Assembly (NCBI GenBank): GCA_003576845.1
Contig: QEVJ01000001.1
Coordinates: forward strand, 92,537-156,536
DNA: 64,000 nt
Source: Planctomycetota bacterium
GTDB taxonomy: Bacteria; Planctomycetota; Planctomycetia; Pirellulales; PLA5
Reading direction: 5' to 3'
The position numbers and the translations under genes were made by a program. Below are positions 1 to 64,000 of the stretch, in pieces. A model generated the notes under the pieces. The model saw only the letters and a list, made by a program, of their open reading frames with translations. It was not told the origin of the DNA and made no database searches. Each line of letters begins with the position of its first letter. The stretch's first letter is position 1.

Positions 1-1104
1 CACGCTTGCGCCGCCGCTGGTGACGGTCCGCGAACCGTCGATGTCGAGCGTCTGGTGCATGTTGCCGAAGCCGCATTTGCCGACCAGTTGGAAGGTCCAG
101 GCGTCTTCGTAGAGTTGCGCGTCGAGCCCGATTTCGCCGCCGTGGAACTGATTTTCGGTTTCGAACAGATCGGTCCGTTCGTCGAGCACCGCGCCGACCA
201 GGCCGAACGGCGGCGTGAGCTGCCGGTCGCGGATCGACAAGAGTTCCTCGACGCGGAGGTAGCGGTAGCCGCCGATCAGATCGAGCCGCGTGTTTCGTTC
301 GAAATCGGCCCACAGGACGTGCCGGAGCATGATGCCGCCGGATTGGAAATCGCTGAACGAATCGACGGTGATCGCGCCGTCGAGGTCGACGGTGGCCTGG
401 CCGTTGTTGAAGTTGTCGAAGGCGAGGATGCGGGCGTCTTCGGCGTTGGCGAGCAAGTCGAAGTATGGCCGGGCGAGGATGAAGCCCGAGGTTCCCGTCG
501 TGAACGTCGAGGTGAGCGTTTCGCTGGTCTCTTCGGTTTCGGTGGCCAGGAAGAAGCCTTCCAGGCCGACGAATTGACCGTCGACGAGCCACCAACCGAG
601 CCGGACTTCGCCGCCGTGCCGCCAGTCGCTGCCGAGTTTTTCGTTGCCGATGAGCACCGTGGCATCGGGCAGCCGGCCCGCGACGGCCTGGGCCGTTCCC
701 GCCGGGCTGGTGGTCGCCAGTTCCGGCACGAACATGCCTTTCATGCGCAGGCCGGTGTAGTTGATGCCGAAATACCAGCGGTTGGGCCGGTGGACCTTGT
801 TCCAAAGTTCGTCCTCGCCGCCGGCCATGCCGTATCCAGTGCCGTAGCCGCCGTAATCTCCGCAGCTTGGATCGTACGCGCCGCCGTAGGCGATTGCGGC
901 CTGGTCGACAGCGGGTTGCATCGCGCCGTAGGACGCATTCATCGCCGGCGCGCCCATCATCGGTCCGCCGCCCATCATGGGACCACGGCCCATCATGGCC
1001 TGCGGCGGCATCGGCCCAACCATTTCCATTTCCTGGGCGACGCCCACCGACGATCCGGCGGCCATCAAGGCGGAGGCCAGGGCGAAAATACGTGCGCGTT
1101 TCAC
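1..1104 (-). CDS. Outer-membrane beta-barrel protein, BBP7-like (3' end lies beyond window start)
   Basis: Absent from the ORF track because it has no stop in the window. The reverse frame from GTG (1104-1102, GAGGAG just upstream) stays open to base 1. It reads VKRARIFALASALMAAGSSVGVAQE (signal peptide), then a Met/Gly/Pro-rich linker, then an alternating beta-strand pattern (RWYFGINYTGLRMKG, GGEVRLGWWLVDG, IGGYRYLRVEE). The + strand ORF 55-1308 is its antisense shadow. Confidence 0.7.
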   Translation of the reverse strand, partial: MKRARIFALASALMAAGSSVGVAQEMEMVGPMPPQAMMGRGPMMGGGPMMGAPAMNASYGAMQPAVDQAAIAYGGAYDPSCGDYGGYGTGYGMAGGEDELWNKVHRPNRWYFGINYTGLRMKGMFVPELATTSPAGTAQAVAGRLPDATVLIGNEKLGSDWRHGGEVRLGWWLVDGQFVGLEGFFLATETEETSETLTSTFTTGTSGFILARPYFDLLANAEDARILAFDNFNNGQATVDLDGAITVDSFSDFQSGGIMLRHVLWADFERNTRLDLIGGYRYLRVEELLSIRDRQLTPPFGLVGAVLDERTDLFETENQFHGGEIGLDAQLYEDAWTFQLVGKCGFGNMHQTLDIDGSRTVTSGGASV

Positions 1105-1484
1105 TGCTCGCTCCTCACGTTACACGGCGCGGAATGGCAACCTGGACCGGTGATGCCGGTCATTCCTAGTCTATCGGCCGCGCCGGCCGTGCGGATGATT
1201 CCAATCCGGGGGAATCTGAGGGCTTTGACGACTGTAGCGAGCCACGTTTCGGCAATCTGGGCGAGTTGCGGAGCCTCGCGAACCGAATGCAGGCGCCCAC
1301 CGGCGTAGCGGCTCGGTCTGGCGAGATTGTCCTGCCTATGCGCCGCATGACGATCGGCGAAGCGTTGCGGCCGCCGTGGGCAATCTTGGTTTGTCGAGGC
1401 GGCCGCTGCCGAAAGTTCACAAACGTCCGACGTTTCGTCAGCCCACTCACGCGTCGCGATTCCGAGACGCAATTCCCGCCCGCC

Positions 1485-1733
1485 ATGTCCGATATGCCTT
1501 CCCGCCGTCAGGCCAAGGTCCGCGCGACGCTCTACCTTTCGCGCGAGCTATTGAACGAAGCCCGCAACGCCGCGGTGTTTCTGGCCGGCTATCCAGCGCG
1601 GCTCACGCTTACGAAGCTGGCCGAAGAGGCCTTGCGCGAGCAACTCGACCGGCTCAAGGAGCAATACAACGGCGGCGAGGACTTTCCCCAGCGCGACGAC
1701 GACTTGCGCGGAGGCCGACCGATCGCCGCATGA
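1485..1733 (+). CDS. Ribbon-helix-helix (CopG/ParG-like) protein, 82 aa
   Basis: Internal ATG of track ORF 1266-1733. The sequence MSDMPSRRQAKVRATLYLSRELLNEARNAAVFLAG...LTKLAEEALREQLDRLKEQYNGG has a basic N-terminal beta-strand followed by two helices, the RHH pattern. Its stop overlaps the next start (ATGA at 1730-1733). Confidence 0.55.
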   Translation: MSDMPSRRQAKVRATLYLSRELLNEARNAAVFLAGYPARLTLTKLAEEALREQLDRLKEQYNGGEDFPQRDDDLRGGRPIAA

Positions 1734-1885
1734 ACACCAAAGCATCCCATCCACTCGCCGCCCCCGTGCCGCCGCCTGCACAACGCGCCGCCGAGCGCGA
1801 CGACCTGCGTAAGCGGCTCGTCCGTCTCATTGCCGAACGCGAGGCGGCCAAACACGTCGACCGCAAGGAATTTCGCCCCACATGA
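1730..1885 (+). CDS. Small hypothetical protein, 51 aa (helical, Arg/Glu-rich C-terminus)
   Basis: This is the ATG-initiated tail of track ORF 1376-1885 (MNTKASHPLAAPVPPPAQRAAERDDLRKRLVRLIAEREAAKHVDRKEFRPT). Third codon positions are G/C-rich. It has ATGA overlaps with both neighbours (1730-1733 and 1882-1885), which suggests translational coupling. Confidence 0.4.
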   Translation: MNTKASHPLAAPVPPPAQRAAERDDLRKRLVRLIAEREAAKHVDRKEFRPT

Positions 1886-3153
1886 TCCGACCGGCCGTAG
1901 AGAGGACGCTCGTTTCGCTCGCTGTGGCGCTGGCGATGGTTCTTTTTGCGCGCCCCGGGAGGGCCGATTTCTCGAGCGCGCCGCTAGGGCCTTCGCGAGC
2001 ATTCGGCGGCATCGCCGCGGCTGGGGAAGTTACGGCGGCGACAATGCAGCAGCCACATCCCGCCGTCGCGCGCATCATCGTGCCCGAGAAAGATGGCACG
2101 TCGTACGGCAGTGGCACGCTGGTCGACGTAACGGAGTCGCAAGGGCTGGTAATTACGAACAACCACGTCGTCGAGAATCAAGCCGGTCCGATCACCGTCG
2201 TTTTTCCCGACGGTTTTCGCTCGCAGGCGACCGTGCTCAAACGCGACGCGACGTGGGATCTGGCGGCGCTGTCGATCTGGAAGCCGAACGTCGAGCCGAT
2301 GCCGATCGCGGCGCAACGCGCGTCCCCGGGTGAGACGCTCGCCATCGCGGGCTACGGCAGCGGCAATTACCGCATGGCGGTCGGCCGCTGCACGCAGTAT
2401 GTCGCGCCGGGCGCCAAGCACCCGTTCGAAATGGTCGAAGTTTCTGCCGCCGCCCGGCAAGGCGATTCCGGCGGTCCGATCTTGAACCAGCGGGGCGAAT
2501 TGGCCGGCGTGCTCTTCGGCGAAGGCGACGGAAGAACGGCCGGCAGCGACGCCGGTCGTGTGGCGCAATTCCTTGCGCCCGTCCGCGGCGCGAACGACGT
2601 GCACCTCGCCCGGCTCACTGCGAATCGCACCGACGTCGGCGGCGCGTCCGGACAAGGTTCGCTCGACGGTTGGCGAGCGGCGGATGGTTTGCCGCCCGTC
2701 AATGCGAATCGCGCGACTCCGCCATACCCTAACGCGCTCGGTTCGCAATCGCCGCCCGCCGATCCGTTTACCGGCCGCATCGCGCCGAGCAACAACTCGC
2801 CGCAAAGCGCGATGACGGCGATCGACCCGCGGTTCGCGCAACCGGGCGTCGCCGGAACGGCGCAGCCGAACGGTCGCTGGTCGTGGCCCGGCGCGAGCGG
2901 TCAGGCGGGCCTACAGTCGGCGTCGGAATCGGCGCCGTTGGCAGCCAATCCCGACGCGCGTCCGTCCTATCCGCTTCCCGATGCCGCCGCGAGCAGCGCG
3001 GCATCTCCGGCGGCCGCTACGAAAACCACGCGCGAAGGCGACATCGGATCGCTGCTCGGCGCCACGCGGTTCGAGCAGGCGAAGTCGATTCTGGCAATCA
3101 TCGGTGCGATTGCGGTGATCGTGACCTTCGCCAAAGGCTTTGCGAAGGCGTGA
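1882..3153 (+). CDS. Trypsin-like serine peptidase (S1 family) with signal peptide and C-terminal TM anchor
   Basis: Track ORF of 423 aa. Catalytic triad context is present: ITNNHVV (His), TWDLAAL (Asp), RQGDSGGPIL (Ser). It has an N-terminal signal-like segment, a Pro/Ser/Ala-rich linker and a terminal hydrophobic helix ILAIIGAIAVIVTFA. Confidence 0.85.
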   Translation: MIRPAVERTLVSLAVALAMVLFARPGRADFSSAPLGPSRAFGGIAAAGEVTAATMQQPHPAVARIIVPEKDGTSYGSGTLVDVTESQGLVITNNHVVENQAGPITVVFPDGFRSQATVLKRDATWDLAALSIWKPNVEPMPIAAQRASPGETLAIAGYGSGNYRMAVGRCTQYVAPGAKHPFEMVEVSAAARQGDSGGPILNQRGELAGVLFGEGDGRTAGSDAGRVAQFLAPVRGANDVHLARLTANRTDVGGASGQGSLDGWRAADGLPPVNANRATPPYPNALGSQSPPADPFTGRIAPSNNSPQSAMTAIDPRFAQPGVAGTAQPNGRWSWPGASGQAGLQSASESAPLAANPDARPSYPLPDAAASSAASPAAATKTTREGDIGSLLGATRFEQAKSILAIIGAIAVIVTFAKGFAKA

Positions 3154-3205
3154 TGCGTCGCCGGCACACGGAAAACTTGGCGACGACACAAATACCCTAT
3201 CCTAG

Positions 3206-3282
3206 AACTGTGGGAGGCGAATCCCTTCGCCGACCGAATCGCTAACGCATGCCATCGGCGAAAGGATTCGCCTCCCACAGTT
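3206..3282. repeat. GC-rich REP-like palindrome (probable bidirectional terminator hairpin)
   Basis: AACTGTGGGAGGCGAATCCCTTCGCCGA (3206-3233) faces TCGGCGAAAGGATTCGCCTCCCACAGTT (3255-3282). The match is 27/28 complementary with a 21-nt loop. It lies between convergent genes ending at 3153 and 3302. Confidence 0.8.
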
Positions 3283-3301
3283 TCCGGTTTCGGAACGCGC
3301 T

Positions 3302-5329
3302 CTAGCGCTTCTGCTTCGCGCGGGCGTCGCGGAACACGCCGTCGAGCCGGACGAGCGAATCTTGCGGGGCCCGAATGAACAGCGTTTTGCTCGGCGCGTC
3401 GAGATGCCAGGCGACACCGAAATCGGCGTCGCCGTCGGCGGCGTCCAGCGAGACCGCTGGACCAAACTGCTGGCGCAGCTTGTCGCCAATGGCCGCTAAC
3501 GACTGCGGATCGCCCGCGAGATCGGCCAGCGGAAATGCCGCCAACTCGGGCTTGCCGGCCAGTTCGTCTTGCGTGGTGATTTCAACGGTTCGCGCATCGA
3601 TCACCCGCACGGCCAGCGAGAGCGGCTCGACGAAGGCGGCGAGCGCCCGCTCGACGGTCACGTCGTTCGCGATCAAGCTCGTGGTCGAAGCCGGGCCGAG
3701 GCTCTCGGCGGCCAGCGCCTGCCAATCGACGACGAGCGTCAGCTTCGAGCTTTCGGCCAGGCGAGATAGAATCTTGGCCATCGGCGTCGGCGTCGTGTAA
3801 TTTAGCGTGATCTTCTTGCCCAGGGCGTCGCGCGCCATTGCGGGGCGGGTTTCGAGCGCCGGCGGCGGGGCCACCGCCGCGCCGACCGGGTCGCGCCGCG
3901 CCGCACGCAAAGCGGCCAGCAAGGCATCGATCTTCCGCACGACGCGCGGCGATTGCACGATCACCAGTGCCGAACCGTCGACGCGGAGCGACGTCGTCGT
4001 CCGTTCGGCTTGCCACGACGTCGGCTCGACCAGCCGCATGACCAGCCTTGCCAGACGGTCCGGTCCCCCGGCTTCGCCGCCGATCAGATCGCCGACGTCG
4101 CGGCGCACGGGCGGCGGCGGGGCCTCCGGTTCCGCGACCGTGACCAAGACGTGCTGATCCGCGACGACGTAGCGAAGCTTGAGCGGCGCGAGAGCGGCAT
4201 CGAGCGCCTGACCGACCGTCGACTTCGGCCGACGAACCGTGACCGGCGCATCGACGCGTATGCCCGATTCGACCACGGCATCTACGTCGAGCGTGATCGG
4301 AATCGTGCTGAAATTCGACAAGACGCCGAGAAAATCGACGAGCGGCGCGTTGACGTAGTCGAGCTTGAGGATCGTGTCGTTGAGTCGAGCGGGGACGTCG
4401 ACGACCGGCAGCGGATCGCGAACGGGCTTCTCGGGCGCGGCATCGTTTTCGGCAACGTCGACGGGATCGGCAGCCGGCGGCGATTGGACGACCCGCGGAG
4501 CATCGGGTGTTGCAACGGTTGGCACAACCGCAGGATTCGCGCCGGCAACTTCGTCGGGCTCCGGCGCGCGGGGCGCCGGCGTCGCCGCCGCGCGTTCCGG
4601 CGGCAAAGTAGGTTCGACCGGTATGTCCGCGTTTGCCGCATCGTTCGGCGGTTTCTCGCGCGGCTCCTCCGGAGCCGTAGCTGACACGCTTTCTTCCGGC
4701 GGCTTGCCCGGCGAGAAGGCGTACCACACGGCGCTCGTGACGATAACGCCGACGAGCGCCGCCCCAATCTGCGGCAGGTAATGCCGCAACCAGCGCCGTC
4801 GCGGCGAAAGCCAATCTTCACCGCGAAGCGGAACGTCGTTGACGGCGCTCGGAACGCTCGGGCTACCAGCGAGTGGCGGCGTCGCGGCGGCCGAACCTGC
4901 CCACCGCTCGCGAAGCGTGGCGGCTTCTGCGGAGGTCGTCGGCGCGAGCGGCGATGAGTGAAGCGGCGTCGGAGGAGACGGCGTTGGCTGAGAAGTCGGC
5001 GTGGGCGCCACCGCAGAACTTGCCGCGGCAGCAGCGGACACGTCGACGGCCGAACCGGTCGAGGCCGCCGAACCCGCCGGTTCGCCGCTGGCGTCCGGAG
5101 GCGTCCAGCCTTCCGGCGGCTGCACCATCACCATGCTCGAACACTTCGGACACGAAAGGATGTGCCCGATGAGCGACGCATCGCGCACGGCCAGGCGCGA
5201 ACCGCACGTTTCGCAGCGAATGGAGAAGAGTTTTTCGGACACGGCGTGGATCGGCGATTCGTTTCGCTCGTTGCAGTGCGTGTTTCGTCTCGATTCGAAG
5301 GCGAGCGGAGGTCGCGCCAGCGAGCGCAA
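3302..5329 (-). CDS. Zinc-ribbon / single-TM protein with STN (secretin-N)-like periplasmic modules
   Basis: Track ORF of 675 aa. It has an N-terminal CxxC...CxxC ribbon (CETCGSRL...SCPKCSS), a Pro/Ala/Ser-rich linker and a TM helix IGAALVGVIVTSAVWYAF. Two STN-like modules follow (NAPLVDFLGVLSNFSTIPITLD; TPMAKILSRLAESSKLTLVVDWQAL). The start is uncertain (TTG 5329 or GTG 5242). It lies 16 nt downstream of the kinase-like gene on the same strand. Confidence 0.7.
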   Translation of the reverse strand: MRSLARPPLAFESRRNTHCNERNESPIHAVSEKLFSIRCETCGSRLAVRDASLIGHILSCPKCSSMVMVQPPEGWTPPDASGEPAGSAASTGSAVDVSAAAAASSAVAPTPTSQPTPSPPTPLHSSPLAPTTSAEAATLRERWAGSAAATPPLAGSPSVPSAVNDVPLRGEDWLSPRRRWLRHYLPQIGAALVGVIVTSAVWYAFSPGKPPEESVSATAPEEPREKPPNDAANADIPVEPTLPPERAAATPAPRAPEPDEVAGANPAVVPTVATPDAPRVVQSPPAADPVDVAENDAAPEKPVRDPLPVVDVPARLNDTILKLDYVNAPLVDFLGVLSNFSTIPITLDVDAVVESGIRVDAPVTVRRPKSTVGQALDAALAPLKLRYVVADQHVLVTVAEPEAPPPPVRRDVGDLIGGEAGGPDRLARLVMRLVEPTSWQAERTTTSLRVDGSALVIVQSPRVVRKIDALLAALRAARRDPVGAAVAPPPALETRPAMARDALGKKITLNYTTPTPMAKILSRLAESSKLTLVVDWQALAAESLGPASTTSLIANDVTVERALAAFVEPLSLAVRVIDARTVEITTQDELAGKPELAAFPLADLAGDPQSLAAIGDKLRQQFGPAVSLDAADGDADFGVAWHLDAPSKTLFIRAPQDSLVRLDGVFRDARAKQKR

Positions 5330-5345
5330 GCACGGCGATGTTCGA

Positions 5346-8300
5346 CTAGGGCTTCTTCACAGCCGCCGGCGGCTCAGCAAGCGACGCGGGCAACTTGTCG
5401 CCGCGCGTCTTTACGGCGGCGCGGGTCGTAATGAGTACAACGCTTTCTCCGCCGGGACTTTCCGGCTTGAGAATATAGACGAGTTTACCTTCGGGGTTGG
5501 CAATTTTCAAAATCTTGAGCAGAACCGCTTCCGCCCCCACCCCTTGTTCGTTGAACTCCGTAATCGACTGGTTCTTGGTAATCCCGTCGGCCATCATATC
5601 CGGTCCGAGCATTACAACCTTTAGTCCGGCCTCGGCCGACCAGAGTTCCAAAGCCCGTTCCAACGACTCTTTCGGGAAGGAGAGGTTGATTTTCGTAGCG
5701 AGCTTTTCGGCCGGGGTTTTGGGTTTGGTCTCCATCGCCGGCTTGACCGCGACGGCTGCCGCTCCGCCCGATTCGTGGATGGCGAGGTCCACCGCCTGGG
5801 CAAGATTCGGCGCTGCGACCGCCGGTAAGTAACATCGCAGCACCGCGTGCCCCTCATCGACGCCCGACCGCAAGCCGAGCGCGAACTGGCTAAGCATTTG
5901 CGGAAAGCGGCGGATCGTCTTTTCGCCATACGGCGAGAACCGAGCGCCCACCTGCGCGTCTTCGACCTGATTGGGCAACTTCACCAGCTTCGACTCGAAC
6001 CGCGCCGCGAGTTCTTCGGGCTTGTTCTCGAGCGTGCCGAGCGCCCGCAATTCGGTGAAGAAGTTGTCTTCGTCAATGTGCAGGCTAATCGCGATCGCCC
6101 GCACGCCGTCGCCCACGAACGCCGCGAGCGGCTCGCGCAAGCGTTCGGCCGGACCGGCGAAGAGCTTGCGGCCGTCGCCGAACAGGAATTGGGGTGAGCC
6201 GACGAACGTCACGTGTCGCCCCGCATCCGTCGAAAGCAGCAGCTTATCGATGGCGGGACCGAACGAGCCGGGCTTCTCGTCCTGGCGGATGATTTCCTGC
6301 ACGACGTCGATCGGCCCAGCCGCGAGAACGCGATTCTCGCCCCAGGCCGGTAGGTAATAGGCCATCGTTTCCGACGCGTAGAGCTTTTTCCCCTCGAAGC
6401 GGCTCTCGGCAGCATCCTTCCATTTCTTGGCCACCTCAGCCGCGTCGGCCGGCTCGCGAAAGTGCACGACGTACGAGACCTTGGGCGGTTGGTCGCCGTT
6501 GGCATACAGCACGACGTGAACGCAATCGAGTGCGTCCAGCGGTGCGCCGCTCGCTTCTCCGACCGAGGTGCGAAGTGCATCGCCCGCCGGCCCGAGAGCC
6601 GCCAAAAAACGTTCGCCTTGAGTCGACGACGCGAGCGCCGCCGGCCGGAACACCAGCATTCCTTGCGCGCCGAGGCCGACGAGCCGCGCATCGAGCGGCG
6701 CTCCCCAGGTCGGCGACGCCCACAGCAGCTTGCCGTCGTCGGCCACGAGCGTTTCGCGCGGCTCGCTCGCGGGAGGAATCGCCTCGGCACTATCCGCCGC
6801 GTTGGCCGCGGCATCCGGCGGCGATTTCGTCGCGGTTGCGTCGCTTGCGGCGCTGGGCGTTGTCGGCGGGGCACTCGATGAATTCGCCCCGATGGCCGAT
6901 TGACTCGCGGTGTTCGTCGGTGGAATCTTGTTCTGTTTCGCCGGACTGTGGGACTTTGCCGCGACGGGCGGGTTGTCGTCCGTCGAACCGCCACCGCTGA
7001 TGGCGTTGTAAACGAATAGCGCCCCGACGAGTCCGACGACCGCCGTGATGCCGATCGCGATCAAGCCCGTGTTCTGCGACCGGCGGCGAAACGCGGGCAG
7101 CTCCGCGGACGAAGTTGCGGGCGAAGGCGCGGCGACGGCCGTGCGAGTGCTTGCCGCGAAGCCCTTCGGCGTGCCCAAATCGAGCGCAATCGCCGGCACG
7201 GCAGACTTCGGCGTCGACGGATCGATTGCCGTCGCGGCTTGGGCTGCGCGGCGTGCCCGAATCGCCTGATGCTCGACCACCCATCGCTCGAACGCCGCGG
7301 CCGTTTGCAGCATCGGCGGCGCGAAAGCCATTGCTGCCGGATCGACGAACGGCGCCAGCGCCTCGGCCACGGTGGCCGCATTCGGGAAACGTATCGCCGG
7401 ATCCTTCGCAAGCATGTACGAAACCAACTGCGCGATCGGCGGGGGCACGCCCGCATATTCGAGCGGCGCGATCGGCTCGCTCGCGTGCCGCGCCGCTTTC
7501 TCACCGAGCGAACCGCCGGGAAAGGGCGGGCGGCCCGCAAGCATTTCGTATGCAATGCAACCCAGGGCATACGCGTCCGTGCACGGATTGGGCGCCACGC
7601 CAGCGCGAAACAGCTCGGGAGCAAGGTAATCGACGAGCGCGTTAACCTCGCCACTGGCATCGGCAAAATTGATGGGCTCAGCGCGTCGCGTCGCGTCGAA
7701 CAGCACTTTGATTTGCCCGGCCTCGGTGAGCCAAAGTTCCGGCGGGCTAAGATACCCGTGGGCAAGGTTGACCGCGTGCAGCGACGCGAGCCCCAACGCC
7801 GCCTGGCGAATCGCGCGGCAAACTTCGGCCGGCGGCACGACCTGGCCCGGCGAAAGACTCTCGCGCAACGTGGCGCCGCGAACGTCTTCCTGAACCAGAA
7901 ACCGATACTTGCCCAAGTCGACCAGATCGTAGCACCGCCGCAAGTGCGGATTGTTCAGCGAACCGAGCGTCTGCGTCGTACGAACCGTATGGCTCCAGCG
8001 GGCCGCGTCGCTCGTCACGGCGCTGGCCAAGAACGAGAGCATCACCGGATGTCCCGTCGCCGCATGAACCGCGCGGAACGCGCCCGCGAGCCGCCCGCGA
8101 TCGAGCCGGTCGTAAACGCGGTAGTCGCCAAACGCGAACGGACCGCTCTTGCCGGCCAGAATCACCGTCGCCTGGTAGCGGCTGATGATGTTCTGAGCGA
8201 TCAGCCATTCGGCAAGCGTGGCGGCAGTGGCCTGGCTTGCGGCGCCTTTGACGCGGCCGAACTCCTCCGCATATTGCTGGCACTGTGGCGCGGTGAGCAA

Positions 8301-8450
8301 CTGGCTCTCGATCACCAGCTTCCAGAAATCGGCGACGGCAAGGGCCATGAGGTTCGTGCGAAAGGCGCGGGACGCAAAACTTCGCTGACGCAACGGGATT
8401 TTCGATGTCGTAAGGCGGACTTCAAATCCGTCGTACGCGACGAGTGGCAC
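5346..8450 (-). CDS. Ser/Thr-kinase-like membrane protein with degenerate catalytic motifs (predicted pseudokinase)
   Basis: Track ORF of 1034 aa. The more likely start is ATG 8348 (MALAVADFWKLV...). The kinase fold is visible (VDYLAPE, LGCIAYEMLAGRPPFPG, DPAIRF). However VAIK is MLSFL (no Lys), HRDxKxxN is HGYLSPPE, and DFG is LFDA. It also has a TM helix GLIAIGITAVVGLVGALFVY and a C-terminal STN-like module. Confidence 0.8.
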   Translation of the reverse strand: MPLVAYDGFEVRLTTSKIPLRQRSFASRAFRTNLMALAVADFWKLVIESQLLTAPQCQQYAEEFGRVKGAASQATAATLAEWLIAQNIISRYQATVILAGKSGPFAFGDYRVYDRLDRGRLAGAFRAVHAATGHPVMLSFLASAVTSDAARWSHTVRTTQTLGSLNNPHLRRCYDLVDLGKYRFLVQEDVRGATLRESLSPGQVVPPAEVCRAIRQAALGLASLHAVNLAHGYLSPPELWLTEAGQIKVLFDATRRAEPINFADASGEVNALVDYLAPELFRAGVAPNPCTDAYALGCIAYEMLAGRPPFPGGSLGEKAARHASEPIAPLEYAGVPPPIAQLVSYMLAKDPAIRFPNAATVAEALAPFVDPAAMAFAPPMLQTAAAFERWVVEHQAIRARRAAQAATAIDPSTPKSAVPAIALDLGTPKGFAASTRTAVAAPSPATSSAELPAFRRRSQNTGLIAIGITAVVGLVGALFVYNAISGGGSTDDNPPVAAKSHSPAKQNKIPPTNTASQSAIGANSSSAPPTTPSAASDATATKSPPDAAANAADSAEAIPPASEPRETLVADDGKLLWASPTWGAPLDARLVGLGAQGMLVFRPAALASSTQGERFLAALGPAGDALRTSVGEASGAPLDALDCVHVVLYANGDQPPKVSYVVHFREPADAAEVAKKWKDAAESRFEGKKLYASETMAYYLPAWGENRVLAAGPIDVVQEIIRQDEKPGSFGPAIDKLLLSTDAGRHVTFVGSPQFLFGDGRKLFAGPAERLREPLAAFVGDGVRAIAISLHIDEDNFFTELRALGTLENKPEELAARFESKLVKLPNQVEDAQVGARFSPYGEKTIRRFPQMLSQFALGLRSGVDEGHAVLRCYLPAVAAPNLAQAVDLAIHESGGAAAVAVKPAMETKPKTPAEKLATKINLSFPKESLERALELWSAEAGLKVVMLGPDMMADGITKNQSITEFNEQGVGAEAVLLKILKIANPEGKLVYILKPESPGGESVVLITTRAAVKTRGDKLPASLAEPPAAVKKP

Positions 8451-8524
8451 GCTGTTGTGGCCGATCTTCTGACCGAGTGTCGTGGCCGGTCACCCGACCG
8501 AGCCGCAGGTTTCGAGACGGTCGG

Positions 8525-9727
8525 CTAAAACTCGTTCGGCCGTTGTCCCACGGTGATCGTCAGCGTCGTGGGCTGTCCTCGGCGGTAAACCTCGACCTTG
8601 ACGCTCGATCCGACAGCCGTGTCGGCGACCAACCGGACCAGCGTCATTCGGTCCGGCACTGGGTGACCATCCCATTCGACGACGACGTCCGCAGGCCGAA
8701 GACCGCCTTCCGCTGCCGGAGTGCCGCGGATGACCGTTTTGACGAGCACGCCGGTCGCCTCGGGCAGGCTCAGGCTTTGGGCAATGTCCTCCGTTACGTC
8801 GGCCATTTCCACGCCCAGCCACCCGCGGGCCACGCTGCCGTTGTCCTTCAACTGTTCGTAAACTTTCTTCGCCCTATTGCTTGGAAGCGAAAAACTGATC
8901 CCTTGATACGACGGCCCGACGATCGCCGTGTTGATCCCGACCAGTTCGCCACGGACGTTGACGAGCGGTCCGCCGCTATTGCCCGGGTTCACGGCCGCGT
9001 CGGTTTGCAGGAAGTATTGAAACGGGTTGCCGGAAACCGCCGTGCGTTCGGTCGCGCTGACGATCCCGAACGTCACCGTATGATCGAGCCCGAACGGACT
9101 TCCCAAGGCCCACACCAGCGAGCCGGGCACGAGTTCGTCGCTGTCGCCCCAGGGAAGCGCGGTGAGCTGTCGTCCCGCGTTGATCTTGAGGACGGCGAGG
9201 TCGAACAGCGGATCGGCGCCGATTCGTTCGGCGGGAAACACCGAACCGTCGGAGAGCTTCACTTCGACCTTGGTGGCGCCCTGAACGACGTGATAGTTCG
9301 TGACGACGTAGCCCGCCGGATCGACGATGGCTCCCGAGCCTTGGCTCGACATCTCGCGGTGCGGCACGAGTTGGGCGAGTTCGTCGGGCAGGTTCGTGTC
9401 GCGCTGCACGACGTTGATGTGGACGACGCTCGGAGCGACCGCCTTGGGGATCAACTCGAACCCGGCGCTGAGCGATTTGGCGTTTACTCCGGTCAGCGCT
9501 TCGCGAGCGGCCTCGGCGGCAGCTCTCTCGGGGCCTCGGCGCACCGCGGCCGCGACATTCTCGACGAGCGTGGGGAGCGATGCCAGCGTGACGACCAGCG
9601 CCGTAATCGCCACGATGCCCCAGATCAGCGAGCTCCAGGGAAACACGACCGTGACGCTCGGCCGCTCGGTCGGCGATTCCGCGCCAGGGGTTTCGTTCCG
9701 CGTTTCGAATGGCGAATGATATTCCAT
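8525..9727 (-). CDS. HtrA/DegP-family serine endoprotease (S1C) with one PDZ domain
   Basis: Track ORF of 400 aa. It has an N-terminal TM segment, triad contexts TNYHVV / DLAVLKI / GNSGGPLVN, and a PDZ-like C-terminus (GVLVKTVIRGTPAAEGGLRPADVVVEWDG). Confidence 0.9.
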   Translation of the reverse strand: MEYHSPFETRNETPGAESPTERPSVTVVFPWSSLIWGIVAITALVVTLASLPTLVENVAAAVRRGPERAAAEAAREALTGVNAKSLSAGFELIPKAVAPSVVHINVVQRDTNLPDELAQLVPHREMSSQGSGAIVDPAGYVVTNYHVVQGATKVEVKLSDGSVFPAERIGADPLFDLAVLKINAGRQLTALPWGDSDELVPGSLVWALGSPFGLDHTVTFGIVSATERTAVSGNPFQYFLQTDAAVNPGNSGGPLVNVRGELVGINTAIVGPSYQGISFSLPSNRAKKVYEQLKDNGSVARGWLGVEMADVTEDIAQSLSLPEATGVLVKTVIRGTPAAEGGLRPADVVVEWDGHPVPDRMTLVRLVADTAVGSSVKVEVYRRGQPTTLTITVGQRPNEF

Positions 9728-9914
9728 CGCGTCCCCCGGTGGCGTCGCCTGGCCGCTGGCGCAAGTCCCATGTCCGAAAAAGGTTAGGGTACGAGCGGCG
9801 TTGCGTCTAAGGTCATCCTAGCAGGGCCGGCGGCCGCGACAACCGCTTTGGGCGGCAAATCCGGCAATCGCGGCTTCTACCGCGCCTTCGCGGCCGGCCG
9901 CGCCGCTGCATTCT

Positions 9915-11078
9915 ATGCTTTATCGGGCACGTTTGCGCTGTCGTGCGCGCGAGCCGTTCGATTCGCCACCGATGCGATCCCGATTTATGGTCGATCCGGC
10001 CGCCGCACTGTCGTTGACGTCGCCTTCCGCGGAATCGTCGGCCGCCGCTAAGCCCGTCGATCTCGACGTCGAGACGTGCCCGAATTGCAACGCGCCCCGA
10101 ACGGACACGAGCGTGATGTGGTGCCGCAAGTGCGGTTATCACCCCACGCTCGACCGCGTAATCGACCTGGTGGGCGAGGACCTCGAACAAGAGACGCCGG
10201 CTGTCGCCGTCTCGGATAAGCCCAGCGCCAAGGAAGGCCTGAAGCTGCTCTTCGAAGCAACGCCCGCGTGGATGCGGCGGAGCGCGATGGCGGCCGTCGC
10301 CGCGGCTTTATTGGGCGTGCTCGCTCGAATGTTCACCGAGCCGGAAAGCCTCGCCCGCCTCGCCGCCGCGCTCGTGCTCCTGTTCGTGGCGAAGTCATCG
10401 ATCGTCACGGCCCACGTCTGGTCGTTTTTCTATGCCGTCCCTGAGTCGGACCGTCTGGGCATCGGCGATTTGATCGTGCGGCCGTTTTACGTCTGGTCGC
10501 CAACGATGCGGGATATCGAACAGCCCGGCGTCTGGCGCCGCCCGGCGCTGATGGCATTCGGAATCGTGGCCGAAGTCGTGGGGCTCGCCGTCGTCGGCGG
10601 CATTCCGTGGGCGCGGGTATGGGAGCTTGGTCCGGCCGAACCGCCCAAGCGAGCGCTCGCCGAAGCCGTGGCCAATGTTGGCAAGACCGACGAAACGGAC
10701 GACACCACGGCGCAGGCCGGCCCCGCGAAAGCTGCCCGCCCAAGGTCCGACTGCGTGATCATCGGCTATGTACCGAGCGTGGCCGGACGGTTGCTCGGCG
10801 ACCAGGGCGATCCCGATTTTTCGAGTTTGGTCCTTGCCACGGAGATTCGCGGCAAACTGACGGTGATTGGCGCCGTCAGCGGCCCAATCCCCGACGCCGA
10901 AAGGGCGGCCATTCGCCAACGGCTCAAAGCCCTAAACCGAGCGTCGCCCGTCATTCCCTGCACCATCACCGCGAACTGGCTCGAACCCGTGCTCGCGTGC
11001 CGCGTGACCTACACCCGGGCCCAAGGCAGCCGATTCGAGAATCTCAAGTACGACAAGCTATTGGCGGAGTTGCCGTGA
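9915..11078 (+). CDS. Zinc-ribbon membrane protein with C-terminal region resembling the OB domain of ATP-dependent DNA ligases
   Basis: Track ORF of 387 aa; the start may be 9972 or 9987. It has a ribbon (CPNCNAP...WCRKCGYHP) and 3-4 hydrophobic helices. The C-terminus GKLTVIGAVSGPIPDAERAAIRQRLKALNRASPVIP...WLEPVLACRVTYT...LKYDKLL follows the LigD/LigC OB-domain pattern. No KxDG adenylation motif is present. Confidence 0.6.
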   Translation: MLYRARLRCRAREPFDSPPMRSRFMVDPAAALSLTSPSAESSAAAKPVDLDVETCPNCNAPRTDTSVMWCRKCGYHPTLDRVIDLVGEDLEQETPAVAVSDKPSAKEGLKLLFEATPAWMRRSAMAAVAAALLGVLARMFTEPESLARLAAALVLLFVAKSSIVTAHVWSFFYAVPESDRLGIGDLIVRPFYVWSPTMRDIEQPGVWRRPALMAFGIVAEVVGLAVVGGIPWARVWELGPAEPPKRALAEAVANVGKTDETDDTTAQAGPAKAARPRSDCVIIGYVPSVAGRLLGDQGDPDFSSLVLATEIRGKLTVIGAVSGPIPDAERAAIRQRLKALNRASPVIPCTITANWLEPVLACRVTYTRAQGSRFENLKYDKLLAELP

Positions 11079-11112
11079 TGGCGCGGGCGCCGTGTGGAGT
11101 CGTCGCGATGCC

Positions 11113-11673
11113 CTATGCGCATCCCACGGCGGCCATGGCTTCGGCAACCAACTCAGGGCGAGACTCCTGCTGATGCTTGAGGTCCAGGGCCGTATTGATG
11201 ATCCCGATCTCTTCGGCGTCGCGCACGACCTCGTCCCCAATTAGGCGATTCTCGGCGAGCCATCGGGCGACGTCGCGCCACAACCAGAGCGGAGCGCTGT
11301 CCGGATGCTGGCAAGCGGGCGGCGGAAAGTCGCCGCGACCGCGGGCCCCCGTCACGTATTGGTGAACCATCTGCCGTGTCCGGCCGATCCGGCGAGCGAT
11401 ATCCGATTGGCTCACGAGATTGTTGTCGTCCACGCGCCACACGTCGGCCCCGACGCCGGCCTTGCGAATATCGCGAACGGCGCCGAGGATCGCGTCCTTC
11501 ATGGACGCGGCAGAACGACCAAACGTCAGCGCGACGCGCCCGCCGCAAACGGCGATGGTCGCATCGTCGCAGCCCGCTTCGTACAGAGCATTCGCGACCT
11601 CGTCGGACACGGACGCAAGGCCCTTGAGGACTAACGTGAATTCGAATTCACGCTTGGTTCGCGGCATTCTCAT
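11113..11673 (-). CDS. HicB-like N-terminal domain fused to an HTH DNA-binding domain (putative antitoxin/regulator)
   Basis: Internal ATG (11673, or 11667) of track ORF 11113-11832. It reads MRMPRTKREFEFTLVLKGLASVSDEVANALYEAGCDDATIAV..., followed by an HTH (VSQSDIARRIGRTRQMVHQYVTG). It overlaps the upstream small gene by about 20-26 nt. Confidence 0.6.
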   Translation of the reverse strand: MRMPRTKREFEFTLVLKGLASVSDEVANALYEAGCDDATIAVCGGRVALTFGRSAASMKDAILGAVRDIRKAGVGADVWRVDDNNLVSQSDIARRIGRTRQMVHQYVTGARGRGDFPPPACQHPDSAPLWLWRDVARWLAENRLIGDEVVRDAEEIGIINTALDLKHQQESRPELVAEAMAAVGCA

Positions 11674-11923
11674 CGTCGTCTCGTTCGTTTGGTTGCAGCG
11701 GTCGATGGGGACAGGCATCGACGTCGCGTTCGATATGCCGGGCGTGGTTCTCCGCGCTGCGGGGTGTTGACCAAACGAACACGATGCAGCCGCCGCGACC
11801 CGCAAAGGGACAGTACAACTTTGCCCACGCATGGCCGCCCGACATTTCTACGCGCCAACCTCGCCGCTCCGCGTGACGCACGGCCCGCTCGATGTGCTTG
11901 TTGGGATGCCTTGGTCGGGCCAT
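11648..11923 (-). CDS. Small HicA-like (dsRBD-fold pattern) protein, putative toxin
   Basis: Track ORF of 91 aa. KHIERAVRHAERRGWRVEMSGGHAWAKLYCP...GCIVFVWSTPRSAENHARHIERDV gives a helix / 3 strands / helix pattern with a GGH motif at the HicA GSH position. It sits directly upstream of the HicB-like/HTH gene. Confidence 0.5.
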   Translation of the reverse strand: MARPRHPNKHIERAVRHAERRGWRVEMSGGHAWAKLYCPFAGRGGCIVFVWSTPRSAENHARHIERDVDACPHRPLQPNERDDDENAANQA

Positions 11924-12108
11924 TCAAACAACTGTAGGGGCGGTGTTTACGACTGTCAAGCAGCCGCCCTGCCGTCACGATTATTGTTCGGCGTGCCCGG
12001 CAACAAACCATCCACAAGTTTGACACCGCCGGAATCGGGGACACAATAAAAACTCCCCTTTCGCCGGCAGCAGTCTGGCGCTGGCGTCCGCTCTGGCCCG
12101 TTTGCCCG

Positions 12109-14160
12109 GTGTCGTTGATGGTCGATGCGTTGCTAGCTTTGCGGTGGATGGCCGGATACCGGCTACTGATCATCGCCCTGGTCCTCAGCGGCGGCGGCAC
12201 GTCCGGCGGTCTGGTCTACGCCGCCGACTTTTCGTGGATCGCCTCCGGAAACTCCGCCTACAACGCGGTCGGGGCATGGAGCCCGACCGGCACGCCGGGC
12301 GCCGGGGACATGGCAATTTTCGACCGCTACGCCTTCGGCGGCGAAGGCGAAACCGACGTCACCTTTACCGGGTCCGCCACGAACAGCCGGATGATCATGC
12401 GCGACGACGATATCCGGCTCGTTCTTGGTGGCTTCACGTACACGTTGACCAACGCCTCCGACGCGACGCCGGGAATCGTCGTCGCCGAACAAGGCGGCAA
12501 CATTTCCAGCCTGCGTGTCGAGGGTAGCACGCTCCAGTCGAACTTCGCCACGGTCGGACATGCGGCGGGAAGCTACGGCGTCGCAACAATGACCGGCGCA
12601 ACCTGGGTCAACTCGCAATTGCTCCGCGTCGGCAACGGCGGCGACGCCGACCTGATCCTCGAAACCGGCGCGCAACTCAATGCCGGACGCATCACGATCG
12701 GCGATCAGGTCACGTCATCGGGTATCGTCTCGGTAAGCGACGAAAACACGCTACTCCGCAGCGCCCAGCAGTTGGTCGTGGGTGCTGCCGGCGACGGGGA
12801 ACTCTACATCTACGACGATGCGGTAGTCCGTTCGACCGGGGCCGCGATCGCCCGCGATGTCGATTCCACCGGCGTCGTCAGTCTTTCAGGCGGTTCCTGG
12901 GAGAACACCGGTAACCTCGACATCGGCGGCGGAAATGCCTCCGGCGGCGTCGGCGACCTGATCATCGATTATGGCTCGACCGTCACGACCACCGGACGAA
13001 CGCGGATTTGGGACAACGGCCTGTTGAGCATCCGCGGCGGAACGCTCGTCACCGGCTCGCTCGAAAACCTCGGTGGCATCGAGTATCTCGTCGGCGTCTT
13101 GCATCTCACGGCGTCCGACTTGACGATCGGCGACTCGGGCGTGCTCGGCGCGGTGCTCGCGCTCACGCCGGATATGCACACGATCGTCGATCAGCACACG
13201 ACAATCGACGCCAACGGCTCGATCGCGGCCATCGAAGGCATCTTCAGCTCCGGCACGATGACGAACAACGGCCGAATGACGGTCGTCGACGGCGCGATGC
13301 AGTTCGAGGGCGCGAGCACGAATTCCCCGACGGGCCGCATCAGCGTCGTCGACGGAACCTTGGCCCTGGGCATCGGCGCGGCGAACCGCCTGACCAACCA
13401 AGGCAAGCTCGACCTGCTCGACGCGGTCGTCAACGGCGACTTGCACAATGCGGCCGGCACGACGATCACCCACGGCGGCGCCGTGCAATTCAACGGCCGC
13501 GTAACGGGCGACGGACAACTCTCCGGCGGCGGGCACGTCACGTTCGCCGGCGGCTTCGAGCCGAGCGCCGAGGCCACCGCGCTCGCCTTCGGCGGCGATG
13601 TCTCGTTTGCCGGCACGAATTCGCTCCTCATGCAAATCGGCGGCACGACGCCGGGGGCCGAGTACGATCAGATCGCGATCGTCGGCTCGGCAGCCCTCGC
13701 CGGAACACTCGACGTGCAGCTCGTCGGCGGCTTCATCCCCGCCGCTGGGCAGTCGTTCGCGCTGCTCGAATACGGAGCGCGTTCCGGCGAATTCGACCTG
13801 AACTTGCCGCCGCTGCCCGGTTCGCTCGACTGGGCGGTCAATTACGGTCCGGGGTCGCTCGTGCTTTCGGTCGGCAGCACCACGCTGCCGGGCGATCTCA
13901 ACGGCGACAGCCTCGTCAACCGCGCCGATCTGGTGATCCTCGTGAGCAACTTCGGCATCGCCTCGGCTGCCACGGCCGCTCAGGGCGATCTTAACGGCGA
14001 CGCCCGGGTATCGCTCGCCGACGCGATCGTGCTACGATCTCAGATGAGCAGCCCCGGTTCGCGGGCGGCAACGGCCGTTCCGGAACCGGCCGCGTGGAGT
14101 TCGGTGCTCGCTGCGGCAACCGCGCTCGGTTTCCTGCGGAGAAGGCGAACCACTCCGTAA
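12109..14160 (+). CDS. Secreted beta-helix (autotransporter-passenger-like repeat) protein with dockerin-like repeats and PEP-CTERM anchor
   Basis: Track ORF of 683 aa (GTG 12109; alternative ATGs at 12118 and 12148). Gly/Thr/Asn-rich degenerate repeats are typical of parallel beta-helices. It has two dockerin-like calcium-binding motifs (DLNGDSLVNRADLVILVSNFG; GDLNGDARVSLADAIVL). The terminal VPEPAAWSSVLAAATALGFLRRRR is a PEP-CTERM sorting signal. Confidence 0.8.
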   Translation: MSLMVDALLALRWMAGYRLLIIALVLSGGGTSGGLVYAADFSWIASGNSAYNAVGAWSPTGTPGAGDMAIFDRYAFGGEGETDVTFTGSATNSRMIMRDDDIRLVLGGFTYTLTNASDATPGIVVAEQGGNISSLRVEGSTLQSNFATVGHAAGSYGVATMTGATWVNSQLLRVGNGGDADLILETGAQLNAGRITIGDQVTSSGIVSVSDENTLLRSAQQLVVGAAGDGELYIYDDAVVRSTGAAIARDVDSTGVVSLSGGSWENTGNLDIGGGNASGGVGDLIIDYGSTVTTTGRTRIWDNGLLSIRGGTLVTGSLENLGGIEYLVGVLHLTASDLTIGDSGVLGAVLALTPDMHTIVDQHTTIDANGSIAAIEGIFSSGTMTNNGRMTVVDGAMQFEGASTNSPTGRISVVDGTLALGIGAANRLTNQGKLDLLDAVVNGDLHNAAGTTITHGGAVQFNGRVTGDGQLSGGGHVTFAGGFEPSAEATALAFGGDVSFAGTNSLLMQIGGTTPGAEYDQIAIVGSAALAGTLDVQLVGGFIPAAGQSFALLEYGARSGEFDLNLPPLPGSLDWAVNYGPGSLVLSVGSTTLPGDLNGDSLVNRADLVILVSNFGIASAATAAQGDLNGDARVSLADAIVLRSQMSSPGSRAATAVPEPAAWSSVLAAATALGFLRRRRTTP

Positions 14161-14186
14161 TTTGCGAACAGAGCACAGGCACTCCG

Positions 14187-15680
14187 ATGACTCGACGCGC
14201 GGGCATTTCGGCGGCGCGGCTCTTCGTCGCTTTGCTGACGCTCGTTCTTTGCGCCCAGCACGCCGCCGCCTTCGACGAAATCGAAGACGCGCTGCGGGCA
14301 AGCGATGCCGAGTTTCGCGACGAACTCGCGGCGCTCGCCGAACAGTGCCGGGCCGTGGGCGAGCTCGATGCCGCCAAGAAACTCGCCGCTTGGCACGTCG
14401 AGCGAAGCCACTCACGATTCGTCGTCTTCGACATCGACGACGCGGCACAGTGGGCCGACGCCGCGACCGATTCCTGGCAGGCGAAGTTCGTCGCCCTACG
14501 AACGGTCCGGGCTGCACGGTTGTTCGACATCGCCCACAAGGCCGCCAAACTCAAACGCCGCAGCGAGGCCTACGCGCTTCTTTGGGAAACGCTTCGCGAA
14601 GATCCGCAACATGCCGAGGCCCGGCGAATGTTGGGGTTCGAGCGAGTTGGCGATCGCTGGGCATTGCCGTTTGCGGCGAAGCAATTGCGAATCGGCCGCG
14701 TGTGGCACAAGCAATTTGGCTGGATCGCGGCCGAAGACGTGGCCCGCTACGAGCAAGGCGAGCGAAAATCCGGTGACCGCTGGGTTTCGGCCGAGCAGGA
14801 CGCCCGCCGCCACCGGGAAATCCGCAATGGCTGGCGAGTCGAAACCGAGCATTTCGTCGTCACCACGAACCACAGTCTCGAAGAGGGTGTGCGGCTCGCC
14901 ACCGAGTTGGAGCGGCTCCACCGCGCTTGGCGGCTGGTGTTCGTCGACTATTGGATGGCCGACGGCGAGTTCGAGAAGTTGTTTGCCCCGGCCGACAAGC
15001 CGGAGAAATCGGCGTTCGTGCCCCCGCCGGAACGAAAGAACCGCCACCGCGTAACGTGCTATCGCGACCGCGAGGAATACGTGCGGGCCCTGCAAACCGC
15101 TCAGCCGCGCGTCGCCATGTCGCTGGGCGTTTATCTCGACAACGGCCGGTGTGCATACTTTTTCGCAGGCGACGAACAGCACCCGGCGACCGTGCTGCAC
15201 GAAGCGACGCATCAGTTGTTCAAGGAGTCGAAAGCCACGACGAAACAGCCCGGCACGCGGCACGGGATGTGGCTCATCGAGGCGGCCGCGTGTTACATGG
15301 AGTCGCTCAGGCCCTACGACGGTTACGACACCGTCGGCGAACGCGATGCGGGGCGATTCCCGGCGGCCGTGGAGAAAATCACCGAGCAGTTCTATGTGCC
15401 GCTCGCCGAGCTTGCGGCCATGTCGTCGGACGATCTGCAGCGGCATCGCGACGTGGCGAAGGTCTACAGCCAGGCCGCAGGCGCCATGACGTTCCTGCTG
15501 CACGCAGACGAAGGCCGCTATCGCCTGCCGGCGATGGTGACGCTCGATGCGCTCTATCAAGGCCGCGCCGTTCCGGGCACACTCGCCGCCGCCTGCGACA
15601 AGACCTACGAAGAACTCGACACGGCGTACGTTGAGTTCATCAAGGCGCAAACGAACGGGCGAATTAAGAATGCAGAATGA
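14187..15680 (+). CDS. Secreted DUF1570-like protein with HExxH-type motif (putative metallopeptidase)
   Basis: Internal ATG of track ORF 14094-15680. It begins MTRRAGISAARLFVALLTLVLCAQHAAA (signal peptide). A VLHEATHQLF motif sits in the C-terminal half. The last codons and the stop lie inside the heptamer repeat at 15668-15709. Confidence 0.7.
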   Translation: MTRRAGISAARLFVALLTLVLCAQHAAAFDEIEDALRASDAEFRDELAALAEQCRAVGELDAAKKLAAWHVERSHSRFVVFDIDDAAQWADAATDSWQAKFVALRTVRAARLFDIAHKAAKLKRRSEAYALLWETLREDPQHAEARRMLGFERVGDRWALPFAAKQLRIGRVWHKQFGWIAAEDVARYEQGERKSGDRWVSAEQDARRHREIRNGWRVETEHFVVTTNHSLEEGVRLATELERLHRAWRLVFVDYWMADGEFEKLFAPADKPEKSAFVPPPERKNRHRVTCYRDREEYVRALQTAQPRVAMSLGVYLDNGRCAYFFAGDEQHPATVLHEATHQLFKESKATTKQPGTRHGMWLIEAAACYMESLRPYDGYDTVGERDAGRFPAAVEKITEQFYVPLAELAAMSSDDLQRHRDVAKVYSQAAGAMTFLLHADEGRYRLPAMVTLDALYQGRAVPGTLAAACDKTYEELDTAYVEFIKAQTNGRIKNAE

Positions 15681-15754
15681 AGAATGCAAAATGAAGAATG
15701 AAGAATGCACTCGCCACTCGGCATTCTTCACTCTTCGTTCTGCATTTTGCATTG
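15666..15754. repeat. Palindromic intergenic element with 7-nt word arms
   Basis: The left arm at 15668-15709 is GAATGCA GAATGAA GAATGCA AAATGAA GAATGAA GAATGCA. The right arm at 15721-15753 is GCATTCTTCACTCTTCGTTCTGCATTTTGCATT, an imperfect complement. It overlaps the stop codon at 15678-15680. Confidence 0.8.
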
Positions 15755-16071
15755 TCTGAAGACCGATCGCGAAGCAAGATGTGGCAATTTGGCCGCGTCG
15801 ATGCGTAGCCTTTTCGTCGCCGCGTTGCCGAAATACTACGCTTCTTTCTACTAGGGGGCCCGTCGGGGGCATTCGCGACCTCCCGAGGCCGTTTGCGTCC
15901 TATCTTTGTGATAGACCGCCGGTGTTGAACCGGTCGGTCGCGGCGCGTCGCACATTTGCCCATCTCCGTTGCGGCGCGGCGATTCCTGTCTGATATCGCA
16001 CCTATCGCATCGACTTCGTCCGCGCCGCCGCGCCTTCGCGCGAGGTACCGCGCGGCGGAGGGGTTAGTCTC

Positions 16072-19000
16072 ATGAATCTCGGTGAATCGTTAGTCGATCT
16101 GGTCGTCGCCGCAGGGTTGCCGCCCGTCGAAACCAACCCGCGAAACGTCTCCGAACAAGCCCCCGGCAAGCGAGCGACCGGCCATCTCGGCAAGAAGCGC
16201 CGGCCGCGGGCCCGCCTCGCGTTCGAACCGCTCGAAATTCGTAACGTCCTGAGCGGATCGGGGATTCTCTCCGGCGGTTCGTCGACGTGGTTCCAGACGG
16301 TGCAGCCGTTCGCTCACCTCGAAAACGGCGGCGGATATACGGCGAGCGAAACGGGCGGCGAGGGCGACGCGTCCATCGGCGCCGGCACAGGAAACCTCAC
16401 CGACACGTACGACTGGATCGTCAACTTTAGCGCGGGTGCCGTCGCCGGCATGACGAGCGTCGCCGACACGCTCGCACTGTTTGGCGAGGGCATCGAAGTC
16501 GAGGTGTTACAAGGGCTGGGCCTCGTGGGACAAGTTCTCGTTCGTACCCGCAACGCCGACGTCCTCACCGTCGGCGAATGGCTGGCGTCCAATAGCCTCA
16601 TCGCCGGCTTCGAGCAAGACATCGTCCGCGTCCTGCAAGCCACACCGAACGACACCAGCTACGGCTCGGGCGCGCTTTACGCTCTGCACAACACCGGCCA
16701 AAGCGGCGGCACGAACGACGCCGACATCGACGCGCCAGAGGCCTGGGACATCACCACCGGATCGAGCAGCATCGTCGTCGGCGTGATCGACACGGGCATC
16801 GACTATACGCATCCCGACCTCGCCGCCAACATGTGGACGAACCCCGGCGAGATCGCGGGCAACGGCATCGACGACGACGGCAACGGTTTCGTCGACGACA
16901 TTCACGGCTACGACTTCTTCAACGAAGACGCCGATCCGATGGACGACCACAGCCACGGCACTCACGTCGCGGGCACGATCGGCGCCGTCGGCAACAACGG
17001 CCAGGGCGTCGTCGGCGTCGCCTGGAACGTCAAGCTCATGGCCCTCAAGTTCATGGGTTCCGGCGGCAGCGGGTACACGTCCGATGCCGTGCGGGCCGTC
17101 AACTATGCGACGATGATGCGGAACACCTACGGCGTCAACGTTCGCGTGCTCTCCAATAGTTGGGGCTCGGGCAGCTATAGCTATTCGCTCGAATCGGCAA
17201 TCACCGCCAGCAACACGGCCGGCATTCTGTTCGTCGCGGCGGCCGGCAACGACACGACCGACAACGACACGACCCCGCACTATCCGTCGAACTACAATCT
17301 GGCGAACGTAATCGCAGTCGCGGCGACGGACCGCAACGACGCGTTGGCCGGTTACAGCAACTGGGGCGACACGACCGTTCACCTTGGAGCGCCCGGCTCG
17401 TCGATCTACAGCACGATGCCCGGCGGCGGGTATGGATATAAATCCGGCACGAGCATGGCAACGCCCCACGTCGCCGGCGCGGCAGTATTGGCCTGGGCTT
17501 ACAACGCGAACTTGACCGTCGCTCAGGTAAAGGCTGCGATTCTCAACTCCGTGGACGCCTTGTCGTCGCTATCGGGAAAGACGATCACCGGCGGGCGGTT
17601 GAACGTCCACGCCATGCTCCAGTCGCTCGACACGGGCGGCGGCGGTTCCAATTTCCAATACAGCGGCAACACGCTGACCGTCCAAGGGACGAGCGGCGCG
17701 GACTCGTTCGAGTTCGTCCACGGCAACGGCGGCAACCACACCGTCATCTACGACGGCCAGTCCACCAGTGTCGACCACACCGTCATTTCGATCGTCCGCT
17801 TCGAAGGCGGCGGAGGCAATGATTCCGCCATCGTTCGCGGCTCGAACGGCGTCGATACCGCCACGCTCAACGTCGGCGGCGGAAACATGGGCGGCGTCGG
17901 CTGGAGCGTCGTCATGGTCAGCATCGAAACGATCGACCTCTACGGTGGCGCCGGCGACACGGCTACGCTCAACGACTCCACCGGCAACGACACGCTCACG
18001 GCGTATTACAACCTCGTGACGCTCTCCGGCTCCGGTTACACCAACCGCGCTCGGTCGTTCGCCGCCGTGTATGCCGTCGCCAACACGGGCACGGACACCG
18101 CCACGCTTCACGACTCCTCGGGAAGCGACACGGCCGTCGCTCAATCGACCTTCGCCTACGTTTACGGCACGGGCTATCTGAATCACGTCACCCGCTTCGA
18201 CAGCGTCACGTTCAACGCCACGACCGGCGCCGACATCATCTACATGTACGACTCGACCGGCAACGACACGTTCACCGGCCGGCACAACACGGCCACGTTC
18301 GCCGGCAGCGGCTGGAGCAACACGGCCAACGGCTTCGACAACGTCTACGCCAACGCCAATCAAGGCGGCACGGACACGGCAAACCTGTACGACACGAGCG
18401 GCGACGACACGTTCGTGTTCACGAGCGGCCACGCCTACATCGTCGGCGCGACGGGACAGTTCAACCTCGCCGAGAACTTCGAGACTGTGTACGCCTTTGC
18501 GCAAAACGGCGGCGTCGACACGGCGCACGTCTTCGACTCGACCGGCAACGACACGTTCCGGGCCTACGAGGCGTATGCCGAAATGACCGGCTCCGGAAAA
18601 TATGGTCAGGCCAACGGCTGGGACCGCGTTTACGGCCGAGCCGAAAGCGGCGGCAACGATACGGCCTACCTCTACGACACCTCGGCCGCCGACTCGTTCG
18701 TCATGCTCTCGACGCATTCCTACGTGGCGTGGTCGACGTATCTCAATTCGGCGCGGGGTTTCGACAGCGTGTATGCCGTGTCGTCGAACGGCGGCGCCGA
18801 CGTCGTGCGGTTCTTCGACTCCACCGGCAACGATACCTTCACCGGCACGAGCACTTATTCGCTCATGACCGGCACGGGCTTTTATAACCACGCGACCGGT
18901 TTCACCACGGCTTACGCCCGCGCTCAGAACGGCGGCGTCGACACGGCGACGCTCAACGGCTCGACCGGCAACGACTCGTTCGTCGCCCGGCAAAGCAGCG

Positions 19001-19560
19001 TTTATCTGCGCAATTCGGTCTATCACCACGAGGTCTGGGGCTTCGAAAACGTCTACGGCGTCGCCACGCAAGGCGGTTACGACGAAGCCTATCTGTTCGA
19101 CACGACGGGCGACGATGCGTTCGTCGGCCGCAAGGACTACAGCTATCTCGCCGGCAGTGGCTTGCTGCATCACGCGACCGGCTTCGACTATGTCTACTCG
19201 TCGTCGGCCAACGGCGGCAACGATACCGCCGCGTTCTACGACACCAGCGGCAACGAAGATTTCACCGCCGGCACGGACTACGCCTACATGGTCGGGTCCG
19301 GTTTTACGAATAACACGAACGGCTATCGCACCGTGCGGGCCGAATGCACGACCGGAACCGATCGGGCGTTTCTCTACGACGCCACTGGAAACGACGCGCT
19401 CAATGCCAGCGGAAACACGGCCACGCTGACCAGCAACGGCCGATCGATCACGGCCGTCAAATTCGACCGCGTTCGCGCCGACGGGAACGCCGGCGGCACG
19501 AACAGCGCAACGCAAGCGTCGATCGACTTCGTGCTCGAAAAGGTCGGCAGTTGGAGCTAG
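16072..19560 (+). CDS. Secreted subtilisin-family (S8) serine peptidase with long C-terminal tandem-repeat region
   Basis: Track ORF of 1162 aa. It has the N-terminal RLAFEPLEIRNVLS motif and S8 triad contexts VGVIDTGIDYTHPDL / HGTHVAGTIGA / GTSMATPHVAGAA. About 12 repeats follow. Confidence 0.9.
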   Translation: MNLGESLVDLVVAAGLPPVETNPRNVSEQAPGKRATGHLGKKRRPRARLAFEPLEIRNVLSGSGILSGGSSTWFQTVQPFAHLENGGGYTASETGGEGDASIGAGTGNLTDTYDWIVNFSAGAVAGMTSVADTLALFGEGIEVEVLQGLGLVGQVLVRTRNADVLTVGEWLASNSLIAGFEQDIVRVLQATPNDTSYGSGALYALHNTGQSGGTNDADIDAPEAWDITTGSSSIVVGVIDTGIDYTHPDLAANMWTNPGEIAGNGIDDDGNGFVDDIHGYDFFNEDADPMDDHSHGTHVAGTIGAVGNNGQGVVGVAWNVKLMALKFMGSGGSGYTSDAVRAVNYATMMRNTYGVNVRVLSNSWGSGSYSYSLESAITASNTAGILFVAAAGNDTTDNDTTPHYPSNYNLANVIAVAATDRNDALAGYSNWGDTTVHLGAPGSSIYSTMPGGGYGYKSGTSMATPHVAGAAVLAWAYNANLTVAQVKAAILNSVDALSSLSGKTITGGRLNVHAMLQSLDTGGGGSNFQYSGNTLTVQGTSGADSFEFVHGNGGNHTVIYDGQSTSVDHTVISIVRFEGGGGNDSAIVRGSNGVDTATLNVGGGNMGGVGWSVVMVSIETIDLYGGAGDTATLNDSTGNDTLTAYYNLVTLSGSGYTNRARSFAAVYAVANTGTDTATLHDSSGSDTAVAQSTFAYVYGTGYLNHVTRFDSVTFNATTGADIIYMYDSTGNDTFTGRHNTATFAGSGWSNTANGFDNVYANANQGGTDTANLYDTSGDDTFVFTSGHAYIVGATGQFNLAENFETVYAFAQNGGVDTAHVFDSTGNDTFRAYEAYAEMTGSGKYGQANGWDRVYGRAESGGNDTAYLYDTSAADSFVMLSTHSYVAWSTYLNSARGFDSVYAVSSNGGADVVRFFDSTGNDTFTGTSTYSLMTGTGFYNHATGFTTAYARAQNGGVDTATLNGSTGNDSFVARQSSVYLRNSVYHHEVWGFENVYGVATQGGYDEAYLFDTTGDDAFVGRKDYSYLAGSGLLHHATGFDYVYSSSANGGNDTAAFYDTSGNEDFTAGTDYAYMVGSGFTNNTNGYRTVRAECTTGTDRAFLYDATGNDALNASGNTATLTSNGRSITAVKFDRVRADGNAGGTNSATQASIDFVLEKVGSWS
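17821..19506 (+). repeat. About 12 tandem coding repeats of 46-48 aa (about 141 nt) inside the S8 peptidase gene
   Basis: Repeat units follow the pattern TAxLxDSTGNDTFxxxxxxxxxxGxGxxNxAxGFDxVYAxAxxGGxD. Examples are TANLYDTSGDDTFVFTSGHAYIVGATGQFNLAENFETVYAFAQNGGVD and TAHVFDSTGNDTFRAYEAYAEMTGSGKYGQANGWDRVYGRAESGGND. Confidence 0.8.
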
Positions 19561-20159
19561 CGCGCGAGTTCGTCCGCAGGCACGGCGCGGAGCGAACCGG
19601 CCGGCGTCGGAATGGCGCGCCACAGAAGCGCTTCGTCGGCGAACGGCCCGATCGCTGCATCCTTCGCCGAACGATCGGCTTCTGGCGACGTCGGTACGAA
19701 GATCGAGTGAACGGCACTCGCTTCGGCGCCCGTTTCGTCGCCCGATGCGTGAGCCGTCCGGTCGGGAGCAGCTACGGGCGCGCTTTGGGCAGCCGGCGGG
19801 CTTGCGGACGCGGGCTTTTCCTCCGACGGATTCGCGCTTTCCGCCGCAGCTTCCGGCGGCGCAAGCAGCACGGCCAATTCCTCGGCCGGAATCGGCGCGA
19901 ACACCGGCCGCGTGGGCACCGGATGGAAGCGCGGATGCGGCGCAACCGCCGGTTCTTCCGCGAAGTGATCCGCACATTTCGCCTGAAACGCGGCCAACCG
20001 ACCGGCAAGCGGGCGCCGATGCAACAGGGGTTCACGAGCCGGCTCTGGCTCCGCTTCGCATGCCGCATCGCAGCAGATCGAGCGGCAGCCGGCGGCGGAC
20101 ACCAGCGCACACGCGACCGCCGCAAACAGGCGAGCACGGCGGTAGGAGGATCGTGGCAT
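19557..20159 (-). CDS. Putative lipoprotein, Pro/Ala-rich, 200 aa
   Basis: Internal ATG (20159) of track ORF 19557-20258. MPRSSYRRARLFAAVACALVSAAGC is a signal peptide plus lipobox (SAAG-C). Third codon positions in this frame are G/C-rich. Its stop overlaps the S8 gene stop by 4 nt. Confidence 0.5.
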   Translation of the reverse strand: MPRSSYRRARLFAAVACALVSAAGCRSICCDAACEAEPEPAREPLLHRRPLAGRLAAFQAKCADHFAEEPAVAPHPRFHPVPTRPVFAPIPAEELAVLLAPPEAAAESANPSEEKPASASPPAAQSAPVAAPDRTAHASGDETGAEASAVHSIFVPTSPEADRSAKDAAIGPFADEALLWRAIPTPAGSLRAVPADELAR

Positions 20160-20442
20160 CGCGATGGATGCGGCGGCACGGGTGAATGATGTCGCGTCGC
20201 GCCGCCGGCGAGAAACGCGGGTGCGCACGTGGCCCTGACTATCGGCAGCCGCCCCCACGGGGCTTGAGCAGAAGGACTGGCGTTTGCGGCGGAAATCCCA
20301 CTTCGTCTACTCCGCAGAGGCGTGCTAGCGCGGCCTTCGCGCGAAGTGTGGCGCAGTGGTACACTTCGCGGCCAGTCGCGCCGGTTCCGGAGTGAGTCGG
20401 CTCGCGGTGTCCCGATTATCCCGAGCAACCCGAGCGAATTCG

Positions 20443-21243
20443 ATGGAAGCCGCACTCGCCTTGTTCACGCTGACGGTCATGGAGATCGTTCTCGGCATCG
20501 ACAACATCGTGTTCATCGCGATTCTGGTCGATCGGTTGCCGGCTCATTTGCGCGATCGCGGCCGCAAGATGGGGCTAGGATTGGCCCTCGTCGCGAGGCT
20601 GATCTTGCTATCGACGCTATCGTGGATTCTGCAAGCCGACGAACCGTTCCTGTATCTCAGCGACCTGGGCCTGGGCCGACTCGGACTCGGCGGCGATTGG
20701 TTGACCGACGAGATCGACGGCATTTCCGTCCGCGACCTGATTCTCCTCGGCGGCGGGCTGTTCCTGTTGGCCAAGAGCGTCCACGAAGTCCATGCCAAGA
20801 TCGAAGGCCATGCCGAACACAAGCAAGCCGCGGCCCATCCGAGCTTTGCCGGCGTCCTCGTCCAAATCGCCCTGATCGACATCGTATTCTCGCTCGACTC
20901 GGTCATCACGGCGGTCGGCATGGCGAAAGACTTGTGGGTGATGATCGTGGCCGTCATCCTCGCGATCGGCGTGATGCTCGTGTTCAGCGCGAAGATCAGC
21001 GAGTTCGTGAGCCGCCACCCGACGCTCAAAATTCTCGCCCTGTCGTTCCTGATCCTGATCGGCGTGATGCTGATCGCCGAGGGCCTGGGCACGCACATCA
21101 ACAAAGGCTACATCTACTTCGCGATGACCTTCGCCGTGGCGGTCGAGATGGTGAACCTGAAGACCCGCGGCAGCGGCGGGCACAAGCTGGTCGACGAAGA
21201 ACTGGGCGCAAAGAAGCTCGCCCAGGTTTCGGCCGGGAAGTGA
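20443..21243 (+). CDS. TerC-family integral membrane protein
   Basis: Internal ATG of track ORF 20356-21243. MEAALALFTLTVMEIVLGIDNIVFIAILV... and the second half SLDSVITAVGM are the duplicated TerC signature (LxxDNxxFIA / SxDSxxA). Confidence 0.85.
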   Translation: MEAALALFTLTVMEIVLGIDNIVFIAILVDRLPAHLRDRGRKMGLGLALVARLILLSTLSWILQADEPFLYLSDLGLGRLGLGGDWLTDEIDGISVRDLILLGGGLFLLAKSVHEVHAKIEGHAEHKQAAAHPSFAGVLVQIALIDIVFSLDSVITAVGMAKDLWVMIVAVILAIGVMLVFSAKISEFVSRHPTLKILALSFLILIGVMLIAEGLGTHINKGYIYFAMTFAVAVEMVNLKTRGSGGHKLVDEELGAKKLAQVSAGK

Positions 21244-21465
21244 TAGACCGTCGCGGGAGTGCCGGTCCGACGGTGTTATGCCCTTCTTGTTTGACGCGGT
21301 TCTGCCAGAACGGTTAGAATGAGGGCGTCAACTTGGGCGGCGATTGCCTTAGGCAACGATCGCCGAGCCAGAATTTGGCGATGCTGGCCTGTGTTCGGTC
21401 CTGCCTCGATCGTCGAGCGCGAATCCCGCCTGCGCTCGATCTACCTGCTTGCGGATCCGGCAACG

Positions 21466-23778
21466 ATGCGCAACGCTCGTCTGCAATTCGCCATTCTCCT
21501 TGCCGCGGCGCTGCTGCATGCGCTCGGCGCGATCGGCACGTCCGAATGCTTTGCCGATGACAAAACGACGCCCGAGGGCCCTGGCGCAGCGATCTATCGC
21601 GACCAGTGCATCTCGTGTCACGGCGAGCAAGGCGAAGGGACGAACGAGTACAAACGCGCTTTGGCCGGCGACCGGTCCGTGGTCGAACTGACAAAGTTCA
21701 TCCACGACACGATGCCCAAGGACTCTGCGGAGGACTGCGTCGGGCCGGACGCCGAGCGGGTGGCGAAGTACATTTACGAGGCGTTCTACTCGAAAGACGC
21801 CCAAGCCCGGCTCCATCCGCCGCGGATCGAGCTGGCGCGGCTCACGGTGCGGCAGTATCGCAACGCCCTGGCCGATCTGATCGGGAGCTTTCGGGACCCC
21901 GGCGAAGCGCCCGCCGAGCGCGGACTCAAGGGCGAGTATTACAAATCGTCGCGGCCGCGGGGACGCGATCGCGAGTTCGAGCGGGTCGATCGGACGATCG
22001 CCTTCGACTTCAAGGATTCGAGTCCCGATCCCGACAAGATCAAGCCCGAGGAGTTTTCCGCGCGGTGGCGGGGCAGCGTGTTCGCCCCCGATACGGGCGA
22101 GTACGAGTTTATCGTCAAGACCGAGAACGGCGCGCGATTGTGGGTCAACGACGACCAGAAGCCGCTCATCGACGCTGGCGTGAAGTCGGGCGACGACCGC
22201 GAGTTCCGGGCGACGATCTGGCTCGTAGGAGGGCGATGGTATCCGCTGCGGCTGGAGTTTCTCAAGTCGAAGGAGCCGACCGCGTCGATTGCGCTCCGGT
22301 GGAAGCCGCCGCACCTGGCGCCGCACGCGATCGATGAGCGCCATCTGTCGACCGCGCACGTTCCGGAAGTCTACGCCTTCGCAACGCCGTTCCCGCCGGA
22401 CGACAAGAGCGTCGGCTACGAGCGCGGGACGTTCGTGTCGAAGGCCTGGGACGCGGCTACGACCGAAGCGGCGATCGAAACGGCTGCCTACGTCGAAGCA
22501 AATCTCCGCGAACTGGCCGGAGCGAGCGACCGCGACGGCGACCGCGATGCACGGCTCCGCGAGTTTTGCCAGAAGTTCGTCGAACGGGCATTTCGCCGGC
22601 CTCTGGCGGATGACGAACGGCGGTTGTACATCGATCGACAGTTCGACGAAGCCGGCAATCCCGGAACGGCCGTCAAGCGGGTCGTGCTGCTCGCGCTCAA
22701 GTCGCCGCGATTCTTGTTTCGCGAGTTGGGAACCGACGAAGTCGACGGGTACGACGTCGCCGAGCGGCTGGCGTTTGGACTGTGGGATTCGCTGCCGGAC
22801 GCGGCGCTGCTCAAAGCTGCCGCCGCGGGCGAGTTGGCCACCCGCGAACAAGTGGCGAGTCACGCCCGGCGGATGGCCGGGGACGAGCGGGCGAAGGCGA
22901 AGCTGCGCGAGTTCCTGTTGTTGTGGCTCCGCGTCGATCAGCCGCTGGAACTGTCGAAAGACAAGGCACTCTTCGCCGATTTCGATGCGGACGTCGCGTC
23001 CGACCTGCGGCGGTCGCTGGAGTTGCTGCTCGACGACGTGATCGAGGGTGAGAAGGCCGATTTCCGTGCGTTGCTCGCGACCGACGAAGTCTGGCTCAAC
23101 GGGCGGCTCGCGAAAGTTTACGGCGCCGAGCTGCCGCCCGACGCCGACTTTACGAAGGTCAAGCTCGACGATGGGCAGCGGGCCGGCGTCGTTTCGCATC
23201 CCTATTTGATGGCGACCTTCGCCTATTCCGCGGCCAGTTCGCCGATTCATCGAGGCGTGTTCGTGTCGCGAAGTCTACTCGGCCGAGCGTTGCGGCAACC
23301 GCCCGAGGCCGTCGCGCCGCTGGCCCCGGACTTGCACCCCGACCTCACCACGCGCGCGCGAACCGTGTTACAAACCAGTCCCGAGGCATGTCAAATGTGT
23401 CACGGGATGATTAACCCGCTGGGATTCGCGCTGGAAAACTTTGACGCCGTCGGCCGATACCGGAAGGAAGAGAAAGGCAAGCCGATCGATGCGGTCGGGC
23501 AGTATCTGACCCGCGAGGGAGACGAGCGAAAGTTTGCCGGTCCGCGAGAGCTTGCCGACTTCCTGCTCGCCAGCGACGAGGCCCGCGAGGCGTTCGCCGA
23601 GCAGTTGTTTCACTACATGGTCCAGCAACCGATTCGAGCCTACGGCAACGAGACCCTGCCGCGGCTCAAGCAGGAGTTCGTACAAAGCGATCACGATATT
23701 CGGGCCGCCTTGGTGGAAATCATGGCGGCGTCGGCGTTACAATCGCGGAAGACGGCGACGGGCGCGGTGAGTAAATGA
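21466..23778 (+). CDS. Planctomycete cytochrome-c / PA14 / DUF1592-DUF1588-family protein
   Basis: Internal ATG of track ORF 21319-23778 (MRNARLQFAILLAAALLHALG signal peptide). It has a CISCHGEQGEG heme-c site and a PA14-like segment (GLKGEYY...FSARWRGSVFAPDTGEYEFIVKTENGARLWVND). The C-terminal CQMCHGMINPLGFALENFDAVGRYR is typical of DUF1588/1585. Confidence 0.85.
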   Translation: MRNARLQFAILLAAALLHALGAIGTSECFADDKTTPEGPGAAIYRDQCISCHGEQGEGTNEYKRALAGDRSVVELTKFIHDTMPKDSAEDCVGPDAERVAKYIYEAFYSKDAQARLHPPRIELARLTVRQYRNALADLIGSFRDPGEAPAERGLKGEYYKSSRPRGRDREFERVDRTIAFDFKDSSPDPDKIKPEEFSARWRGSVFAPDTGEYEFIVKTENGARLWVNDDQKPLIDAGVKSGDDREFRATIWLVGGRWYPLRLEFLKSKEPTASIALRWKPPHLAPHAIDERHLSTAHVPEVYAFATPFPPDDKSVGYERGTFVSKAWDAATTEAAIETAAYVEANLRELAGASDRDGDRDARLREFCQKFVERAFRRPLADDERRLYIDRQFDEAGNPGTAVKRVVLLALKSPRFLFRELGTDEVDGYDVAERLAFGLWDSLPDAALLKAAAAGELATREQVASHARRMAGDERAKAKLREFLLLWLRVDQPLELSKDKALFADFDADVASDLRRSLELLLDDVIEGEKADFRALLATDEVWLNGRLAKVYGAELPPDADFTKVKLDDGQRAGVVSHPYLMATFAYSAASSPIHRGVFVSRSLLGRALRQPPEAVAPLAPDLHPDLTTRARTVLQTSPEACQMCHGMINPLGFALENFDAVGRYRKEEKGKPIDAVGQYLTREGDERKFAGPRELADFLLASDEAREAFAEQLFHYMVQQPIRAYGNETLPRLKQEFVQSDHDIRAALVEIMAASALQSRKTATGAVSK

Positions 23779-23863
23779 AGAATGCAGAATGCGAAATGAA
23801 GAATGAGGGACGCCGTCGTGGCGGTACCACCGACAATTTTTCATTCTTCATTTTGCACTTTGC
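23776..23863. repeat. Palindromic intergenic element with 7-nt word arms
   Basis: The left arm (T)GAAGAAT GCAGAAT GCGAAAT GAAGAAT GA spans 23776-23806 and starts at the stop codon. The right arm TTTTTCATTCTTCATTTTGCACTTTGC spans 23837-23863. It lies between the DUF1592 and DUF1552 genes. Confidence 0.75.
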
Positions 23864-23884
23864 CTTGGCTTAAGGAGCGGTCAC

Positions 23885-25204
<1,320 letters not shown>

Positions 25205-25219
25205 CCGGGGCGTTCAGTT

Positions 25220-26161
25220 TTAGAACGGCTTGACGATCGTCAGCGTGGCGATCGTTCCTTCCGTGCGGTTGCGGGCGTCGAATTCCCACCAGTAGCGGAA
25301 GTGATAGCCAAGCTTGAGCTTGGGCGAGAAGTATTGCACTTCCGGCCCGATGCTGTAGACGCGGTCGTGCGTGTCGACGTAGTCGACGGCGCTGCCCGTG
25401 TCGAGCGTGGTTTGCCACGAGCAATAGCCGGAGACGCCGACATCGAGCGTCTTGCCGACGTTCTTCGAGAAACCCCACTCGAACGAGAAATTGTCGCCGG
25501 CGTTGATGTCCTTGTCGCGCCGCGTGCCGCAGATTTCATAGCGCGAGAGCATCGAGATCGCCCACGTGCGGTCGTCGTCGAAGTAATACGTCCCCGCGGC
25601 GCCGAAGTAATGGGTCCAAAAGCCCTTCCCGGGCAGCGCGGGCCGCTCGTCGTTGCGCTCGGCGGTGGGCGCGAAGAAGCCGTAGAGATAGCCGAAGTCG
25701 TACCGCGGCTTGTGCCATTCGATGACGAACGGTTCGACGTTGATATCGGCGACGCGAAAGGCACTGTCGCGGACGCCGTACGCGCCGATTTCGAGGTCGA
25801 TGCCGACGAGCGGCAGCACGGCGTTCCAGGCGAAATCTGCGCCGGCGATCTTGTAGTTCGTGACGTGAATGAAGCGGTGGACGTTGGCGTAGGCGTTGAG
25901 ATCGAAGGCAATGTCGTTGCCGCCCGCAAGAACCGGATCGCCGCTCCGGTCGTTGCTCCGCCGAGCTTCATAGAGCCGGTTGTACATGAGCCAGTAGTGC
26001 CCCGGCGGCGGAACGGTGCCCGCTTTGAGGCCGGATGTGCCGTTGGGGTAGGGCGCGGTTTCTTGAGCCGAAACGCTCGCTGCGAACAGCGCGACTAGGG
26101 CAAACGCGAAGCGCGTGGTCCATCGCGGCGGGCGTCGGTTGATCGCGCGTTGGCGGGGCAT
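25220..26161 (-). CDS. Outer-membrane beta-barrel, MetA-pathway/phenol-degradation-like transporter family
   Basis: Track ORF of 313 aa. It has a signal peptide (TTRFAFALVALFAASVSAQE), an aromatic-rich alternating strand pattern and a terminal Phe (TLTIVKPF). Confidence 0.7.
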   Translation of the reverse strand: MPRQRAINRRPPRWTTRFAFALVALFAASVSAQETAPYPNGTSGLKAGTVPPPGHYWLMYNRLYEARRSNDRSGDPVLAGGNDIAFDLNAYANVHRFIHVTNYKIAGADFAWNAVLPLVGIDLEIGAYGVRDSAFRVADINVEPFVIEWHKPRYDFGYLYGFFAPTAERNDERPALPGKGFWTHYFGAAGTYYFDDDRTWAISMLSRYEICGTRRDKDINAGDNFSFEWGFSKNVGKTLDVGVSGYCSWQTTLDTGSAVDYVDTHDRVYSIGPEVQYFSPKLKLGYHFRYWWEFDARNRTEGTIATLTIVKPF

Positions 26162-26278
26162 CGGTCGAAAGGCTCAGGCGGTCTCGTCAAACGGAGAATC
26201 GGAGCACCGTCGGCGCTTCGTCCAATTCGTGCCGCGCCGCGGTCGGAAGACCGCGGCACGGCCCGAATCGAAGTGCGT

Positions 26279-27184
26279 CTAGAACTTGATCCGCAAGCCA
26301 AACTCGACGCCGTGCGTCCAAGCGCCGTTCGGGTTGAAGACCGGAGCGGCGCCGCTGGCGAACGGCGCCGACGAGAACGTCAGCTCTTCGCCGTGAAAAT
26401 AGCGGTAACCGCAGAAGAAGTCGGTTCGCTCGCCGAGCGGGCGGCTCGCTCCGGCGCGGAATTGATACGCGAATGGCATGTTGCTCGTCGCATTGATCGG
26501 CGTCGTGGCGAATGAACCGCCGACCGTCTGGAAGAAGTCGGGGAACAAGCCGTTGAGGTCGGATTGATAGATGCCGATGCCCGCGCCGAGATACGGCTTC
26601 CAGCACCAGCCGTCGATTTCGATGTCGTGATAGACGTTGAACATGAACGCCTTGAGGTTGACGTTGCCGACGGTGGGGCTGGACAGTCCCGCGGCGCCGG
26701 CCGTTTCGCACTCGTTGTTCATGAACGAGTATTCGGCTTCGATTCGGAACACATCGAAGCGATAGCCGAGCGCGGCGTTGATGGCGAACCCGCCGTCGAA
26801 CTCGATGAAGGTGCGGGCGTCGGCGGATTCGTGAACGCGCTCGCGTTGCTGCCAACCGCCCACGATGCTCACGTACCAGCGATCGCAACCCCGAGGACCA
26901 GCGCAGCCATAGTCGCATGAGTCGCAGCCGCAATCGCCGCTCACGTCGCCGCAAGCGGCGCCATCGGCGGCCGGCGCGGCCGGTTCGTCGGCCACGACGC
27001 TCGAATAGGCCGCCGGCTGCACAGCCGGGAGCCGGAAGTACGCCGGCTCGCCGGGTTGGACGTAAGGCAGCGTAGTTCCGGGATACTCTTGAGCGTTGGC
27101 CAGCGTGCCGGCCGACCCAAGACCCAAGCAACCCAACGCGGCGGCAGCCACCACGCGACCGAACGCGAAACGTGCGCGCACCAT
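26279..27184 (-). CDS. Outer-membrane beta-barrel protein with Cys-rich N-terminal segment
   Basis: Track ORF of 301 aa. It has a signal peptide ending ANAQE and a Cys cluster ACGDVSGDCGCDSCDYGCAGPRGC. An OMP_b-brl-like pattern follows (YVSIVGGW..., AINAALGYRF, RIEAEYSF), ending GVEFGLRIKF. Confidence 0.7.
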   Translation of the reverse strand: MVRARFAFGRVVAAAALGCLGLGSAGTLANAQEYPGTTLPYVQPGEPAYFRLPAVQPAAYSSVVADEPAAPAADGAACGDVSGDCGCDSCDYGCAGPRGCDRWYVSIVGGWQQRERVHESADARTFIEFDGGFAINAALGYRFDVFRIEAEYSFMNNECETAGAAGLSSPTVGNVNLKAFMFNVYHDIEIDGWCWKPYLGAGIGIYQSDLNGLFPDFFQTVGGSFATTPINATSNMPFAYQFRAGASRPLGERTDFFCGYRYFHGEELTFSSAPFASGAAPVFNPNGAWTHGVEFGLRIKF

Positions 27185-27569
27185 CAGCGGACTCCTTTAC
27201 GGATGGAGAGTGAACCGGCCGAGGGCGGCTTGCGCCGCTTGCCTTCCAAGATTCCGTGGCGTTGCCGGTTGTATGCGGGCGGAAAGCTCTAACGGGCAGC
27301 CAAGCCTCGCGGAGGTGGCCCAAATCCGTGGGCGACCGTCGCGGGCAGACCGCCGCCGTTGCGGTCCGCTAGCAGCGGAAGCATCGGCTTTCACGCCTCT
27401 CATCGGCGGCGGGCTGGGGCGGTATCGAGGAAACTAGTCAAGACGGGGCAACTGCGGGTTGTCGCGAACGGAACGAACGCGCGGGTCGCTCGGGTGGTCC
27501 CAATGGTAGTGTGCGGCGGCGATCGGACGTTCGCGACGGCCGTAACGGATGCGCAGGCTGGAATCGCAA

Positions 27570-27866
27570 TCAACCGCCGCCGGCTTGCTGCGAAGTTCCG
27601 CCCGTGGTCGTCGGAAACAGGCCTTCTTCCCCGTCGTCCACGAATCGGACACCCTTCATCACGTCGGGCAGCGCCTTGATCATCTGCAAGAAACCGAACA
27701 GGATCGCGCCGTGATGCACGCCGAGCGGCAAGTCGAACATGCCCTTTACGATGGTCGCCAGCGCCTCGAGCATCCCGGTCAGCAAGAGAATCAAGCCCGC
27801 CAAGAGGTTCAACACCGGGTGATGGGCCACGCGGTGCAGGGCGTTGAGCGTTTCGCGGCGAAGCAT
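27570..27866 (-). CDS. Small hypothetical membrane protein (98 aa)
   Basis: Internal ATG of track ORF 27570-27959. MLRRETLNALHRVAHHPVLNLLAGLILLLTGMLEAL... contains two hydrophobic helices. It lies downstream of, and on the same strand as, the AGE::STAS gene. Confidence 0.4.
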   Translation of the reverse strand: MLRRETLNALHRVAHHPVLNLLAGLILLLTGMLEALATIVKGMFDLPLGVHHGAILFGFLQMIKALPDVMKGVRFVDDGEEGLFPTTTGGTSQQAGGG

Positions 27867-27981
27867 CGAAGTGTCCTTGCCATTCGCACAGGGAGCCATG
27901 AACGAACGCGGCGGCGGACGAATGGTATTCGTGCCGCCGCCGCGTGTTGGTTGTTGCAAGGCAACTGTCGCGGCACGACGC

Positions 27982-30126
27982 TTACGACGCCGCGGTCAGC
28001 TCTTCGACCGAAATCTCGTCGCCGAAGCCGCTTTCGTCGATCGTCTCGCGAACGTCGTCGTTCGCGCCCGTGAGCGTGATCTCGAATTCGCCGCCTTGCT
28101 TCTGCTTGATGAAGGCTAGCGTGCGAACGCCTTCTTCGGCGATCGACTCGAGGTCTTCGGCTTGCAGCACGAGCGACTTCGCGCCCTTGGCGATCGCGGC
28201 GTCGATCGTCGTCTTGAGCGTCGAGAGGTCGTGCGTGCCGAGCGTGCCGGCGAGCGCAATCGTCGCCACGCCGCCCGTCACGTCCAAAAGATCGGTCGTG
28301 AACGTGACTTCGGCCGGAACGAGTTGCACGCGGACCTTGAGCTTGCCGCCGGTCGATGGGAGCTTGATCGTCAGGGCTTCGGCATTGAAGTCGCGATGCT
28401 CCTTGCCGTTGATCCACACTTGACCGATCCGCACGCTGCCTGCCGGCAGGATGTCCGGCGAAACGCGGAGCGTGTCGTTCGGTAGCGCTCCGGCCGTCGG
28501 ACGGAAGTAGAAGTCCATCGGCTGCTTGGTGACGAGCAGGTTGGTATAGACCGCGGCCAGGTAAGCCAGCTCGAACGAGTGATAACCGGCCATCGAGTGC
28601 GAACCCTTGCCGCGTTCCGTGCCGAGGGCGAACGGCAGGCCGTTGGCGAGCACGTTGAAGTATACGCCGCCCGACTGCGTGTCGAGGAACCAGGCGTTGT
28701 AGAACGCGGCCGACTCGCGGGCGATGCGGCGATACTCGGGCTTCTTGAGCACGCCGTTGAGGATGAAGTAAGCCAGGATGCCTTGCTCTTGCTGCCACCA
28801 CGCTTTGCGGTCGTGCCACACGTAGCGGTGGAATTTCTGGCCCGGTTCGAGCTTGCGCTCGACCACGTCGTACCAGCCGCCGCGCTGGCGGTCGCTGCCG
28901 GCGGCGGGCATGGCCGCGGCGATCTTCGTGGCTAAATCCGTGTACTCCTTCTTCGACCGCAGGCTGTTCATCCGCATCAGGTTCCAGGCGATCTTCAGGT
29001 TGTGCCCGACGACGGCCCGGTTTTGCTGCCAGCCCCACGTCTGATCCTTCGACCAATCGTCGTGGAACTTCTCCTGTACGAACGGGCTGTTGTCGTAATC
29101 CGGGAACCGCTTAGTGATCGTGTCGAACGTGTATTCGAGGAAGTCGGCGTATTCCTTCTCGCCGGTCGCCAGGAACAGATTGATGAGATACGCGGGAGCG
29201 TGATCGCCCACCGAGTTCCAATTCTTCCGCGCCCGATTACGGCCGAGCGATTCGGCCTTGGGATCGAGCGTGATGGGGTCGATGTGCGAATAGAACCCGC
29301 CACGCTCGCTCTTGTCGTGGAAGTATTTCCAGAACGTTTTGATCGTCGCCTTGGCGTCGGAGAGGATCGCCGGATCGCCGGTGACGCGATAGGTCTGCAC
29401 CGGGCCGGCCAGGGCGTAAATCTGCTCGTAGCACGGAATCGCGTCGTAGTCGTCGCCGAACTCCGAGGCGTAAATCTTTTGGTAATTGCCGTTGGGCTTG
29501 ATATCGACCGCGTGATACCAGTACGTGGCGTCGTTCTTTTTGTCTTCGAAGCGGAAATGCTTGCGGAGGTATTCCGTGCCCTTCTCGGCGGCTTCGAGGT
29601 ACCTGTCTTCGCCCGTCATCAGGTACGCCGACGCAAAGCCGTATACGAGCCGCGAAATCGTGTCGGTCTCTTGCCGGGTCGAGCCTTCCTTTTCCCCTTC
29701 GAGGCCGAGGTTCGTGCGGTACTTGCTGTAGTCGATCTCGCCGTCGCCGAATTCGGCGTTGATGTAGAAATCGCCGAGCTGCCGGACCTGGTTGATCCAC
29801 CAATCCTGTTGCTCGAAGCGGTACTCGTCCGGCGTGTGGCCAACGAACACGATGTGCTTGGCCTCGAACTTGGTCGCGTCCGCTTCGGGATAGAACACGC
29901 CGTAGACGTACAGGAAGCGGCCTTCGACGAGGTTCGTGCGGATGTCATCGGTCGCGTTCTGGAACTCTTCGCCCAGGTTGCGGACGTACTCGGCAAACAC
30001 GGTCGGCGTGAGCGTGACGCGATAGTCGCGGTCGTCGCTCGTGCGCAGTTCGAACGTGTCCTTGCCGTCGTACTTCGTGACGTAGCCGGCGATCAGGTCG
30101 GAAACGGAAAAGTTGAGATCGTTCAT
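27982..30126 (-). CDS. N-acylglucosamine 2-epimerase (AGE)-superfamily (alpha/alpha)6-barrel protein fused to a C-terminal STAS domain
   Basis: Track ORF of 714 aa. The central region has the AGE-like repeated helical pattern (ISRLVYGFASAYLMTGEDRYLEAAEKG; HNLKIAWNLMRM; QEQGILAYFILNG; FELAYLAAVY). The last ~110 aa (GGVATIALAGTLGTHDLSTLKTTIDAAIAKGAKSLVLQAEDLESIAEEGVRTLAFIKQK...ITLTGANDDVRETIDESGF) match the SpoIIAA/STAS layout. Confidence 0.75.
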   Translation of the reverse strand: MNDLNFSVSDLIAGYVTKYDGKDTFELRTSDDRDYRVTLTPTVFAEYVRNLGEEFQNATDDIRTNLVEGRFLYVYGVFYPEADATKFEAKHIVFVGHTPDEYRFEQQDWWINQVRQLGDFYINAEFGDGEIDYSKYRTNLGLEGEKEGSTRQETDTISRLVYGFASAYLMTGEDRYLEAAEKGTEYLRKHFRFEDKKNDATYWYHAVDIKPNGNYQKIYASEFGDDYDAIPCYEQIYALAGPVQTYRVTGDPAILSDAKATIKTFWKYFHDKSERGGFYSHIDPITLDPKAESLGRNRARKNWNSVGDHAPAYLINLFLATGEKEYADFLEYTFDTITKRFPDYDNSPFVQEKFHDDWSKDQTWGWQQNRAVVGHNLKIAWNLMRMNSLRSKKEYTDLATKIAAAMPAAGSDRQRGGWYDVVERKLEPGQKFHRYVWHDRKAWWQQEQGILAYFILNGVLKKPEYRRIARESAAFYNAWFLDTQSGGVYFNVLANGLPFALGTERGKGSHSMAGYHSFELAYLAAVYTNLLVTKQPMDFYFRPTAGALPNDTLRVSPDILPAGSVRIGQVWINGKEHRDFNAEALTIKLPSTGGKLKVRVQLVPAEVTFTTDLLDVTGGVATIALAGTLGTHDLSTLKTTIDAAIAKGAKSLVLQAEDLESIAEEGVRTLAFIKQKQGGEFEITLTGANDDVRETIDESGFGDEISVEELTAAS

Positions 30127-30173
30127 GAAAACCTCACTAAAAAGGGGTCGGGAGTCTTTTGTAAAGGCGGCAT

Positions 30174-32324
30174 CTACTTTGACAGAAGCACGACAACGCT
30201 CCGCCCGCTGACGATGTACTCCTTGCCCGCGATCTTGATTTCCTTACCGGCGTCGGCAATGTCGTTGGGCGACGCGAGCGCCGTGTCGACGGCTCGGTAC
30301 CACCTGCGGCCTTCGATCGGCGGAATCTCGAACGGCAGCGCGTCCCAGTACATGTTGACCATGATGTGCAGGTCGGCCTCGCCGGCGAATCCGCCAAGCG
30401 TGCAGGCGAGCACGCGGGCGCTGGGATCGTTCCACGGCGGCGAATACAGCTTGCAGCCGTGCCACGTGATGTCGGCCAGGTTCCGCTCGTTCACGTCGCC
30501 CGTGTAAAACCGCGAGCGGTGAACGACCGGATGCTGCTTGCGGAACGCGATCATCCGCTGCCAGAAACGGAGCATGTCCTCGTTTTTCTCGGGCAGCGTC
30601 CAGTCGAACCAGTTCAGCTCGTTGTCCTGGCAATAGGCGTTGTTGTTGCCGCGTTGCGTGCGGCGGACCTCGTCGCCGGCGACGAACATCGGGATGCCCT
30701 GCGACAGCATCAGGATCGCGCAGAAGTTCTTGATCTGCCGCTCGCGAAGCGCGTCGACGGCTGGATCGTCGGTCGGTCCTTCGGCGCCGCAGTTCCAGCT
30801 CATGTTGTCGTCGTTGCCGTCGCGATTGCCTTCGCCGTTGGCTTCGTTGTGCTTCCAGTTGTACGAGACGAGGTCGTTGAGCGTGAACCCGTCGTGGCAG
30901 TTGATGAAGTTGACGCTATTCACGGGCAAATGGCGGCGCGATTGATACAGATCGGCACTGCCTGCGTGGCGCGCGGCGAACGATCCGACGATTCCGGGAT
31001 CGCCCTTGACGAACCGGCGGACGTCGTCGCGATAGCGGCCGTTCCATTCGGCCCAGCGATAGCCGGGGAAGTAGCCGATTTGATACAACCCGGCTGCGTC
31101 CCAGGCTTCGGCAAACACTTTCGTGTCGGCGAGCGCTTCGGATAGCTCGATGTGCCAGATGACCGGCGGGTATTCGAGCGGCGCCCCGTTCTCGCCCCGC
31201 GTGAGCACCGACGCTTCGTCGAAGCGGAAGCCGTCGACGTGCATCTCCTTCACCCAGTACTCCAAGCACTCGACGATCAGCTTTTCCGGCACAGGGTGGT
31301 TGCAGTTGAACGTATTGCCGCAGCCAGTGTAGTCGTAGTAATACTGCTTATCGCCCGGCACGAGGTGGTAGTAGTTCGCGTTGTCGATCCCCTTGAACGA
31401 GAACGTCGGTCCTTGGTGGTTGCCTTCGTCGGTGTGGTTGAACACGACGTCGAGGATCACGCTGATGCCGGCCTTGTGTAGGGCCTTGACCATGTCGCGG
31501 AACTCGCGGACGTGTTCGCCGGCTTCGGGGTTGACGCAATAGCCGGGGTGCGGCGCGAAGAACGCCATCGTGCTATAGCCCCAGTAGTTCCGCAGGGGCT
31601 GGCCGTCGACGGTGCGCAGCACCTCGCTGTCGTCGAACTCGAACACGGGCAGCAATTCGATCGCCGTGATGCCGAGGGCCTTGAGATACGGAATCTTCTC
31701 GATGATGCCCTTGAACGTGCCCGGGTTCTTGACCTTCGCGGTCCTCGACTTGGTAAACCCGCCGACGTGGGTTTCGTAAATGATCAGGTCGCTCATCGGC
31801 GTGTTGAGCGGCGCGTCGCCTTCCCAGTCGTAGTCCGACTCGTCGATCACGACGCTCCGCATCGACGTGGCGAGATTGCTGCCGGGCGCGCAAGCGTCGC
31901 CGCGGCGCCAAAGCGTTTTGTTGTTGCCGCGGGCGTAGGGGTCGATGAGCAGCTTTTCGCCGTCGAACCGATGGCCGTCGTGGACGCTCTCGGGGCCGTG
32001 GACGCGATAGGCGTAGTGCGTGCCGTGGCCGATGCCCTCGACCCGCACGTGCCAGATGTGAAACGTCTTGTTCTTTTCGGGCGAAAGGCGGACGACCTGA
32101 ATCGGCTCGACGCAGTCGTGCTCGCCGAAGAGGAGCAATTCGACCGCGGTGGCGTGCTCGCTGAAGAGGGCAAAGTTCACACCCGTTGCATCCGGCGTCG
32201 CGCCCAAGGGATGGGTGCGGCCGCTCGACACCGGATAGGGCGGACCGACCTCTTTGCCCGTCGGCGTGTACGGAGCGACGACGAATTGCGAGGATTCGAG
32301 CGTAGGGGCAGCGGTCGTAAGCAT
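30174..32324 (-). CDS. glgX: Glycogen debranching enzyme GlgX (GH13 with CBM48)
   Basis: Track ORF of 716 aa. It reads HPLGATPDATGVNFALFSEHATAVELLLF..., YAYRVHGP, ITAIELLPVFEF, VILDVVFNHT, GFRFDEASVL, FAEAWD and FINCHDGFTLNDLVSY, the canonical GH13/GlgX conserved regions. Confidence 0.92.
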   Translation of the reverse strand: MLTTAAPTLESSQFVVAPYTPTGKEVGPPYPVSSGRTHPLGATPDATGVNFALFSEHATAVELLLFGEHDCVEPIQVVRLSPEKNKTFHIWHVRVEGIGHGTHYAYRVHGPESVHDGHRFDGEKLLIDPYARGNNKTLWRRGDACAPGSNLATSMRSVVIDESDYDWEGDAPLNTPMSDLIIYETHVGGFTKSRTAKVKNPGTFKGIIEKIPYLKALGITAIELLPVFEFDDSEVLRTVDGQPLRNYWGYSTMAFFAPHPGYCVNPEAGEHVREFRDMVKALHKAGISVILDVVFNHTDEGNHQGPTFSFKGIDNANYYHLVPGDKQYYYDYTGCGNTFNCNHPVPEKLIVECLEYWVKEMHVDGFRFDEASVLTRGENGAPLEYPPVIWHIELSEALADTKVFAEAWDAAGLYQIGYFPGYRWAEWNGRYRDDVRRFVKGDPGIVGSFAARHAGSADLYQSRRHLPVNSVNFINCHDGFTLNDLVSYNWKHNEANGEGNRDGNDDNMSWNCGAEGPTDDPAVDALRERQIKNFCAILMLSQGIPMFVAGDEVRRTQRGNNNAYCQDNELNWFDWTLPEKNEDMLRFWQRMIAFRKQHPVVHRSRFYTGDVNERNLADITWHGCKLYSPPWNDPSARVLACTLGGFAGEADLHIMVNMYWDALPFEIPPIEGRRWYRAVDTALASPNDIADAGKEIKIAGKEYIVSGRSVVVLLSK

Positions 32325-32335
32325 GGCTTATCTTC

Positions 32336-33085
32336 TTATGGATTAGGAGTGGCGGATTTCGATCCACGCAGCGCGGCGAACAGACCGCGCCGTTGCATAA
32401 GTGCCAATTCGCCGTCCACCGCCCGGTCCAGCATCAGCCACATCTGGTCGATCCTGCCGGGCACGATGTAGAGCAGCGGGACAAAGCAGTACACGATCAC
32501 CGCGGCGTAGGGACTCAAGAACGATGCGACGATGCCCACCATATACAGGGCAGGTCCCGTGAGCGTGGTTTGCAGCGTCGCCCGCACGATTGCCGGGTCG
32601 AGATTGGCTTCTACGAGTCGGCCGCGGTGGGTGGCATACTTCCACAGAACGGCCAGCGCCACGCCGCACACGAGGTGCGTGGCGCCGTACACGATCACGA
32701 TCACGTTGGATTCGTGGAGGATGCACTCGGACAACAAGTCCGTCGGAAACGGCAGAAACGCCACGCTCATCAAGAAAAACAGATTCAGCCACAACAGCCC
32801 GCGATCCGCGCGATGGATGTAGTGGAACATGTGGTGGTGCAGAATCCAGTAGATGGCGATCAGTACGAAGCTCAGCACATATCCCAGCACGTGGGCCCAC
32901 AATCCGCCGAGAAAGGCGAGCACTTCGGCGTTCGACATCGACGGGGTACCGGCGATTTCGACGTCGGCGTCGATGAAGATCAAGATCAACAGCGTGATGA
33001 CGATCGCCAACACGCCGTCGCTGAGCGCCTCGAGGCGCGTCGTCGAGAGACCGTAGCCGGCGTTGGTGTGTTGAGGGGCGGTCAT
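32336..33085 (-). CDS. TMEM175-family potassium channel (DUF1211)
   Basis: Track ORF of 249 aa. RLEALSDGVLAIVITLLIL is the family hallmark (RxxxFSDGVxAIxITLL), followed by 6 TM helices. It lies 11 nt upstream of glgX on the same strand. Confidence 0.85.
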   Translation of the reverse strand: MTAPQHTNAGYGLSTTRLEALSDGVLAIVITLLILIFIDADVEIAGTPSMSNAEVLAFLGGLWAHVLGYVLSFVLIAIYWILHHHMFHYIHRADRGLLWLNLFFLMSVAFLPFPTDLLSECILHESNVIVIVYGATHLVCGVALAVLWKYATHRGRLVEANLDPAIVRATLQTTLTGPALYMVGIVASFLSPYAAVIVYCFVPLLYIVPGRIDQMWLMLDRAVDGELALMQRRGLFAALRGSKSATPNP

Positions 33086-33104
33086 GCAGCGGCGGGGCGC
33101 TCGT

Positions 33105-33209
33105 GGAGGATTGAGGTTAGAGGTTGGAGGTTGGAGAAAAGGAGGTTCGTAGGAAGCAATTATTATCGAGGTGTGTTTTCCTCAATCCTCAATCCTCGCT
33201 CTTCAATCC
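33105..33209. repeat. Palindromic intergenic element with 7-nt word arms
   Basis: The left arm at 33106-33140 is GAGGATT GAGGTTA GAGGTTG GAGGTTG GAGAAAA. The right arm at 33180-33209 is CCTCAAT CCTCAAT CCTCGCT CTTCAAT CC. It lies between the DJ-1 stop and the TMEM175 start. Confidence 0.75.
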
Positions 33210-33214
33210 TTTGT

Positions 33215-33820
33215 TCACGCCACTAGCTCCGGCACGTGCGACGCGAGCAACGTTTCGTTCGCCAACATCTCGATGATCCGCTTGGCAAACACGTGGCAGT
33301 GCTTTCCGGTACGGGCGGTGACGAGGTCGTCGTCGACAACGACGTCTTGATCGACATAGGCCGCGCCGTAGGCGATCGCGTCGCCGTACAAGTTGTTGTG
33401 GCAGACGAGCCGCCGGCCGCGAACGAGTTCGGTCGCCGGAGCGACGAGCCACAGGCCGTGGCAAATGATGCCCTTGAGGATGTTCTTGTTGGCAAAGGCC
33501 CGTTTGAGGAATGCGGTGGCCGGCGGCAGCTTGGATAGGTCGTCGGTATAGCGCAGGCGGTCGGCGACCATGCCCGACGGGACGATGATCGCGTCGAACG
33601 AGGCGAGGTCCGCGTCGGAGATATTTTCGAATGACTCGCGGCAGGTGAACGGGGCGCGGAACTCGTGTCCTTGGAAGGTGATCGACGGATTGCCCCAGAG
33701 ACGGCTCAGGAAGTGGACGTCAGCGCCTTCTTCCGCAAAGCGAAAGTCGTAGTAGAAGATTTCGTTCTCGAAGAAGTCGCCTTCGATGAGAACGCCGATT
33801 TTTTTTCCGGCTAGACGCAT
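33215..33820 (-). CDS. DJ-1/PfpI-family protein
   Basis: Internal ATG (33820) of track ORF 33215-33952. It begins MRLAGKKIGVLIEGDFFENEI... and has the nucleophile elbow GIICHGLWL. The track N-terminal extension is read through a REP element. Confidence 0.8.
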   Translation of the reverse strand: MRLAGKKIGVLIEGDFFENEIFYYDFRFAEEGADVHFLSRLWGNPSITFQGHEFRAPFTCRESFENISDADLASFDAIIVPSGMVADRLRYTDDLSKLPPATAFLKRAFANKNILKGIICHGLWLVAPATELVRGRRLVCHNNLYGDAIAYGAAYVDQDVVVDDDLVTARTGKHCHVFAKRIIEMLANETLLASHVPELVA

Positions 33821-33869
33821 GGTTCGGGTTCCTTTAGCGACGGTTGTGGCTGTGGTGTGGTGTGCTCGT

Positions 33870-33971
33870 GTAGGGTGGGTCGAACGAAGCAAGGCCCACC
33901 GGCGGCTGGCTCTGCATACTTGAATCTTGCGCGATGCTTTGGTGGGCCTCACTTCGTTCGACCCACCCTAC
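33870..33971. repeat. GC-rich REP-like palindrome, class GTAGGGYGGGTCGAACGAAG..GGCCCACC
   Basis: GTAGGGTGGGTCGAACGAAGCAAGGCCCACC (33870-33900) faces GGTGGGCCTCACTTCGTTCGACCCACCCTAC (33941-33971). The same word pair recurs at 59931-60110. Confidence 0.8.
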
Positions 33972-33986
33972 GATGTTCGGTTCGGG

Positions 33987-35747
33987 TCATTGGCCGCAGC
34001 GGACGCCGATCATCTCGGGATGAACGTTTCCTTCGAGGAGCACATCGAGAAGGAACGGGCCGTTGTGGGCGAGGGCCGCGTCGATTGCCGGTTCGATGTC
34101 GGCCGGTTTCGCCACGCGGATCGCCGGCACGCCCATCGACCGGGCCATCTCGGCAAAGTTGATCTCCGGTTTCGACAGATCGAAGCTCAGCGGGAAGTCG
34201 TGCGCCGCGACGCCTTGCTCGCGCCAATACTGCGAGATGTTGAGTTGCAGCAGGCGATACGAGCGGTTGTTGCAGACGACGAACTTCGCGCCGACGTTGT
34301 GCCGCGCGGCGGACCACAACGCTTGTATCGTGTACATCGCCCCGCCGTCGCCGCTGAAACCGAAGACGATCTTCTCGGGCATGGCGAGCTTGGCGCCGAT
34401 CGCGCCCGGAAAGCCGACGCCGAGCGATCCGCCGCGTGTCTGGAAGAAGTGGCCCGGCGTCGTGGGCGGGAAGTAGCGGGTCAGTGCCGGCGAATTGGTG
34501 AGCGCTTCGTCAAAAACCACCGCGTCGGCCGGCAGCTTTTGTGCGAGCACCTCCATGAACCGCGAGAAGTGCAGCGGCGCGGCGTCGCGAACCTTCTGGT
34601 CGTTGGCCAGCTCCTCTTCGCGGGCACGATGTTTGGCTTGAGCGAGTGCGGCCGTCCGCGCCTGAGCGGCTTGACGCTGCTGCGGCGAGAGCGCGGACTT
34701 GAGGAGGTCGGTGAGACGTGCGAGCGTGAGTTTCGGATCGCTCACCAGTCCCAGGTCTACCGGGTGATTCTTGGCGATTTCATAGGCGTTGAGGTCGATG
34801 TGGATCGTCTTCGCGCCCGGAGCGAAGATGTCTTCGAGCGACGGGAACACCTCCGGCAGCATGTACGTGCCGACGATCAGGTTAACGTCGCCGCGGCGGG
34901 TGATCGGGCGGCTCGTCTCGGCGAACATGTGTCCCGTCGAGCCTTGATAGAGCGGGTGGGCAAAGCTCATGTTCACTTCGCCTGCGTCCGCGCTCCACAC
35001 TTCCGCGCCGAGCAACTCGGCGACGGCAGCGAGCTCGGCCTGAGCCTGGGAGTACGCCACGCCGTCGCCGACGAAGATCATCGGTTTCTCGGCCGACGCC
35101 AGCATCGCGGTTGCTTCCTTGAGCAGCGTTTCGTCGGGCACGACGCGCGTCGAAGGAATCGACGTGGGACGAATTGGCTCGCCCGCAATCTCGTCGAGCA
35201 CGTCTTGCGGCAGGCAGACGTAGACCGGGCCCATCGGCGGCGTCGCCGCGATTTTGATTGCCCGCCGCAGAACGCGAAGCGTCGAAGCCGGATCGGTGAC
35301 GCACGTCGCCCACTTGGTGACGGGCTTGGCGATCGACACGAGGTCGGCCGCCATTTGCGCGTCCATCGCCTGGAATTTCACGCCGGCATCGCCGCCGAGC
35401 ACGACCAGCGGGGCATGACCGCGATACGCCTGGTAGAGCGCGCCGATCGCGTTGCCCAAGCCGGGCGAGCTGTGAATCTGCACGACGGTCGGCTTCTGCG
35501 TCGCGCGGGCGTACCCGTCGGCGATCATCACCGCCACCGTTTCCTGGAGCGTGAGGATATATCGGAGGTCGGGATAGTCCCACAGCGCGTCGAGAAAGCC
35601 CTGCTCGACTGTGCCCGGGTTGCCGAACATGTACCGGCAGCCGTCGGCGCGAAGTTGTTCGAGCACGGCGAAGCGGCCGGTTTTGCCTCGCGAACGAGTC
35701 AACGGAACGGTTGCGATCGGGGCGTCGAGCGTGGCGTTCGAGGTCAT
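33987..35747 (-). CDS. Thiamine-diphosphate-dependent enzyme (benzoylformate decarboxylase / acetolactate synthase-like)
   Basis: Track ORF of 586 aa. The N-terminal PYR domain reads FGNPGTVEQGFLDAL...ETVAVMIADGYARAT...SSPGLGNAIGALYQA. The C-terminal PP domain has GDGGAMYTIQALWSAARHNVGAKFVVCNN (ThDP-binding GDG...NN motif). Confidence 0.88.
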   Translation of the reverse strand: MTSNATLDAPIATVPLTRSRGKTGRFAVLEQLRADGCRYMFGNPGTVEQGFLDALWDYPDLRYILTLQETVAVMIADGYARATQKPTVVQIHSSPGLGNAIGALYQAYRGHAPLVVLGGDAGVKFQAMDAQMAADLVSIAKPVTKWATCVTDPASTLRVLRRAIKIAATPPMGPVYVCLPQDVLDEIAGEPIRPTSIPSTRVVPDETLLKEATAMLASAEKPMIFVGDGVAYSQAQAELAAVAELLGAEVWSADAGEVNMSFAHPLYQGSTGHMFAETSRPITRRGDVNLIVGTYMLPEVFPSLEDIFAPGAKTIHIDLNAYEIAKNHPVDLGLVSDPKLTLARLTDLLKSALSPQQRQAAQARTAALAQAKHRAREEELANDQKVRDAAPLHFSRFMEVLAQKLPADAVVFDEALTNSPALTRYFPPTTPGHFFQTRGGSLGVGFPGAIGAKLAMPEKIVFGFSGDGGAMYTIQALWSAARHNVGAKFVVCNNRSYRLLQLNISQYWREQGVAAHDFPLSFDLSKPEINFAEMARSMGVPAIRVAKPADIEPAIDAALAHNGPFLLDVLLEGNVHPEMIGVRCGQ

Positions 35748-35788
35748 CGTGAAGCTCTTGGTCGGATGCGAGAATGGGCTGGTTCTTC

Positions 35789-35969
35789 AAACACAGAGAT
35801 CACGGAGGACACCACAGAGGGCACGGAGTATTGATGACTGATGAGTGATGAACGATGAACTAAATGCGGGCGCGGCCAAAAAAAGTTCATCATTCCTCGT
35901 TCATCAGTCATCACTCATCACTTGCATTCCTCCGTGCTCGCTGCGCCGTCCTCCGTGACCTCTGTGTTT
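35789..35969. repeat. Large composite palindromic element (outer CACRGAG words, inner 7-nt words)
   Basis: The left half is AAACACAGAGATCACGGAGGACACCACAGAGGGCACGGAG followed by TGATGAC TGATGAG TGATGAA CGATGAA (35832-35859). The right half is GTTCATC ATTCCTC GTTCATC AGTCATC ACTCATC followed by CTCCGTGCTCGCTGCGCCGTCCTCCGTGACCTCTGTGTTT. Confidence 0.85.
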
Positions 35970-36035
35970 AAGCTAATGACTCGAGCGGCGAACTGTGGCA
36001 CGATCTCGCGACCGTGCCACAACCGCAAATAGCAA

Positions 36036-36899
36036 CTACCACCCGTACCGCGTGACACCCTTTTCGAGCACGTCGACCAGTACGCGGCCGCATTCGCGCG
36101 ACGAGGCGGTCGAGCGGCTGGTGATGAACGGGTAGTCGACGATCACGGACGTTTCGTGGCCGACGTTGCCGATGAACTGACCTTCCGGGCCGACGGCGTC
36201 GCGGAGGATGTATTCGAGCGGGTAGAACGGCGCGCCGAAGTTCACGTAACCTTCGCCGAAGCCCTTTTTCGTGCCGTCGATGAAGTGCGGGCCTTCGAAG
36301 CCGGTTCCGTCGAGATAGTCGTAGTCGAGCGGGTGACCGGTGACGCGACGGCCAGCGATCAGGCTCCGCTTTTCGCGGATATCGCGGGCGAATGCCAGGC
36401 AGGTCACTCCGTAGCACTCGGCGGCGATCGGTTTGTTGAGCTTCGCAAAGCCGAGGACGAGGTCGTGAACGCGGCTGTTATTGGCCAGGTCGACCAGCGC
36501 GCCGCTACCGCCGACGATCACGAGCGCGTCGTACTTGGTCAGTTCGTCGGCGACGATCGCATCGACGCGCTTGTGATAGGCCTCCATGTCGCGGAGATAG
36601 GTCGGCGAGCTGGGGTAGGCCCGCTGCGGGAACCACTGCTTGAGGCTCTTCGGCGAATCCATGCGGCCGCTTTGCGTGAACGTCCGGACCTTTTCGGCCA
36701 TCTCGGCGGTCGTAACGCTCCGGCCGAGCGGTGGGTCGATGTACTTGGGGTCCATCGAAACGGTCAGTGCGGTCGGCTTCTGCCCCGTCGGCGTGAGGAA
36801 CTCGACCTTGTAGCCGGCCCGATCGCACGCTTCGAGCGGGCCGATCAGTTCTTCGCCCCAATAACCCCATTCGGACACGAGAAACAGGATATTCTTCAC
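36036..36899 (-). CDS. Type-1 glutamine amidotransferase-like / DJ-1 superfamily protein
   Basis: GTG start at 36899 with GGGAGA 7 nt upstream, inside track ORF 36036-36953. It reads VKNILFLVSEWGYWGEELIGPLEACDRAGYKVEFLTP... and YDALVIVGGSG, with the nucleophile-elbow region PIAAECYGVTCLA. Confidence 0.78.
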   Translation of the reverse strand: MKNILFLVSEWGYWGEELIGPLEACDRAGYKVEFLTPTGQKPTALTVSMDPKYIDPPLGRSVTTAEMAEKVRTFTQSGRMDSPKSLKQWFPQRAYPSSPTYLRDMEAYHKRVDAIVADELTKYDALVIVGGSGALVDLANNSRVHDLVLGFAKLNKPIAAECYGVTCLAFARDIREKRSLIAGRRVTGHPLDYDYLDGTGFEGPHFIDGTKKGFGEGYVNFGAPFYPLEYILRDAVGPEGQFIGNVGHETSVIVDYPFITSRSTASSRECGRVLVDVLEKGVTRYGW

Positions 36900-37180
36900 G
36901 ACGATTCTCCCGGTGGACGATGGATGAGGCCGATCGCGCGATCGGCGACGCAAGCAGGTGCAGGCAGGAATCGAAGGCGGTCGGCAGCGCGACGCGCTCG
37001 GAACGCATATTGGCTGCCGAGCAAACTTAGCTTCCTGTTTGCGCGCTTCGGCGTGCGGTCAAGTTCGATCTCGCGCACTCCGCACGGTTCGATGCCCGTC
37101 CCAATTCGCGTGGTTCCGAATGTGCGGACCGTGGCGGCTTTCGGCGATTCGCGGCGGCGATAAGAAACAAGTCGGTACTT

Positions 37181-37334
37181 TTTTAACGCAGAGCGCGCGG
37201 AGGTCTCGCAGAGGACGCGGAGGAGGAGAAACGTAGCGAGACGTATCGTAAATCTCTGCGAAATCTGCTGGTGGACCTGATCAGCAAATGACTTCTCTGC
37301 GTCCTTTGCGAGACCTCTGCGCTCTGCGTTAAAA
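37181..37334. repeat. Composite palindromic element (CGCAGAG/CGCGGAG words) in a divergent intergenic region
   Basis: TTTTAACGCAGAGCGCGCGGAGGTCTCGCAGAGGACGCGGAGG (37181-37223) faces CTCTGCGTCCTTTGCGAGACCTCTGCGCTCTGCGTTAAAA (37295-37334). Confidence 0.8.
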
Positions 37335-37416
37335 AGCCAACCTGCTCGAGTTCCGCCTCGGATTTTCGTCCTATCTTTGCAGTGACTATGCCACCCGTTC
37401 TCAGGAGACGTAATCC

Positions 37417-37869
37417 ATGCCGACGCTGACCACCGATGCCGCGCCGTTGGCCGCGGCCGAAGTCAAGGAACTTGCCGCCACGTGGTATAAGAAGCTCGAC
37501 GTCCACGCGCCGCTCGTCGATTTGTTGCCGCTGGTCGACGAGGACGCGGAAATGAAGTTCCCGGAAGCCACGCTCCGCGGCAAAGCGGAGTTCGAAGGCT
37601 GGTACGAGCGTGTGATTCGCGTGTTCTTCGACGAAGTCCACACGCTTAAGTCGGTCGACGCGACGCCGACCAAGACCGGCGCCGACGTGAAGGTGGTCGT
37701 CCACTGGGAAGCGAGCGTCTGGAATCCGCCCGCAGCCAAAAGCCAGCGGATCAAGCTCGACGCGTATCAGACTTGGAAGGTGCGACGCTCGCCGATCACC
37801 GGAGAACCGGTCATTGCAACGTACATCGTGGACGAACTCAAGTACGACGCGGGTTCGGCGAAGCTGTAG
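37417..37869 (+). CDS. NTF2-like (SnoaL-like) fold protein
   Basis: Track ORF of 150 aa. The size, the helix-then-curved-sheet pattern (WYKKLDVHAP...; VKVVVHWEASVW...; YQTWKVRR) and an adjacent paralogous-type gene support the call. The fold assignment is tentative. Confidence 0.6.
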   Translation: MPTLTTDAAPLAAAEVKELAATWYKKLDVHAPLVDLLPLVDEDAEMKFPEATLRGKAEFEGWYERVIRVFFDEVHTLKSVDATPTKTGADVKVVVHWEASVWNPPAAKSQRIKLDAYQTWKVRRSPITGEPVIATYIVDELKYDAGSAKL

Positions 37870-37889
37870 GTCGTCGCCTCGCTCACATG

Positions 37890-37935
37890 CTCCTGGCTCC
37901 TGACTTCGAGGTATTCAGGAGACAGGAGTCAGGAG
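37890..37935. repeat. Short palindromic element with 7-nt word arms
   Basis: GCTCCTG GCTCCTG ACTTCGA ... faces CAGGAGA CAGGAGT CAGGAGT. It lies between the two NTF2-like genes. Confidence 0.6.
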
Positions 37936-37977
37936 TGCCGAATTCGCATTCATTCACACTTACCCGGAGTTGTCAGC

Positions 37978-38394
37978 ATGACCACCGCCACCGTCAACGC
38001 CACGAGCAACGTTCCCGACACGAAGCTCGGCCGGCTTTATGAAGAGCACATTCGCTTGATTCTCGCCAAGGACATCGAGGCGATTCTCGACCAATACACG
38101 GACGATGCGGTACTCATCAGCAGCTTCGAGAAGAAGCCGCGATACTTCCGCGGACGCAAGCAGCTTCGCGAGCATTTTCAAGGCATCCTTGGCATCGAGG
38201 GCCTGGAATCGAAGATCGCATTCTGGGCCGAAACGCAGAATCCCGAAACGCTGATGGTCGTCGAGGCGATCGCCATGCAAACGGCCGACGGCGAAGCGAG
38301 CATGCGGTTCGCCGATAGCTGGGTGCTCAAGGGCGGCAAGATTGCGATCCACTTTGCCGGCATGACGCAGTATCCGGACGGCTCGGTGGCGTAA
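37978..38394 (+). CDS. NTF2-like / SnoaL-like protein
   Basis: Track ORF of 138 aa. LYEEHIRLILAKDIEAILDQYTDDAVLISSF... and ADSWVLKGGKIAIHF match the SnoaL-like pattern. Confidence 0.65.
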   Translation: MTTATVNATSNVPDTKLGRLYEEHIRLILAKDIEAILDQYTDDAVLISSFEKKPRYFRGRKQLREHFQGILGIEGLESKIAFWAETQNPETLMVVEAIAMQTADGEASMRFADSWVLKGGKIAIHFAGMTQYPDGSVA

Positions 38395-38410
38395 GTCATG
38401 TCCATTACCT

Positions 38411-38565
38411 AACCACAGAGGGCACAGAGAACACAGAGGAAATGCAAAAGGCAAAATGAAGAATGAAACATGCAGGGCGCGGAGTTCGTTCCACGATTCC
38501 TCTTCTTTCATTTTTCATTTTGCATTCTTCATTCTTCCTCCGTGTTCTCTGTGTCCTCTGTGGTT
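38411..38565. repeat. Large composite palindromic element (outer CACAGAG words, inner 7-nt words)
   Basis: The left half is AAC CACAGAG GG CACAGAG AA CACAGAG GA followed by AATGCAA AAGGCAA AATGAAG AATGAAA. The right half is the mirror TCTTTCATTTTTCATTTTGCATTCTTCATTCTT followed by CCTCCGTGTTCTCTGTGTCCTCTGTGGTT. Confidence 0.88.
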
Positions 38566-38597
38566 GAGAAACCAACCTCCCACACGGACAGCGAACC

Positions 38598-39788
38598 ATG
38601 AAATACAAGTTGCTCGGCCGATCCGGCTTGCGGGTTTCGGAACTTTGCCTCGGTTGCGCCACTTTCGGCACGAACTGGGGTTCGATCGGCTCGGATAAAC
38701 AGGAGTCGGGCCGCATCTTCGACGCCTTCGTCGAAGCGGGCGGCAACTTCATCGACACGTCGAATCGCTACCAGGAAAGCCAGTCGGAGGAGTTCCTGGG
38801 CACATTCATTCAAGGCGACCGCGACCGCCTGGTCCTGGCGACGAAATACTCGCTGTTCGACGGCTTCTCCGACGGCCGCGATCCGAACGCCTGCGGCAAT
38901 CATCGCAAGAACCTGTTCCGTTCGGTCGAGGGCTCGCTCAAGCGGCTCAAGACCGACTACATCGACCTATTGTGGATTCACATCTACGACTACACGACAC
39001 CGATCGAAGAGATCCTGCGGGCGCTCGACGATCTGGTGCGCCAGGGCAAGGTGCATTACATCGGCGCGTCGAACTTCCCAGCATGGTGGATGGCGAAGGC
39101 GAACACGCTCGCCGACTTCCACGGCTTTTCGCCGTTCATCGCCACGCAGCTCGAGTACAGCATCACCGAACGCTCCTGCGAGCCGGAGTTTCTGCCGATG
39201 GCCCACGAGATGGACATCGGACTCGTTGCGTGGTCGGCGCTCGGCGGCGGGATGTGTACCGGTAAGTACAGTCGCGGCCGCTTGGATAATACGATCCCGC
39301 AGCGGCTCGTCGACGAAATCGACCCGGCGAAGCGGCATCATTGGCGCGCGATGACCGAGCGCAATCTCGGCATCATGGAGAAGGTCAACCGCGTCGCCGA
39401 TCGGATCGGCCGCCCAACGGCGCAGGTGTCGCTCCGCTGGCTGATGCAGCAACCGGTCGTGACGATCCCGGTTTTCTCCGCGCGCACGGTCGAGCAAGCC
39501 AAGGAAGACCTGGGCTGCGGGGATTTTGAGCTTTCGACACAGGATATGCGCGAACTCACGGTCGCCAGCCAACCGGCGCTCGGCTCGATCATGCCGGACG
39601 TGGGCGCATATCCTTACCCGATGCTCGAATACGGCAGTCCCGCGTTGCCGGAGTTTTATTCGCGATTCCTGCTGTTCGGGCAGGTCGAAGAGAAGATCGT
39701 CAATCACCGCCGGTTGTTGCCGTATCAATATCACCGCGATGCGCCGGCGACGAAGGGCGCGCCGCAGCCGCAGCAGCTGAAGGCGTAA
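38598..39788 (+). CDS. Aldo/keto reductase
   Basis: Track ORF of 396 aa. MKYKLLGRSGLRVSELCLGCATFG...FDAFVEAGGNFIDTSNRYQ...SEEFLG...LATKY...IDLLWIH...YIGASNF is the canonical AKR motif series. Confidence 0.9.
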   Translation: MKYKLLGRSGLRVSELCLGCATFGTNWGSIGSDKQESGRIFDAFVEAGGNFIDTSNRYQESQSEEFLGTFIQGDRDRLVLATKYSLFDGFSDGRDPNACGNHRKNLFRSVEGSLKRLKTDYIDLLWIHIYDYTTPIEEILRALDDLVRQGKVHYIGASNFPAWWMAKANTLADFHGFSPFIATQLEYSITERSCEPEFLPMAHEMDIGLVAWSALGGGMCTGKYSRGRLDNTIPQRLVDEIDPAKRHHWRAMTERNLGIMEKVNRVADRIGRPTAQVSLRWLMQQPVVTIPVFSARTVEQAKEDLGCGDFELSTQDMRELTVASQPALGSIMPDVGAYPYPMLEYGSPALPEFYSRFLLFGQVEEKIVNHRRLLPYQYHRDAPATKGAPQPQQLKA

Positions 39789-39917
39789 GACGTAAGTGGA
39801 CAGTGGGCAGTGAACAGCGGATAGAAAGTCGCAGTCGCGACATGACCACGAGTGCTGCCCGCTATCCACGGCTCACACTCCCCCGACCCCTGACCTCCGA
39901 CCCCTGATCCTTTCGCC
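39786..39917. repeat. Intergenic spacer that parses entirely as 7-nt words, ending in a C-rich tract at the start codon
   Basis: The spacer reads GTAAGAC GTAAGTG GACAGTG GGCAGTG AACAGCG GATAGAA ... CACTCCC CCGACCC CTGACCT CCGACCC CTGATCC TTTCGCC, then ATG (39918). It contains the inner imperfect inverted repeat GTGGACAGTGGGCAG / CTGCCCGCTATCCAC. Confidence 0.7.
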
Positions 39918-41552
39918 ATGCCCAGCACATTCGACTACATCGTCATCGGCGCCGGTTCTGCCGGCTGCGTTGTCGCCAATCGGTTGACAGAAGACTCGAA
40001 CGCCTCGGTGCTCCTGCTCGAAGCGGGCGGGCCGGACACGAGCGCCGACATTCACGATCCGACCGGCTTCGTGAAGTTGATGCGCTCGCCGGTCGATTGG
40101 GCCTATCAGTCCAATGCCGAGCCGGGCCTTGCCGGGCGTAGGCTTACGCTCAATCGCGGCAAGACGCTCGGCGGCACGAGCGCGACGAACGCGATGATCT
40201 TCATCCGCGGGCATCGCCTCGACTTCGATCATTGGAATTATCTCGGCAACGAAGGCTGGAGCTACGACGACGTGCTCCCGTACTTCAAGAAGTCCGAAGA
40301 CAACGAACCGGGCAGTTCGCGGTTTCGCGGCGTCGGCGGGCCGGTCAGCGTGCGGAACTACACGTCGTACACCACGCCGTCGCCGGCGGCCGAAGCGTTC
40401 GTCGCCGCAGGGCAGGAACTCGGCTTTCGCGGCGGGCCGACTTGGGACTTCAACATCGACGCCGCCGAAGAGTCGACCGGCTTCTACCAATTCAGCATCA
40501 CCCGCGACGGCCGCCGGGCGAGCACGGCGGTCGCGTATCTGAATCCGATCCTGGGCCGCGAGAACCTGACGATCACGACCGGAGCGCAAGTCACGCGGAT
40601 CCTGCTGGACAACGACCGCGTCGTCGGCGTCGAGTACGTCAAGGACGGCAAGAAGTGCGAAGTCCGCTGCAACGCCGAAGTCGTCCTGTCGGCCGGAGCG
40701 TTCGACTCGCCAAAAATCTTGATGAACTCCGGTATCGGTCCCGCGGACGAATTGCGGTCCAAAGGCGTCGAGGTTGCTTTCGATCTCCCCGGCGTGGGGC
40801 AGAACCTGCAGGATCACCTGCTGATGCCGTCGATCTTTAAGTGCAAGCGCGAGCAGCCCGTGCCGACGCTGCTCGCCGAAGGCGGCTTGCTGACCCGGAC
40901 GCGCGCGGGGCTCGGTTTGGCCGCGCCGGACTTGCAGATCAACTTCAACGCGACGATTCCCGCCCTCGTGCCGTCGGATTGTCCGAAGATCGGGCCAAGC
41001 TTTACGTTCATCAGCATTTTGGTGCGGCCGCAGAGCATCGGGTACGTCACGATCGCCGGCAACGACCCGCTCGCCGCGCCGGTGATTCAGGAGAACTACT
41101 TGCAGTGCGAAGCGGACGTGCAGGTGCAGCTCAAGGCGATCGAACTCGCCCGCACGATGGTTCGCACGAAAGCGTTTGCCGAGTTGTACGACGGAGAGGC
41201 GCTTCCCGGTCCGGGCAAGAGTGAAACCGAGCTGCGGCAGTACGTCCGCACGCATGCCTCGACGATTTGGCATCCGGTCGGCACGTGCAAGATGGGCCGC
41301 GACCGGATGGCCGTCGTCGATCCGCAGCTTCGCGTGCACGGAGTTCGCGGGCTGCGCGTCGCCGATGCGTCGATCATGCCGACGATCGTCAGCGCGAATC
41401 CGAACGCGGCGATCATTATGATCGGCGAGAAGGCCGCGGACCTGATTAAGGCAACGACGCCGACACCGACGAGCGACGAGTGTGCATCGACTTCGCCGCG
41501 TACATGGCGGGCCGAGCGTCCCTACGTGAACGAGGCTGCAACGGCGTGTTAA
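39918..41552 (+). CDS. GMC-family FAD oxidoreductase (choline dehydrogenase-like)
   Basis: Track ORF of 544 aa. FDYIVIGAGSAGCVVANRLTED is the FAD GxGxxG motif. GGTSATNAMIFIRG, and HPVGTCKMG...VVDPQLRVHGVRGLRVADASIMP, are the GMC signatures. Confidence 0.92.
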   Translation: MPSTFDYIVIGAGSAGCVVANRLTEDSNASVLLLEAGGPDTSADIHDPTGFVKLMRSPVDWAYQSNAEPGLAGRRLTLNRGKTLGGTSATNAMIFIRGHRLDFDHWNYLGNEGWSYDDVLPYFKKSEDNEPGSSRFRGVGGPVSVRNYTSYTTPSPAAEAFVAAGQELGFRGGPTWDFNIDAAEESTGFYQFSITRDGRRASTAVAYLNPILGRENLTITTGAQVTRILLDNDRVVGVEYVKDGKKCEVRCNAEVVLSAGAFDSPKILMNSGIGPADELRSKGVEVAFDLPGVGQNLQDHLLMPSIFKCKREQPVPTLLAEGGLLTRTRAGLGLAAPDLQINFNATIPALVPSDCPKIGPSFTFISILVRPQSIGYVTIAGNDPLAAPVIQENYLQCEADVQVQLKAIELARTMVRTKAFAELYDGEALPGPGKSETELRQYVRTHASTIWHPVGTCKMGRDRMAVVDPQLRVHGVRGLRVADASIMPTIVSANPNAAIIMIGEKAADLIKATTPTPTSDECASTSPRTWRAERPYVNEAATAC

Positions 41553-41595
41553 CGCCCATTGCCCCCGGTGTGTTCACCGAGGGCTAAATGGTATT

Positions 41596-41617
41596 CCCCG
41601 AATCCCGAATCCCAACC
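41596..41617 (+). repeat. C-rich 7-nt word tract abutting a start codon
   Basis: CCCCGAA TCCCGAA TCCCAAC C lies immediately before ATG 41618. Confidence 0.6.
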
Positions 41618-42097
41618 ATGAACATCTCCTTTGCTCACGTCGCCCTGAATTGCCACGACATCGCGACGACGGAGGCGTTTTACACGAAGCACTTCGGTTT
41701 TCGCCGCGCTCGGTCGGTCGATCTCGGCGGCGGCAAACAAATCGTGTTTCTCAAGTCGGGGGACGTGTATTTGGAGCTGTTCCAAGCCGATGCGCTTTCG
41801 CCATACGAGCAGCCCAAGAATGACGGCCCGGCGTGGCCGGGCGTGCGACACATTGCGTTTCAAGTGAAGGACGTTGACGCAAAGCTTGCCGAGATGGGAA
41901 GCGACGCGAAGCTTTCGTTCGGGCCCTTCGGGTTCGATAGCTTCATTCCCGGTTGGCGGACGGCGTGGATTACCGATCCCGACGGGACGATCGTGGAGAT
42001 CAGCCAAGGGTTTACCGACGACGCGACGCTCATCAACTACCGCACGTCGCCCGAGAGCAGTCGGGCCAGCGATACGGCGCCGGTTGGAGCCGCGTGA
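41618..42097 (+). CDS. VOC-family (glyoxalase/bleomycin-resistance/dioxygenase fold) protein
   Basis: Internal ATG of track ORF 41588-42097. It reads MNISFAHVALNCHDIATTEAFYTKHFGF...YLELF...RHIAFQVKDVD...TDPDGTIVEI, with paired beta-alpha-beta-beta-beta modules carrying His/Glu metal ligands. The track N-terminal extension translates the C-rich repeat. Confidence 0.8.
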   Translation: MNISFAHVALNCHDIATTEAFYTKHFGFRRARSVDLGGGKQIVFLKSGDVYLELFQADALSPYEQPKNDGPAWPGVRHIAFQVKDVDAKLAEMGSDAKLSFGPFGFDSFIPGWRTAWITDPDGTIVEISQGFTDDATLINYRTSPESSRASDTAPVGAA

Positions 42098-42176
42098 GCC
42101 TTGGGTGGCGCCGTCGGGAGACCGCGCCACAACCGTGCGACAACGCAAGTGCCACGGCGCGGTCGCTCTCGCTCCG

Positions 42177-44258
42177 TCATCGAGCGTGCGACGGTTTGAT
42201 TTGCCACGCCTCGTCAAAGAAGTCAGCCGCGACGATCTTGCCGGGATAGCGCGGGCCGGCCGGAGTGGTCAGGTCGATGACCGCCCAATCGGGCAGCTTG
42301 GGTACTTGCCGGGCGTTGTTCAGATAGTCGTACTCGCGGTAGGTGAAGCTACTGTTGAGCACGACATACCGCTCGGGGTTGAGCGGGTTTGGGAAGATCA
42401 TCGCGACCGCGTGTTTGTCCGCGGGAAAACTCTGCTCGCCGACCGCGATCTTGTCGGCGTCCCAGCGGATCGGCAGCTTGTCGGCAATTCGTTTAAGAAC
42501 CGCGTTGCTTGCCGGGTCACCCCAGAGCACGAGATTGTGGGCCGCAATGTCGGCGTCGGCGATGGCGGTGTCGTCCTTCACGCGGGCATCGCCGCGCATC
42601 TGCCGCCGCCACTCGCGAATCGCGCGATCGAGTTCGGCGTGCGACCACTTGTCGACTGCTTCGTGTTGAGCCTTGCCGGTGGGACGCACGAACAGGAACG
42701 AATCGAGAAATGCGTCGTCGATCGGACCTTGCAGGCCGTGCCGCTTGCGCAGTCCGTCGCGTTCCGCAGGGCCCAATCGCCACTCTCCATCCTTCAAATG
42801 ATAACTTGCGGCCCAGCTTCCGTCAGTCTTAACGTCGGGAGCGGGAACTTCGTGGTCATCTATTTTTCCTCGCCCGAAGACGCGCGAATCGAAGGTGCCG
42901 GCGGGACATTTGACCGTAAACGCAGCGACGTTGTGGGTGCGAGCCGTCAATCGCAAAATGTGTTTTGGCGGTAGCGGCAGCTCGCCCGGCGCCGACTCAT
43001 ACTCCAAAGAATCCAATACATCGTACTCTACTTCTGCGCGAGTCCAATGCTCCATGAGTCCGTCGATCGTAAGTTCTCGCACTTTGTTGTACCGCAATGT
43101 GTAAGTCGCAAAGTTTGCCGTCCACGGATATCTATTCTGCCCGTTTTTGGCGACTTCGCTCATGCGCTGCTCCACTTCCGCCGCCGCCTGCGGGTGATAG
43201 GCGTGTTTCGTACCCGGGCCGATGATGTGTTGTAGCTCCATGCCTTCTTGGGCAAGAGCATTGGCCATGATGTCGGCGGCTTGTTTTTGCATATCGAGTT
43301 CGCCGCTATAGGCAATCGTTGGGCAAAATACGATGTTCCGCGCCCAATCGGTGCAGTCGTAATAGTGCAGCAGACTCTTTTCCCACGGCGTCGGCTCGAT
43401 GATTTCTTTCTGGAACACGCGGAGGAACTCCGGCGTTTCGCTGAAGCCGGCGCCGGGATTGGCGGCGAACCAGCGCGACGGATAGTGGACGGCAAAGTGC
43501 CAAGCGGCGGCGCCGCCCATCGAGAAACCGCGGACGCTGATGCGGTCTTCGTCGACGCGGTAACGCTTTTGGACGTCGGCGAGCGCTTCGAGCACGTCGA
43601 CTTCGCCGGCCAGCTTGAAGGCGTTGCAGTAGCGGCCGTAAGGATGCAGCACGATCGTATCCGGCGGCGCGAACTGACCGACGTTTTTCATCCGGTCGGC
43701 GATGAAGTTCGCTTCGCTGAGCGTTTCGCCGCGGCCGTGAAACCAGATGTCGAGCCGATACCGCCCGGCGGTCTGGTGCGTGTACGATTCGGGAACGATA
43801 AGGCCGTAGGGTTGAACGCTGCCGTCGATCTTCGACACGTATCCGCGAAGGACGAGGCCGCGGGCGTCGGTCCAAGGCGCTTTGCCGCGGGCGAGTTGTG
43901 CGGCGCGTGTGAGCCCCGTTTCAATGCACGTGTCGATGCGGCGAATGTCGTCCTTGTGGAATATCTCGTTGTACTTGAGCGCCCAGTTCGCTGCCTTGGC
44001 GAATATCTGAATGTCCGGCAAAAGCGACCGGGTGCGGGCATCGTCGCGCTTTTCGAGGTTGGCAATCGCTTCGTCGAGCAACAGCGCGTATCCCTCGAGA
44101 TTGCGGCGCTCGTCGGCGTCGATTTCAATGCCCAGGGGTGGAATCGGTCGGACGTTTTGGGCCGCGTTGTCTTGGGGACCGTCGGCGCGGACGGTTGCAG
44201 CGAGAACGAGCAAGAAGTTCACGAAGATCGCGGTAATTGCAGGAATATGGTGCGGCAT
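42177..44258 (-). CDS. Secreted alpha/beta-hydrolase (prolyl-oligopeptidase/esterase-like) with N- and C-terminal extra domains
   Basis: Track ORF of 693 aa. It has a signal-like N-terminus, a nucleophile elbow VRGFSMGGAAAW, and downstream D and H candidates (SGELD...; GTKHAYH). Confidence 0.75.
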   Translation of the reverse strand: MPHHIPAITAIFVNFLLVLAATVRADGPQDNAAQNVRPIPPLGIEIDADERRNLEGYALLLDEAIANLEKRDDARTRSLLPDIQIFAKAANWALKYNEIFHKDDIRRIDTCIETGLTRAAQLARGKAPWTDARGLVLRGYVSKIDGSVQPYGLIVPESYTHQTAGRYRLDIWFHGRGETLSEANFIADRMKNVGQFAPPDTIVLHPYGRYCNAFKLAGEVDVLEALADVQKRYRVDEDRISVRGFSMGGAAAWHFAVHYPSRWFAANPGAGFSETPEFLRVFQKEIIEPTPWEKSLLHYYDCTDWARNIVFCPTIAYSGELDMQKQAADIMANALAQEGMELQHIIGPGTKHAYHPQAAAEVEQRMSEVAKNGQNRYPWTANFATYTLRYNKVRELTIDGLMEHWTRAEVEYDVLDSLEYESAPGELPLPPKHILRLTARTHNVAAFTVKCPAGTFDSRVFGRGKIDDHEVPAPDVKTDGSWAASYHLKDGEWRLGPAERDGLRKRHGLQGPIDDAFLDSFLFVRPTGKAQHEAVDKWSHAELDRAIREWRRQMRGDARVKDDTAIADADIAAHNLVLWGDPASNAVLKRIADKLPIRWDADKIAVGEQSFPADKHAVAMIFPNPLNPERYVVLNSSFTYREYDYLNNARQVPKLPDWAVIDLTTPAGPRYPGKIVAADFFDEAWQIKPSHAR

Positions 44259-44506
44259 GAGCGAGGTCTCTCGGTTTCAGGGCAACGTCCCGGCGGAGCG
44301 TTGGCGGATCGGACGCACCCCATTGTTACATGCCGGAAAAGTCTGTGGAACGGGCAATTTCGACCATCTCGACGCGGCTCTCCGGCGATACGAGTCTCAG
44401 GTTCGAGCGGCCGCGTTGAGCGGCTATGCCCGACGGCGTATGATAAATGCAACGTCTTGGTCCGATGAGTTGGGTGTTGCCCCTGTGCCCCATTGGGCGG
44501 TTTTTC

Positions 44507-45943
44507 ATGCGGTGGCCGCTGCGGTATCAGATTCTCGTGCCGTTTGCCGCGGTGATGGTGCTGGCGATCGCTGGAGCGAGCATTACGAGCGCCGTGTTGG
44601 CGGCGCGGCGCACGGAAGCCCAACTGGCGGCACAACTCGACGGTCTTGCCGCCACGTTGCGCGAGGCGACCTTTCCGCTGTCGGAGAACGTGCTGCGGCA
44701 GATGCGGGGACTAAGCGGCGCGGAGTTTTTCGTCACGGCCGCGGACGGCAGGACGCTGGCCGGAACCGTCGAGCCGCCGGAGCGGTTTTCGGTGCAGTTT
44801 ACGCGCGATTCGCTCGCGACGGGCGCCGAGCGGTTCGACGTCGAACGCACGCTTTCGATGAACGGTCAGACGTACTTCTATCTTTGGACGCAAACGCGTC
44901 CGACGAGCGACGGCGGGCGACCGACATTGCACATTCTGTATCCCGAGGCGCGGTGGCGTGAAACGCGCTTTGCGGCGTTCGTGCCGCCGCTGGTCATTGG
45001 CGGCGCGGCACTGGCGGTCGTTTCCGTGGTGTCGCTGGTCATCAGTCGCCGCTTGAGTGGACCGATCGGTCAGCTTCGCGAGCAAGTTTCGCACATTGCG
45101 GCGGGCGATTACCGGTCGATCGAACGGCCGGAGCGTAACGACGAGCTGCGCGATCTCGTCGAGTCGGTCAATTCGCTCGCCGCGCAGCTCGACGCCATGC
45201 AACAAGTCTTGCGGCGAACGGAGCGGCTGTCGGTGCTCGGGCAGTTGAGCGGCGGCCTGGCTCACGAACTGCGCAACAGCGTGGCGGGGGCGCGGCTGGC
45301 CGTGCAACTGCACCAGCGTGCGTGCAACGCGGGCGACGCGGAGAGCCTCAGCGTGGCATTGCGGCAACTCGAAATCACCGAGTCGCAACTGCGGCGGTTT
45401 CTCGCCGTCGGCAAACCGTCGCCACCGAACCGTGCGCGGTTCGAGTTGCGAACGCTCGTCGACGAAGTCGTTTCGCTCGTGCGGGCGACGGCGGAGCATC
45501 GAAAGATCGCGATCGCGGTGCAAGGCCCGGCCGACGGAATAGAAATCGAAGCCGATCGCGATCAGATCAGTCAAGTCTTGCTGAACTTGTTGCTCAACGC
45601 CATCGAAGCGGCCGGGGCGAACGGCCGCGTGCGCGTCGTGCTCTCCGCGACGGCGAGCGAGGCAAGGATGCAAGTGTGCGACAATGGTTCCGGTCCGGTC
45701 GCGGAGCTTGGCGAGAAGATGTTCGAGCCGTTCGTGACGAGCAAGCCGGAGGGCGTCGGACTTGGGCTGGCGGTTGCTCGGCAGATTGCCGAGGGGCACG
45801 GAGGCAGAATCGAATGGCGACGCGGGGACGAGACTTGTTTCGAGGTGGTCCTTCCGCACGGCGATGTGCGCCGCGACGGCGGCGCGAGGCACGACGCCGT
45901 TGTTGCGGACGCGCTTCCCACCGCCAACTTTACGCAGGAATAA
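44507..45943 (+). CDS. Sensor histidine kinase (2 TM, HAMP, HisKA, HATPase_c)
   Basis: Internal ATG of track ORF 44447-45943 (MRWPLRYQILVPFAAVMVLAIAG...). The second TM is followed by a HAMP domain (PIGQLREQVSHIAAGDY...). It has an H-box GGLAHELRNS, an N-box LLNLLLNAIEA, and G-boxes DNGSGP / GVGLGLAVA. Confidence 0.88.
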   Translation: MRWPLRYQILVPFAAVMVLAIAGASITSAVLAARRTEAQLAAQLDGLAATLREATFPLSENVLRQMRGLSGAEFFVTAADGRTLAGTVEPPERFSVQFTRDSLATGAERFDVERTLSMNGQTYFYLWTQTRPTSDGGRPTLHILYPEARWRETRFAAFVPPLVIGGAALAVVSVVSLVISRRLSGPIGQLREQVSHIAAGDYRSIERPERNDELRDLVESVNSLAAQLDAMQQVLRRTERLSVLGQLSGGLAHELRNSVAGARLAVQLHQRACNAGDAESLSVALRQLEITESQLRRFLAVGKPSPPNRARFELRTLVDEVVSLVRATAEHRKIAIAVQGPADGIEIEADRDQISQVLLNLLLNAIEAAGANGRVRVVLSATASEARMQVCDNGSGPVAELGEKMFEPFVTSKPEGVGLGLAVARQIAEGHGGRIEWRRGDETCFEVVLPHGDVRRDGGARHDAVVADALPTANFTQE

Positions 45944-45946
45944 CTC

Positions 45947-47350
45947 ATGGCCCGCGACATCGGACACGTGTTGATCGTCGACGATGAAGAGAGCATCTGC
46001 TGGGGCCTCAAGCGGCTGCTGTCGGGCGAGGGGCACGCCGTAAGCGTCGCGAGCACAGCGGAAGAGGCGCTGGCGATGGCCGAGCGGACGAAGCCCGACT
46101 TGGTGGTGATGGACGTGCGCCTACCCGGCATGGATGGACTGGCCGCGATGAAGCAGATGAACGAGCGGTTGGGGCCGGTGCCGGTCGTGGTTATCACGGC
46201 GTTCGGCAACCTGGAAACGGCCGTGCAGGCGGTCGAGCAAGGCGCGGTCGACTATCTCACGAAGCCGTTCGATCTCGACGAAGTGGCCGAAGTGCTGCGC
46301 CGCGCCCTGCGCAGCCGCACCGCCGCAGCGGCGAAAGCGAGCGAGAACGCCGTCGCGGCGAGCGTCCACGGCGACCTGCTCGGCGCGAGTGCGGCCATGC
46401 AGCAGGTGTTCAAGCGGATCGCGATCGTCGCCGCGACCGACATGAGCGTGCTCATCACGGGCGAAAGCGGCACGGGCAAGGAACTGGTCGCGCGGGCCAT
46501 TCACCGCCACTCGCTGCGGGCCGCACGGCCGTTCGTTCCGGTGCATCTGGCGGCGCTGAGTCCGACGCTCGTCGAAAGCGAGTTGTTCGGCCACGTCCGC
46601 GGCGCGTTCACGGATGCGGTCGAGAACCGCGGCGGTTTGTTGGAACTGGCCGATGGGGCGACGGCGTTCTTCGACGAAGCCGGCGACATTCCGCTCGCCG
46701 TGCAGGCGAAGCTGCTGCGCGTGCTCGAACAGCGCGAGCTGACGCCGGTCGGGGCCGCCGCCGCGAAGCCGTGCGACTTTCGGATCATCGCTGCGACGCA
46801 TCGCGATTTGCGCCGCGACGTGCGCGAGGGCGCGTTTCGGCAGGACCTATACTTTCGGCTCGCGGCGTTCGAGATTCACCTTCCGCCGTTACGCGAGCGG
46901 GTCGAGGACATTCCGATACTTGCCGAGCACTTTTTGCGGCAAAGCCGCGTGAACGGGGCAGGCAAAGCGCATTTGACGGACGCGGCGATCAAGGAGCTGT
47001 GCCGGCGCACGTGGGTCGGCAACGCCCGCGAGTTGCGCAGCGCGATCGATCACGGCGCGGTTCTTGCCCGCGGCGGGCCGATCGGACCGGAGCACTTGCC
47101 GCCGGCGGTGTCGCTCTCTGGAGAATCGCCGGCGACGCTCGAAGGCGCGCTGGCGGCGGCGGCTCGGGCGTGGGCGGCCGAAGAACTTCGCCGCAACGAA
47201 ACCTTCGACGGCACCATGCACGAGCGGATGCTGCGGGTGGTCGAGCCGGCACTCTTCAACGTGGTGCTCGAACACACGGGCGACAACCGCGTCGCGGCGG
47301 CGGAGATTCTGGGAATTCACCGTGCAACGCTGCGAAAGAAGCTCAAGTGA
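45947..47350 (+). CDS. Sigma-54-dependent response regulator (NtrC family: REC, AAA+, Fis-type HTH)
   Basis: Track ORF of 467 aa, starting 4 nt after the kinase stop. It has REC (VLIVDDEE...DLVVMDVRLPGMDG), Walker A GESGTGKE, a GAFTGA-type loop RGAFTDA and ESELFGH. The C-terminal HTH is NRVAAAEILGIHRATLRKKLK. Confidence 0.92.
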   Translation: MARDIGHVLIVDDEESICWGLKRLLSGEGHAVSVASTAEEALAMAERTKPDLVVMDVRLPGMDGLAAMKQMNERLGPVPVVVITAFGNLETAVQAVEQGAVDYLTKPFDLDEVAEVLRRALRSRTAAAAKASENAVAASVHGDLLGASAAMQQVFKRIAIVAATDMSVLITGESGTGKELVARAIHRHSLRAARPFVPVHLAALSPTLVESELFGHVRGAFTDAVENRGGLLELADGATAFFDEAGDIPLAVQAKLLRVLEQRELTPVGAAAAKPCDFRIIAATHRDLRRDVREGAFRQDLYFRLAAFEIHLPPLRERVEDIPILAEHFLRQSRVNGAGKAHLTDAAIKELCRRTWVGNARELRSAIDHGAVLARGGPIGPEHLPPAVSLSGESPATLEGALAAAARAWAAEELRRNETFDGTMHERMLRVVEPALFNVVLEHTGDNRVAAAEILGIHRATLRKKLK

Positions 47351-47503
47351 GATAGACTGGGCCGCGATTCGCGACGACGGCAGCGCTTTGTCTTGCTCTC
47401 TCCTGCTCGACGCGACGCTGGTCGAGTAATGTGAACGACGGCTTTTCGCGATGCCGATATCGCACTTTCGGCCACGTTGCGACGGCGATACCGGCGGTGC
47501 CGG

Positions 47504-47518
47504 TGGCAGTGGTTTTGC
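47504..47518 (+). promoter_or_regulatory. Candidate sigma-54 (-24/-12) promoter
   Basis: TGGCAG-TGGTT-TTGC matches TGGCAC-N5-TTGC at 9/10 conserved positions with correct spacing. It lies 154 nt after the activator gene stop and about 170 nt upstream of ATG 47691. No enhancer sites were identified. Confidence 0.35.
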
Positions 47519-47690
47519 CGCGGGTTCCGGCGAATGCGGCCGGAGCGCGGTCTGGAGATTCCGCGCGTGCCGATCCTCCGTCGATCTTGGGGACCGGGAC
47601 GGCGTGCCGACGCGCGATTCGTGACATAGCCTTGGAATGCGGAAGTCAGGCACGAATCGGTTCTTGGGCGCCATTCAGAGGGGCACTGGA

Positions 47691-48200
47691 ATGAAGGCCA
47701 AGCATGCACGCCGGAAATTGTTCGTCGATCCCGAGGTTCAAGGAGCGCTGGTCACGCGATGCGTGATTTATTGGTGTGTGAGTCTGATTGTGGTGTTTGC
47801 GGCGCTTTTGAGTCCGGACTTCATCTTTGCGACGCTGGGATTGGTAAGTCCGACGGGGCCGAGCATTTGGGTGCGATATGCGCCGGCGTTGATCCTTTCG
47901 GCCGCGCTGACGCCCGTGTTGGTGCTCGATTTGCTGCGCTGCACGAACCGATTCGCGGGGCCAATGGTGCGAACGCGGCGGTTCTTGCGGAGGCTGGCCA
48001 ACGGCGAGCGGATCGAGCCGATCGAATTTCGCAACGATGATTTCTGGAAAGGATATGCCGACGATCTGAATGCCGTGCTGCAACGGATCGAGACGCTGGA
48101 GCGGCAGGCGGCAGCCGCGGGCGAACCGGCGGACATGCGGGCAAGCGCCGCGGAAGTGGCTCGTGCGGGAACAGACGCCGATCTGGTTTATAGCCACTAG
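47691..48200 (+). CDS. Hypothetical 2-TM membrane protein (169 aa)
   Basis: Internal ATG of track ORF 47637-48200, with GAGGGG about 9 nt upstream. It begins MKAKHARRKLFVDPEVQGALVTRCVIYWCVSLIVVFAALL, has a second TM ALILSAALTPVLVLDLL, and then a helical cytoplasmic tail. Confidence 0.5.
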   Translation: MKAKHARRKLFVDPEVQGALVTRCVIYWCVSLIVVFAALLSPDFIFATLGLVSPTGPSIWVRYAPALILSAALTPVLVLDLLRCTNRFAGPMVRTRRFLRRLANGERIEPIEFRNDDFWKGYADDLNAVLQRIETLERQAAAAGEPADMRASAAEVARAGTDADLVYSH

Positions 48201-48347
48201 TCGCCCGGCCCGTTGCGGTGCGTGGTTCGGCGCCGCGAATGCGGCCGCAACGAGAGTTGCGCTGCGGGCAGGCTTTTCCTCGGCGCCCGCCTGATACAGA
48301 ATGCAGCGAGCGGTGGCGCGCGTTCTGTCCTTGTGGCGGGTGCAACG

Positions 48348-49484
48348 ATGTACGCAAAACTCTTGGCGGCGGCGCTGACGCTTGTAGCGCCGATTAGCGC
48401 AGGCAAAGTTCTCGGGCAAGCGCCGCGCGTGGCGTGGTCGGAGATGGAGCGGTTTTTTGCGCCGCCAGCGGAGTTCGCGGGCAAGCTCGGCGACTTTCGT
48501 TCGGTGTTGCGATTCGACGACGGATCGATGGTCGAAACGGCAAAAGATTGGCCGCGGCGGCGGGCGGAGATTCTCAAGTATTGGCACGGCGTGCTAGGAG
48601 AGTGGCCGCCGCTCGTGGAAAAGCCGCGGATTCGCTACGGCCGGCACGAGCACGTCGAGAACTTCACGCGGCACGAGATCGAGATCGAAGTGGCGGCGGA
48701 CCGGTTTGTCGCGTCGCAATATCTGCTCGTGCCCGACGGCGACGGGCCGTTTCCGGCAGTCGTCGTGCCGTGGTACAACGCGGCGGACGGCGCCGGCTTG
48801 AACGACAAGCAGCGCGACCGGACCGACTACGGCTATCAATTGGCGAAACGCGGGTTCGTGGCACTGTGCATCGGCGAGATCGGGCCGGTGCGCTCGCCGA
48901 CCGTCGATAAGGACCGCATTCAACCGCTTTCATATCTGGCGTATGCGGCGGCGAACTGTTCCGAGGCGCTCGCGCATCACGACAAGGTCGACCCGAAGCG
49001 GATCGGGATCGTGGGGCATTCGTTCGGGGGGAAGTGGACGATGTTCGCGTCGTGTCTGCACGAACGGTTTGCCTGCGCCGTTTGGGGCGATCCGAGCATC
49101 GTTTGGAACGAGAAGGATGCGAACGCTAATTATTGGGAAAAGTGGTATTTGGGTTACGAGATGGGTCGGCCCGCGGAGAAACAGCGCGAGCCGGGCGTGC
49201 CGAGCGGCGAGAATCCGCGGACGGGAGCTTATAAGCGGCTCGTCGACCAGGGGCGCGATCTGCACGAGTTGCACGCGCTCATGGCGCCGCGGCCGTTTCT
49301 TGTGTCCGGCGGAGGACAAGATCGGCCCGTACATTGGACGGCGCTCAATCACACGATCACCGTGAACGAGCTGCTGGGGCACGAGCGGCGCGTGGCGATG
49401 ACGATGCGCGACGGGCACAGTCCGACGGCGGAGGCGAACGCGCAGGTGTATGCGTTTTTCGAGCACTTTCTGAAGCGCGAGTAG
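48348..49484 (+). CDS. Secreted alpha/beta-hydrolase (dienelactone-hydrolase/esterase-like)
   Basis: Internal ATG of track ORF 48213-49484. MYAKLLAAALTLVAPISAGKVLGQA is a signal peptide. The nucleophile elbow is IVGHSFGGKW, and a late His is present (MRDGHSP). Confidence 0.72.
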   Translation: MYAKLLAAALTLVAPISAGKVLGQAPRVAWSEMERFFAPPAEFAGKLGDFRSVLRFDDGSMVETAKDWPRRRAEILKYWHGVLGEWPPLVEKPRIRYGRHEHVENFTRHEIEIEVAADRFVASQYLLVPDGDGPFPAVVVPWYNAADGAGLNDKQRDRTDYGYQLAKRGFVALCIGEIGPVRSPTVDKDRIQPLSYLAYAAANCSEALAHHDKVDPKRIGIVGHSFGGKWTMFASCLHERFACAVWGDPSIVWNEKDANANYWEKWYLGYEMGRPAEKQREPGVPSGENPRTGAYKRLVDQGRDLHELHALMAPRPFLVSGGGQDRPVHWTALNHTITVNELLGHERRVAMTMRDGHSPTAEANAQVYAFFEHFLKRE

Positions 49485-49500
49485 TCGCGGCGGTTCATTA

Positions 49501-49585
49501 ACCACAGAGGTCACGGAGGAGGAGCACAGAGGGACACGGAGGAATGTAGAAGGCAGAATACAACATGAAGAATGCGGGATGCGGA
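49501..49585. repeat. Solo half-element (CACRGAG words followed by 7-nt words) without an obvious mirror arm
   Basis: AC CACAGAG GT CACGGAG GAGGAG CACAGAG GGA CACGGAG is followed by GAATGTA GAAGGCA GAATACA ACATGAA GAATGCG GGATGCG. The same word classes occur at 35789 and 38411, but I see no complementary arm before the sulfatase start. Confidence 0.65.
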
Positions 49586-49609
49586 TCGGGCGGTTCGGCA
49601 GGTGGAACT

Positions 49610-51103
49610 ATGCGTTGCGTCGCAGTTTTGGTGTTGTTCGCATCGGCGGCTTGGTCGAATGTTGCGCTGGCGGGTGAGAAACCGAATGTGCTTTTGATTT
49701 TGGTCGACGACTTGAAGCCGGCGCTGGGGTGTTATGGTGACGCGGCGGCGAAGACGCCGAACATGAATCGGCTCGCGGCGCGGGGGATGCGGTTCGATCT
49801 GGCGTATTGCAATCACGCGGTGTGTGCCCCGTCGCGGTTTACGTTGATGCTCGGGTCGCACTCGACGTCGACGGGCTTGTACGAGTTGGGAAGCCGGCTG
49901 CGCGAGCGCGTGCCCGAGGCGGTGACGCTGCCGCAGTTCTTCGCGCGGCACGGATATCGCACGGAGTCGCTCGGCAAGGTGTTTCATATCGGGCACGGCA
50001 ACGACGGCGATCCGGCGTCGTTCAGCGTACCGCACTTTCACGACAAGGTGATCGAGTACGTCGATCCGGCGAGCACGGACGGCGGCAATCTCACGCGGGA
50101 AGAGGCGTATTTCGCGAACCAGAAGCTCGGCGAGATCGGCTCGTTGCCGCGGGGCGCGGCTTACGAAGCGCCGGACGTCGCGGACGAGGCGTATGCCGAC
50201 GGGCGCGTGGCGGCGGAGACGATCCGGCGATTGCAGGCGGCGAAGGAGCGGCGCGAGAAAGAGGGGACGCCGTTTTTCATCGTGGCCGGGTTCGCGCGGC
50301 CGCATCTGCCGTTTAGCGCGCCGAAGAAGTATTGGGATATGCACGATCCGGCGCGGCTGCCGATGCCCAAGTATGAGGAATTGCCCGAAGGCGCTCCGCG
50401 TGTGGCGGGTAAACGGGGCGGCGAGATCAGCAACTACGCGCCCGTGCCGCAACGGGCCGACGAGAAGTTCAGTCCGGAGCTAAAGCGGAAGCTGATTCAC
50501 GGGTATTACGCGAGCACGAGCTTTGCCGACGCGCAAATCGGCAAAGTCATCGACGAACTCGATCGGCTCGGTCTGGCCAAAAGCACGATCGTGGTGCTCT
50601 GGGGCGATCACGGGTTTCATCTGGGCGATCTGGGCATCTGGACGAAGCACACGAACTACGAACAGGCGACTCGAAGTCCGCTCGTGATTGTCGCGCCGGG
50701 CGTCACGAAAGCGGGGGCATCGACGAAGCAGTTGGCGACGAGCGTCGACGTGTACCCGACGCTGGCCGAGTTGGCTGGGCTGCCGCAACCCGACGGCCCG
50801 CAGCGGATGGACGGCAAGAGTCTCGTGCCGGTGCTCTCGGACCCGGCGGCGCGGGTCCGCGATCACGCCTATCACGTTTATCCGAAGGCCACGTTGGGGC
50901 GGGCGATTCGGACACTGCGGTATCGGCTCGTCGAGTGGAAGCCGATCGGCAGCGCGCGGGGGCGCGTGGAGTACGAGCTTTACGACTACGAAAAAGATCC
51001 GCTGGAGCGGAAGAACCTGGCGGCCGAAAGGCCGGATGTGGTCGCGGAGATGATGAGGATTCTGGCGAGCTATCCCCCGGCGGTTGCTTCGACGCGGCAC
51101 TAA
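49610..51103 (+). CDS. Sulfatase (formylglycine-dependent, iduronate-2-sulfatase-like)
   Basis: Internal ATG of track ORF 49565-51103, with AGGTGG upstream. It has a signal peptide MRCVAVLVLFASAAWSNVALA, PNVLLILVDDLKP, and the sulfatase signature CAPSRFTLMLG (C-x-P-S-R). WGDHGFHLG also occurs. Confidence 0.9.
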   Translation: MRCVAVLVLFASAAWSNVALAGEKPNVLLILVDDLKPALGCYGDAAAKTPNMNRLAARGMRFDLAYCNHAVCAPSRFTLMLGSHSTSTGLYELGSRLRERVPEAVTLPQFFARHGYRTESLGKVFHIGHGNDGDPASFSVPHFHDKVIEYVDPASTDGGNLTREEAYFANQKLGEIGSLPRGAAYEAPDVADEAYADGRVAAETIRRLQAAKERREKEGTPFFIVAGFARPHLPFSAPKKYWDMHDPARLPMPKYEELPEGAPRVAGKRGGEISNYAPVPQRADEKFSPELKRKLIHGYYASTSFADAQIGKVIDELDRLGLAKSTIVVLWGDHGFHLGDLGIWTKHTNYEQATRSPLVIVAPGVTKAGASTKQLATSVDVYPTLAELAGLPQPDGPQRMDGKSLVPVLSDPAARVRDHAYHVYPKATLGRAIRTLRYRLVEWKPIGSARGRVEYELYDYEKDPLERKNLAAERPDVVAEMMRILASYPPAVASTRH

Positions 51104-51143
51104 CTAAAAAGACTCCCGTCCCCTTTTTCATTCGATGCGAGCT

Positions 51144-52355
51144 TTAGTAGTCGTACCACGCCCCGAAGCCGATTTGCTCTTCGAAGTCGTTGAACAGAGC
51201 GAACTGGGGATTGAGGCCGTTGTAGTAGTGGGCGCCGATGCGAAACATGTGGCCGGCGGTGCTGCGCCACTGCCAGCCGGCTTGCACGACGACGTTGCCG
51301 GAGTAGTCGAGTTCCTGGCGCAAGTGGCCGTTGAGCGCGACGAACGGCGTGCCGCGGGGACCGGTGGGACCTTGCGGGCTGAATTCCGCGCCGAACTGAA
51401 ACGCCCAGGGGCGGGAGACGTCTTGGTAGAACGCCCAATCGGCTTCGGCATAGAGCCGCACGGACGGGAGAGCGAAATACGACAGGCCGAGCACCAGCGC
51501 GTCGCGGGCGTAGTTGAACCGCGTGGTGAGGTTGTTGCGTAGGACGTACTCGTCGCCCAAGTGCGAACTCAGGTGATAGTAGGCGAACTTCACTTGCCAG
51601 CGATCGACGCCGTAGGTGAACGGAATGCCGAAGCGGAAGTCGGATGCGTTCAAGTCCATTTGCGATTCGGGATCGAGCCGAGGGAATGCCGCGCCTTCCA
51701 TGTCGATCTGGAAACCTTCGGGCCGGGCGACGTTCGTCGTGCCGTAGCGGAGCAAGCCGACGCGGCCGCCGAGCGTAACGTCCCAGAGCCAGCCGTCGTC
51801 TTTCTCGTCAAAAACTTGCACGCCGAACCGCGGCTCCTTCACACCGGCCAGGTACGAACGATAAATGAGGCCGTTGGGAAAGAATTGCGTCGTCCAGGGT
51901 TCGTCGTCGTAGAACCACGGTGCATTCGCGCCTTCGATGACGCTGCCGGTTGCGGCGGGTGAAGCGTAGCTGGGCGCGAAGATGCCCGTGCCTTCGCCGG
52001 GCGTCGCGAACGTGGCTTCGCCGATGGGCACGGCGATCACCGAGCGGCCGCGCTCTTCGCCGAGGGCGGTTGCCGGGCTTGCACCCGCGACGGGTTCGAG
52101 CGGCGGCAGCGGCGTCGGGCCGTCGAACGTGGCAGGCACGCCTTCGGCCCGGTGCGGCGTAAAGATCATTGGGCGCGTGACGCTTGGCCCGGCGAGTTCC
52201 GTGGCCGGGCGCATGGCGCTGGGGAGCGGCTTGAGTTGGGCGGCGGCCTCGCGCGAGCCGGATAGTGCAGTCCAAAGCGCGAGCGCGGCGAGAACCCGCA
52301 GCCATGCCGGCCGGAACGCCAAGAGCGCGAACGGTAAGCCAGAGGTCGGGAACAT
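51144..52355 (-). CDS. DUF1207-like outer-membrane beta-barrel protein
   Basis: Internal ATG (52355; alternative 52412) of track ORF 51144-52694. MFPTSGLPFALLAFRPAWLRVLAALALWTALSGSREAAAQ is a signal peptide. The C-terminal 250 aa have an alternating aromatic strand pattern ending FGAWYDY. The family call is tentative. Confidence 0.65.
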   Translation of the reverse strand: MFPTSGLPFALLAFRPAWLRVLAALALWTALSGSREAAAQLKPLPSAMRPATELAGPSVTRPMIFTPHRAEGVPATFDGPTPLPPLEPVAGASPATALGEERGRSVIAVPIGEATFATPGEGTGIFAPSYASPAATGSVIEGANAPWFYDDEPWTTQFFPNGLIYRSYLAGVKEPRFGVQVFDEKDDGWLWDVTLGGRVGLLRYGTTNVARPEGFQIDMEGAAFPRLDPESQMDLNASDFRFGIPFTYGVDRWQVKFAYYHLSSHLGDEYVLRNNLTTRFNYARDALVLGLSYFALPSVRLYAEADWAFYQDVSRPWAFQFGAEFSPQGPTGPRGTPFVALNGHLRQELDYSGNVVVQAGWQWRSTAGHMFRIGAHYYNGLNPQFALFNDFEEQIGFGAWYDY

Positions 52356-52792
52356 TGCTGGGTCGCGGTCGCCGCGCGGTCCGGCGGGTCGCCGCACCAC
52401 GGAGCGGGACATTTGGCGCGGAAGCGCGGGCGGAGTGTAGCCGTTTTGGACGGCTGGGGACAGGCGGGAATGAGTCAACGGCAAGCCGTTTTGCGGGAAC
52501 GGTTTACGGCGAGCGGACGGGTGCGCGCCGGGTTGGCCTCGGTCACGAGCGGTGTACAATGGCCCGAGCGGGTCCGCCCACACATTCCTCATAAACATCG
52601 GACGCGGCACTTTTGCTAGCACAAACAAATCCGCCGTAGTCGGCAAGGTTCTCGTCGGATTCACTGTGTCACCCCGCGGCGAGAGTGGGAGCATGGGCGA
52701 GTAAGCGGCCGGCAGCCTTGACCCGATCGATATAGGCGACCCGTCTTGCCGGCTCTGCGCGATGGATAACTTCGCGGAAGGACTCCTGGCCG

Positions 52793-53308
52793 ATGATCGA
52801 ATTCGCGAAAATCGTGTTGCTGTGCGTCGCGGCGGCCGTGGCTTATGGGGTGATTCACGACCAGTTCACGATCCGTGTTTGCCTTGAATACTTCACGGTT
52901 GGCCATCCGCCGATTTTTGCCCACCTTCCGACGACGTTGCACGCCGCGGCTTGGGGCGTTTTCGCGACGTGGTGGCTGGGGCTGGTTCTTGGTTTGCTGG
53001 CCGGTCTGCTGAGCCGGGTCGGTTCGTGGCCGAAACTTGCGGCGAAGGACTTGAGTCGTCCGGTGTGCAAATTGCTCGCGGCAATGGCGATTGGCTCCGC
53101 GGTCGCCGGTGTCGTGGCTTATGGGTTGGCGACGCGAGGAGTCGTTCGCTTGTTCGAGCCTTTCGCGACGGAGATACTTCCGACGCATCACAGCCCGTTT
53201 ATCGCGTGCGCGGCGGCACATTCGGTATCCTATCTGCTCGCGACGTTCGGCGGATTGTTGATCTGTACCCGGATACCCTACTTGCGTTGGAAAGCAGCGA
53301 AACGATGA
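52793..53308 (+). CDS. Hypothetical integral membrane protein (4 TM)
   Basis: Track ORF of 171 aa with four hydrophobic helices. Its stop overlaps the next start (ATGA at 53305-53308). Confidence 0.55.
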   Translation: MIEFAKIVLLCVAAAVAYGVIHDQFTIRVCLEYFTVGHPPIFAHLPTTLHAAAWGVFATWWLGLVLGLLAGLLSRVGSWPKLAAKDLSRPVCKLLAAMAIGSAVAGVVAYGLATRGVVRLFEPFATEILPTHHSPFIACAAAHSVSYLLATFGGLLICTRIPYLRWKAAKR

Positions 53309-53778
53309 GCACTTCCGATTTCAGCGGCGTCCTCGGCCGGATCCCCAGCGGCATTTACATTCTCACCGTTCGCCACGGCGAGGCGGAAACGGGCATGCTC
53401 GCCAGTTGGGTGATGCAAGCCGGGTTCGAGCCGCCGATGGTCAGCGTGGCCGTCAAGCAAGGGCGATACGTGGCCGACTGGCTCGCGGCGGGCGCGGCGT
53501 TCGCGCTCAACGTCGTTGCCGAGAGCGACAAGCAGTTGCTCAAGCACTTTGGCCGCGGCTTCGAGCCGGGACAGCCGGCGTTCGAGGGGCTGACGATTTC
53601 GCGGACCGAGCGCGGCACGCCGATCCTCGACGCGGCGCTAGGGCATCTCGAATGCGTTGCGGCGGCGAACGTCGCCTCGGGAGACCATGTGATCTATCTC
53701 GCCCGCATTGAAGCGGGTCGACTGGCGCGGGACGACCGGCCGATGGTACACATTCGCAAATCGGGGCTCAATTACTGA
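53305..53778 (+). CDS. Flavin reductase-like (FMN-binding split-barrel) protein
   Basis: Internal ATG of track ORF 52951-53778. MSTSDFSGVLGRIPSGIYILTVRHGEAETGMLASWVMQAGFEPPMVSVAV... and GDHVIYLARI follow the typical flavin-reductase-domain pattern. Confidence 0.82.
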   Translation: MSTSDFSGVLGRIPSGIYILTVRHGEAETGMLASWVMQAGFEPPMVSVAVKQGRYVADWLAAGAAFALNVVAESDKQLLKHFGRGFEPGQPAFEGLTISRTERGTPILDAALGHLECVAAANVASGDHVIYLARIEAGRLARDDRPMVHIRKSGLNY

Positions 53779-53958
53779 GCGTGGCGATTCGGAATCGGGC
53801 GGCGGCGGGTTTGGCGGCGCTTGGAGAAAATGCTTGCTTGAGCGACCCATCAGCGGTACATTGCCGTTCATAGTTCGCGCTCGCGCCGCCTCGGAACCGG
53901 CGCGGGAGTTCGCGAACGAACACTTCAATGTGCGGTTCGACGCACAAGGAGAGAGGCG

Positions 53959-55362
53959 ATGGCGATGCGTTTCTGGCGGTCGCTCGTGCGCGGTCGATTG
54001 GCCGCCGTTGGATTCTTTACTGCGTTGTCGTGCGGCGCTTGCGGTATGGCCAGCGCCGCGGAGGACGTACCCGAAGCCGCCGCCTGTGCCTCCGGCGAGG
54101 CGGGCCAGCACGGCACGCAAATCAACTGGCTCGGTTCCGTCGACGAGGCTGCGCGCGATGCCGCGGAACGCGGAAAGCTCGTGTTCGTGATGCAAATCTC
54201 GGGCAACTTCGCCCGCGAAGAGTTTACGTGAAACAACGCGACCAAGTTCAGAGCAGGTGCTCTGTCCGACCCGACGCTCGGTGCGTTCCTCGATCGGCAT
54301 TTCGTCGCGGCGTATCAGCAGAAGGGCGATTTCGAAGTCGTCCGCGTGAAAGATAAGGTCGAAAAGAACGGCGGTAACGTCGTGAGCTACTTTTGCACGA
54401 GCGATCTGCGCGTGCTCCATTTCGTCGTCGGTCCCGTGTCCGCGGACCGCTTGTTCGCGGAGGCGGCTTGGGTGCATCGCGTTTACGACGAAGTGCGGTA
54501 TCGCGGCATCGACGAGTTGACCGAGGACCAGGCCGAGAAGCTCGCGCGGCGACAAACCGATGCCGTGCGCCGCGAACATTTGGCGATGGTCGGCGATCGT
54601 GCGGATGCGTTCGTGCGGGAGTTCGCAGCGAGCGTCGCGGCGCACGACAAGTCGCGGGGCGGCGCTTACCTCCGCCCCGCGTCGTACGGCGCAAAGTCGA
54701 CGAAGAAGCCCGCCGCCGAGCGGTGGTCGTCGCTCGTGTGGCGCGTCGGGGGAAACGACGAGCAGCGTCCGCACCGGCTATTGGCGCTCGACCCATTGCC
54801 GCCGCTGGCGGAAGTCGATTCGACCATCTTTCGCCAACTCGCCGGCGAACGGGTCAACGACCGCGATGGCAGCGTCGAACGCGCTTTGGCAAAGGTGAAA
54901 CGGGCCGAGCGCGACGGCCGGCCCACGATGTTCGTGTTTCATCGCGAGTGGTTCGGCGGCAGCGCGTCGTACGACCGCAACGCCTACGCCGACGCGACGC
55001 ACCGCAAGCTGCTGCGGCAGTTCAACGTGGTGCGTTTGCCGCTCAAAGAGTTGCCCGCGCTCTCGGCCCGGTTGCCCGATTTCGCGTTACCCGTCGTGGC
55101 GGAAGAGACCGGCGTGCAGTTCGTGTTCGCCGATTGCCGGCAGCGGCAGATTTCGGCGATTTCCGGTCTGCGCAGCGCGGACGCATTTGCATCGGTGCTG
55201 CACCACGCGATCGCGCGGAATCAGATCGCGCTGGCGGAGCGGTTGATCGAGCAGGACCGCCGGACCGAGGCCAAACGCGTGCTGTACCGAGCGCGGCGCA
55301 GCACGGATCGCGATACGGCGCTGCACGCGTCTGCGCTGCTGGCGACACTGCTGGCGGAATAG
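53959..55362 (+). CDS. Secreted thioredoxin-fold protein interrupted by one in-frame TGA (54229-54231): candidate selenoprotein, otherwise a pseudogene
   Basis: Track ORFs 53959-54231 and 54346-55362 share one frame. The 38 codons between them are stop-free with G/C-rich third positions. The conceptual product has a signal peptide (...GMASA/AE) and then INWLGSVDEAARDAAERGKLVFVMQISGNFAREEFT-[TGA]-NNATKFRAGALSDPTLGAFLDRHFVAAY. Confidence 0.5.
54249..54264 (+). promoter_or_regulatory. SECIS-like hairpin 20 nt downstream of the in-frame UGA
   Basis: CAGAGC-AGGT-GCTCTG is a 6-bp stem with a 4-nt loop containing GGU. It is encoded by four consecutive A/T-ending codons (AGA GCA GGT GCT) in an otherwise G/C-ending frame. 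Confidence 0.4.
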
Positions 55363-55382
55363 CCGCGGCTTGAGCGCAGCGC

Positions 55383-55835
55383 CTATCGCACGATAGTTCG
55401 AATCAGCACGTTCAGCGCAAGCCCAGCGCCCAATAGAAGGGAGGAATGCAGCGTCGCCGCGAGCAACGCCATCCGGCGCTCGATCTTTTGTGCGGCGCCG
55501 ATGCCCGCAGCCACGAGCATCGCATAGAAGATCCATTCCAGCGCACTCGCAGTCGCCCGCAGGGGTCGCTCGTCGACATACGCGGCGAGCCAGCGAATCA
55601 ACGGCTCGGTCGCGCTGCCGGCCAGACTCAACACGATCACCGCGGCGAGGACGATGCCCAGGGAAGTGCGAACGCCCGGCGGAGCGAACGGCTCGTATTT
55701 GCCGGCGTAGACGCCGATCCGGCTGGCCGCGGTACAGCCGAGCCGCAAAAACCCCGTTGCCGCAGCGAAGAACAAGACCAGGCCAACTACCAGGGAGCCC
55801 ACGACCACCAGCGGCGTCGAAACGTCGGCATCCAC
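55383..55835 (-). CDS. Hypothetical integral membrane protein (4 TM, 150 aa)
   Basis: Track ORF with four clear hydrophobic helices (LVVVGSLVVGLVLFFAAATGF; LGIVLAAVIVLSLAG; WIFYAMLVAAGIGAA; LLLGAGLALNVLI). Confidence 0.5.
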   Translation of the reverse strand: MDADVSTPLVVVGSLVVGLVLFFAAATGFLRLGCTAASRIGVYAGKYEPFAPPGVRTSLGIVLAAVIVLSLAGSATEPLIRWLAAYVDERPLRATASALEWIFYAMLVAAGIGAAQKIERRMALLAATLHSSLLLGAGLALNVLIRTIVR

Positions 55836-56062
55836 GTTACGTACTCCCTCAATGGCGGAACGATTGACCGCGAGACCGCGAGACCACGCGAAAGCCGCGC
55901 GGCATACACCCCAAGGTTAGGTTATTCCGGTCGACCGGTGCTAACGCTCGCGGGCTCGACGCCGTGGCGATTTGGACGGTCCCGTTGACCCGCCCGCCGC
56001 GACTGTGGTAGGCTTCTGTCTCGCGCTGCGTAGGGGCGCACTTTGACATTCCGATCGGCAGG

Positions 56063-57079
56063 TTGCGTGCGGTGAAGTTCGCTCGTCTCGGTCCTATCGC
56101 CGTACACCTGCCCGAACGCGTCGAAACGATCGACGATCTGCGGGCGGAACAGCCGACGTGGGACGTCGACCTCATCTACTCGAAGACGGGCATCCGTAAC
56201 CGGCACATCGCGGCGCCCGGCGAGTGTTCTTCGGACCTGGCCGTGGCGGCGGCGGAGAAGCTCTTCCGCGAGCAGCATATCGACCGCCGGTCGATCGATT
56301 TCGTGCTGCTCTGCACGCAGACGCCCGACTATCCGCTGCCGACTACGGCGTGCCTGGTTCAGGACCGGCTCGGCCTGCGGCTCGACGTCGGGGCGATGGA
56401 CTTCAACCTCGGTTGCTCGGGTTACGTTTATGGCCTGTCGCTGGCCGACGGTTTGATTCGCGGCGGCGTGGCCGAGCGCGTGTTGCTGCTCACGGCGGAG
56501 ACGTATACGAAGTTCATCGACCCCACGGATCGCTCGCTACGAACGATCTTCGGCGATGCGGCTGCCGCGACGTTGATCGATGCCGCCGCGGCGCCGTCGC
56601 TCGGCGCGTTCGTGTTCGGCACCGACGGCCGCGGGGCGGATACGCTGATCGTCAACTGCGGCGGCGCGCGTTCGGCGGACCAGGCGATTCAACCGCGGAA
56701 GCGCAAACGCTGGCCGAGCGCGCTGTACATGGACGGCCCGGCGCTCATGGAGTTCACGATCGAGGCCATCCCGCGGCTCGTCGATGCGGTGCTCACCCGC
56801 GGCGGCGCGAAGGAGAGCGACGTCGATTTCTACCTCTTCCATCAAGCGACGCACAAGATGCTCGAAAACTTGCGCGAGCGGATGGGCATCTCGCTCGACC
56901 GTCTGCCCGAGTGCATGGAAGACGTCGGCAACACGGTGTCGTCGACGATTCCGATCCTCATCGACCATTTGCGGCGCGGCGGAAAACTGCGGCCGGCGAT
57001 GCAGTCGATGCTCGTCGGGTTCGGCGTTGGGTACTCGTGGAGCGGCTGCCTGTGGCGCGAAACGTGGCAAGCCGGCTAA
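56063..57079 (+). CDS. 3-oxoacyl-ACP synthase III (FabH-like KAS III) family protein
   Basis: Track ORF of 338 aa (TTG 56063 or GTG 56072). The Cys-His-Asn triad contexts are DFNLGCSGYVYGL / FYLFHQATHKM / VGNTVSSTIPI. Confidence 0.88.
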   Translation: MRAVKFARLGPIAVHLPERVETIDDLRAEQPTWDVDLIYSKTGIRNRHIAAPGECSSDLAVAAAEKLFREQHIDRRSIDFVLLCTQTPDYPLPTTACLVQDRLGLRLDVGAMDFNLGCSGYVYGLSLADGLIRGGVAERVLLLTAETYTKFIDPTDRSLRTIFGDAAAATLIDAAAAPSLGAFVFGTDGRGADTLIVNCGGARSADQAIQPRKRKRWPSALYMDGPALMEFTIEAIPRLVDAVLTRGGAKESDVDFYLFHQATHKMLENLRERMGISLDRLPECMEDVGNTVSSTIPILIDHLRRGGKLRPAMQSMLVGFGVGYSWSGCLWRETWQAG

Positions 57080-57102
57080 GCGTCACGGTGCGAATCTGGA
57101 TT

Positions 57103-57192
57103 GGGTGCCACTGCTGGCTTGTCCAGAAGTGAGAATTGCCGATTGGGCTTGCCTCGCGAATCCCACTGCTGGACAAGCCAGCAGTGGCACCC
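57103..57192. repeat. Perfect 24-bp inverted repeat (REP-like) between convergent genes
   Basis: GGGTGCCACTGCTGGCTTGTCCAG (57103-57126) faces CTGGACAAGCCAGCAGTGGCACCC (57169-57192), 24/24 complementary. The 42-nt loop itself contains imperfect inner arms. Confidence 0.85.
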
Positions 57193-57303
57193 CCTTTGCA
57201 GAATATGACAGGTCACGATGCACTTGGCGAAGCGCCGGAATGCACTTCGCCGTCGTGACGGTCATCATCATACGGAGCATGATGACTACGTCGCGGCGTC
57301 GAT

Positions 57304-57528
57304 TCAAACGGCGACGCTGACCGGATGCGGCAGCGCGGACGGCGGCGCCACGCGAATCGCCTCGACGAGCACACTCTTCAAATCGGAGAGCGGAATCGTC
57401 TGCGGATTGACGTTCGCGTCGAGCAGTTCCGAGTAGATAACGTCGGCCAGTTCTCGGCGCGTTTTCACCGAGACCGCGCGACGAATGATGTTGTTACGAA
57501 TCTGTTGCGAAATCATGTCGTCCACCAT
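57304..57528 (-). CDS. Small hypothetical protein (74 aa)
   Basis: Internal ATG (57528, GAAGG 6 nt upstream) of track ORF 57304-57648. It reads MVDDMISQQIRNNIIRRAVSVKTRRELADVIYSELLDANVNPQTIPLSDLKSVLVEAI... No family was recognised. Confidence 0.4.
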   Translation of the reverse strand: MVDDMISQQIRNNIIRRAVSVKTRRELADVIYSELLDANVNPQTIPLSDLKSVLVEAIRVAPPSALPHPVSVAV

Positions 57529-58395
57529 GTGACCTTCTAGCCTTTTCTCTGTGTATTTGATTGCTTTTTGTGTCGATTTTCGGTCGCCGCTTCGGTTCAT
57601 GCCGAGCGGGCGACGCAAGGTTCTAGCCGAAACGCGCGCCGCGTCCAAGGCGAAACTTCACCGCGCGTGAAGCGGCGAAATTCGGGCGGTTTGCGAAACG
57701 CGAAGCGGCGTCGCTGGTTGCTCCCCGCTTCATCGTAACGCCAGGTTATGTTACCCCAGCGAGAAGATTCCTTCGTCTATTCGCCATAGGTAGCGAAGTC
57801 TTGGCATCCGCGACTACGGAAAGTACCCCGCTTCCGCTCAGTACGGTTTCGATCCATTTGCCATTGCTGCTGTCGCGTTGCCAGGATCGCGTATGCAAGT
57901 AAGACGCACGAACTTCCAATTGGTTCAACCCCGACGGCGCGAATTTGTTCGCCGGTGAGAAACTCTTTTCTTCCCGAATGTCGCCGAAAAAAGGGCAAAG
58001 TTTGCCGGCAAAATCGGCGGAATTCTTGGCCGGCGCACGAGAGACGGGCACGCCGCTTGCCCCGTCCGCCTACCTTGATAGTGCGCCGCGCGGAGCGAAA
58101 TGTAACGGGCATTTCGCAGACTTCAGGCCACTGCTGCCCACGCAGGGACGAGTCAAGGTTTATCGGTCGCGGTCCCCGGGACGATTTTCCCGTCGCGGCG
58201 GAGTCAATCGGGATAAAATAACTTATTGGGTCCCAAATCCCCGCGTTTCACCGTTTTTCCCAAAGAACATCCTTTACCAGCCGCGCCGGCCGGTGGTATC
58301 CTGACGCGATACGGAGCCAAACGTGGCCCCGCCGCTTCCGGGACGATCGGCGAGGCGTGCGTTTTCCGAGGAGCCGACGCTCGTCGCCCGACGCA

Positions 58396-59913
58396 ATGGC
58401 CAAGGTCAACACGGACAAGCTGGTCGAACTGTTGCGCCGCAGTAATCTGGCCGACGCCGCCCGCGTCGACCAGACGCTGGACGAGCTGGCGAGCGCGTCG
58501 GGCAGCCTTCCCAGCGAGCCGGAGTCGCTCGCCGACGCTCTCGTCGAGCGCAAACTGGTCACCCGCTGGCAGGCCGACAAGCTTCTCGAAGGCCGCCACA
58601 AAGGTTTCTTCCTCGGCAAGTACAAGCTGCTTGGCCATCTGGGCACGGGCGGGATGAGCAGCGTCTATCTAGCGGAGAACACCAAGCTCCACCGCCAGTG
58701 CGCGATCAAAGTGCTGCCGCAAAGCCGGGTCGAGGACTCTTCGTATCTCGACCGGTTCTACCTCGAAGCCAAGGCCGCCGCCGCGCTCGTCCACCCGAAC
58801 ATCATCACGGCCTTCGACATCGACAACCAGGACGACATCCACTACTTCGTCATGGAATACGTCGAGGGCCGCGATCTGCAAACGACCGTCAAGCAGGACG
58901 GCCCGCTGGACTATGAAACCGCCGCCGACTACATCGCCCAAGCCGCCGACGCCCTCGCCCATGCCCACGAGGCCGGCCTGATCCACCGCGACATCAAGCC
59001 GGCGAACCTGCTGGTCGACCACAAGGGCCAGGTCAAGATGCTCGACCTGGGACTCGCGCTCTTTCGCGACGAATCGCAGCCGTCGCTCACGATCGCCCAC
59101 GACGAGAACGTGCTCGGTACGGCCGATTACCTCGCGCCGGAACAAGCCGTGAACAGCCACAATGTGGACGCCCGGGCCGATATTTACAGCCTCGGTTGCA
59201 CGCTGTACTACCTGCTGACGGGGCATCCGCCGTTTCCCGACGGCACGCTCGCCCAGCGGCTGTTGGCCCATCAGCGCGACACGCCACCGAGCATCTACAA
59301 AGATCGCCGCGACGCGCCGCGAGAGCTAATCGAGATTTGTAGCCGGATGATGGCCAAGTCGCCGGACCGTCGCGCGCAATCCGCCCGCGAGGTGCGGCAA
59401 CAACTCGTCGATTTTCTGGCCGGGCGGGGTAAGAAAGCGTCGCTCGCCGGGCCGGGCAGTTCCGCGAAGCTCGGCGCCGCGGCCGCGGCCGCCCGAGCCG
59501 CGGCTCAAACGACGGCCCGTCGCGTCGCCCCGACGCCTGGCCAACCGATCGGCGGTGGTTCGTCGATCGGCCGAGGCAGCGACTCGGCCCTCGCTGCCGG
59601 CGATACCATCGCCGACCGGGACCGCGATACGTCCAAGATCGGCGGCAAGTCGGGCAAGAAGCTGCTCGTCGCCAAGCCGCTCGACGAACAGAATCCCGCC
59701 GATTCGCTTAGCGAGTTCGTCTTCGATCTCGGACCGCGGCGATCGACCGGCGCGACCTCCAAGGACAAGGCGTCAGCGAGTTCCGTGGCGACGTCGACGC
59801 GTCGCAAAAAGAAGAAGTCCGGCGAGCACGGCCCGATCTGGATCTGGATTCTCGTCGGCGTCGGGGCCGTCGCCTTCATCGCCCTGATCGCGGCGCTGAT
59901 CGCGAACTCGTAG
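58396..59913 (+). CDS. Ser/Thr protein kinase (catalytically intact) with C-terminal TM anchor
   Basis: Internal ATG of track ORF 58357-59913. It has GTGGMSSVY, CAIKVL, HRDIKPANLLV, DLGLA and ADYLAPE. A low-complexity linker and the terminal helix IWIWILVGVGAVAFIALIAALIA follow. Confidence 0.9.
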   Translation: MAKVNTDKLVELLRRSNLADAARVDQTLDELASASGSLPSEPESLADALVERKLVTRWQADKLLEGRHKGFFLGKYKLLGHLGTGGMSSVYLAENTKLHRQCAIKVLPQSRVEDSSYLDRFYLEAKAAAALVHPNIITAFDIDNQDDIHYFVMEYVEGRDLQTTVKQDGPLDYETAADYIAQAADALAHAHEAGLIHRDIKPANLLVDHKGQVKMLDLGLALFRDESQPSLTIAHDENVLGTADYLAPEQAVNSHNVDARADIYSLGCTLYYLLTGHPPFPDGTLAQRLLAHQRDTPPSIYKDRRDAPRELIEICSRMMAKSPDRRAQSAREVRQQLVDFLAGRGKKASLAGPGSSAKLGAAAAAARAAAQTTARRVAPTPGQPIGGGSSIGRGSDSALAAGDTIADRDRDTSKIGGKSGKKLLVAKPLDEQNPADSLSEFVFDLGPRRSTGATSKDKASASSVATSTRRKKKKSGEHGPIWIWILVGVGAVAFIALIAALIANS

Positions 59914-59930
59914 GGTGCGTCGCGAAACTC

Positions 59931-60110
59931 GTAGGGCGGGTCGAACGAAGTGAGGCCCACCAGGCGTTGAGGAATTGTGAATAGCAAGTGGCGAATGGTG
60001 AATTGTGCATGGAATCGTGGCGTCCGAAGAACATTCACCATTCACAATTCACCATTTTCAATTCGCAATTGCGTCCCGATGCCGGTGGGCCTCTCTTCGT
60101 TCGACCCACC
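59931..60110. repeat. Composite palindromic element (outer REP class GTAGGG..GGCCCACC, inner 7-nt GTGAATN/ATTCACN words)
   Basis: The outer arms are GTAGGGCGGGTCGAACGAAGTGAGGCCCACC (59931-59961) and GGTGGGCCTCTCTTCGTTCGACCCACC (60084-60110). The inner arms are GGAATTG TGAATAG CAAGTGG CGAATGG TGAATTG, facing ATTCACC ATTCACA ATTCACC ATTTTCA ATTCGCA (60033-60067). It lies between the convergent kinase and cheB genes. Confidence 0.85.
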
Positions 60111-60128
60111 TTCCACTGCATCGTCCCG

Positions 60129-61244
60129 CTACACGCCCACCGCCGCCCGGTCCCACATTCGTCGGACTTGCGTCGCGATCACACTCGCCGCGTCGTCGAG
60201 ATGAAACTGCCGGTCGATGTTCCCTTCGACGAACGCGACCTTGTTCATGCCGTATACGTCGGACGACGCTTCGTCCTGGCCCATCGTAAACCCGCCGGCC
60301 TTGCGGATTGCCCCGCAACCGTCCGAGCCATCGCGGCCCATGCCGGTCATGATGACGCCCAGGCAGCGGCTGCCGTATATCTCCGCGGCACATTTCATCA
60401 TTACATCGACCGACGGTTTGTGCCCGCTAACGTTCTCGCCGTCGCGTGCGAGGCACTTCACCACGCCGGCTTCCTTCCGCAGATGCAGGTGCTTGCCCCC
60501 TTGGGCGATGTACACGTGGTTCGGTTGCAAGACGTCGCCCGATTCGGCCTCCTTCACCGTCAGCGGCGAAATCGAATTGAGCCGCCACGCAAACGCCTTC
60601 GTGAAGTCCGCCGGCATGTGCTGCACCACGACGATCGGCGGCAACGGTCCGCGCAGCGACTGGAACAAGCCCGCCAGAGCCGGCGGCCCGCCCGTCGAAA
60701 TCCCGATCGCGATGCACTTGTCGTTGTAGTGCGGCGCTTGCGAAACAATCTTGCCGCCGGGAGCAAGCGGCATCGCCTGAGCCGGCCGCTGCTTCATCCG
60801 CTCCGCGCGCTCGCGGCGAATCTCCAGCATCCGCCGCACGTCCGTCCCCGCCATCGTGCGTATCTTGCGGATCAGGTCCTCGCGCAGCGCCGCATGAACC
60901 GCCGGTCCGCCTCCCTCGGGCTTGGCGACGTAATCGAGCGCCCCGCGGTCGAGCGCGTCGAGCGTCGTCGTCGCGCCCCGCGTCGTGAGCGAGCTGAACA
61001 TGATGACCGGCAGCGGCCGCCGCTTGAGAATCTCGTCCAGCGTCGTCAGCCCGTCCATCTCCGGCATCTGGACGTCGAGCGTCACGACGTCCGGGTTCGT
61101 CGAGTCGAGCATGTCGAGCGCCTTCCGCCCGTTCGCAGCCGTCCCAGCGACCTCAATTCCCGGCGCTTCGGCGAGAAAATCGCAAATCATCTCCCGCATC
61201 AGTGCGGAATCGTCGACTACCAAGACGCGTACGTTTCCGGCCAT
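60129..61244 (-). CDS. cheB: Chemotaxis response regulator protein-glutamate methylesterase CheB
   Basis: Track ORF of 371 aa. It has REC (VRVLVVDDSALMR...DVVTLDVQMPEMDG) and a methylesterase domain (IAIGISTGGPPAL, VVVQHMP, GHKPSVDVMM, GVIMTGMGRDG). Confidence 0.92.
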   Translation of the reverse strand: MAGNVRVLVVDDSALMREMICDFLAEAPGIEVAGTAANGRKALDMLDSTNPDVVTLDVQMPEMDGLTTLDEILKRRPLPVIMFSSLTTRGATTTLDALDRGALDYVAKPEGGGPAVHAALREDLIRKIRTMAGTDVRRMLEIRRERAERMKQRPAQAMPLAPGGKIVSQAPHYNDKCIAIGISTGGPPALAGLFQSLRGPLPPIVVVQHMPADFTKAFAWRLNSISPLTVKEAESGDVLQPNHVYIAQGGKHLHLRKEAGVVKCLARDGENVSGHKPSVDVMMKCAAEIYGSRCLGVIMTGMGRDGSDGCGAIRKAGGFTMGQDEASSDVYGMNKVAFVEGNIDRQFHLDDAASVIATQVRRMWDRAAVGV

Positions 61245-61510
61245 AGTCGAGCCTTCGTCGTTGTCGTTCGAGCCTGGATTGCAATGGTGCGGAGGTGACC
61301 CGATGCCGTCTCCGGTTATGAAAACGTAGGTCGGAGGCCACGTACAACCGTGCCCTCGGGTGTCGCGGTCGCGAACCGGCGGGAACGTGCCAGAGTCTTC
61401 ACTACGATCGCGCCGACCGTCGCAACCGGCCGTTGCCCTTGGAGCCGACAGCGCCCAAAGTCATAATCCGGCAACGGTGCAGCCCCAAGGCCGCCGAAGA
61501 TCCGCCTTCC

Positions 61511-61543
61511 CCGACCCCCGACCCCCGACCCCGACCCCCGACC
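61511..61543 (+). repeat. C-rich tandem tract (CCGACCC-type words) abutting the trpS start codon
   Basis: CCGACCC CCGACCC CCGACCC CGACCC CCGACC is followed directly by ATG 61544. Confidence 0.8.
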
Positions 61544-62509
61544 ATGCGCGTCCTCTCCGGCATCCAGCCCACCGGCCGATTTCACTGGGGAAACTACTTC
61601 GGCGCGATCCGCCAGTACATCGACCTCCAGCACGAGGAGGCCTCGTACTACTTCATCGCCGACCTGCACGCCCTGACCACCGTCCACGAACCGGCGCGGC
61701 TGCGCCAGTTGACCATCGACGCGGCCATCGACCTCGTCGCACTCGGCCTCGATCCGACCAAGGCGGTCCTCTTCGCCCAGTCCGACGTGCCCGAGGTGTC
61801 GGAACTCTGCTGGTTGTTGATGACCGTCGCCCCGATGGGCTTGCTCGAACGCTGCCACGCCTACAAAGACAAGGTCGCCAAGGGTCTGCCGGCGGGAGCG
61901 GGCCTGTTCACCTATCCCGTCCTCATGGCGGCCGACATCCTCGCCTACGATTCCGACGTCGTACCCGTCGGCGAAGATCAGGTTCAACACATCGAAGTCT
62001 GCCGCGACCTGGCCGGCGCGTTCAATGCGCGTTTTGGCCAAGAAGTGTTCCGCTTGCCCAAAGCGAAGGTGCTCGATCATTCCGCCAAGGTCCCCGGCAC
62101 CGACGGCGAAAAGATGTCGAAGAGCTACAACAACGTTCTCGAACTGTTCGAGCCGCCCGCCCAGCTTCGCAAGAAGATCATGCGGATCACGACCGATTCG
62201 CGACCGATAGAAGAGCCAAAAGACCCCGAGTCGGATCATCTTTTCCAGCTCTATCGCCTCGTCGCCACGGACGCCGAGCGTGAAGAAATGGCCGCCACGT
62301 ATCGCCGCGGTAACTTTGGCTACGGTCAGGTCAAAAAAGCCCTCGCTGACGCCGCCGACCGCTTCTTCGCCGAAGCCCGCGCCCGTCGCGAAGCCCTCGC
62401 CGCCGATCCCGCAAAGGTCCAAGCCATGCTCCGCGACGGCGCCGCTCGGGCACGCGCCGCCGCCGGCGCCGTTCTGCAGCGCGCGCAACAAGCCAGCGGC
62501 CTACGCTAA
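61544..62509 (+). CDS. trpS: Tryptophan--tRNA ligase
   Basis: Internal ATG of track ORF 61433-62509. It reads [22 protein letters not shown] (HIGH-type motif), [12 protein letters not shown] and KMSKS ([10 protein letters not shown]). Confidence 0.93.
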
Positions 62510-62519
62510 GGCGCCGCGT

Positions 62520-64000
62520 TCAGTTGCGGCTGCCCCCGCTCGCGCCGCCGCCACTACGACCTCCGCCCAAAGTGCCGCCGGCGCCGCCCGTTCCGCCTTG
62601 TTGTGCGGTGCCTGGTCCTGCGGCCCTCGTCGCAGCGCCGCCGCGATTTCCGCCGCCCACGCCCAGCGATCCCGAGTTGCCCCGCCGCATCGGCGGCTGG
62701 CCGATTCCCGTTCGCGGGCCGCGCCAAAAACTATCCCGCAAACGCCCGGCGGCTTCCAAGTCGCTTTGCGTTTCCGGCGTGTCGATCCGCGTGCTCGGCG
62801 GGTTCGACTGTGGCCGCAACCGGTTATCCCGCGGAACGGGAGTTGGTCGCCGATTCGGAAACTGGTCGCGCTCGCCGCGACCGTCGAACGTCTCCTCGCG
62901 AATGGAACGATTGCCCGCCTCGTCGCGATTGCGAAACCGGCTGCGGTCGAACCGATCGTCGAGGTCGTTGAATCGCCGCGGAATCCCCGTGGGCTCGCGG
63001 AAAGCGGTGCCCGACCCATCGCGCAGCGTTTGCGTTCGCCGCGCCGCGTCGCCGTCCAACCGCGAAGCCGTCCGCGGCGCCGCGCTTCCCAACTTCTCCA
63101 CGATCTGACCGTCGTCCGGCAGCGCCGTCTGAAGCCGATTGAAGAACGCCTGATCGAAGGCGACGGGTAAGCTGACCGATTGTCCATCGCGCCACACGTA
63201 GATTCCCAGATCGTCACCCGCCGAAAATCCACCGAAGAACCGCAGTATGTCCTGCGTGCCCACCAGCGGCTGCCCGTCGAGACCATACAGCACGTCGCCC
63301 CGCTGCAAACCGATCTCGGCGGCGTAAGAATTCGGAACCACCCGCGTCACGGTCATTGCGCCGTCGGGCGTCCGGCCGAACGTCGCCCCGAGAACCGACT
63401 GAAGGCCCTCGATACTCGCATTGCCGAACTGCATTCGCGTGCTCGTGGTCGCGGTCGTGCCCGTTTCGTCGTGATCGATTGTGCTGTAATACCCCGTGTA
63501 CCGCGCGAGGTTCGCCGTCAGGTCCACGGCGCGGCCGTTGCGATCCACGGTGATGTCGAGCGCCGGATCGGTCCCGATGCCCGACAGGATGCGATCGACG
63601 TCGTGAAAGGTCTCCACCCGCCGGCCGCCCAGTGCGACGATCCGATCGCCGGCGCGGATGCCCGCCTCGCTCGCCAGCGAGCCCGGCGCCACGTTCGCAA
63701 CGATCGCCGGCGTCGTCCCTTCCATCGCGCCCAAGCCAAATGTCCGCAAGTCGCGGATCGCCATTCCGCCCCGCCCGCTGCGACCGCCCGGCGCCGCTGC
63801 GCTCGCTCCGCGCCCAGGTCTGACGTTCGCGTTTGTCCCGGCCATATCGACGTCCAGATCGACCAGGGCGCCGTCGCGAAGCACCGTCACGTTGACCCGC
63901 TCGCCGCCCAACCGTGCCAAGTAATTCATTGCTGCCCGCGGATTGCGGAACCGCCGGTCGTTGAGGGACACGATCGTGTCGCCGGGCTGCAAACCCGCGC
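62520..64000 (-). CDS. Multi-PDZ-domain protein with Arg/Gly-rich low-complexity C-terminus (5' end beyond window)
   Basis: Track ORF 62520-63992. The frame stays open to the window edge (…AGLQPGDTIVSLN is a mid-PDZ motif), so the N-terminus is missing. There are three PDZ-like units (GLQPGDTIVSLNDR; EAGIRAGDRIVALGGR; EIGLQRGDVLYGLDGQ). Confidence 0.75.
   Translation of the reverse strand, partial: AGLQPGDTIVSLNDRRFRNPRAAMNYLARLGGERVNVTVLRDGALVDLDVDMAGTNANVRPGRGASAAAPGGRSGRGGMAIRDLRTFGLGAMEGTTPAIVANVAPGSLASEAGIRAGDRIVALGGRRVETFHDVDRILSGIGTDPALDITVDRNGRAVDLTANLARYTGYYSTIDHDETGTTATTSTRMQFGNASIEGLQSVLGATFGRTPDGAMTVTRVVPNSYAAEIGLQRGDVLYGLDGQPLVGTQDILRFFGGFSAGDDLGIYVWRDGQSVSLPVAFDQAFFNRLQTALPDDGQIVEKLGSAAPRTASRLDGDAARRTQTLRDGSGTAFREPTGIPRRFNDLDDRFDRSRFRNRDEAGNRSIREETFDGRGERDQFPNRRPTPVPRDNRLRPQSNPPSTRIDTPETQSDLEAAGRLRDSFWRGPRTGIGQPPMRRGNSGSLGVGGGNRGGAATRAAGPGTAQQGGTGGAGGTLGGGRSGGGASGGSRN

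What the first reader, a model, noticed from the sequence alone, without database searches (positions are those of the whole stretch)
38411..38565. Family of composite palindromic intergenic elements whose arms are degenerate 7-nt (and about 9-nt) tandem words
At least 11 intergenic sites carry inverted repeats. Their arms are tandem arrays of a short word rather than arbitrary stems. Examples: (a) 15668-15709 is GAATGCA GAATGAA GAATGCA AAATGAA GAATGAA GAATGCA, facing GCATTCTT...TGCATT. (b) 35832-35859 is TGATGAC TGATGAG TGATGAA CGATGAA, facing GTTCATC ATTCCTC GTTCATC AGTCATC ACTCATC. (c) 33106-33140 is GAGGATT GAGGTTA GAGGTTG GAGGTTG, facing CCTCAAT CCTCAAT CCTCGCT CTTCAAT. (d) 60033-60067 is ATTCACC ATTCACA ATTCACC ATTTTCA ATTCGCA, facing GTGAAT-type words. 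(e) 37890-37935 has GCTCCTG x2 facing CAGGAGN x3. In the large copies (38411-38565, 35789-35969, and the solo half at 49501-49585) the 7-mer module is nested inside an outer module of CACRGAG words spaced about 9 nt apart. At 37181-37334 the outer words are CGCAGAG/CGCGGAG. At 59931-60110 the outer module is a GC-rich REP word. The word identity changes between copies. The architecture (outer module, 7-mer module, unique loop, mirror image) is kept, so the structure is conserved rather than the sequence. Several copies start at or overlap stop codons (15678, 23776). They also create spurious N- and C-terminal extensions in the ORF track (MKNEECKMKNEE, MKNAGCG). I do not recognise this as a named repeat family, and none of the copies has the U-tract of a classical intrinsic terminator.
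Basis: seen in the sequence. Interest (0 to 1): 0.65.

Follow-up and report, generated by a model that had tools for sequence, protein, structure and literature searches.

The report
Mosaic palindromes built from tandem words
Between many genes of this planctomycete-type genome sit long DNA palindromes whose arms are 7- or 9-letter words repeated in tandem; they belong with known bacterial intergenic repeats, but one word module, TTAAC(CACAGAGNN)3-4, recurs almost unchanged in many phyla and I found no name for it.

Summary
38411-38565 is a 155-nt imperfect palindrome (RNA fold z = -13.5). Its outer arms are CACAGAG words at 9-nt spacing and its inner arms are GAATGAA-type heptads. Nine more tandem-word sites and three plain REP-like palindromes lie in intergenic gaps of the window.

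The elements are modular and lack U-tracts, but the outer modules are sequence families, not just shared structures. The arms at 38411, 49501, 35789 and 37181 align with each other. Two other outer modules are GTAG-tagged REP pairs.

Syntenic copies of the same gene cluster in related genomes carry unrelated palindromes, or none, in the same gaps. I found no sense-strand bias and no restriction to gene 3' ends.

My best reading is REP/BIME-like mosaic repeats. They are built from short tandem arrays that change by slippage and turn over fast, and any RNA-hairpin effect is incidental. Inverted heptanucleotide-array pairs are already described in Xanthomonas, so the kind is known.

The unexpected result is that TTAAC(CACAGAGNN)3-4 arms occur in at least 120 stretches from many phyla, against about 5 expected by chance. 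I found them in no Rfam family or paper.

The parts
38411..38441 (.). Focal element, outer left arm: AAC cap plus three CACAGAG words at 9-nt spacing
   Evidence: Inverted repeat I1, 94% complementary; TRF period 9
38441..38474 (.). Focal element, inner left arm: degenerate heptads AATGCAA AAGGCAA AATGAAG AATGAAA CATGCA
   Evidence: Inverted repeats I2-I6 pair it in several registers; sequence read
38475..38505 (.). Focal element, unique GC-rich loop
   Evidence: Largely unpaired, with only short local pairs, in the MFE and centroid folds
38506..38537 (.). Focal element, inner right arm: TTTCATT-type heptads x4.6
   Evidence: TRF period 7, 88% matches
38535..38565 (.). Focal element, outer right arm: three CTCYGTG words plus GTT
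   Evidence: Inverted repeat I1; TRF period 9
35789..35969 (.). Composite element. Outer arms have four CACRGAG words (35789-35833 / 35925-35969). Inner arms have TGATGAN heptads (35832-35861 / 35884-35920).
   Evidence: its arms align with the focal arms
49501..49585 (+). Solo arm with both modules: TTAAC cap, four CACRGAG words, then GAATGNA-type heptads. It has no partner arm. It lies upstream of the sulfatase gene, whose start was called at 49610 in the Logan contig.
   Evidence: No fold (z +0.7); aligns with the focal left arm over both modules; gene call in L001
37181..37336 (.). Palindrome whose arms are four CGCRGAG words. It lies between divergently transcribed genes (DJ-1/PfpI on the minus strand, SnoaL on the plus strand).
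   Evidence: z -9.9; gene orientation; aligns with the CACRGAG arms
15662..15753 (.). GAATGMA heptad palindrome with 14- and 21-nt higher-order periods. It overlaps the TAA stop of the upstream gene.
   Evidence: TRF periods 7, 14 and 21; inverted repeats pair in several registers; z -5.0
23774..23866 (.). GAATGMA heptad palindrome. The TGA of its first word is the stop codon of the PSD/PSCyt gene.
   Evidence: z -6.3
33104..33210 (.). GAGGTTG / CCTCAAT heptad palindrome
   Evidence: TRF period 7 on both arms; z -3.2, the weakest site
37889..37936 (.). GCTCCTG x2 facing CAGGAGN x3; the two arms have unequal word counts
   Evidence: z -5.2
39795..39870 (.). AGTGGAC-type heptad arm facing its complement
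   Evidence: z -4.2
59935..60110 (.). GTAG-tagged REP pair (59935-59961 / 84-110 of 60xxx, i.e. 60084-60110) enclosing a GGTGAAT/ATTCACC heptad palindrome (59972-60070). It lies between convergent genes.
33870..33971 (.). Same GTAG-tagged REP pair (GTAGGGTGGGTCGAACGAAG..GGCCCACC) with a plain loop and no word module
   Evidence: Inverted repeat I5, 94% complementary; z -9.9
57103..57192 (.). Unrelated GC-rich palindrome (GGGTGCCACTGCTGGCTTGTCCAG...) without tandem words
   Evidence: Inverted repeat I2; z -10.2
3206..3282 (.). Unrelated GC-rich palindrome between convergent genes, without tandem words
   Evidence: Inverted repeat I10, 96% complementary; z -9.7

Best explanation
These are mosaic intergenic palindromic repeats of the REP/BIME kind, in a planctomycete-type genome.

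The building block is an 'arm', a short tandem array of one word. There are two classes. One uses 7-nt words of many types, often containing TGA/TCA. The other uses 8-10-nt CRCRGAG words, usually 3-4 of them at 9-nt spacing behind a TTAAC cap.

Arms occur alone or as inverted pairs that can form 50-180-nt hairpins. Different arm types are nested or abutted, with nonamer or GTAG-REP arms outside and heptad arms inside.

Shown here:
- Arms at different loci are diverged copies of the same sequence families.
- The elements are confined to non-coding DNA.
- They sit in tandem, convergent and divergent gene gaps.
- Related genomes carry unrelated palindromes, or none, in the same gaps.

Inferred:
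- Arrays gain and lose whole words by replication slippage. A tandem-word arm still pairs after such a shift, so the palindrome survives.
- The elements persist as selfish or near-neutral DNA-level passengers of intergenic spacers.
- When transcribed inside an operon they would form stable RNA hairpins that may punctuate or stabilise transcripts, as REPs do. That would be a side effect, not the reason they exist.

How copies spread is unknown.
For: 1. Sequence families. The arms of 38411, 49501, 35789 and 37181 align with a shared word order (A1). GAATGMA words occur at 4 sites and the GTAG-REP at 2 sites.

2. Slippage signatures. 15662-15709 has 14- and 21-nt higher-order periods. Arms pair in several registers. 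37889 has 2 words against 3. Over 1.48 Mb of loci, period 7 dominates: 93 arrays, against 6 at period 5 and 29 at period 6. Roughly 40-50% of period 7-10 arrays have an inverted partner, against 0% for periods 6 and 12. The literature attributes the heptamer excess to polymerase slippage (PMC4679880, PMC4692102).

3. Turnover at fixed positions.
- SnoaL2|AKR gap: CACAGAG+GAATGAA in the window, an AATTGCA heptad palindrome in L123, GC-rich REP-like palindromes in L124 and L167, and only 65-116 nt with a short local stem or no strong hairpin in L126, L125 and L160.
- AKR|GMC gap: AGTGGAC heptads in the window, GTGATGA heptads in L126.
- In more distant genomes the same genes abut or overlap.

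4. Not specific to gene 3' ends or to one strand.
- 37181 lies between divergent genes.
- Of 147 CACRGAG elements from many phyla, 137 lie outside crude ORF calls. Paired (type I) elements split 11 tandem, 8 convergent and 6 divergent. Solo arms split 23 sense and 23 antisense.
- G-U pairs in the 8 co-oriented window hairpins number 28 on the sense strand and 25 on the antisense strand.

5. Strain polymorphism. Two Pseudoalteromonas shioyasakiensis strains differ in the number and arrangement of CACAGAG/CTCTGTG arms in one divergent gap, while the flanks are 89-92% identical.

6. Precedent. Xanthomonas has 70-75 convergent heptamer-array pairs per genome, intergenic and length-variable between species (PMC4692102). 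GTAG REPs occur in Planctomycetes (PMC3733652).
Against: - No transposase, RAYT or target-site duplication was found. No autonomous element was found in about 1.5 Mb of loci. Mobility is inferred from dispersed copies only.
- A neutral or selfish model does not explain why one word, with its 9-nt spacing and a TTAAC cap that was not part of the search pattern, is kept in phyla from 37% to 65% GC. It also does not explain why heptad words are enriched for TGA/TCA: 19 of 29 against 8.1 expected. Both hint at sequence-specific recognition or selection.
- In the window most copies start 0-20 nt after a stop codon. This is also what a 3'-end function would give.
- The strand tests are small (8 elements) or rest on crude gene calls.
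- No closely related strain of the source organism was available. The Logan contigs are 100% identical to the window.
Confidence: 0.5

Rival explanations
1. They are functional RNA elements. They would be U-tract-less transcription terminators or attenuators, or 3'-end / RNase III processing hairpins, that punctuate operons. On this view hairpin stability is what selection keeps, and the tandem words are just an easy way to build a long stem.
For: In the window, 8 of the paired tandem-word elements lie between co-oriented genes and begin 0-20 nt after the upstream stop codon. The folds are very stable, z -3 to -13. Most syntenic relatives carry some hairpin in the same gaps even where the sequence is unrelated. 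REPs are reported to lie mostly downstream of coding regions and to act as RNA elements (PMC3733652).
Against: 37181 lies between divergent genes. 49501 is a single arm with no fold. Cross-phylum copies are spread over tandem, convergent and divergent gaps, and solo arms show no strand preference, 23 against 23. G-U pairs show no sense-strand excess, 28 against 25. Whole gaps in the orthologous clusters fold better on the antisense strand in 23 of 29 informative cases, which is probably a composition effect. Several related genomes have no strong hairpin in the same gap, or have abutting genes. Several convergent gaps in the window are only 10-40 nt long and leave no room for a hairpin. The gap from hairpin to the next start codon is 19-48 nt, which leaves no room for a promoter if termination were efficient.
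Confidence: 0.2
2. The words, not the hairpin, are the functional unit. Each arm would be an array of binding sites for a sequence-specific factor, read as double- or single-stranded DNA or as RNA. The factor could be the enzyme that mobilises the elements, for example a hairpin- or ssDNA-recognising HUH transposase, by analogy with RAYT and the GTAG tag of REPs. It could instead be a widespread host protein. Palindromes would then simply be two arrays placed head to head.
For: - 183 arms from many phyla share the cap TT(A/C)AC at 62-81% per position, although the cap was not in the search pattern. Spacing is 9 nt in 324 of 416 cases, with 3-4 words per arm.
- Solo arms (95) outnumber paired arms (60 type I, 13 type II), and both inverted topologies occur.
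- Spacers between words are identical between paired arms in only 38% of cases, so the words rather than the pairing are what is kept.
- Heptad words share TGA/TCA far above expectation.
- Arms are orientation-independent with respect to genes.
Against: No candidate protein was identified and no gene association was seen. Heptad words are very diverse between genomes, which fits poorly with one conserved binder. Matches to known sites fail: T at position 4 of the DnaA box is almost absent from the cap (1%), and most words lack the GGA of CsrA/RsmE sites and lie in stems. The elements are absent from 5,426 E. coli genomes, so a universal host factor is unlikely.
Confidence: 0.25
3. They are an artefact: chance complementarity of low-complexity sequence, or a misassembly.
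For: Short-read contigs of the same organism break inside the focal palindrome, at 38419, 38439 and 38465. Palindromes are hard to assemble.
Against: Dinucleotide shuffles never reach the observed energies. Contigs from three runs are 100% identical to the window on both sides of the focal palindrome and run into it. One contig spans the neighbouring elements at 35789, 37181 and 37889. The same architecture occurs in finished isolate genomes and long-read chromosomes.
Confidence: 0.03

Closest known systems
Inverted pairs of heptanucleotide repeat arrays in Xanthomonas (GGGAATC; Rehm et al. 2015, PMC4692102), within the heptanucleotide long simple-sequence repeats of Mrazek et al. 2007
   Same: Both are tandem arrays of a degenerate 7-nt word. 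Both are intergenic. Both often occur as two convergent arrays on opposite strands that can form a stem-loop. Both vary in length between related genomes. Function is unknown in both.
   Different: Here there are many different, mostly A+T-rich words per genome rather than one G-rich, G-quadruplex-forming word. The arrays are nested inside or next to other modules (CRCRGAG nonamers, GTAG REPs). The host is a different phylum.
REP / REPIN elements with a GTAG tag, and the BIME mosaics of E. coli (PMC3733652, PMC3116915; the BIME description is from my own knowledge)
   Same: The outer modules at 33870 and 59935 are GTAG-tagged GC-rich palindromic pairs. More generally, both are extragenic, made of alternating-orientation arms joined by variable linkers, clustered in mosaics, turned over quickly and often placed inside operons.
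   Different: The heptad and CRCRGAG arms carry no GTAG or CGTC tag (their cap is TTAAC). They are internally tandem-repetitive. No RAYT gene was seen. Nothing similar exists in E. coli.
TAACTGA heptamer direct repeats of Beggiatoaceae, Cyanobacteria and Bacteroidetes (MacGregor 2015, PMC4679880), and cyanobacterial STRR heptamers (from my own knowledge)
   Same: A specific short word in tandem arrays, intergenic, shared by unrelated phyla with no known transfer mechanism. The window also has C-rich heptad arrays directly upstream of start codons (39880, 61509).
   Different: Those are almost always direct repeats close to start codons, with only one indirect repeat reported in the Beggiatoa genome. 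The window's main elements are inverted pairs close to stop codons.
MITEs such as Correia/NEMIS, ERIC and RUP (from my own knowledge)
   Same: Small size (50-200 nt), terminal inverted repeats, dispersed intergenic copies and presence/absence differences between genomes.
   Different: No target-site duplication, no related autonomous IS, and arms made of tandem words. Solo arms are common.
Intrinsic (Rho-independent) terminators
   Same: A stable hairpin shortly after a stop codon in most window copies.
   Different: No U-tract. Stems are 25-70 bp instead of 5-15 bp. Copies occur in divergent gaps and in either orientation.

Membership tests
GTAG-tagged REP / REPIN | Imperfect GC-rich palindrome of 20-40 bp carrying the tetranucleotide GTAG (or CGTC) at one end | tested here: met
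   This applies to the outer modules only. 33870 reads GTAGGGTGGGTCGAACGAAG..GGCCCACC and 59931 reads cGTAGGGCGGGTCGAACGAAG..GGCCCACC, each with its inverted partner.
GTAG-tagged REP / REPIN | The same tag on the heptad and CRCRGAG arms | tested here: not met
   The cap of the CRCRGAG arms is TT(A/C)AC. Heptad arms show no GTAG or CGTC tag.
GTAG-tagged REP / REPIN | A cognate RAYT (IS200/IS605-like tyrosine transposase) gene in the genome | not testable with these tools
   Only 64 kb of the genome is available. None of the 30 window proteins scanned against Pfam is a transposase.
Heptanucleotide LSSR / inverted heptamer-array pairs (Xanthomonas type) | Tandem array of at least 2-3 copies of a 7-nt unit, located in intergenic DNA | tested here: met
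   TRF finds period 7 at 15661, 23774, 33104, 33179, 35832, 35901, 37915, 38506, 39795 and 60032. All lie outside the genes.
Heptanucleotide LSSR / inverted heptamer-array pairs (Xanthomonas type) | Two arrays in convergent orientation on opposite strands, close together | tested here: met
   An inverted partner lies within 300 nt for 8 of 13 period-7 arrays in the set of loci chosen independently of repeats.
Heptanucleotide LSSR / inverted heptamer-array pairs (Xanthomonas type) | G-rich GGGNATC word with G-quadruplex potential | tested here: not met
   The words here are GAATGMA, TGATGAN, GAGGTTG, GGTGAAT, GCTCCTG and AGTGGAC. None has G3 tracts.
BIME (E. coli mosaic of REPs) | Clusters of palindromic units in alternating orientation, separated by conserved linker motifs | tested here: inconclusive
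   Alternating arms with two linker types are clear in Pseudoalteromonas, and nesting is clear in the window. None of the E. coli motifs is present. Binding of IHF or gyrase cannot be tested.
MITE | Terminal inverted repeats plus a target-site duplication, and a related autonomous IS | tested here: not met
   No direct duplication flanks 38411, 35789 or 37181. No transposase lies between long-range arm pairs in about 1.5 Mb; the ORF in L103 is not transposase-like by eye.
Intrinsic terminator | Short GC-rich stem followed by a U-tract on the sense strand, downstream of a gene | tested here: not met
   None of the elements is called by the terminator scan. One lies in a divergent gap. There is no sense-strand bias.
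Any Rfam family | Score at or above the family's gathering threshold | tested here: not met
   There are 0 hits in the window. Only sub-threshold eukaryotic miRNA-precursor hairpins appear. There are 0 hits on the elements in 12 loci from other phyla.
DnaA-box array | 9-mer TTATNCACA with T at position 4 | tested here: not met
   Cap plus first word reads TT(A/C)(A/G)CCACA. Position 4 is A in 74%, G in 23% and T in 1%. The later words share only CACA with the box.
Integron attC | RYYYAAC ... GTTRRRY cores, extrahelical bases, and a cassette array next to intI | tested here: not met
   The ends only loosely resemble the cores (CCTAAC...GTTGAGA). The flanking genes form a conserved syntenic cluster rather than cassettes. 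No integrase was found among the scanned proteins.

The most novel reading that the evidence does not exclude
TTAAC(CACAGAGNN)3-4 may be the signature of a new, very widespread class of miniature bacterial element or protein-recognition array. On this reading its partners, the TGA/TCA-cored heptad arrays, belong to the same system. A conserved factor, still unidentified, would read the words. That factor could be a mobilising enzyme or a nucleoid or RNA-binding protein. This would explain why the same word, spacing and cap persist from Bacteroidota (37% GC) to Planctomycetota and Acidobacteriota (65% GC), while the surrounding sequence and even the hairpin topology change.
Probability: 0.25. 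Interest if true: 0.8.

Novelty: new variant of a known kind. Interest (0 to 1): 0.55.

Why it matters
Within this window the elements mainly matter for annotation and assembly. They create false ORF extensions, they supply or overlap real stop codons, and they break short-read contigs.

More broadly, they show a conserved operon being filled with fast-changing palindromes. This gives a natural system for asking whether such hairpins alter operon expression.

The cross-phylum CACAGAG module is the part worth following. A 30-45-nt non-coding motif shared by Acidobacteriota, Planctomycetota, Verrucomicrobiota, Chloroflexota, Bacteroidota, Gemmatimonadota, several proteobacterial classes and Cyanobacteria is unusual. 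It appears in no Rfam family and in no paper I could find.

If a specific protein reads it, that would define a new repeat-and-factor system comparable to REP and RAYT. It could be tested directly in cultured carriers: Bacteroides finegoldii, Gemmatirosa kalamazoonensis and Pseudoalteromonas shioyasakiensis.

Tried and rejected
- Rfam at gathering and at E-value thresholds gave nothing but sub-threshold eukaryotic miRNA hairpins.
- The sigma-70 promoter and terminator consensus scans show no enrichment and no call on the elements.
- BLAST of the focal element found nothing in phages. A consensus arm found nothing in 5,426 E. coli genomes.
- I looked for strain variation in the source organism. 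Five Logan contigs from three sequencing runs are 100% identical to the window and give no polymorphism.
- I searched for an autonomous element between distant inverted arms. There were 7 long-range pairs. The one I inspected (L103) holds an unrelated 411-aa ORF.
- I tested for a sense-strand G-U excess as a sign of RNA-level selection. There is none in the window. The opposite trend over whole gaps is probably caused by C-rich sense strands.
- 'Stops in all three frames' does not explain period 7. Stop trinucleotides as a whole are not enriched (23 of 29 against 21.4 expected); only TGA/TCA is.
- A per-gap 70-nt minimum-energy scan did not discriminate in this GC-rich DNA and was dropped.
- Nesting of heptads with CACRGAG arms across phyla occurs in 12 of 140 elements. 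That is about 3 times the genome-wide expectation but no more than shared confinement to intergenic DNA would give.
- I considered these identities and rejected them against the sequence:
  - DnaA boxes: wrong base at position 4.
  - CsrA/RsmE GGA sites: most words lack GGA, the words lie in stems, and carriers include phyla I recall as lacking CsrA.
  - attC sites.
- I considered these only from memory and did not test them:
  - Tn7/Mu-type ends.
  - Type III restriction sites (CAGAG).
  - RNA polymerase pause motifs (TGYG). The type II topology, which places CACAGAG on the descending arm, does not fit that idea.
- Literature searches for CACAGAG/CTCTGTG repeats and for planctomycete or acidobacterial tandem-word palindromes found no description.
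Full report
**What is there**

The window is about 64% G+C. It encodes PSD/PSCyt-domain and DUF1552 proteins and sulfatases, which points to Planctomycetota. That assignment is an inference from domain content; no taxonomic marker was analysed.

At 38411-38565 there is a 155-nt imperfect palindrome with three layers:
- Outer arms, 31 nt and 94% complementary. Each is three CACAGAG words at 9-nt spacing behind an AAC cap.
- Inner arms, 28 nt and 86% complementary, made of degenerate GAATGAA-type heptads that pair in several registers.
- A 31-nt unique loop.

It folds at -87.7 kcal/mol as RNA (z = -13.5) and at z = -10.8 as DNA. None of 200 dinucleotide shuffles folds as well.

All the paired sites fold far better than shuffles, with z from -3.2 to -10. 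49501-49585 has no fold (z +0.7) and is a true single arm.

In total I count ten tandem-word sites. Three further palindromes have no internal word repeat (3206, 33870, 57103).

**More than chance, and intergenic**

I used a GC3-based gene map. After GC correction, no 100-nt coding window out of 2086 reaches fold z < -4. Four of 293 non-coding windows do. All inverted repeats with at least 82% complementarity lie in gaps.

Two elements overlap real stop codons (15678-80 and 23776-78). In the second case the TGA of the first heptad is the stop codon.

**It is not structure without sequence**

The arms of 38411, 49501, 35789 and 37181 align as one family (A1). All seven aligned arms keep the core cap AAC. 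They share a word order CRCAGAG / CRCGGAGG / CRCAGAGG / CRCGGAGGAATG. In 37181 every CAC has become CGC.

The left arms of 38411 and 49501 are alignable over both the nonamer and the heptad module. GAATGMA words recur at four sites.

The 'GC-rich REP word' at 59935 and 33870 is a GTAG-tagged REP in inverted pairs. That superfamily is described and is reported in Planctomycetes (PMC3733652).

So the window holds several dispersed repeat families combined as mosaics.

**Related genomes**

A metagenome scan with the adjacent aldo/keto reductase returned 53 loci. The surrounding cluster comprises a TPP enzyme, two DJ-1/PfpI, two SnoaL, AKR, a GMC oxidoreductase and a glyoxalase. It is syntenic in L167, L126/L170, L124, L123, L125 and L160, at 72-87% amino-acid identity.

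The same gaps hold non-homologous content:

| Gap | Window | Other loci |
|---|---|---|
| SnoaL2 / AKR | CACAGAG + GAATGAA | L123: AATTGCA heptad palindrome. L124, L167: GC-rich REP-like palindromes. L126, L125, L160: only 65-116 nt, with a short local stem or no strong hairpin. |
| AKR / GMC | AGTGGAC heptads | L126: GTGATGA heptad palindrome with 25-nt perfect arms |
| SnoaL1 / SnoaL2 | GCTCCTG | L126: TTTTCAG. L160: a direct CACTCAC array |

Each genome re-uses its own favourite words; AATTGCA occurs at two gaps in L123. In more distant genomes the same genes abut or overlap.

The elements are therefore dispensable for the cluster. They turn over faster than the genes diverge.

**Period**

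TRF over 1.48 Mb of loci gives 93 arrays at period 7, against 6 at period 5 and 29 at period 6. The 142 arrays at period 9 are inflated by the way the loci were chosen.

Roughly 40-50% of arrays at periods 7-10 have an inverted partner within 300 nt. None at periods 6 or 12 does.

This agrees with the literature. Heptanucleotides are the commonest long simple-sequence repeat in many bacteria, and the excess is attributed to polymerase slippage (Mrazek et al. 2007, as cited in PMC4679880 and PMC4692102). In Xanthomonas, 70-75 heptamer arrays per genome occur as convergent inverted pairs, intergenic and length-variable (PMC4692102). That is the closest described kind.

**DNA or RNA, terminator or not**

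None of the elements has a U-tract. One (37181) lies between divergent genes.

In the eight co-oriented window hairpins, G-U pairs number 28 on the sense strand and 25 on the antisense strand. The sense fold is the more stable in only three of the eight.

Whole gaps in the orthologous clusters fold better on the antisense strand in 23 cases against 6. I attribute this to C-rich sense strands, not to the hairpins themselves.

Hairpin-to-start distances of 19-48 nt leave no room for a promoter. Efficient termination at every element would therefore silence a conserved cluster.

These points argue against a dedicated terminator role. They do not exclude partial attenuation or RNA stabilisation.

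**The unexpected part: the CACAGAG module is cross-phylum**

I scanned one genome per GTDB species with CACAGAGNNCACRGAGN{2,6}CACRGAG. My estimate for uniform base composition is about 5 matches in 596 Gb on both strands.

The hits come from these groups:
- Acidobacteriota
- Planctomycetota
- Verrucomicrobiota
- Chloroflexota
- Bacteroidota (37-39% GC)
- Gemmatimonadota
- delta-, beta- and gamma-proteobacteria
- Cyanobacteria
- Firmicutes (Pelosinus)
- Spirochaetes
- candidate phyla
- two bins labelled archaeal

At least two hits are probably coding (L059, L071).

BLAST of the focal element also finds it in finished replicons of isolates:
- Gemmatirosa kalamazoonensis, 11 and 7 places on its two megaplasmids
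- Pseudoalteromonas shioyasakiensis
- Bacteroides finegoldii, for example in the dnaN / exonuclease gap

It is absent from phages and from 5,426 E. coli genomes.

Across 183 arms:
- The five bases before the first word were not part of the pattern, yet they read T(63%) T(62%) A/C(48/31%) A(74%) C(81%).
- Spacing is 9 nt in 324 of 416 cases.
- Arms have 3-4 words.

Arms occur as 60 CACAGAG..CTCTGTG pairs, 13 pairs in the opposite topology and 95 solos. Some 'solos' may have partners too degenerate for my regular expression to detect.

With crude ORF calls, 137 of 147 elements are non-coding. All three gap types are used. Solo arms show no strand preference, 23 against 23.

Spacers between words are identical in the two arms of one element in 38% of cases, against 11% for arms from different loci. 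The two arms of an element are therefore related, but it is the words that are conserved, not perfect pairing.

The same loci carry heptad palindromes. Some use the same word as the window (GAATGAA in a Bacteroides bin, L042). Some show the same nesting (L028: CACAGAG outside, GGTAAAA heptads inside). Adjacency of the two module types occurs in 12 of 140 elements. That is no more than shared confinement to intergenic DNA would give.

Heptad words are enriched for TGA/TCA: 19 of 29 against 8.1 expected.

Two P. shioyasakiensis strains differ in the number and arrangement of arms in one divergent gap, with flanks 89-92% identical. This is direct evidence of rapid rearrangement, and it resembles BIME clusters.

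**Interpretation**

The best-supported reading (confidence 0.5) is REP/BIME-like mosaic repeats.
- Arms are dispersed copies of tandem-word arrays that change by slippage.
- Inverted pairs make hairpins that tolerate register shifts.
- The elements occupy intergenic spacers, including spacers inside operons, as selfish or near-neutral DNA.
- RNA-hairpin effects are possible but secondary.

What this reading does not explain is the cross-phylum constancy of the CACAGAG word, its spacing and its cap, or the TGA/TCA bias of the heptads. Both fit better with recognition by a specific factor. I rate that rival at 0.25, and it is also the most novel reading.

A dedicated terminator or processing role is rated 0.2. 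An artefact is rated 0.03.

**Comparison with what is known, and novelty**

- As a kind, palindromes with tandem-heptamer arms are described (Xanthomonas).
- GTAG REPs and mosaic arrangements are described.
- The particular words, the nonamer CRCRGAG class with its TTAAC cap, the nesting, and the phylogenetic breadth were not found in Rfam 15 or in the searchable literature.

Absence from those sources does not prove that they are undescribed. I therefore rate this a new variant of a known kind, with moderate interest driven by the cross-phylum module.

**Limits**

- Only 64 kb of the source genome is available.
- No close strain was available for comparison.
- Gene calls for the foreign loci are crude.
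- The genome scan was truncated, so neither the true copy number nor the full taxonomic range is known.
- No expression data are available.

Noticed in passing
window 27982-42097; loci L123-L172: The genes around the finding form a cluster: GlcNAc-2-epimerase-like/STAS, isoamylase, DJ-1/PfpI x2, a TPP enzyme, SnoaL x2, aldo/keto reductase, GMC oxidoreductase and glyoxalase. It recurs with shuffled order in metagenomic contigs from 43% to 68% GC. It looks like a widely transferred catabolic or detoxification cluster of unknown role.
   Followed up: partly
window 39880-39904 and 61509-61543: C-rich heptad arrays in direct (not inverted) orientation sit immediately upstream of start codons: CCCCCGA/CCCCTGA x3.6 lies 13 nt before the GMC oxidoreductase ATG, and CCCCGAC x5 abuts the ATG at 61544 of the Trp/Tyr-tRNA synthetase gene. 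No Shine-Dalgarno-like sequence intervenes. This recalls the TAACTGA repeats upstream of start codons in Beggiatoaceae (PMC4679880).
   Followed up: no
window 38419-38465; L001, L002, L178-L180: All five short-read (Logan) contigs of the same organism, from three sequencing runs, end inside the focal palindrome and are otherwise 100% identical to the window. The element breaks de Bruijn assemblies.
   Followed up: yes
window 19328-19421 (minus strand): ARAGORN calls a 94-nt tRNA-Gly(tcc) inside the 1162-aa subtilase ORF (16072-19560). Its odd length and coding location suggest a false positive.
   Followed up: no
L022 5560-5800 (Candidatus Oscillochloris fontis): A purely direct arrangement: about 10 copies of CACAGAGGA are followed by about 7 copies of a second nonamer (CATAATCTG), with no inverted partner. 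This shows that the word arrays can expand well beyond 3-4 units.
   Followed up: no
L176 800-1700 and L181 400-1200 (Pseudoalteromonas shioyasakiensis, two strains): CACAGAG and CTCTGTG arms alternate inside tandem units of about 240 nt with two linker types. The cluster lies in a divergent gap between a methyltransferase gene and an EAL-domain gene. Unit number and composition differ between the strains. L069 (Acidobacteriota) shows a similar repeat of about 185 nt carrying the array.
   Followed up: partly
heptad arrays in the window and in loci L003-L175: The 7-nt words of palindromic arrays contain TGA/TCA far more often than shuffled words do: 19 of 29 against 8.1 expected. Stop trinucleotides as a class and ATG are not enriched. 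This is unexplained.
   Followed up: partly
L003 4826-5157 (Opitutaceae MAG): Rfam family 5_ureB_sRNA (RF02514) matches at 101 bits, E = 3e-25. The match lies a few hundred bases from a CACAGAG arm. It may simply reflect the antisense strand of a urease gene. It is unrelated to the finding.
   Followed up: no
L103 60-146 (Pirellulales MAG): Two CRCAGAG arrays, each preceded by TTAAAAATTTTTAGCC, lie directly upstream of a 411-aa ORF of unknown function. A reverse-oriented array lies 1.4 kb away.
   Followed up: no
window 26225-26262 and 27900-27945: These are ordinary GC-rich unique hairpins without word repeats. The first lies in the gap downstream of the minus-strand gene ending at 26279. The second lies next to the stop of the gene ending at 27982 and overlaps the small ORF call 27570-27959.
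   Followed up: no
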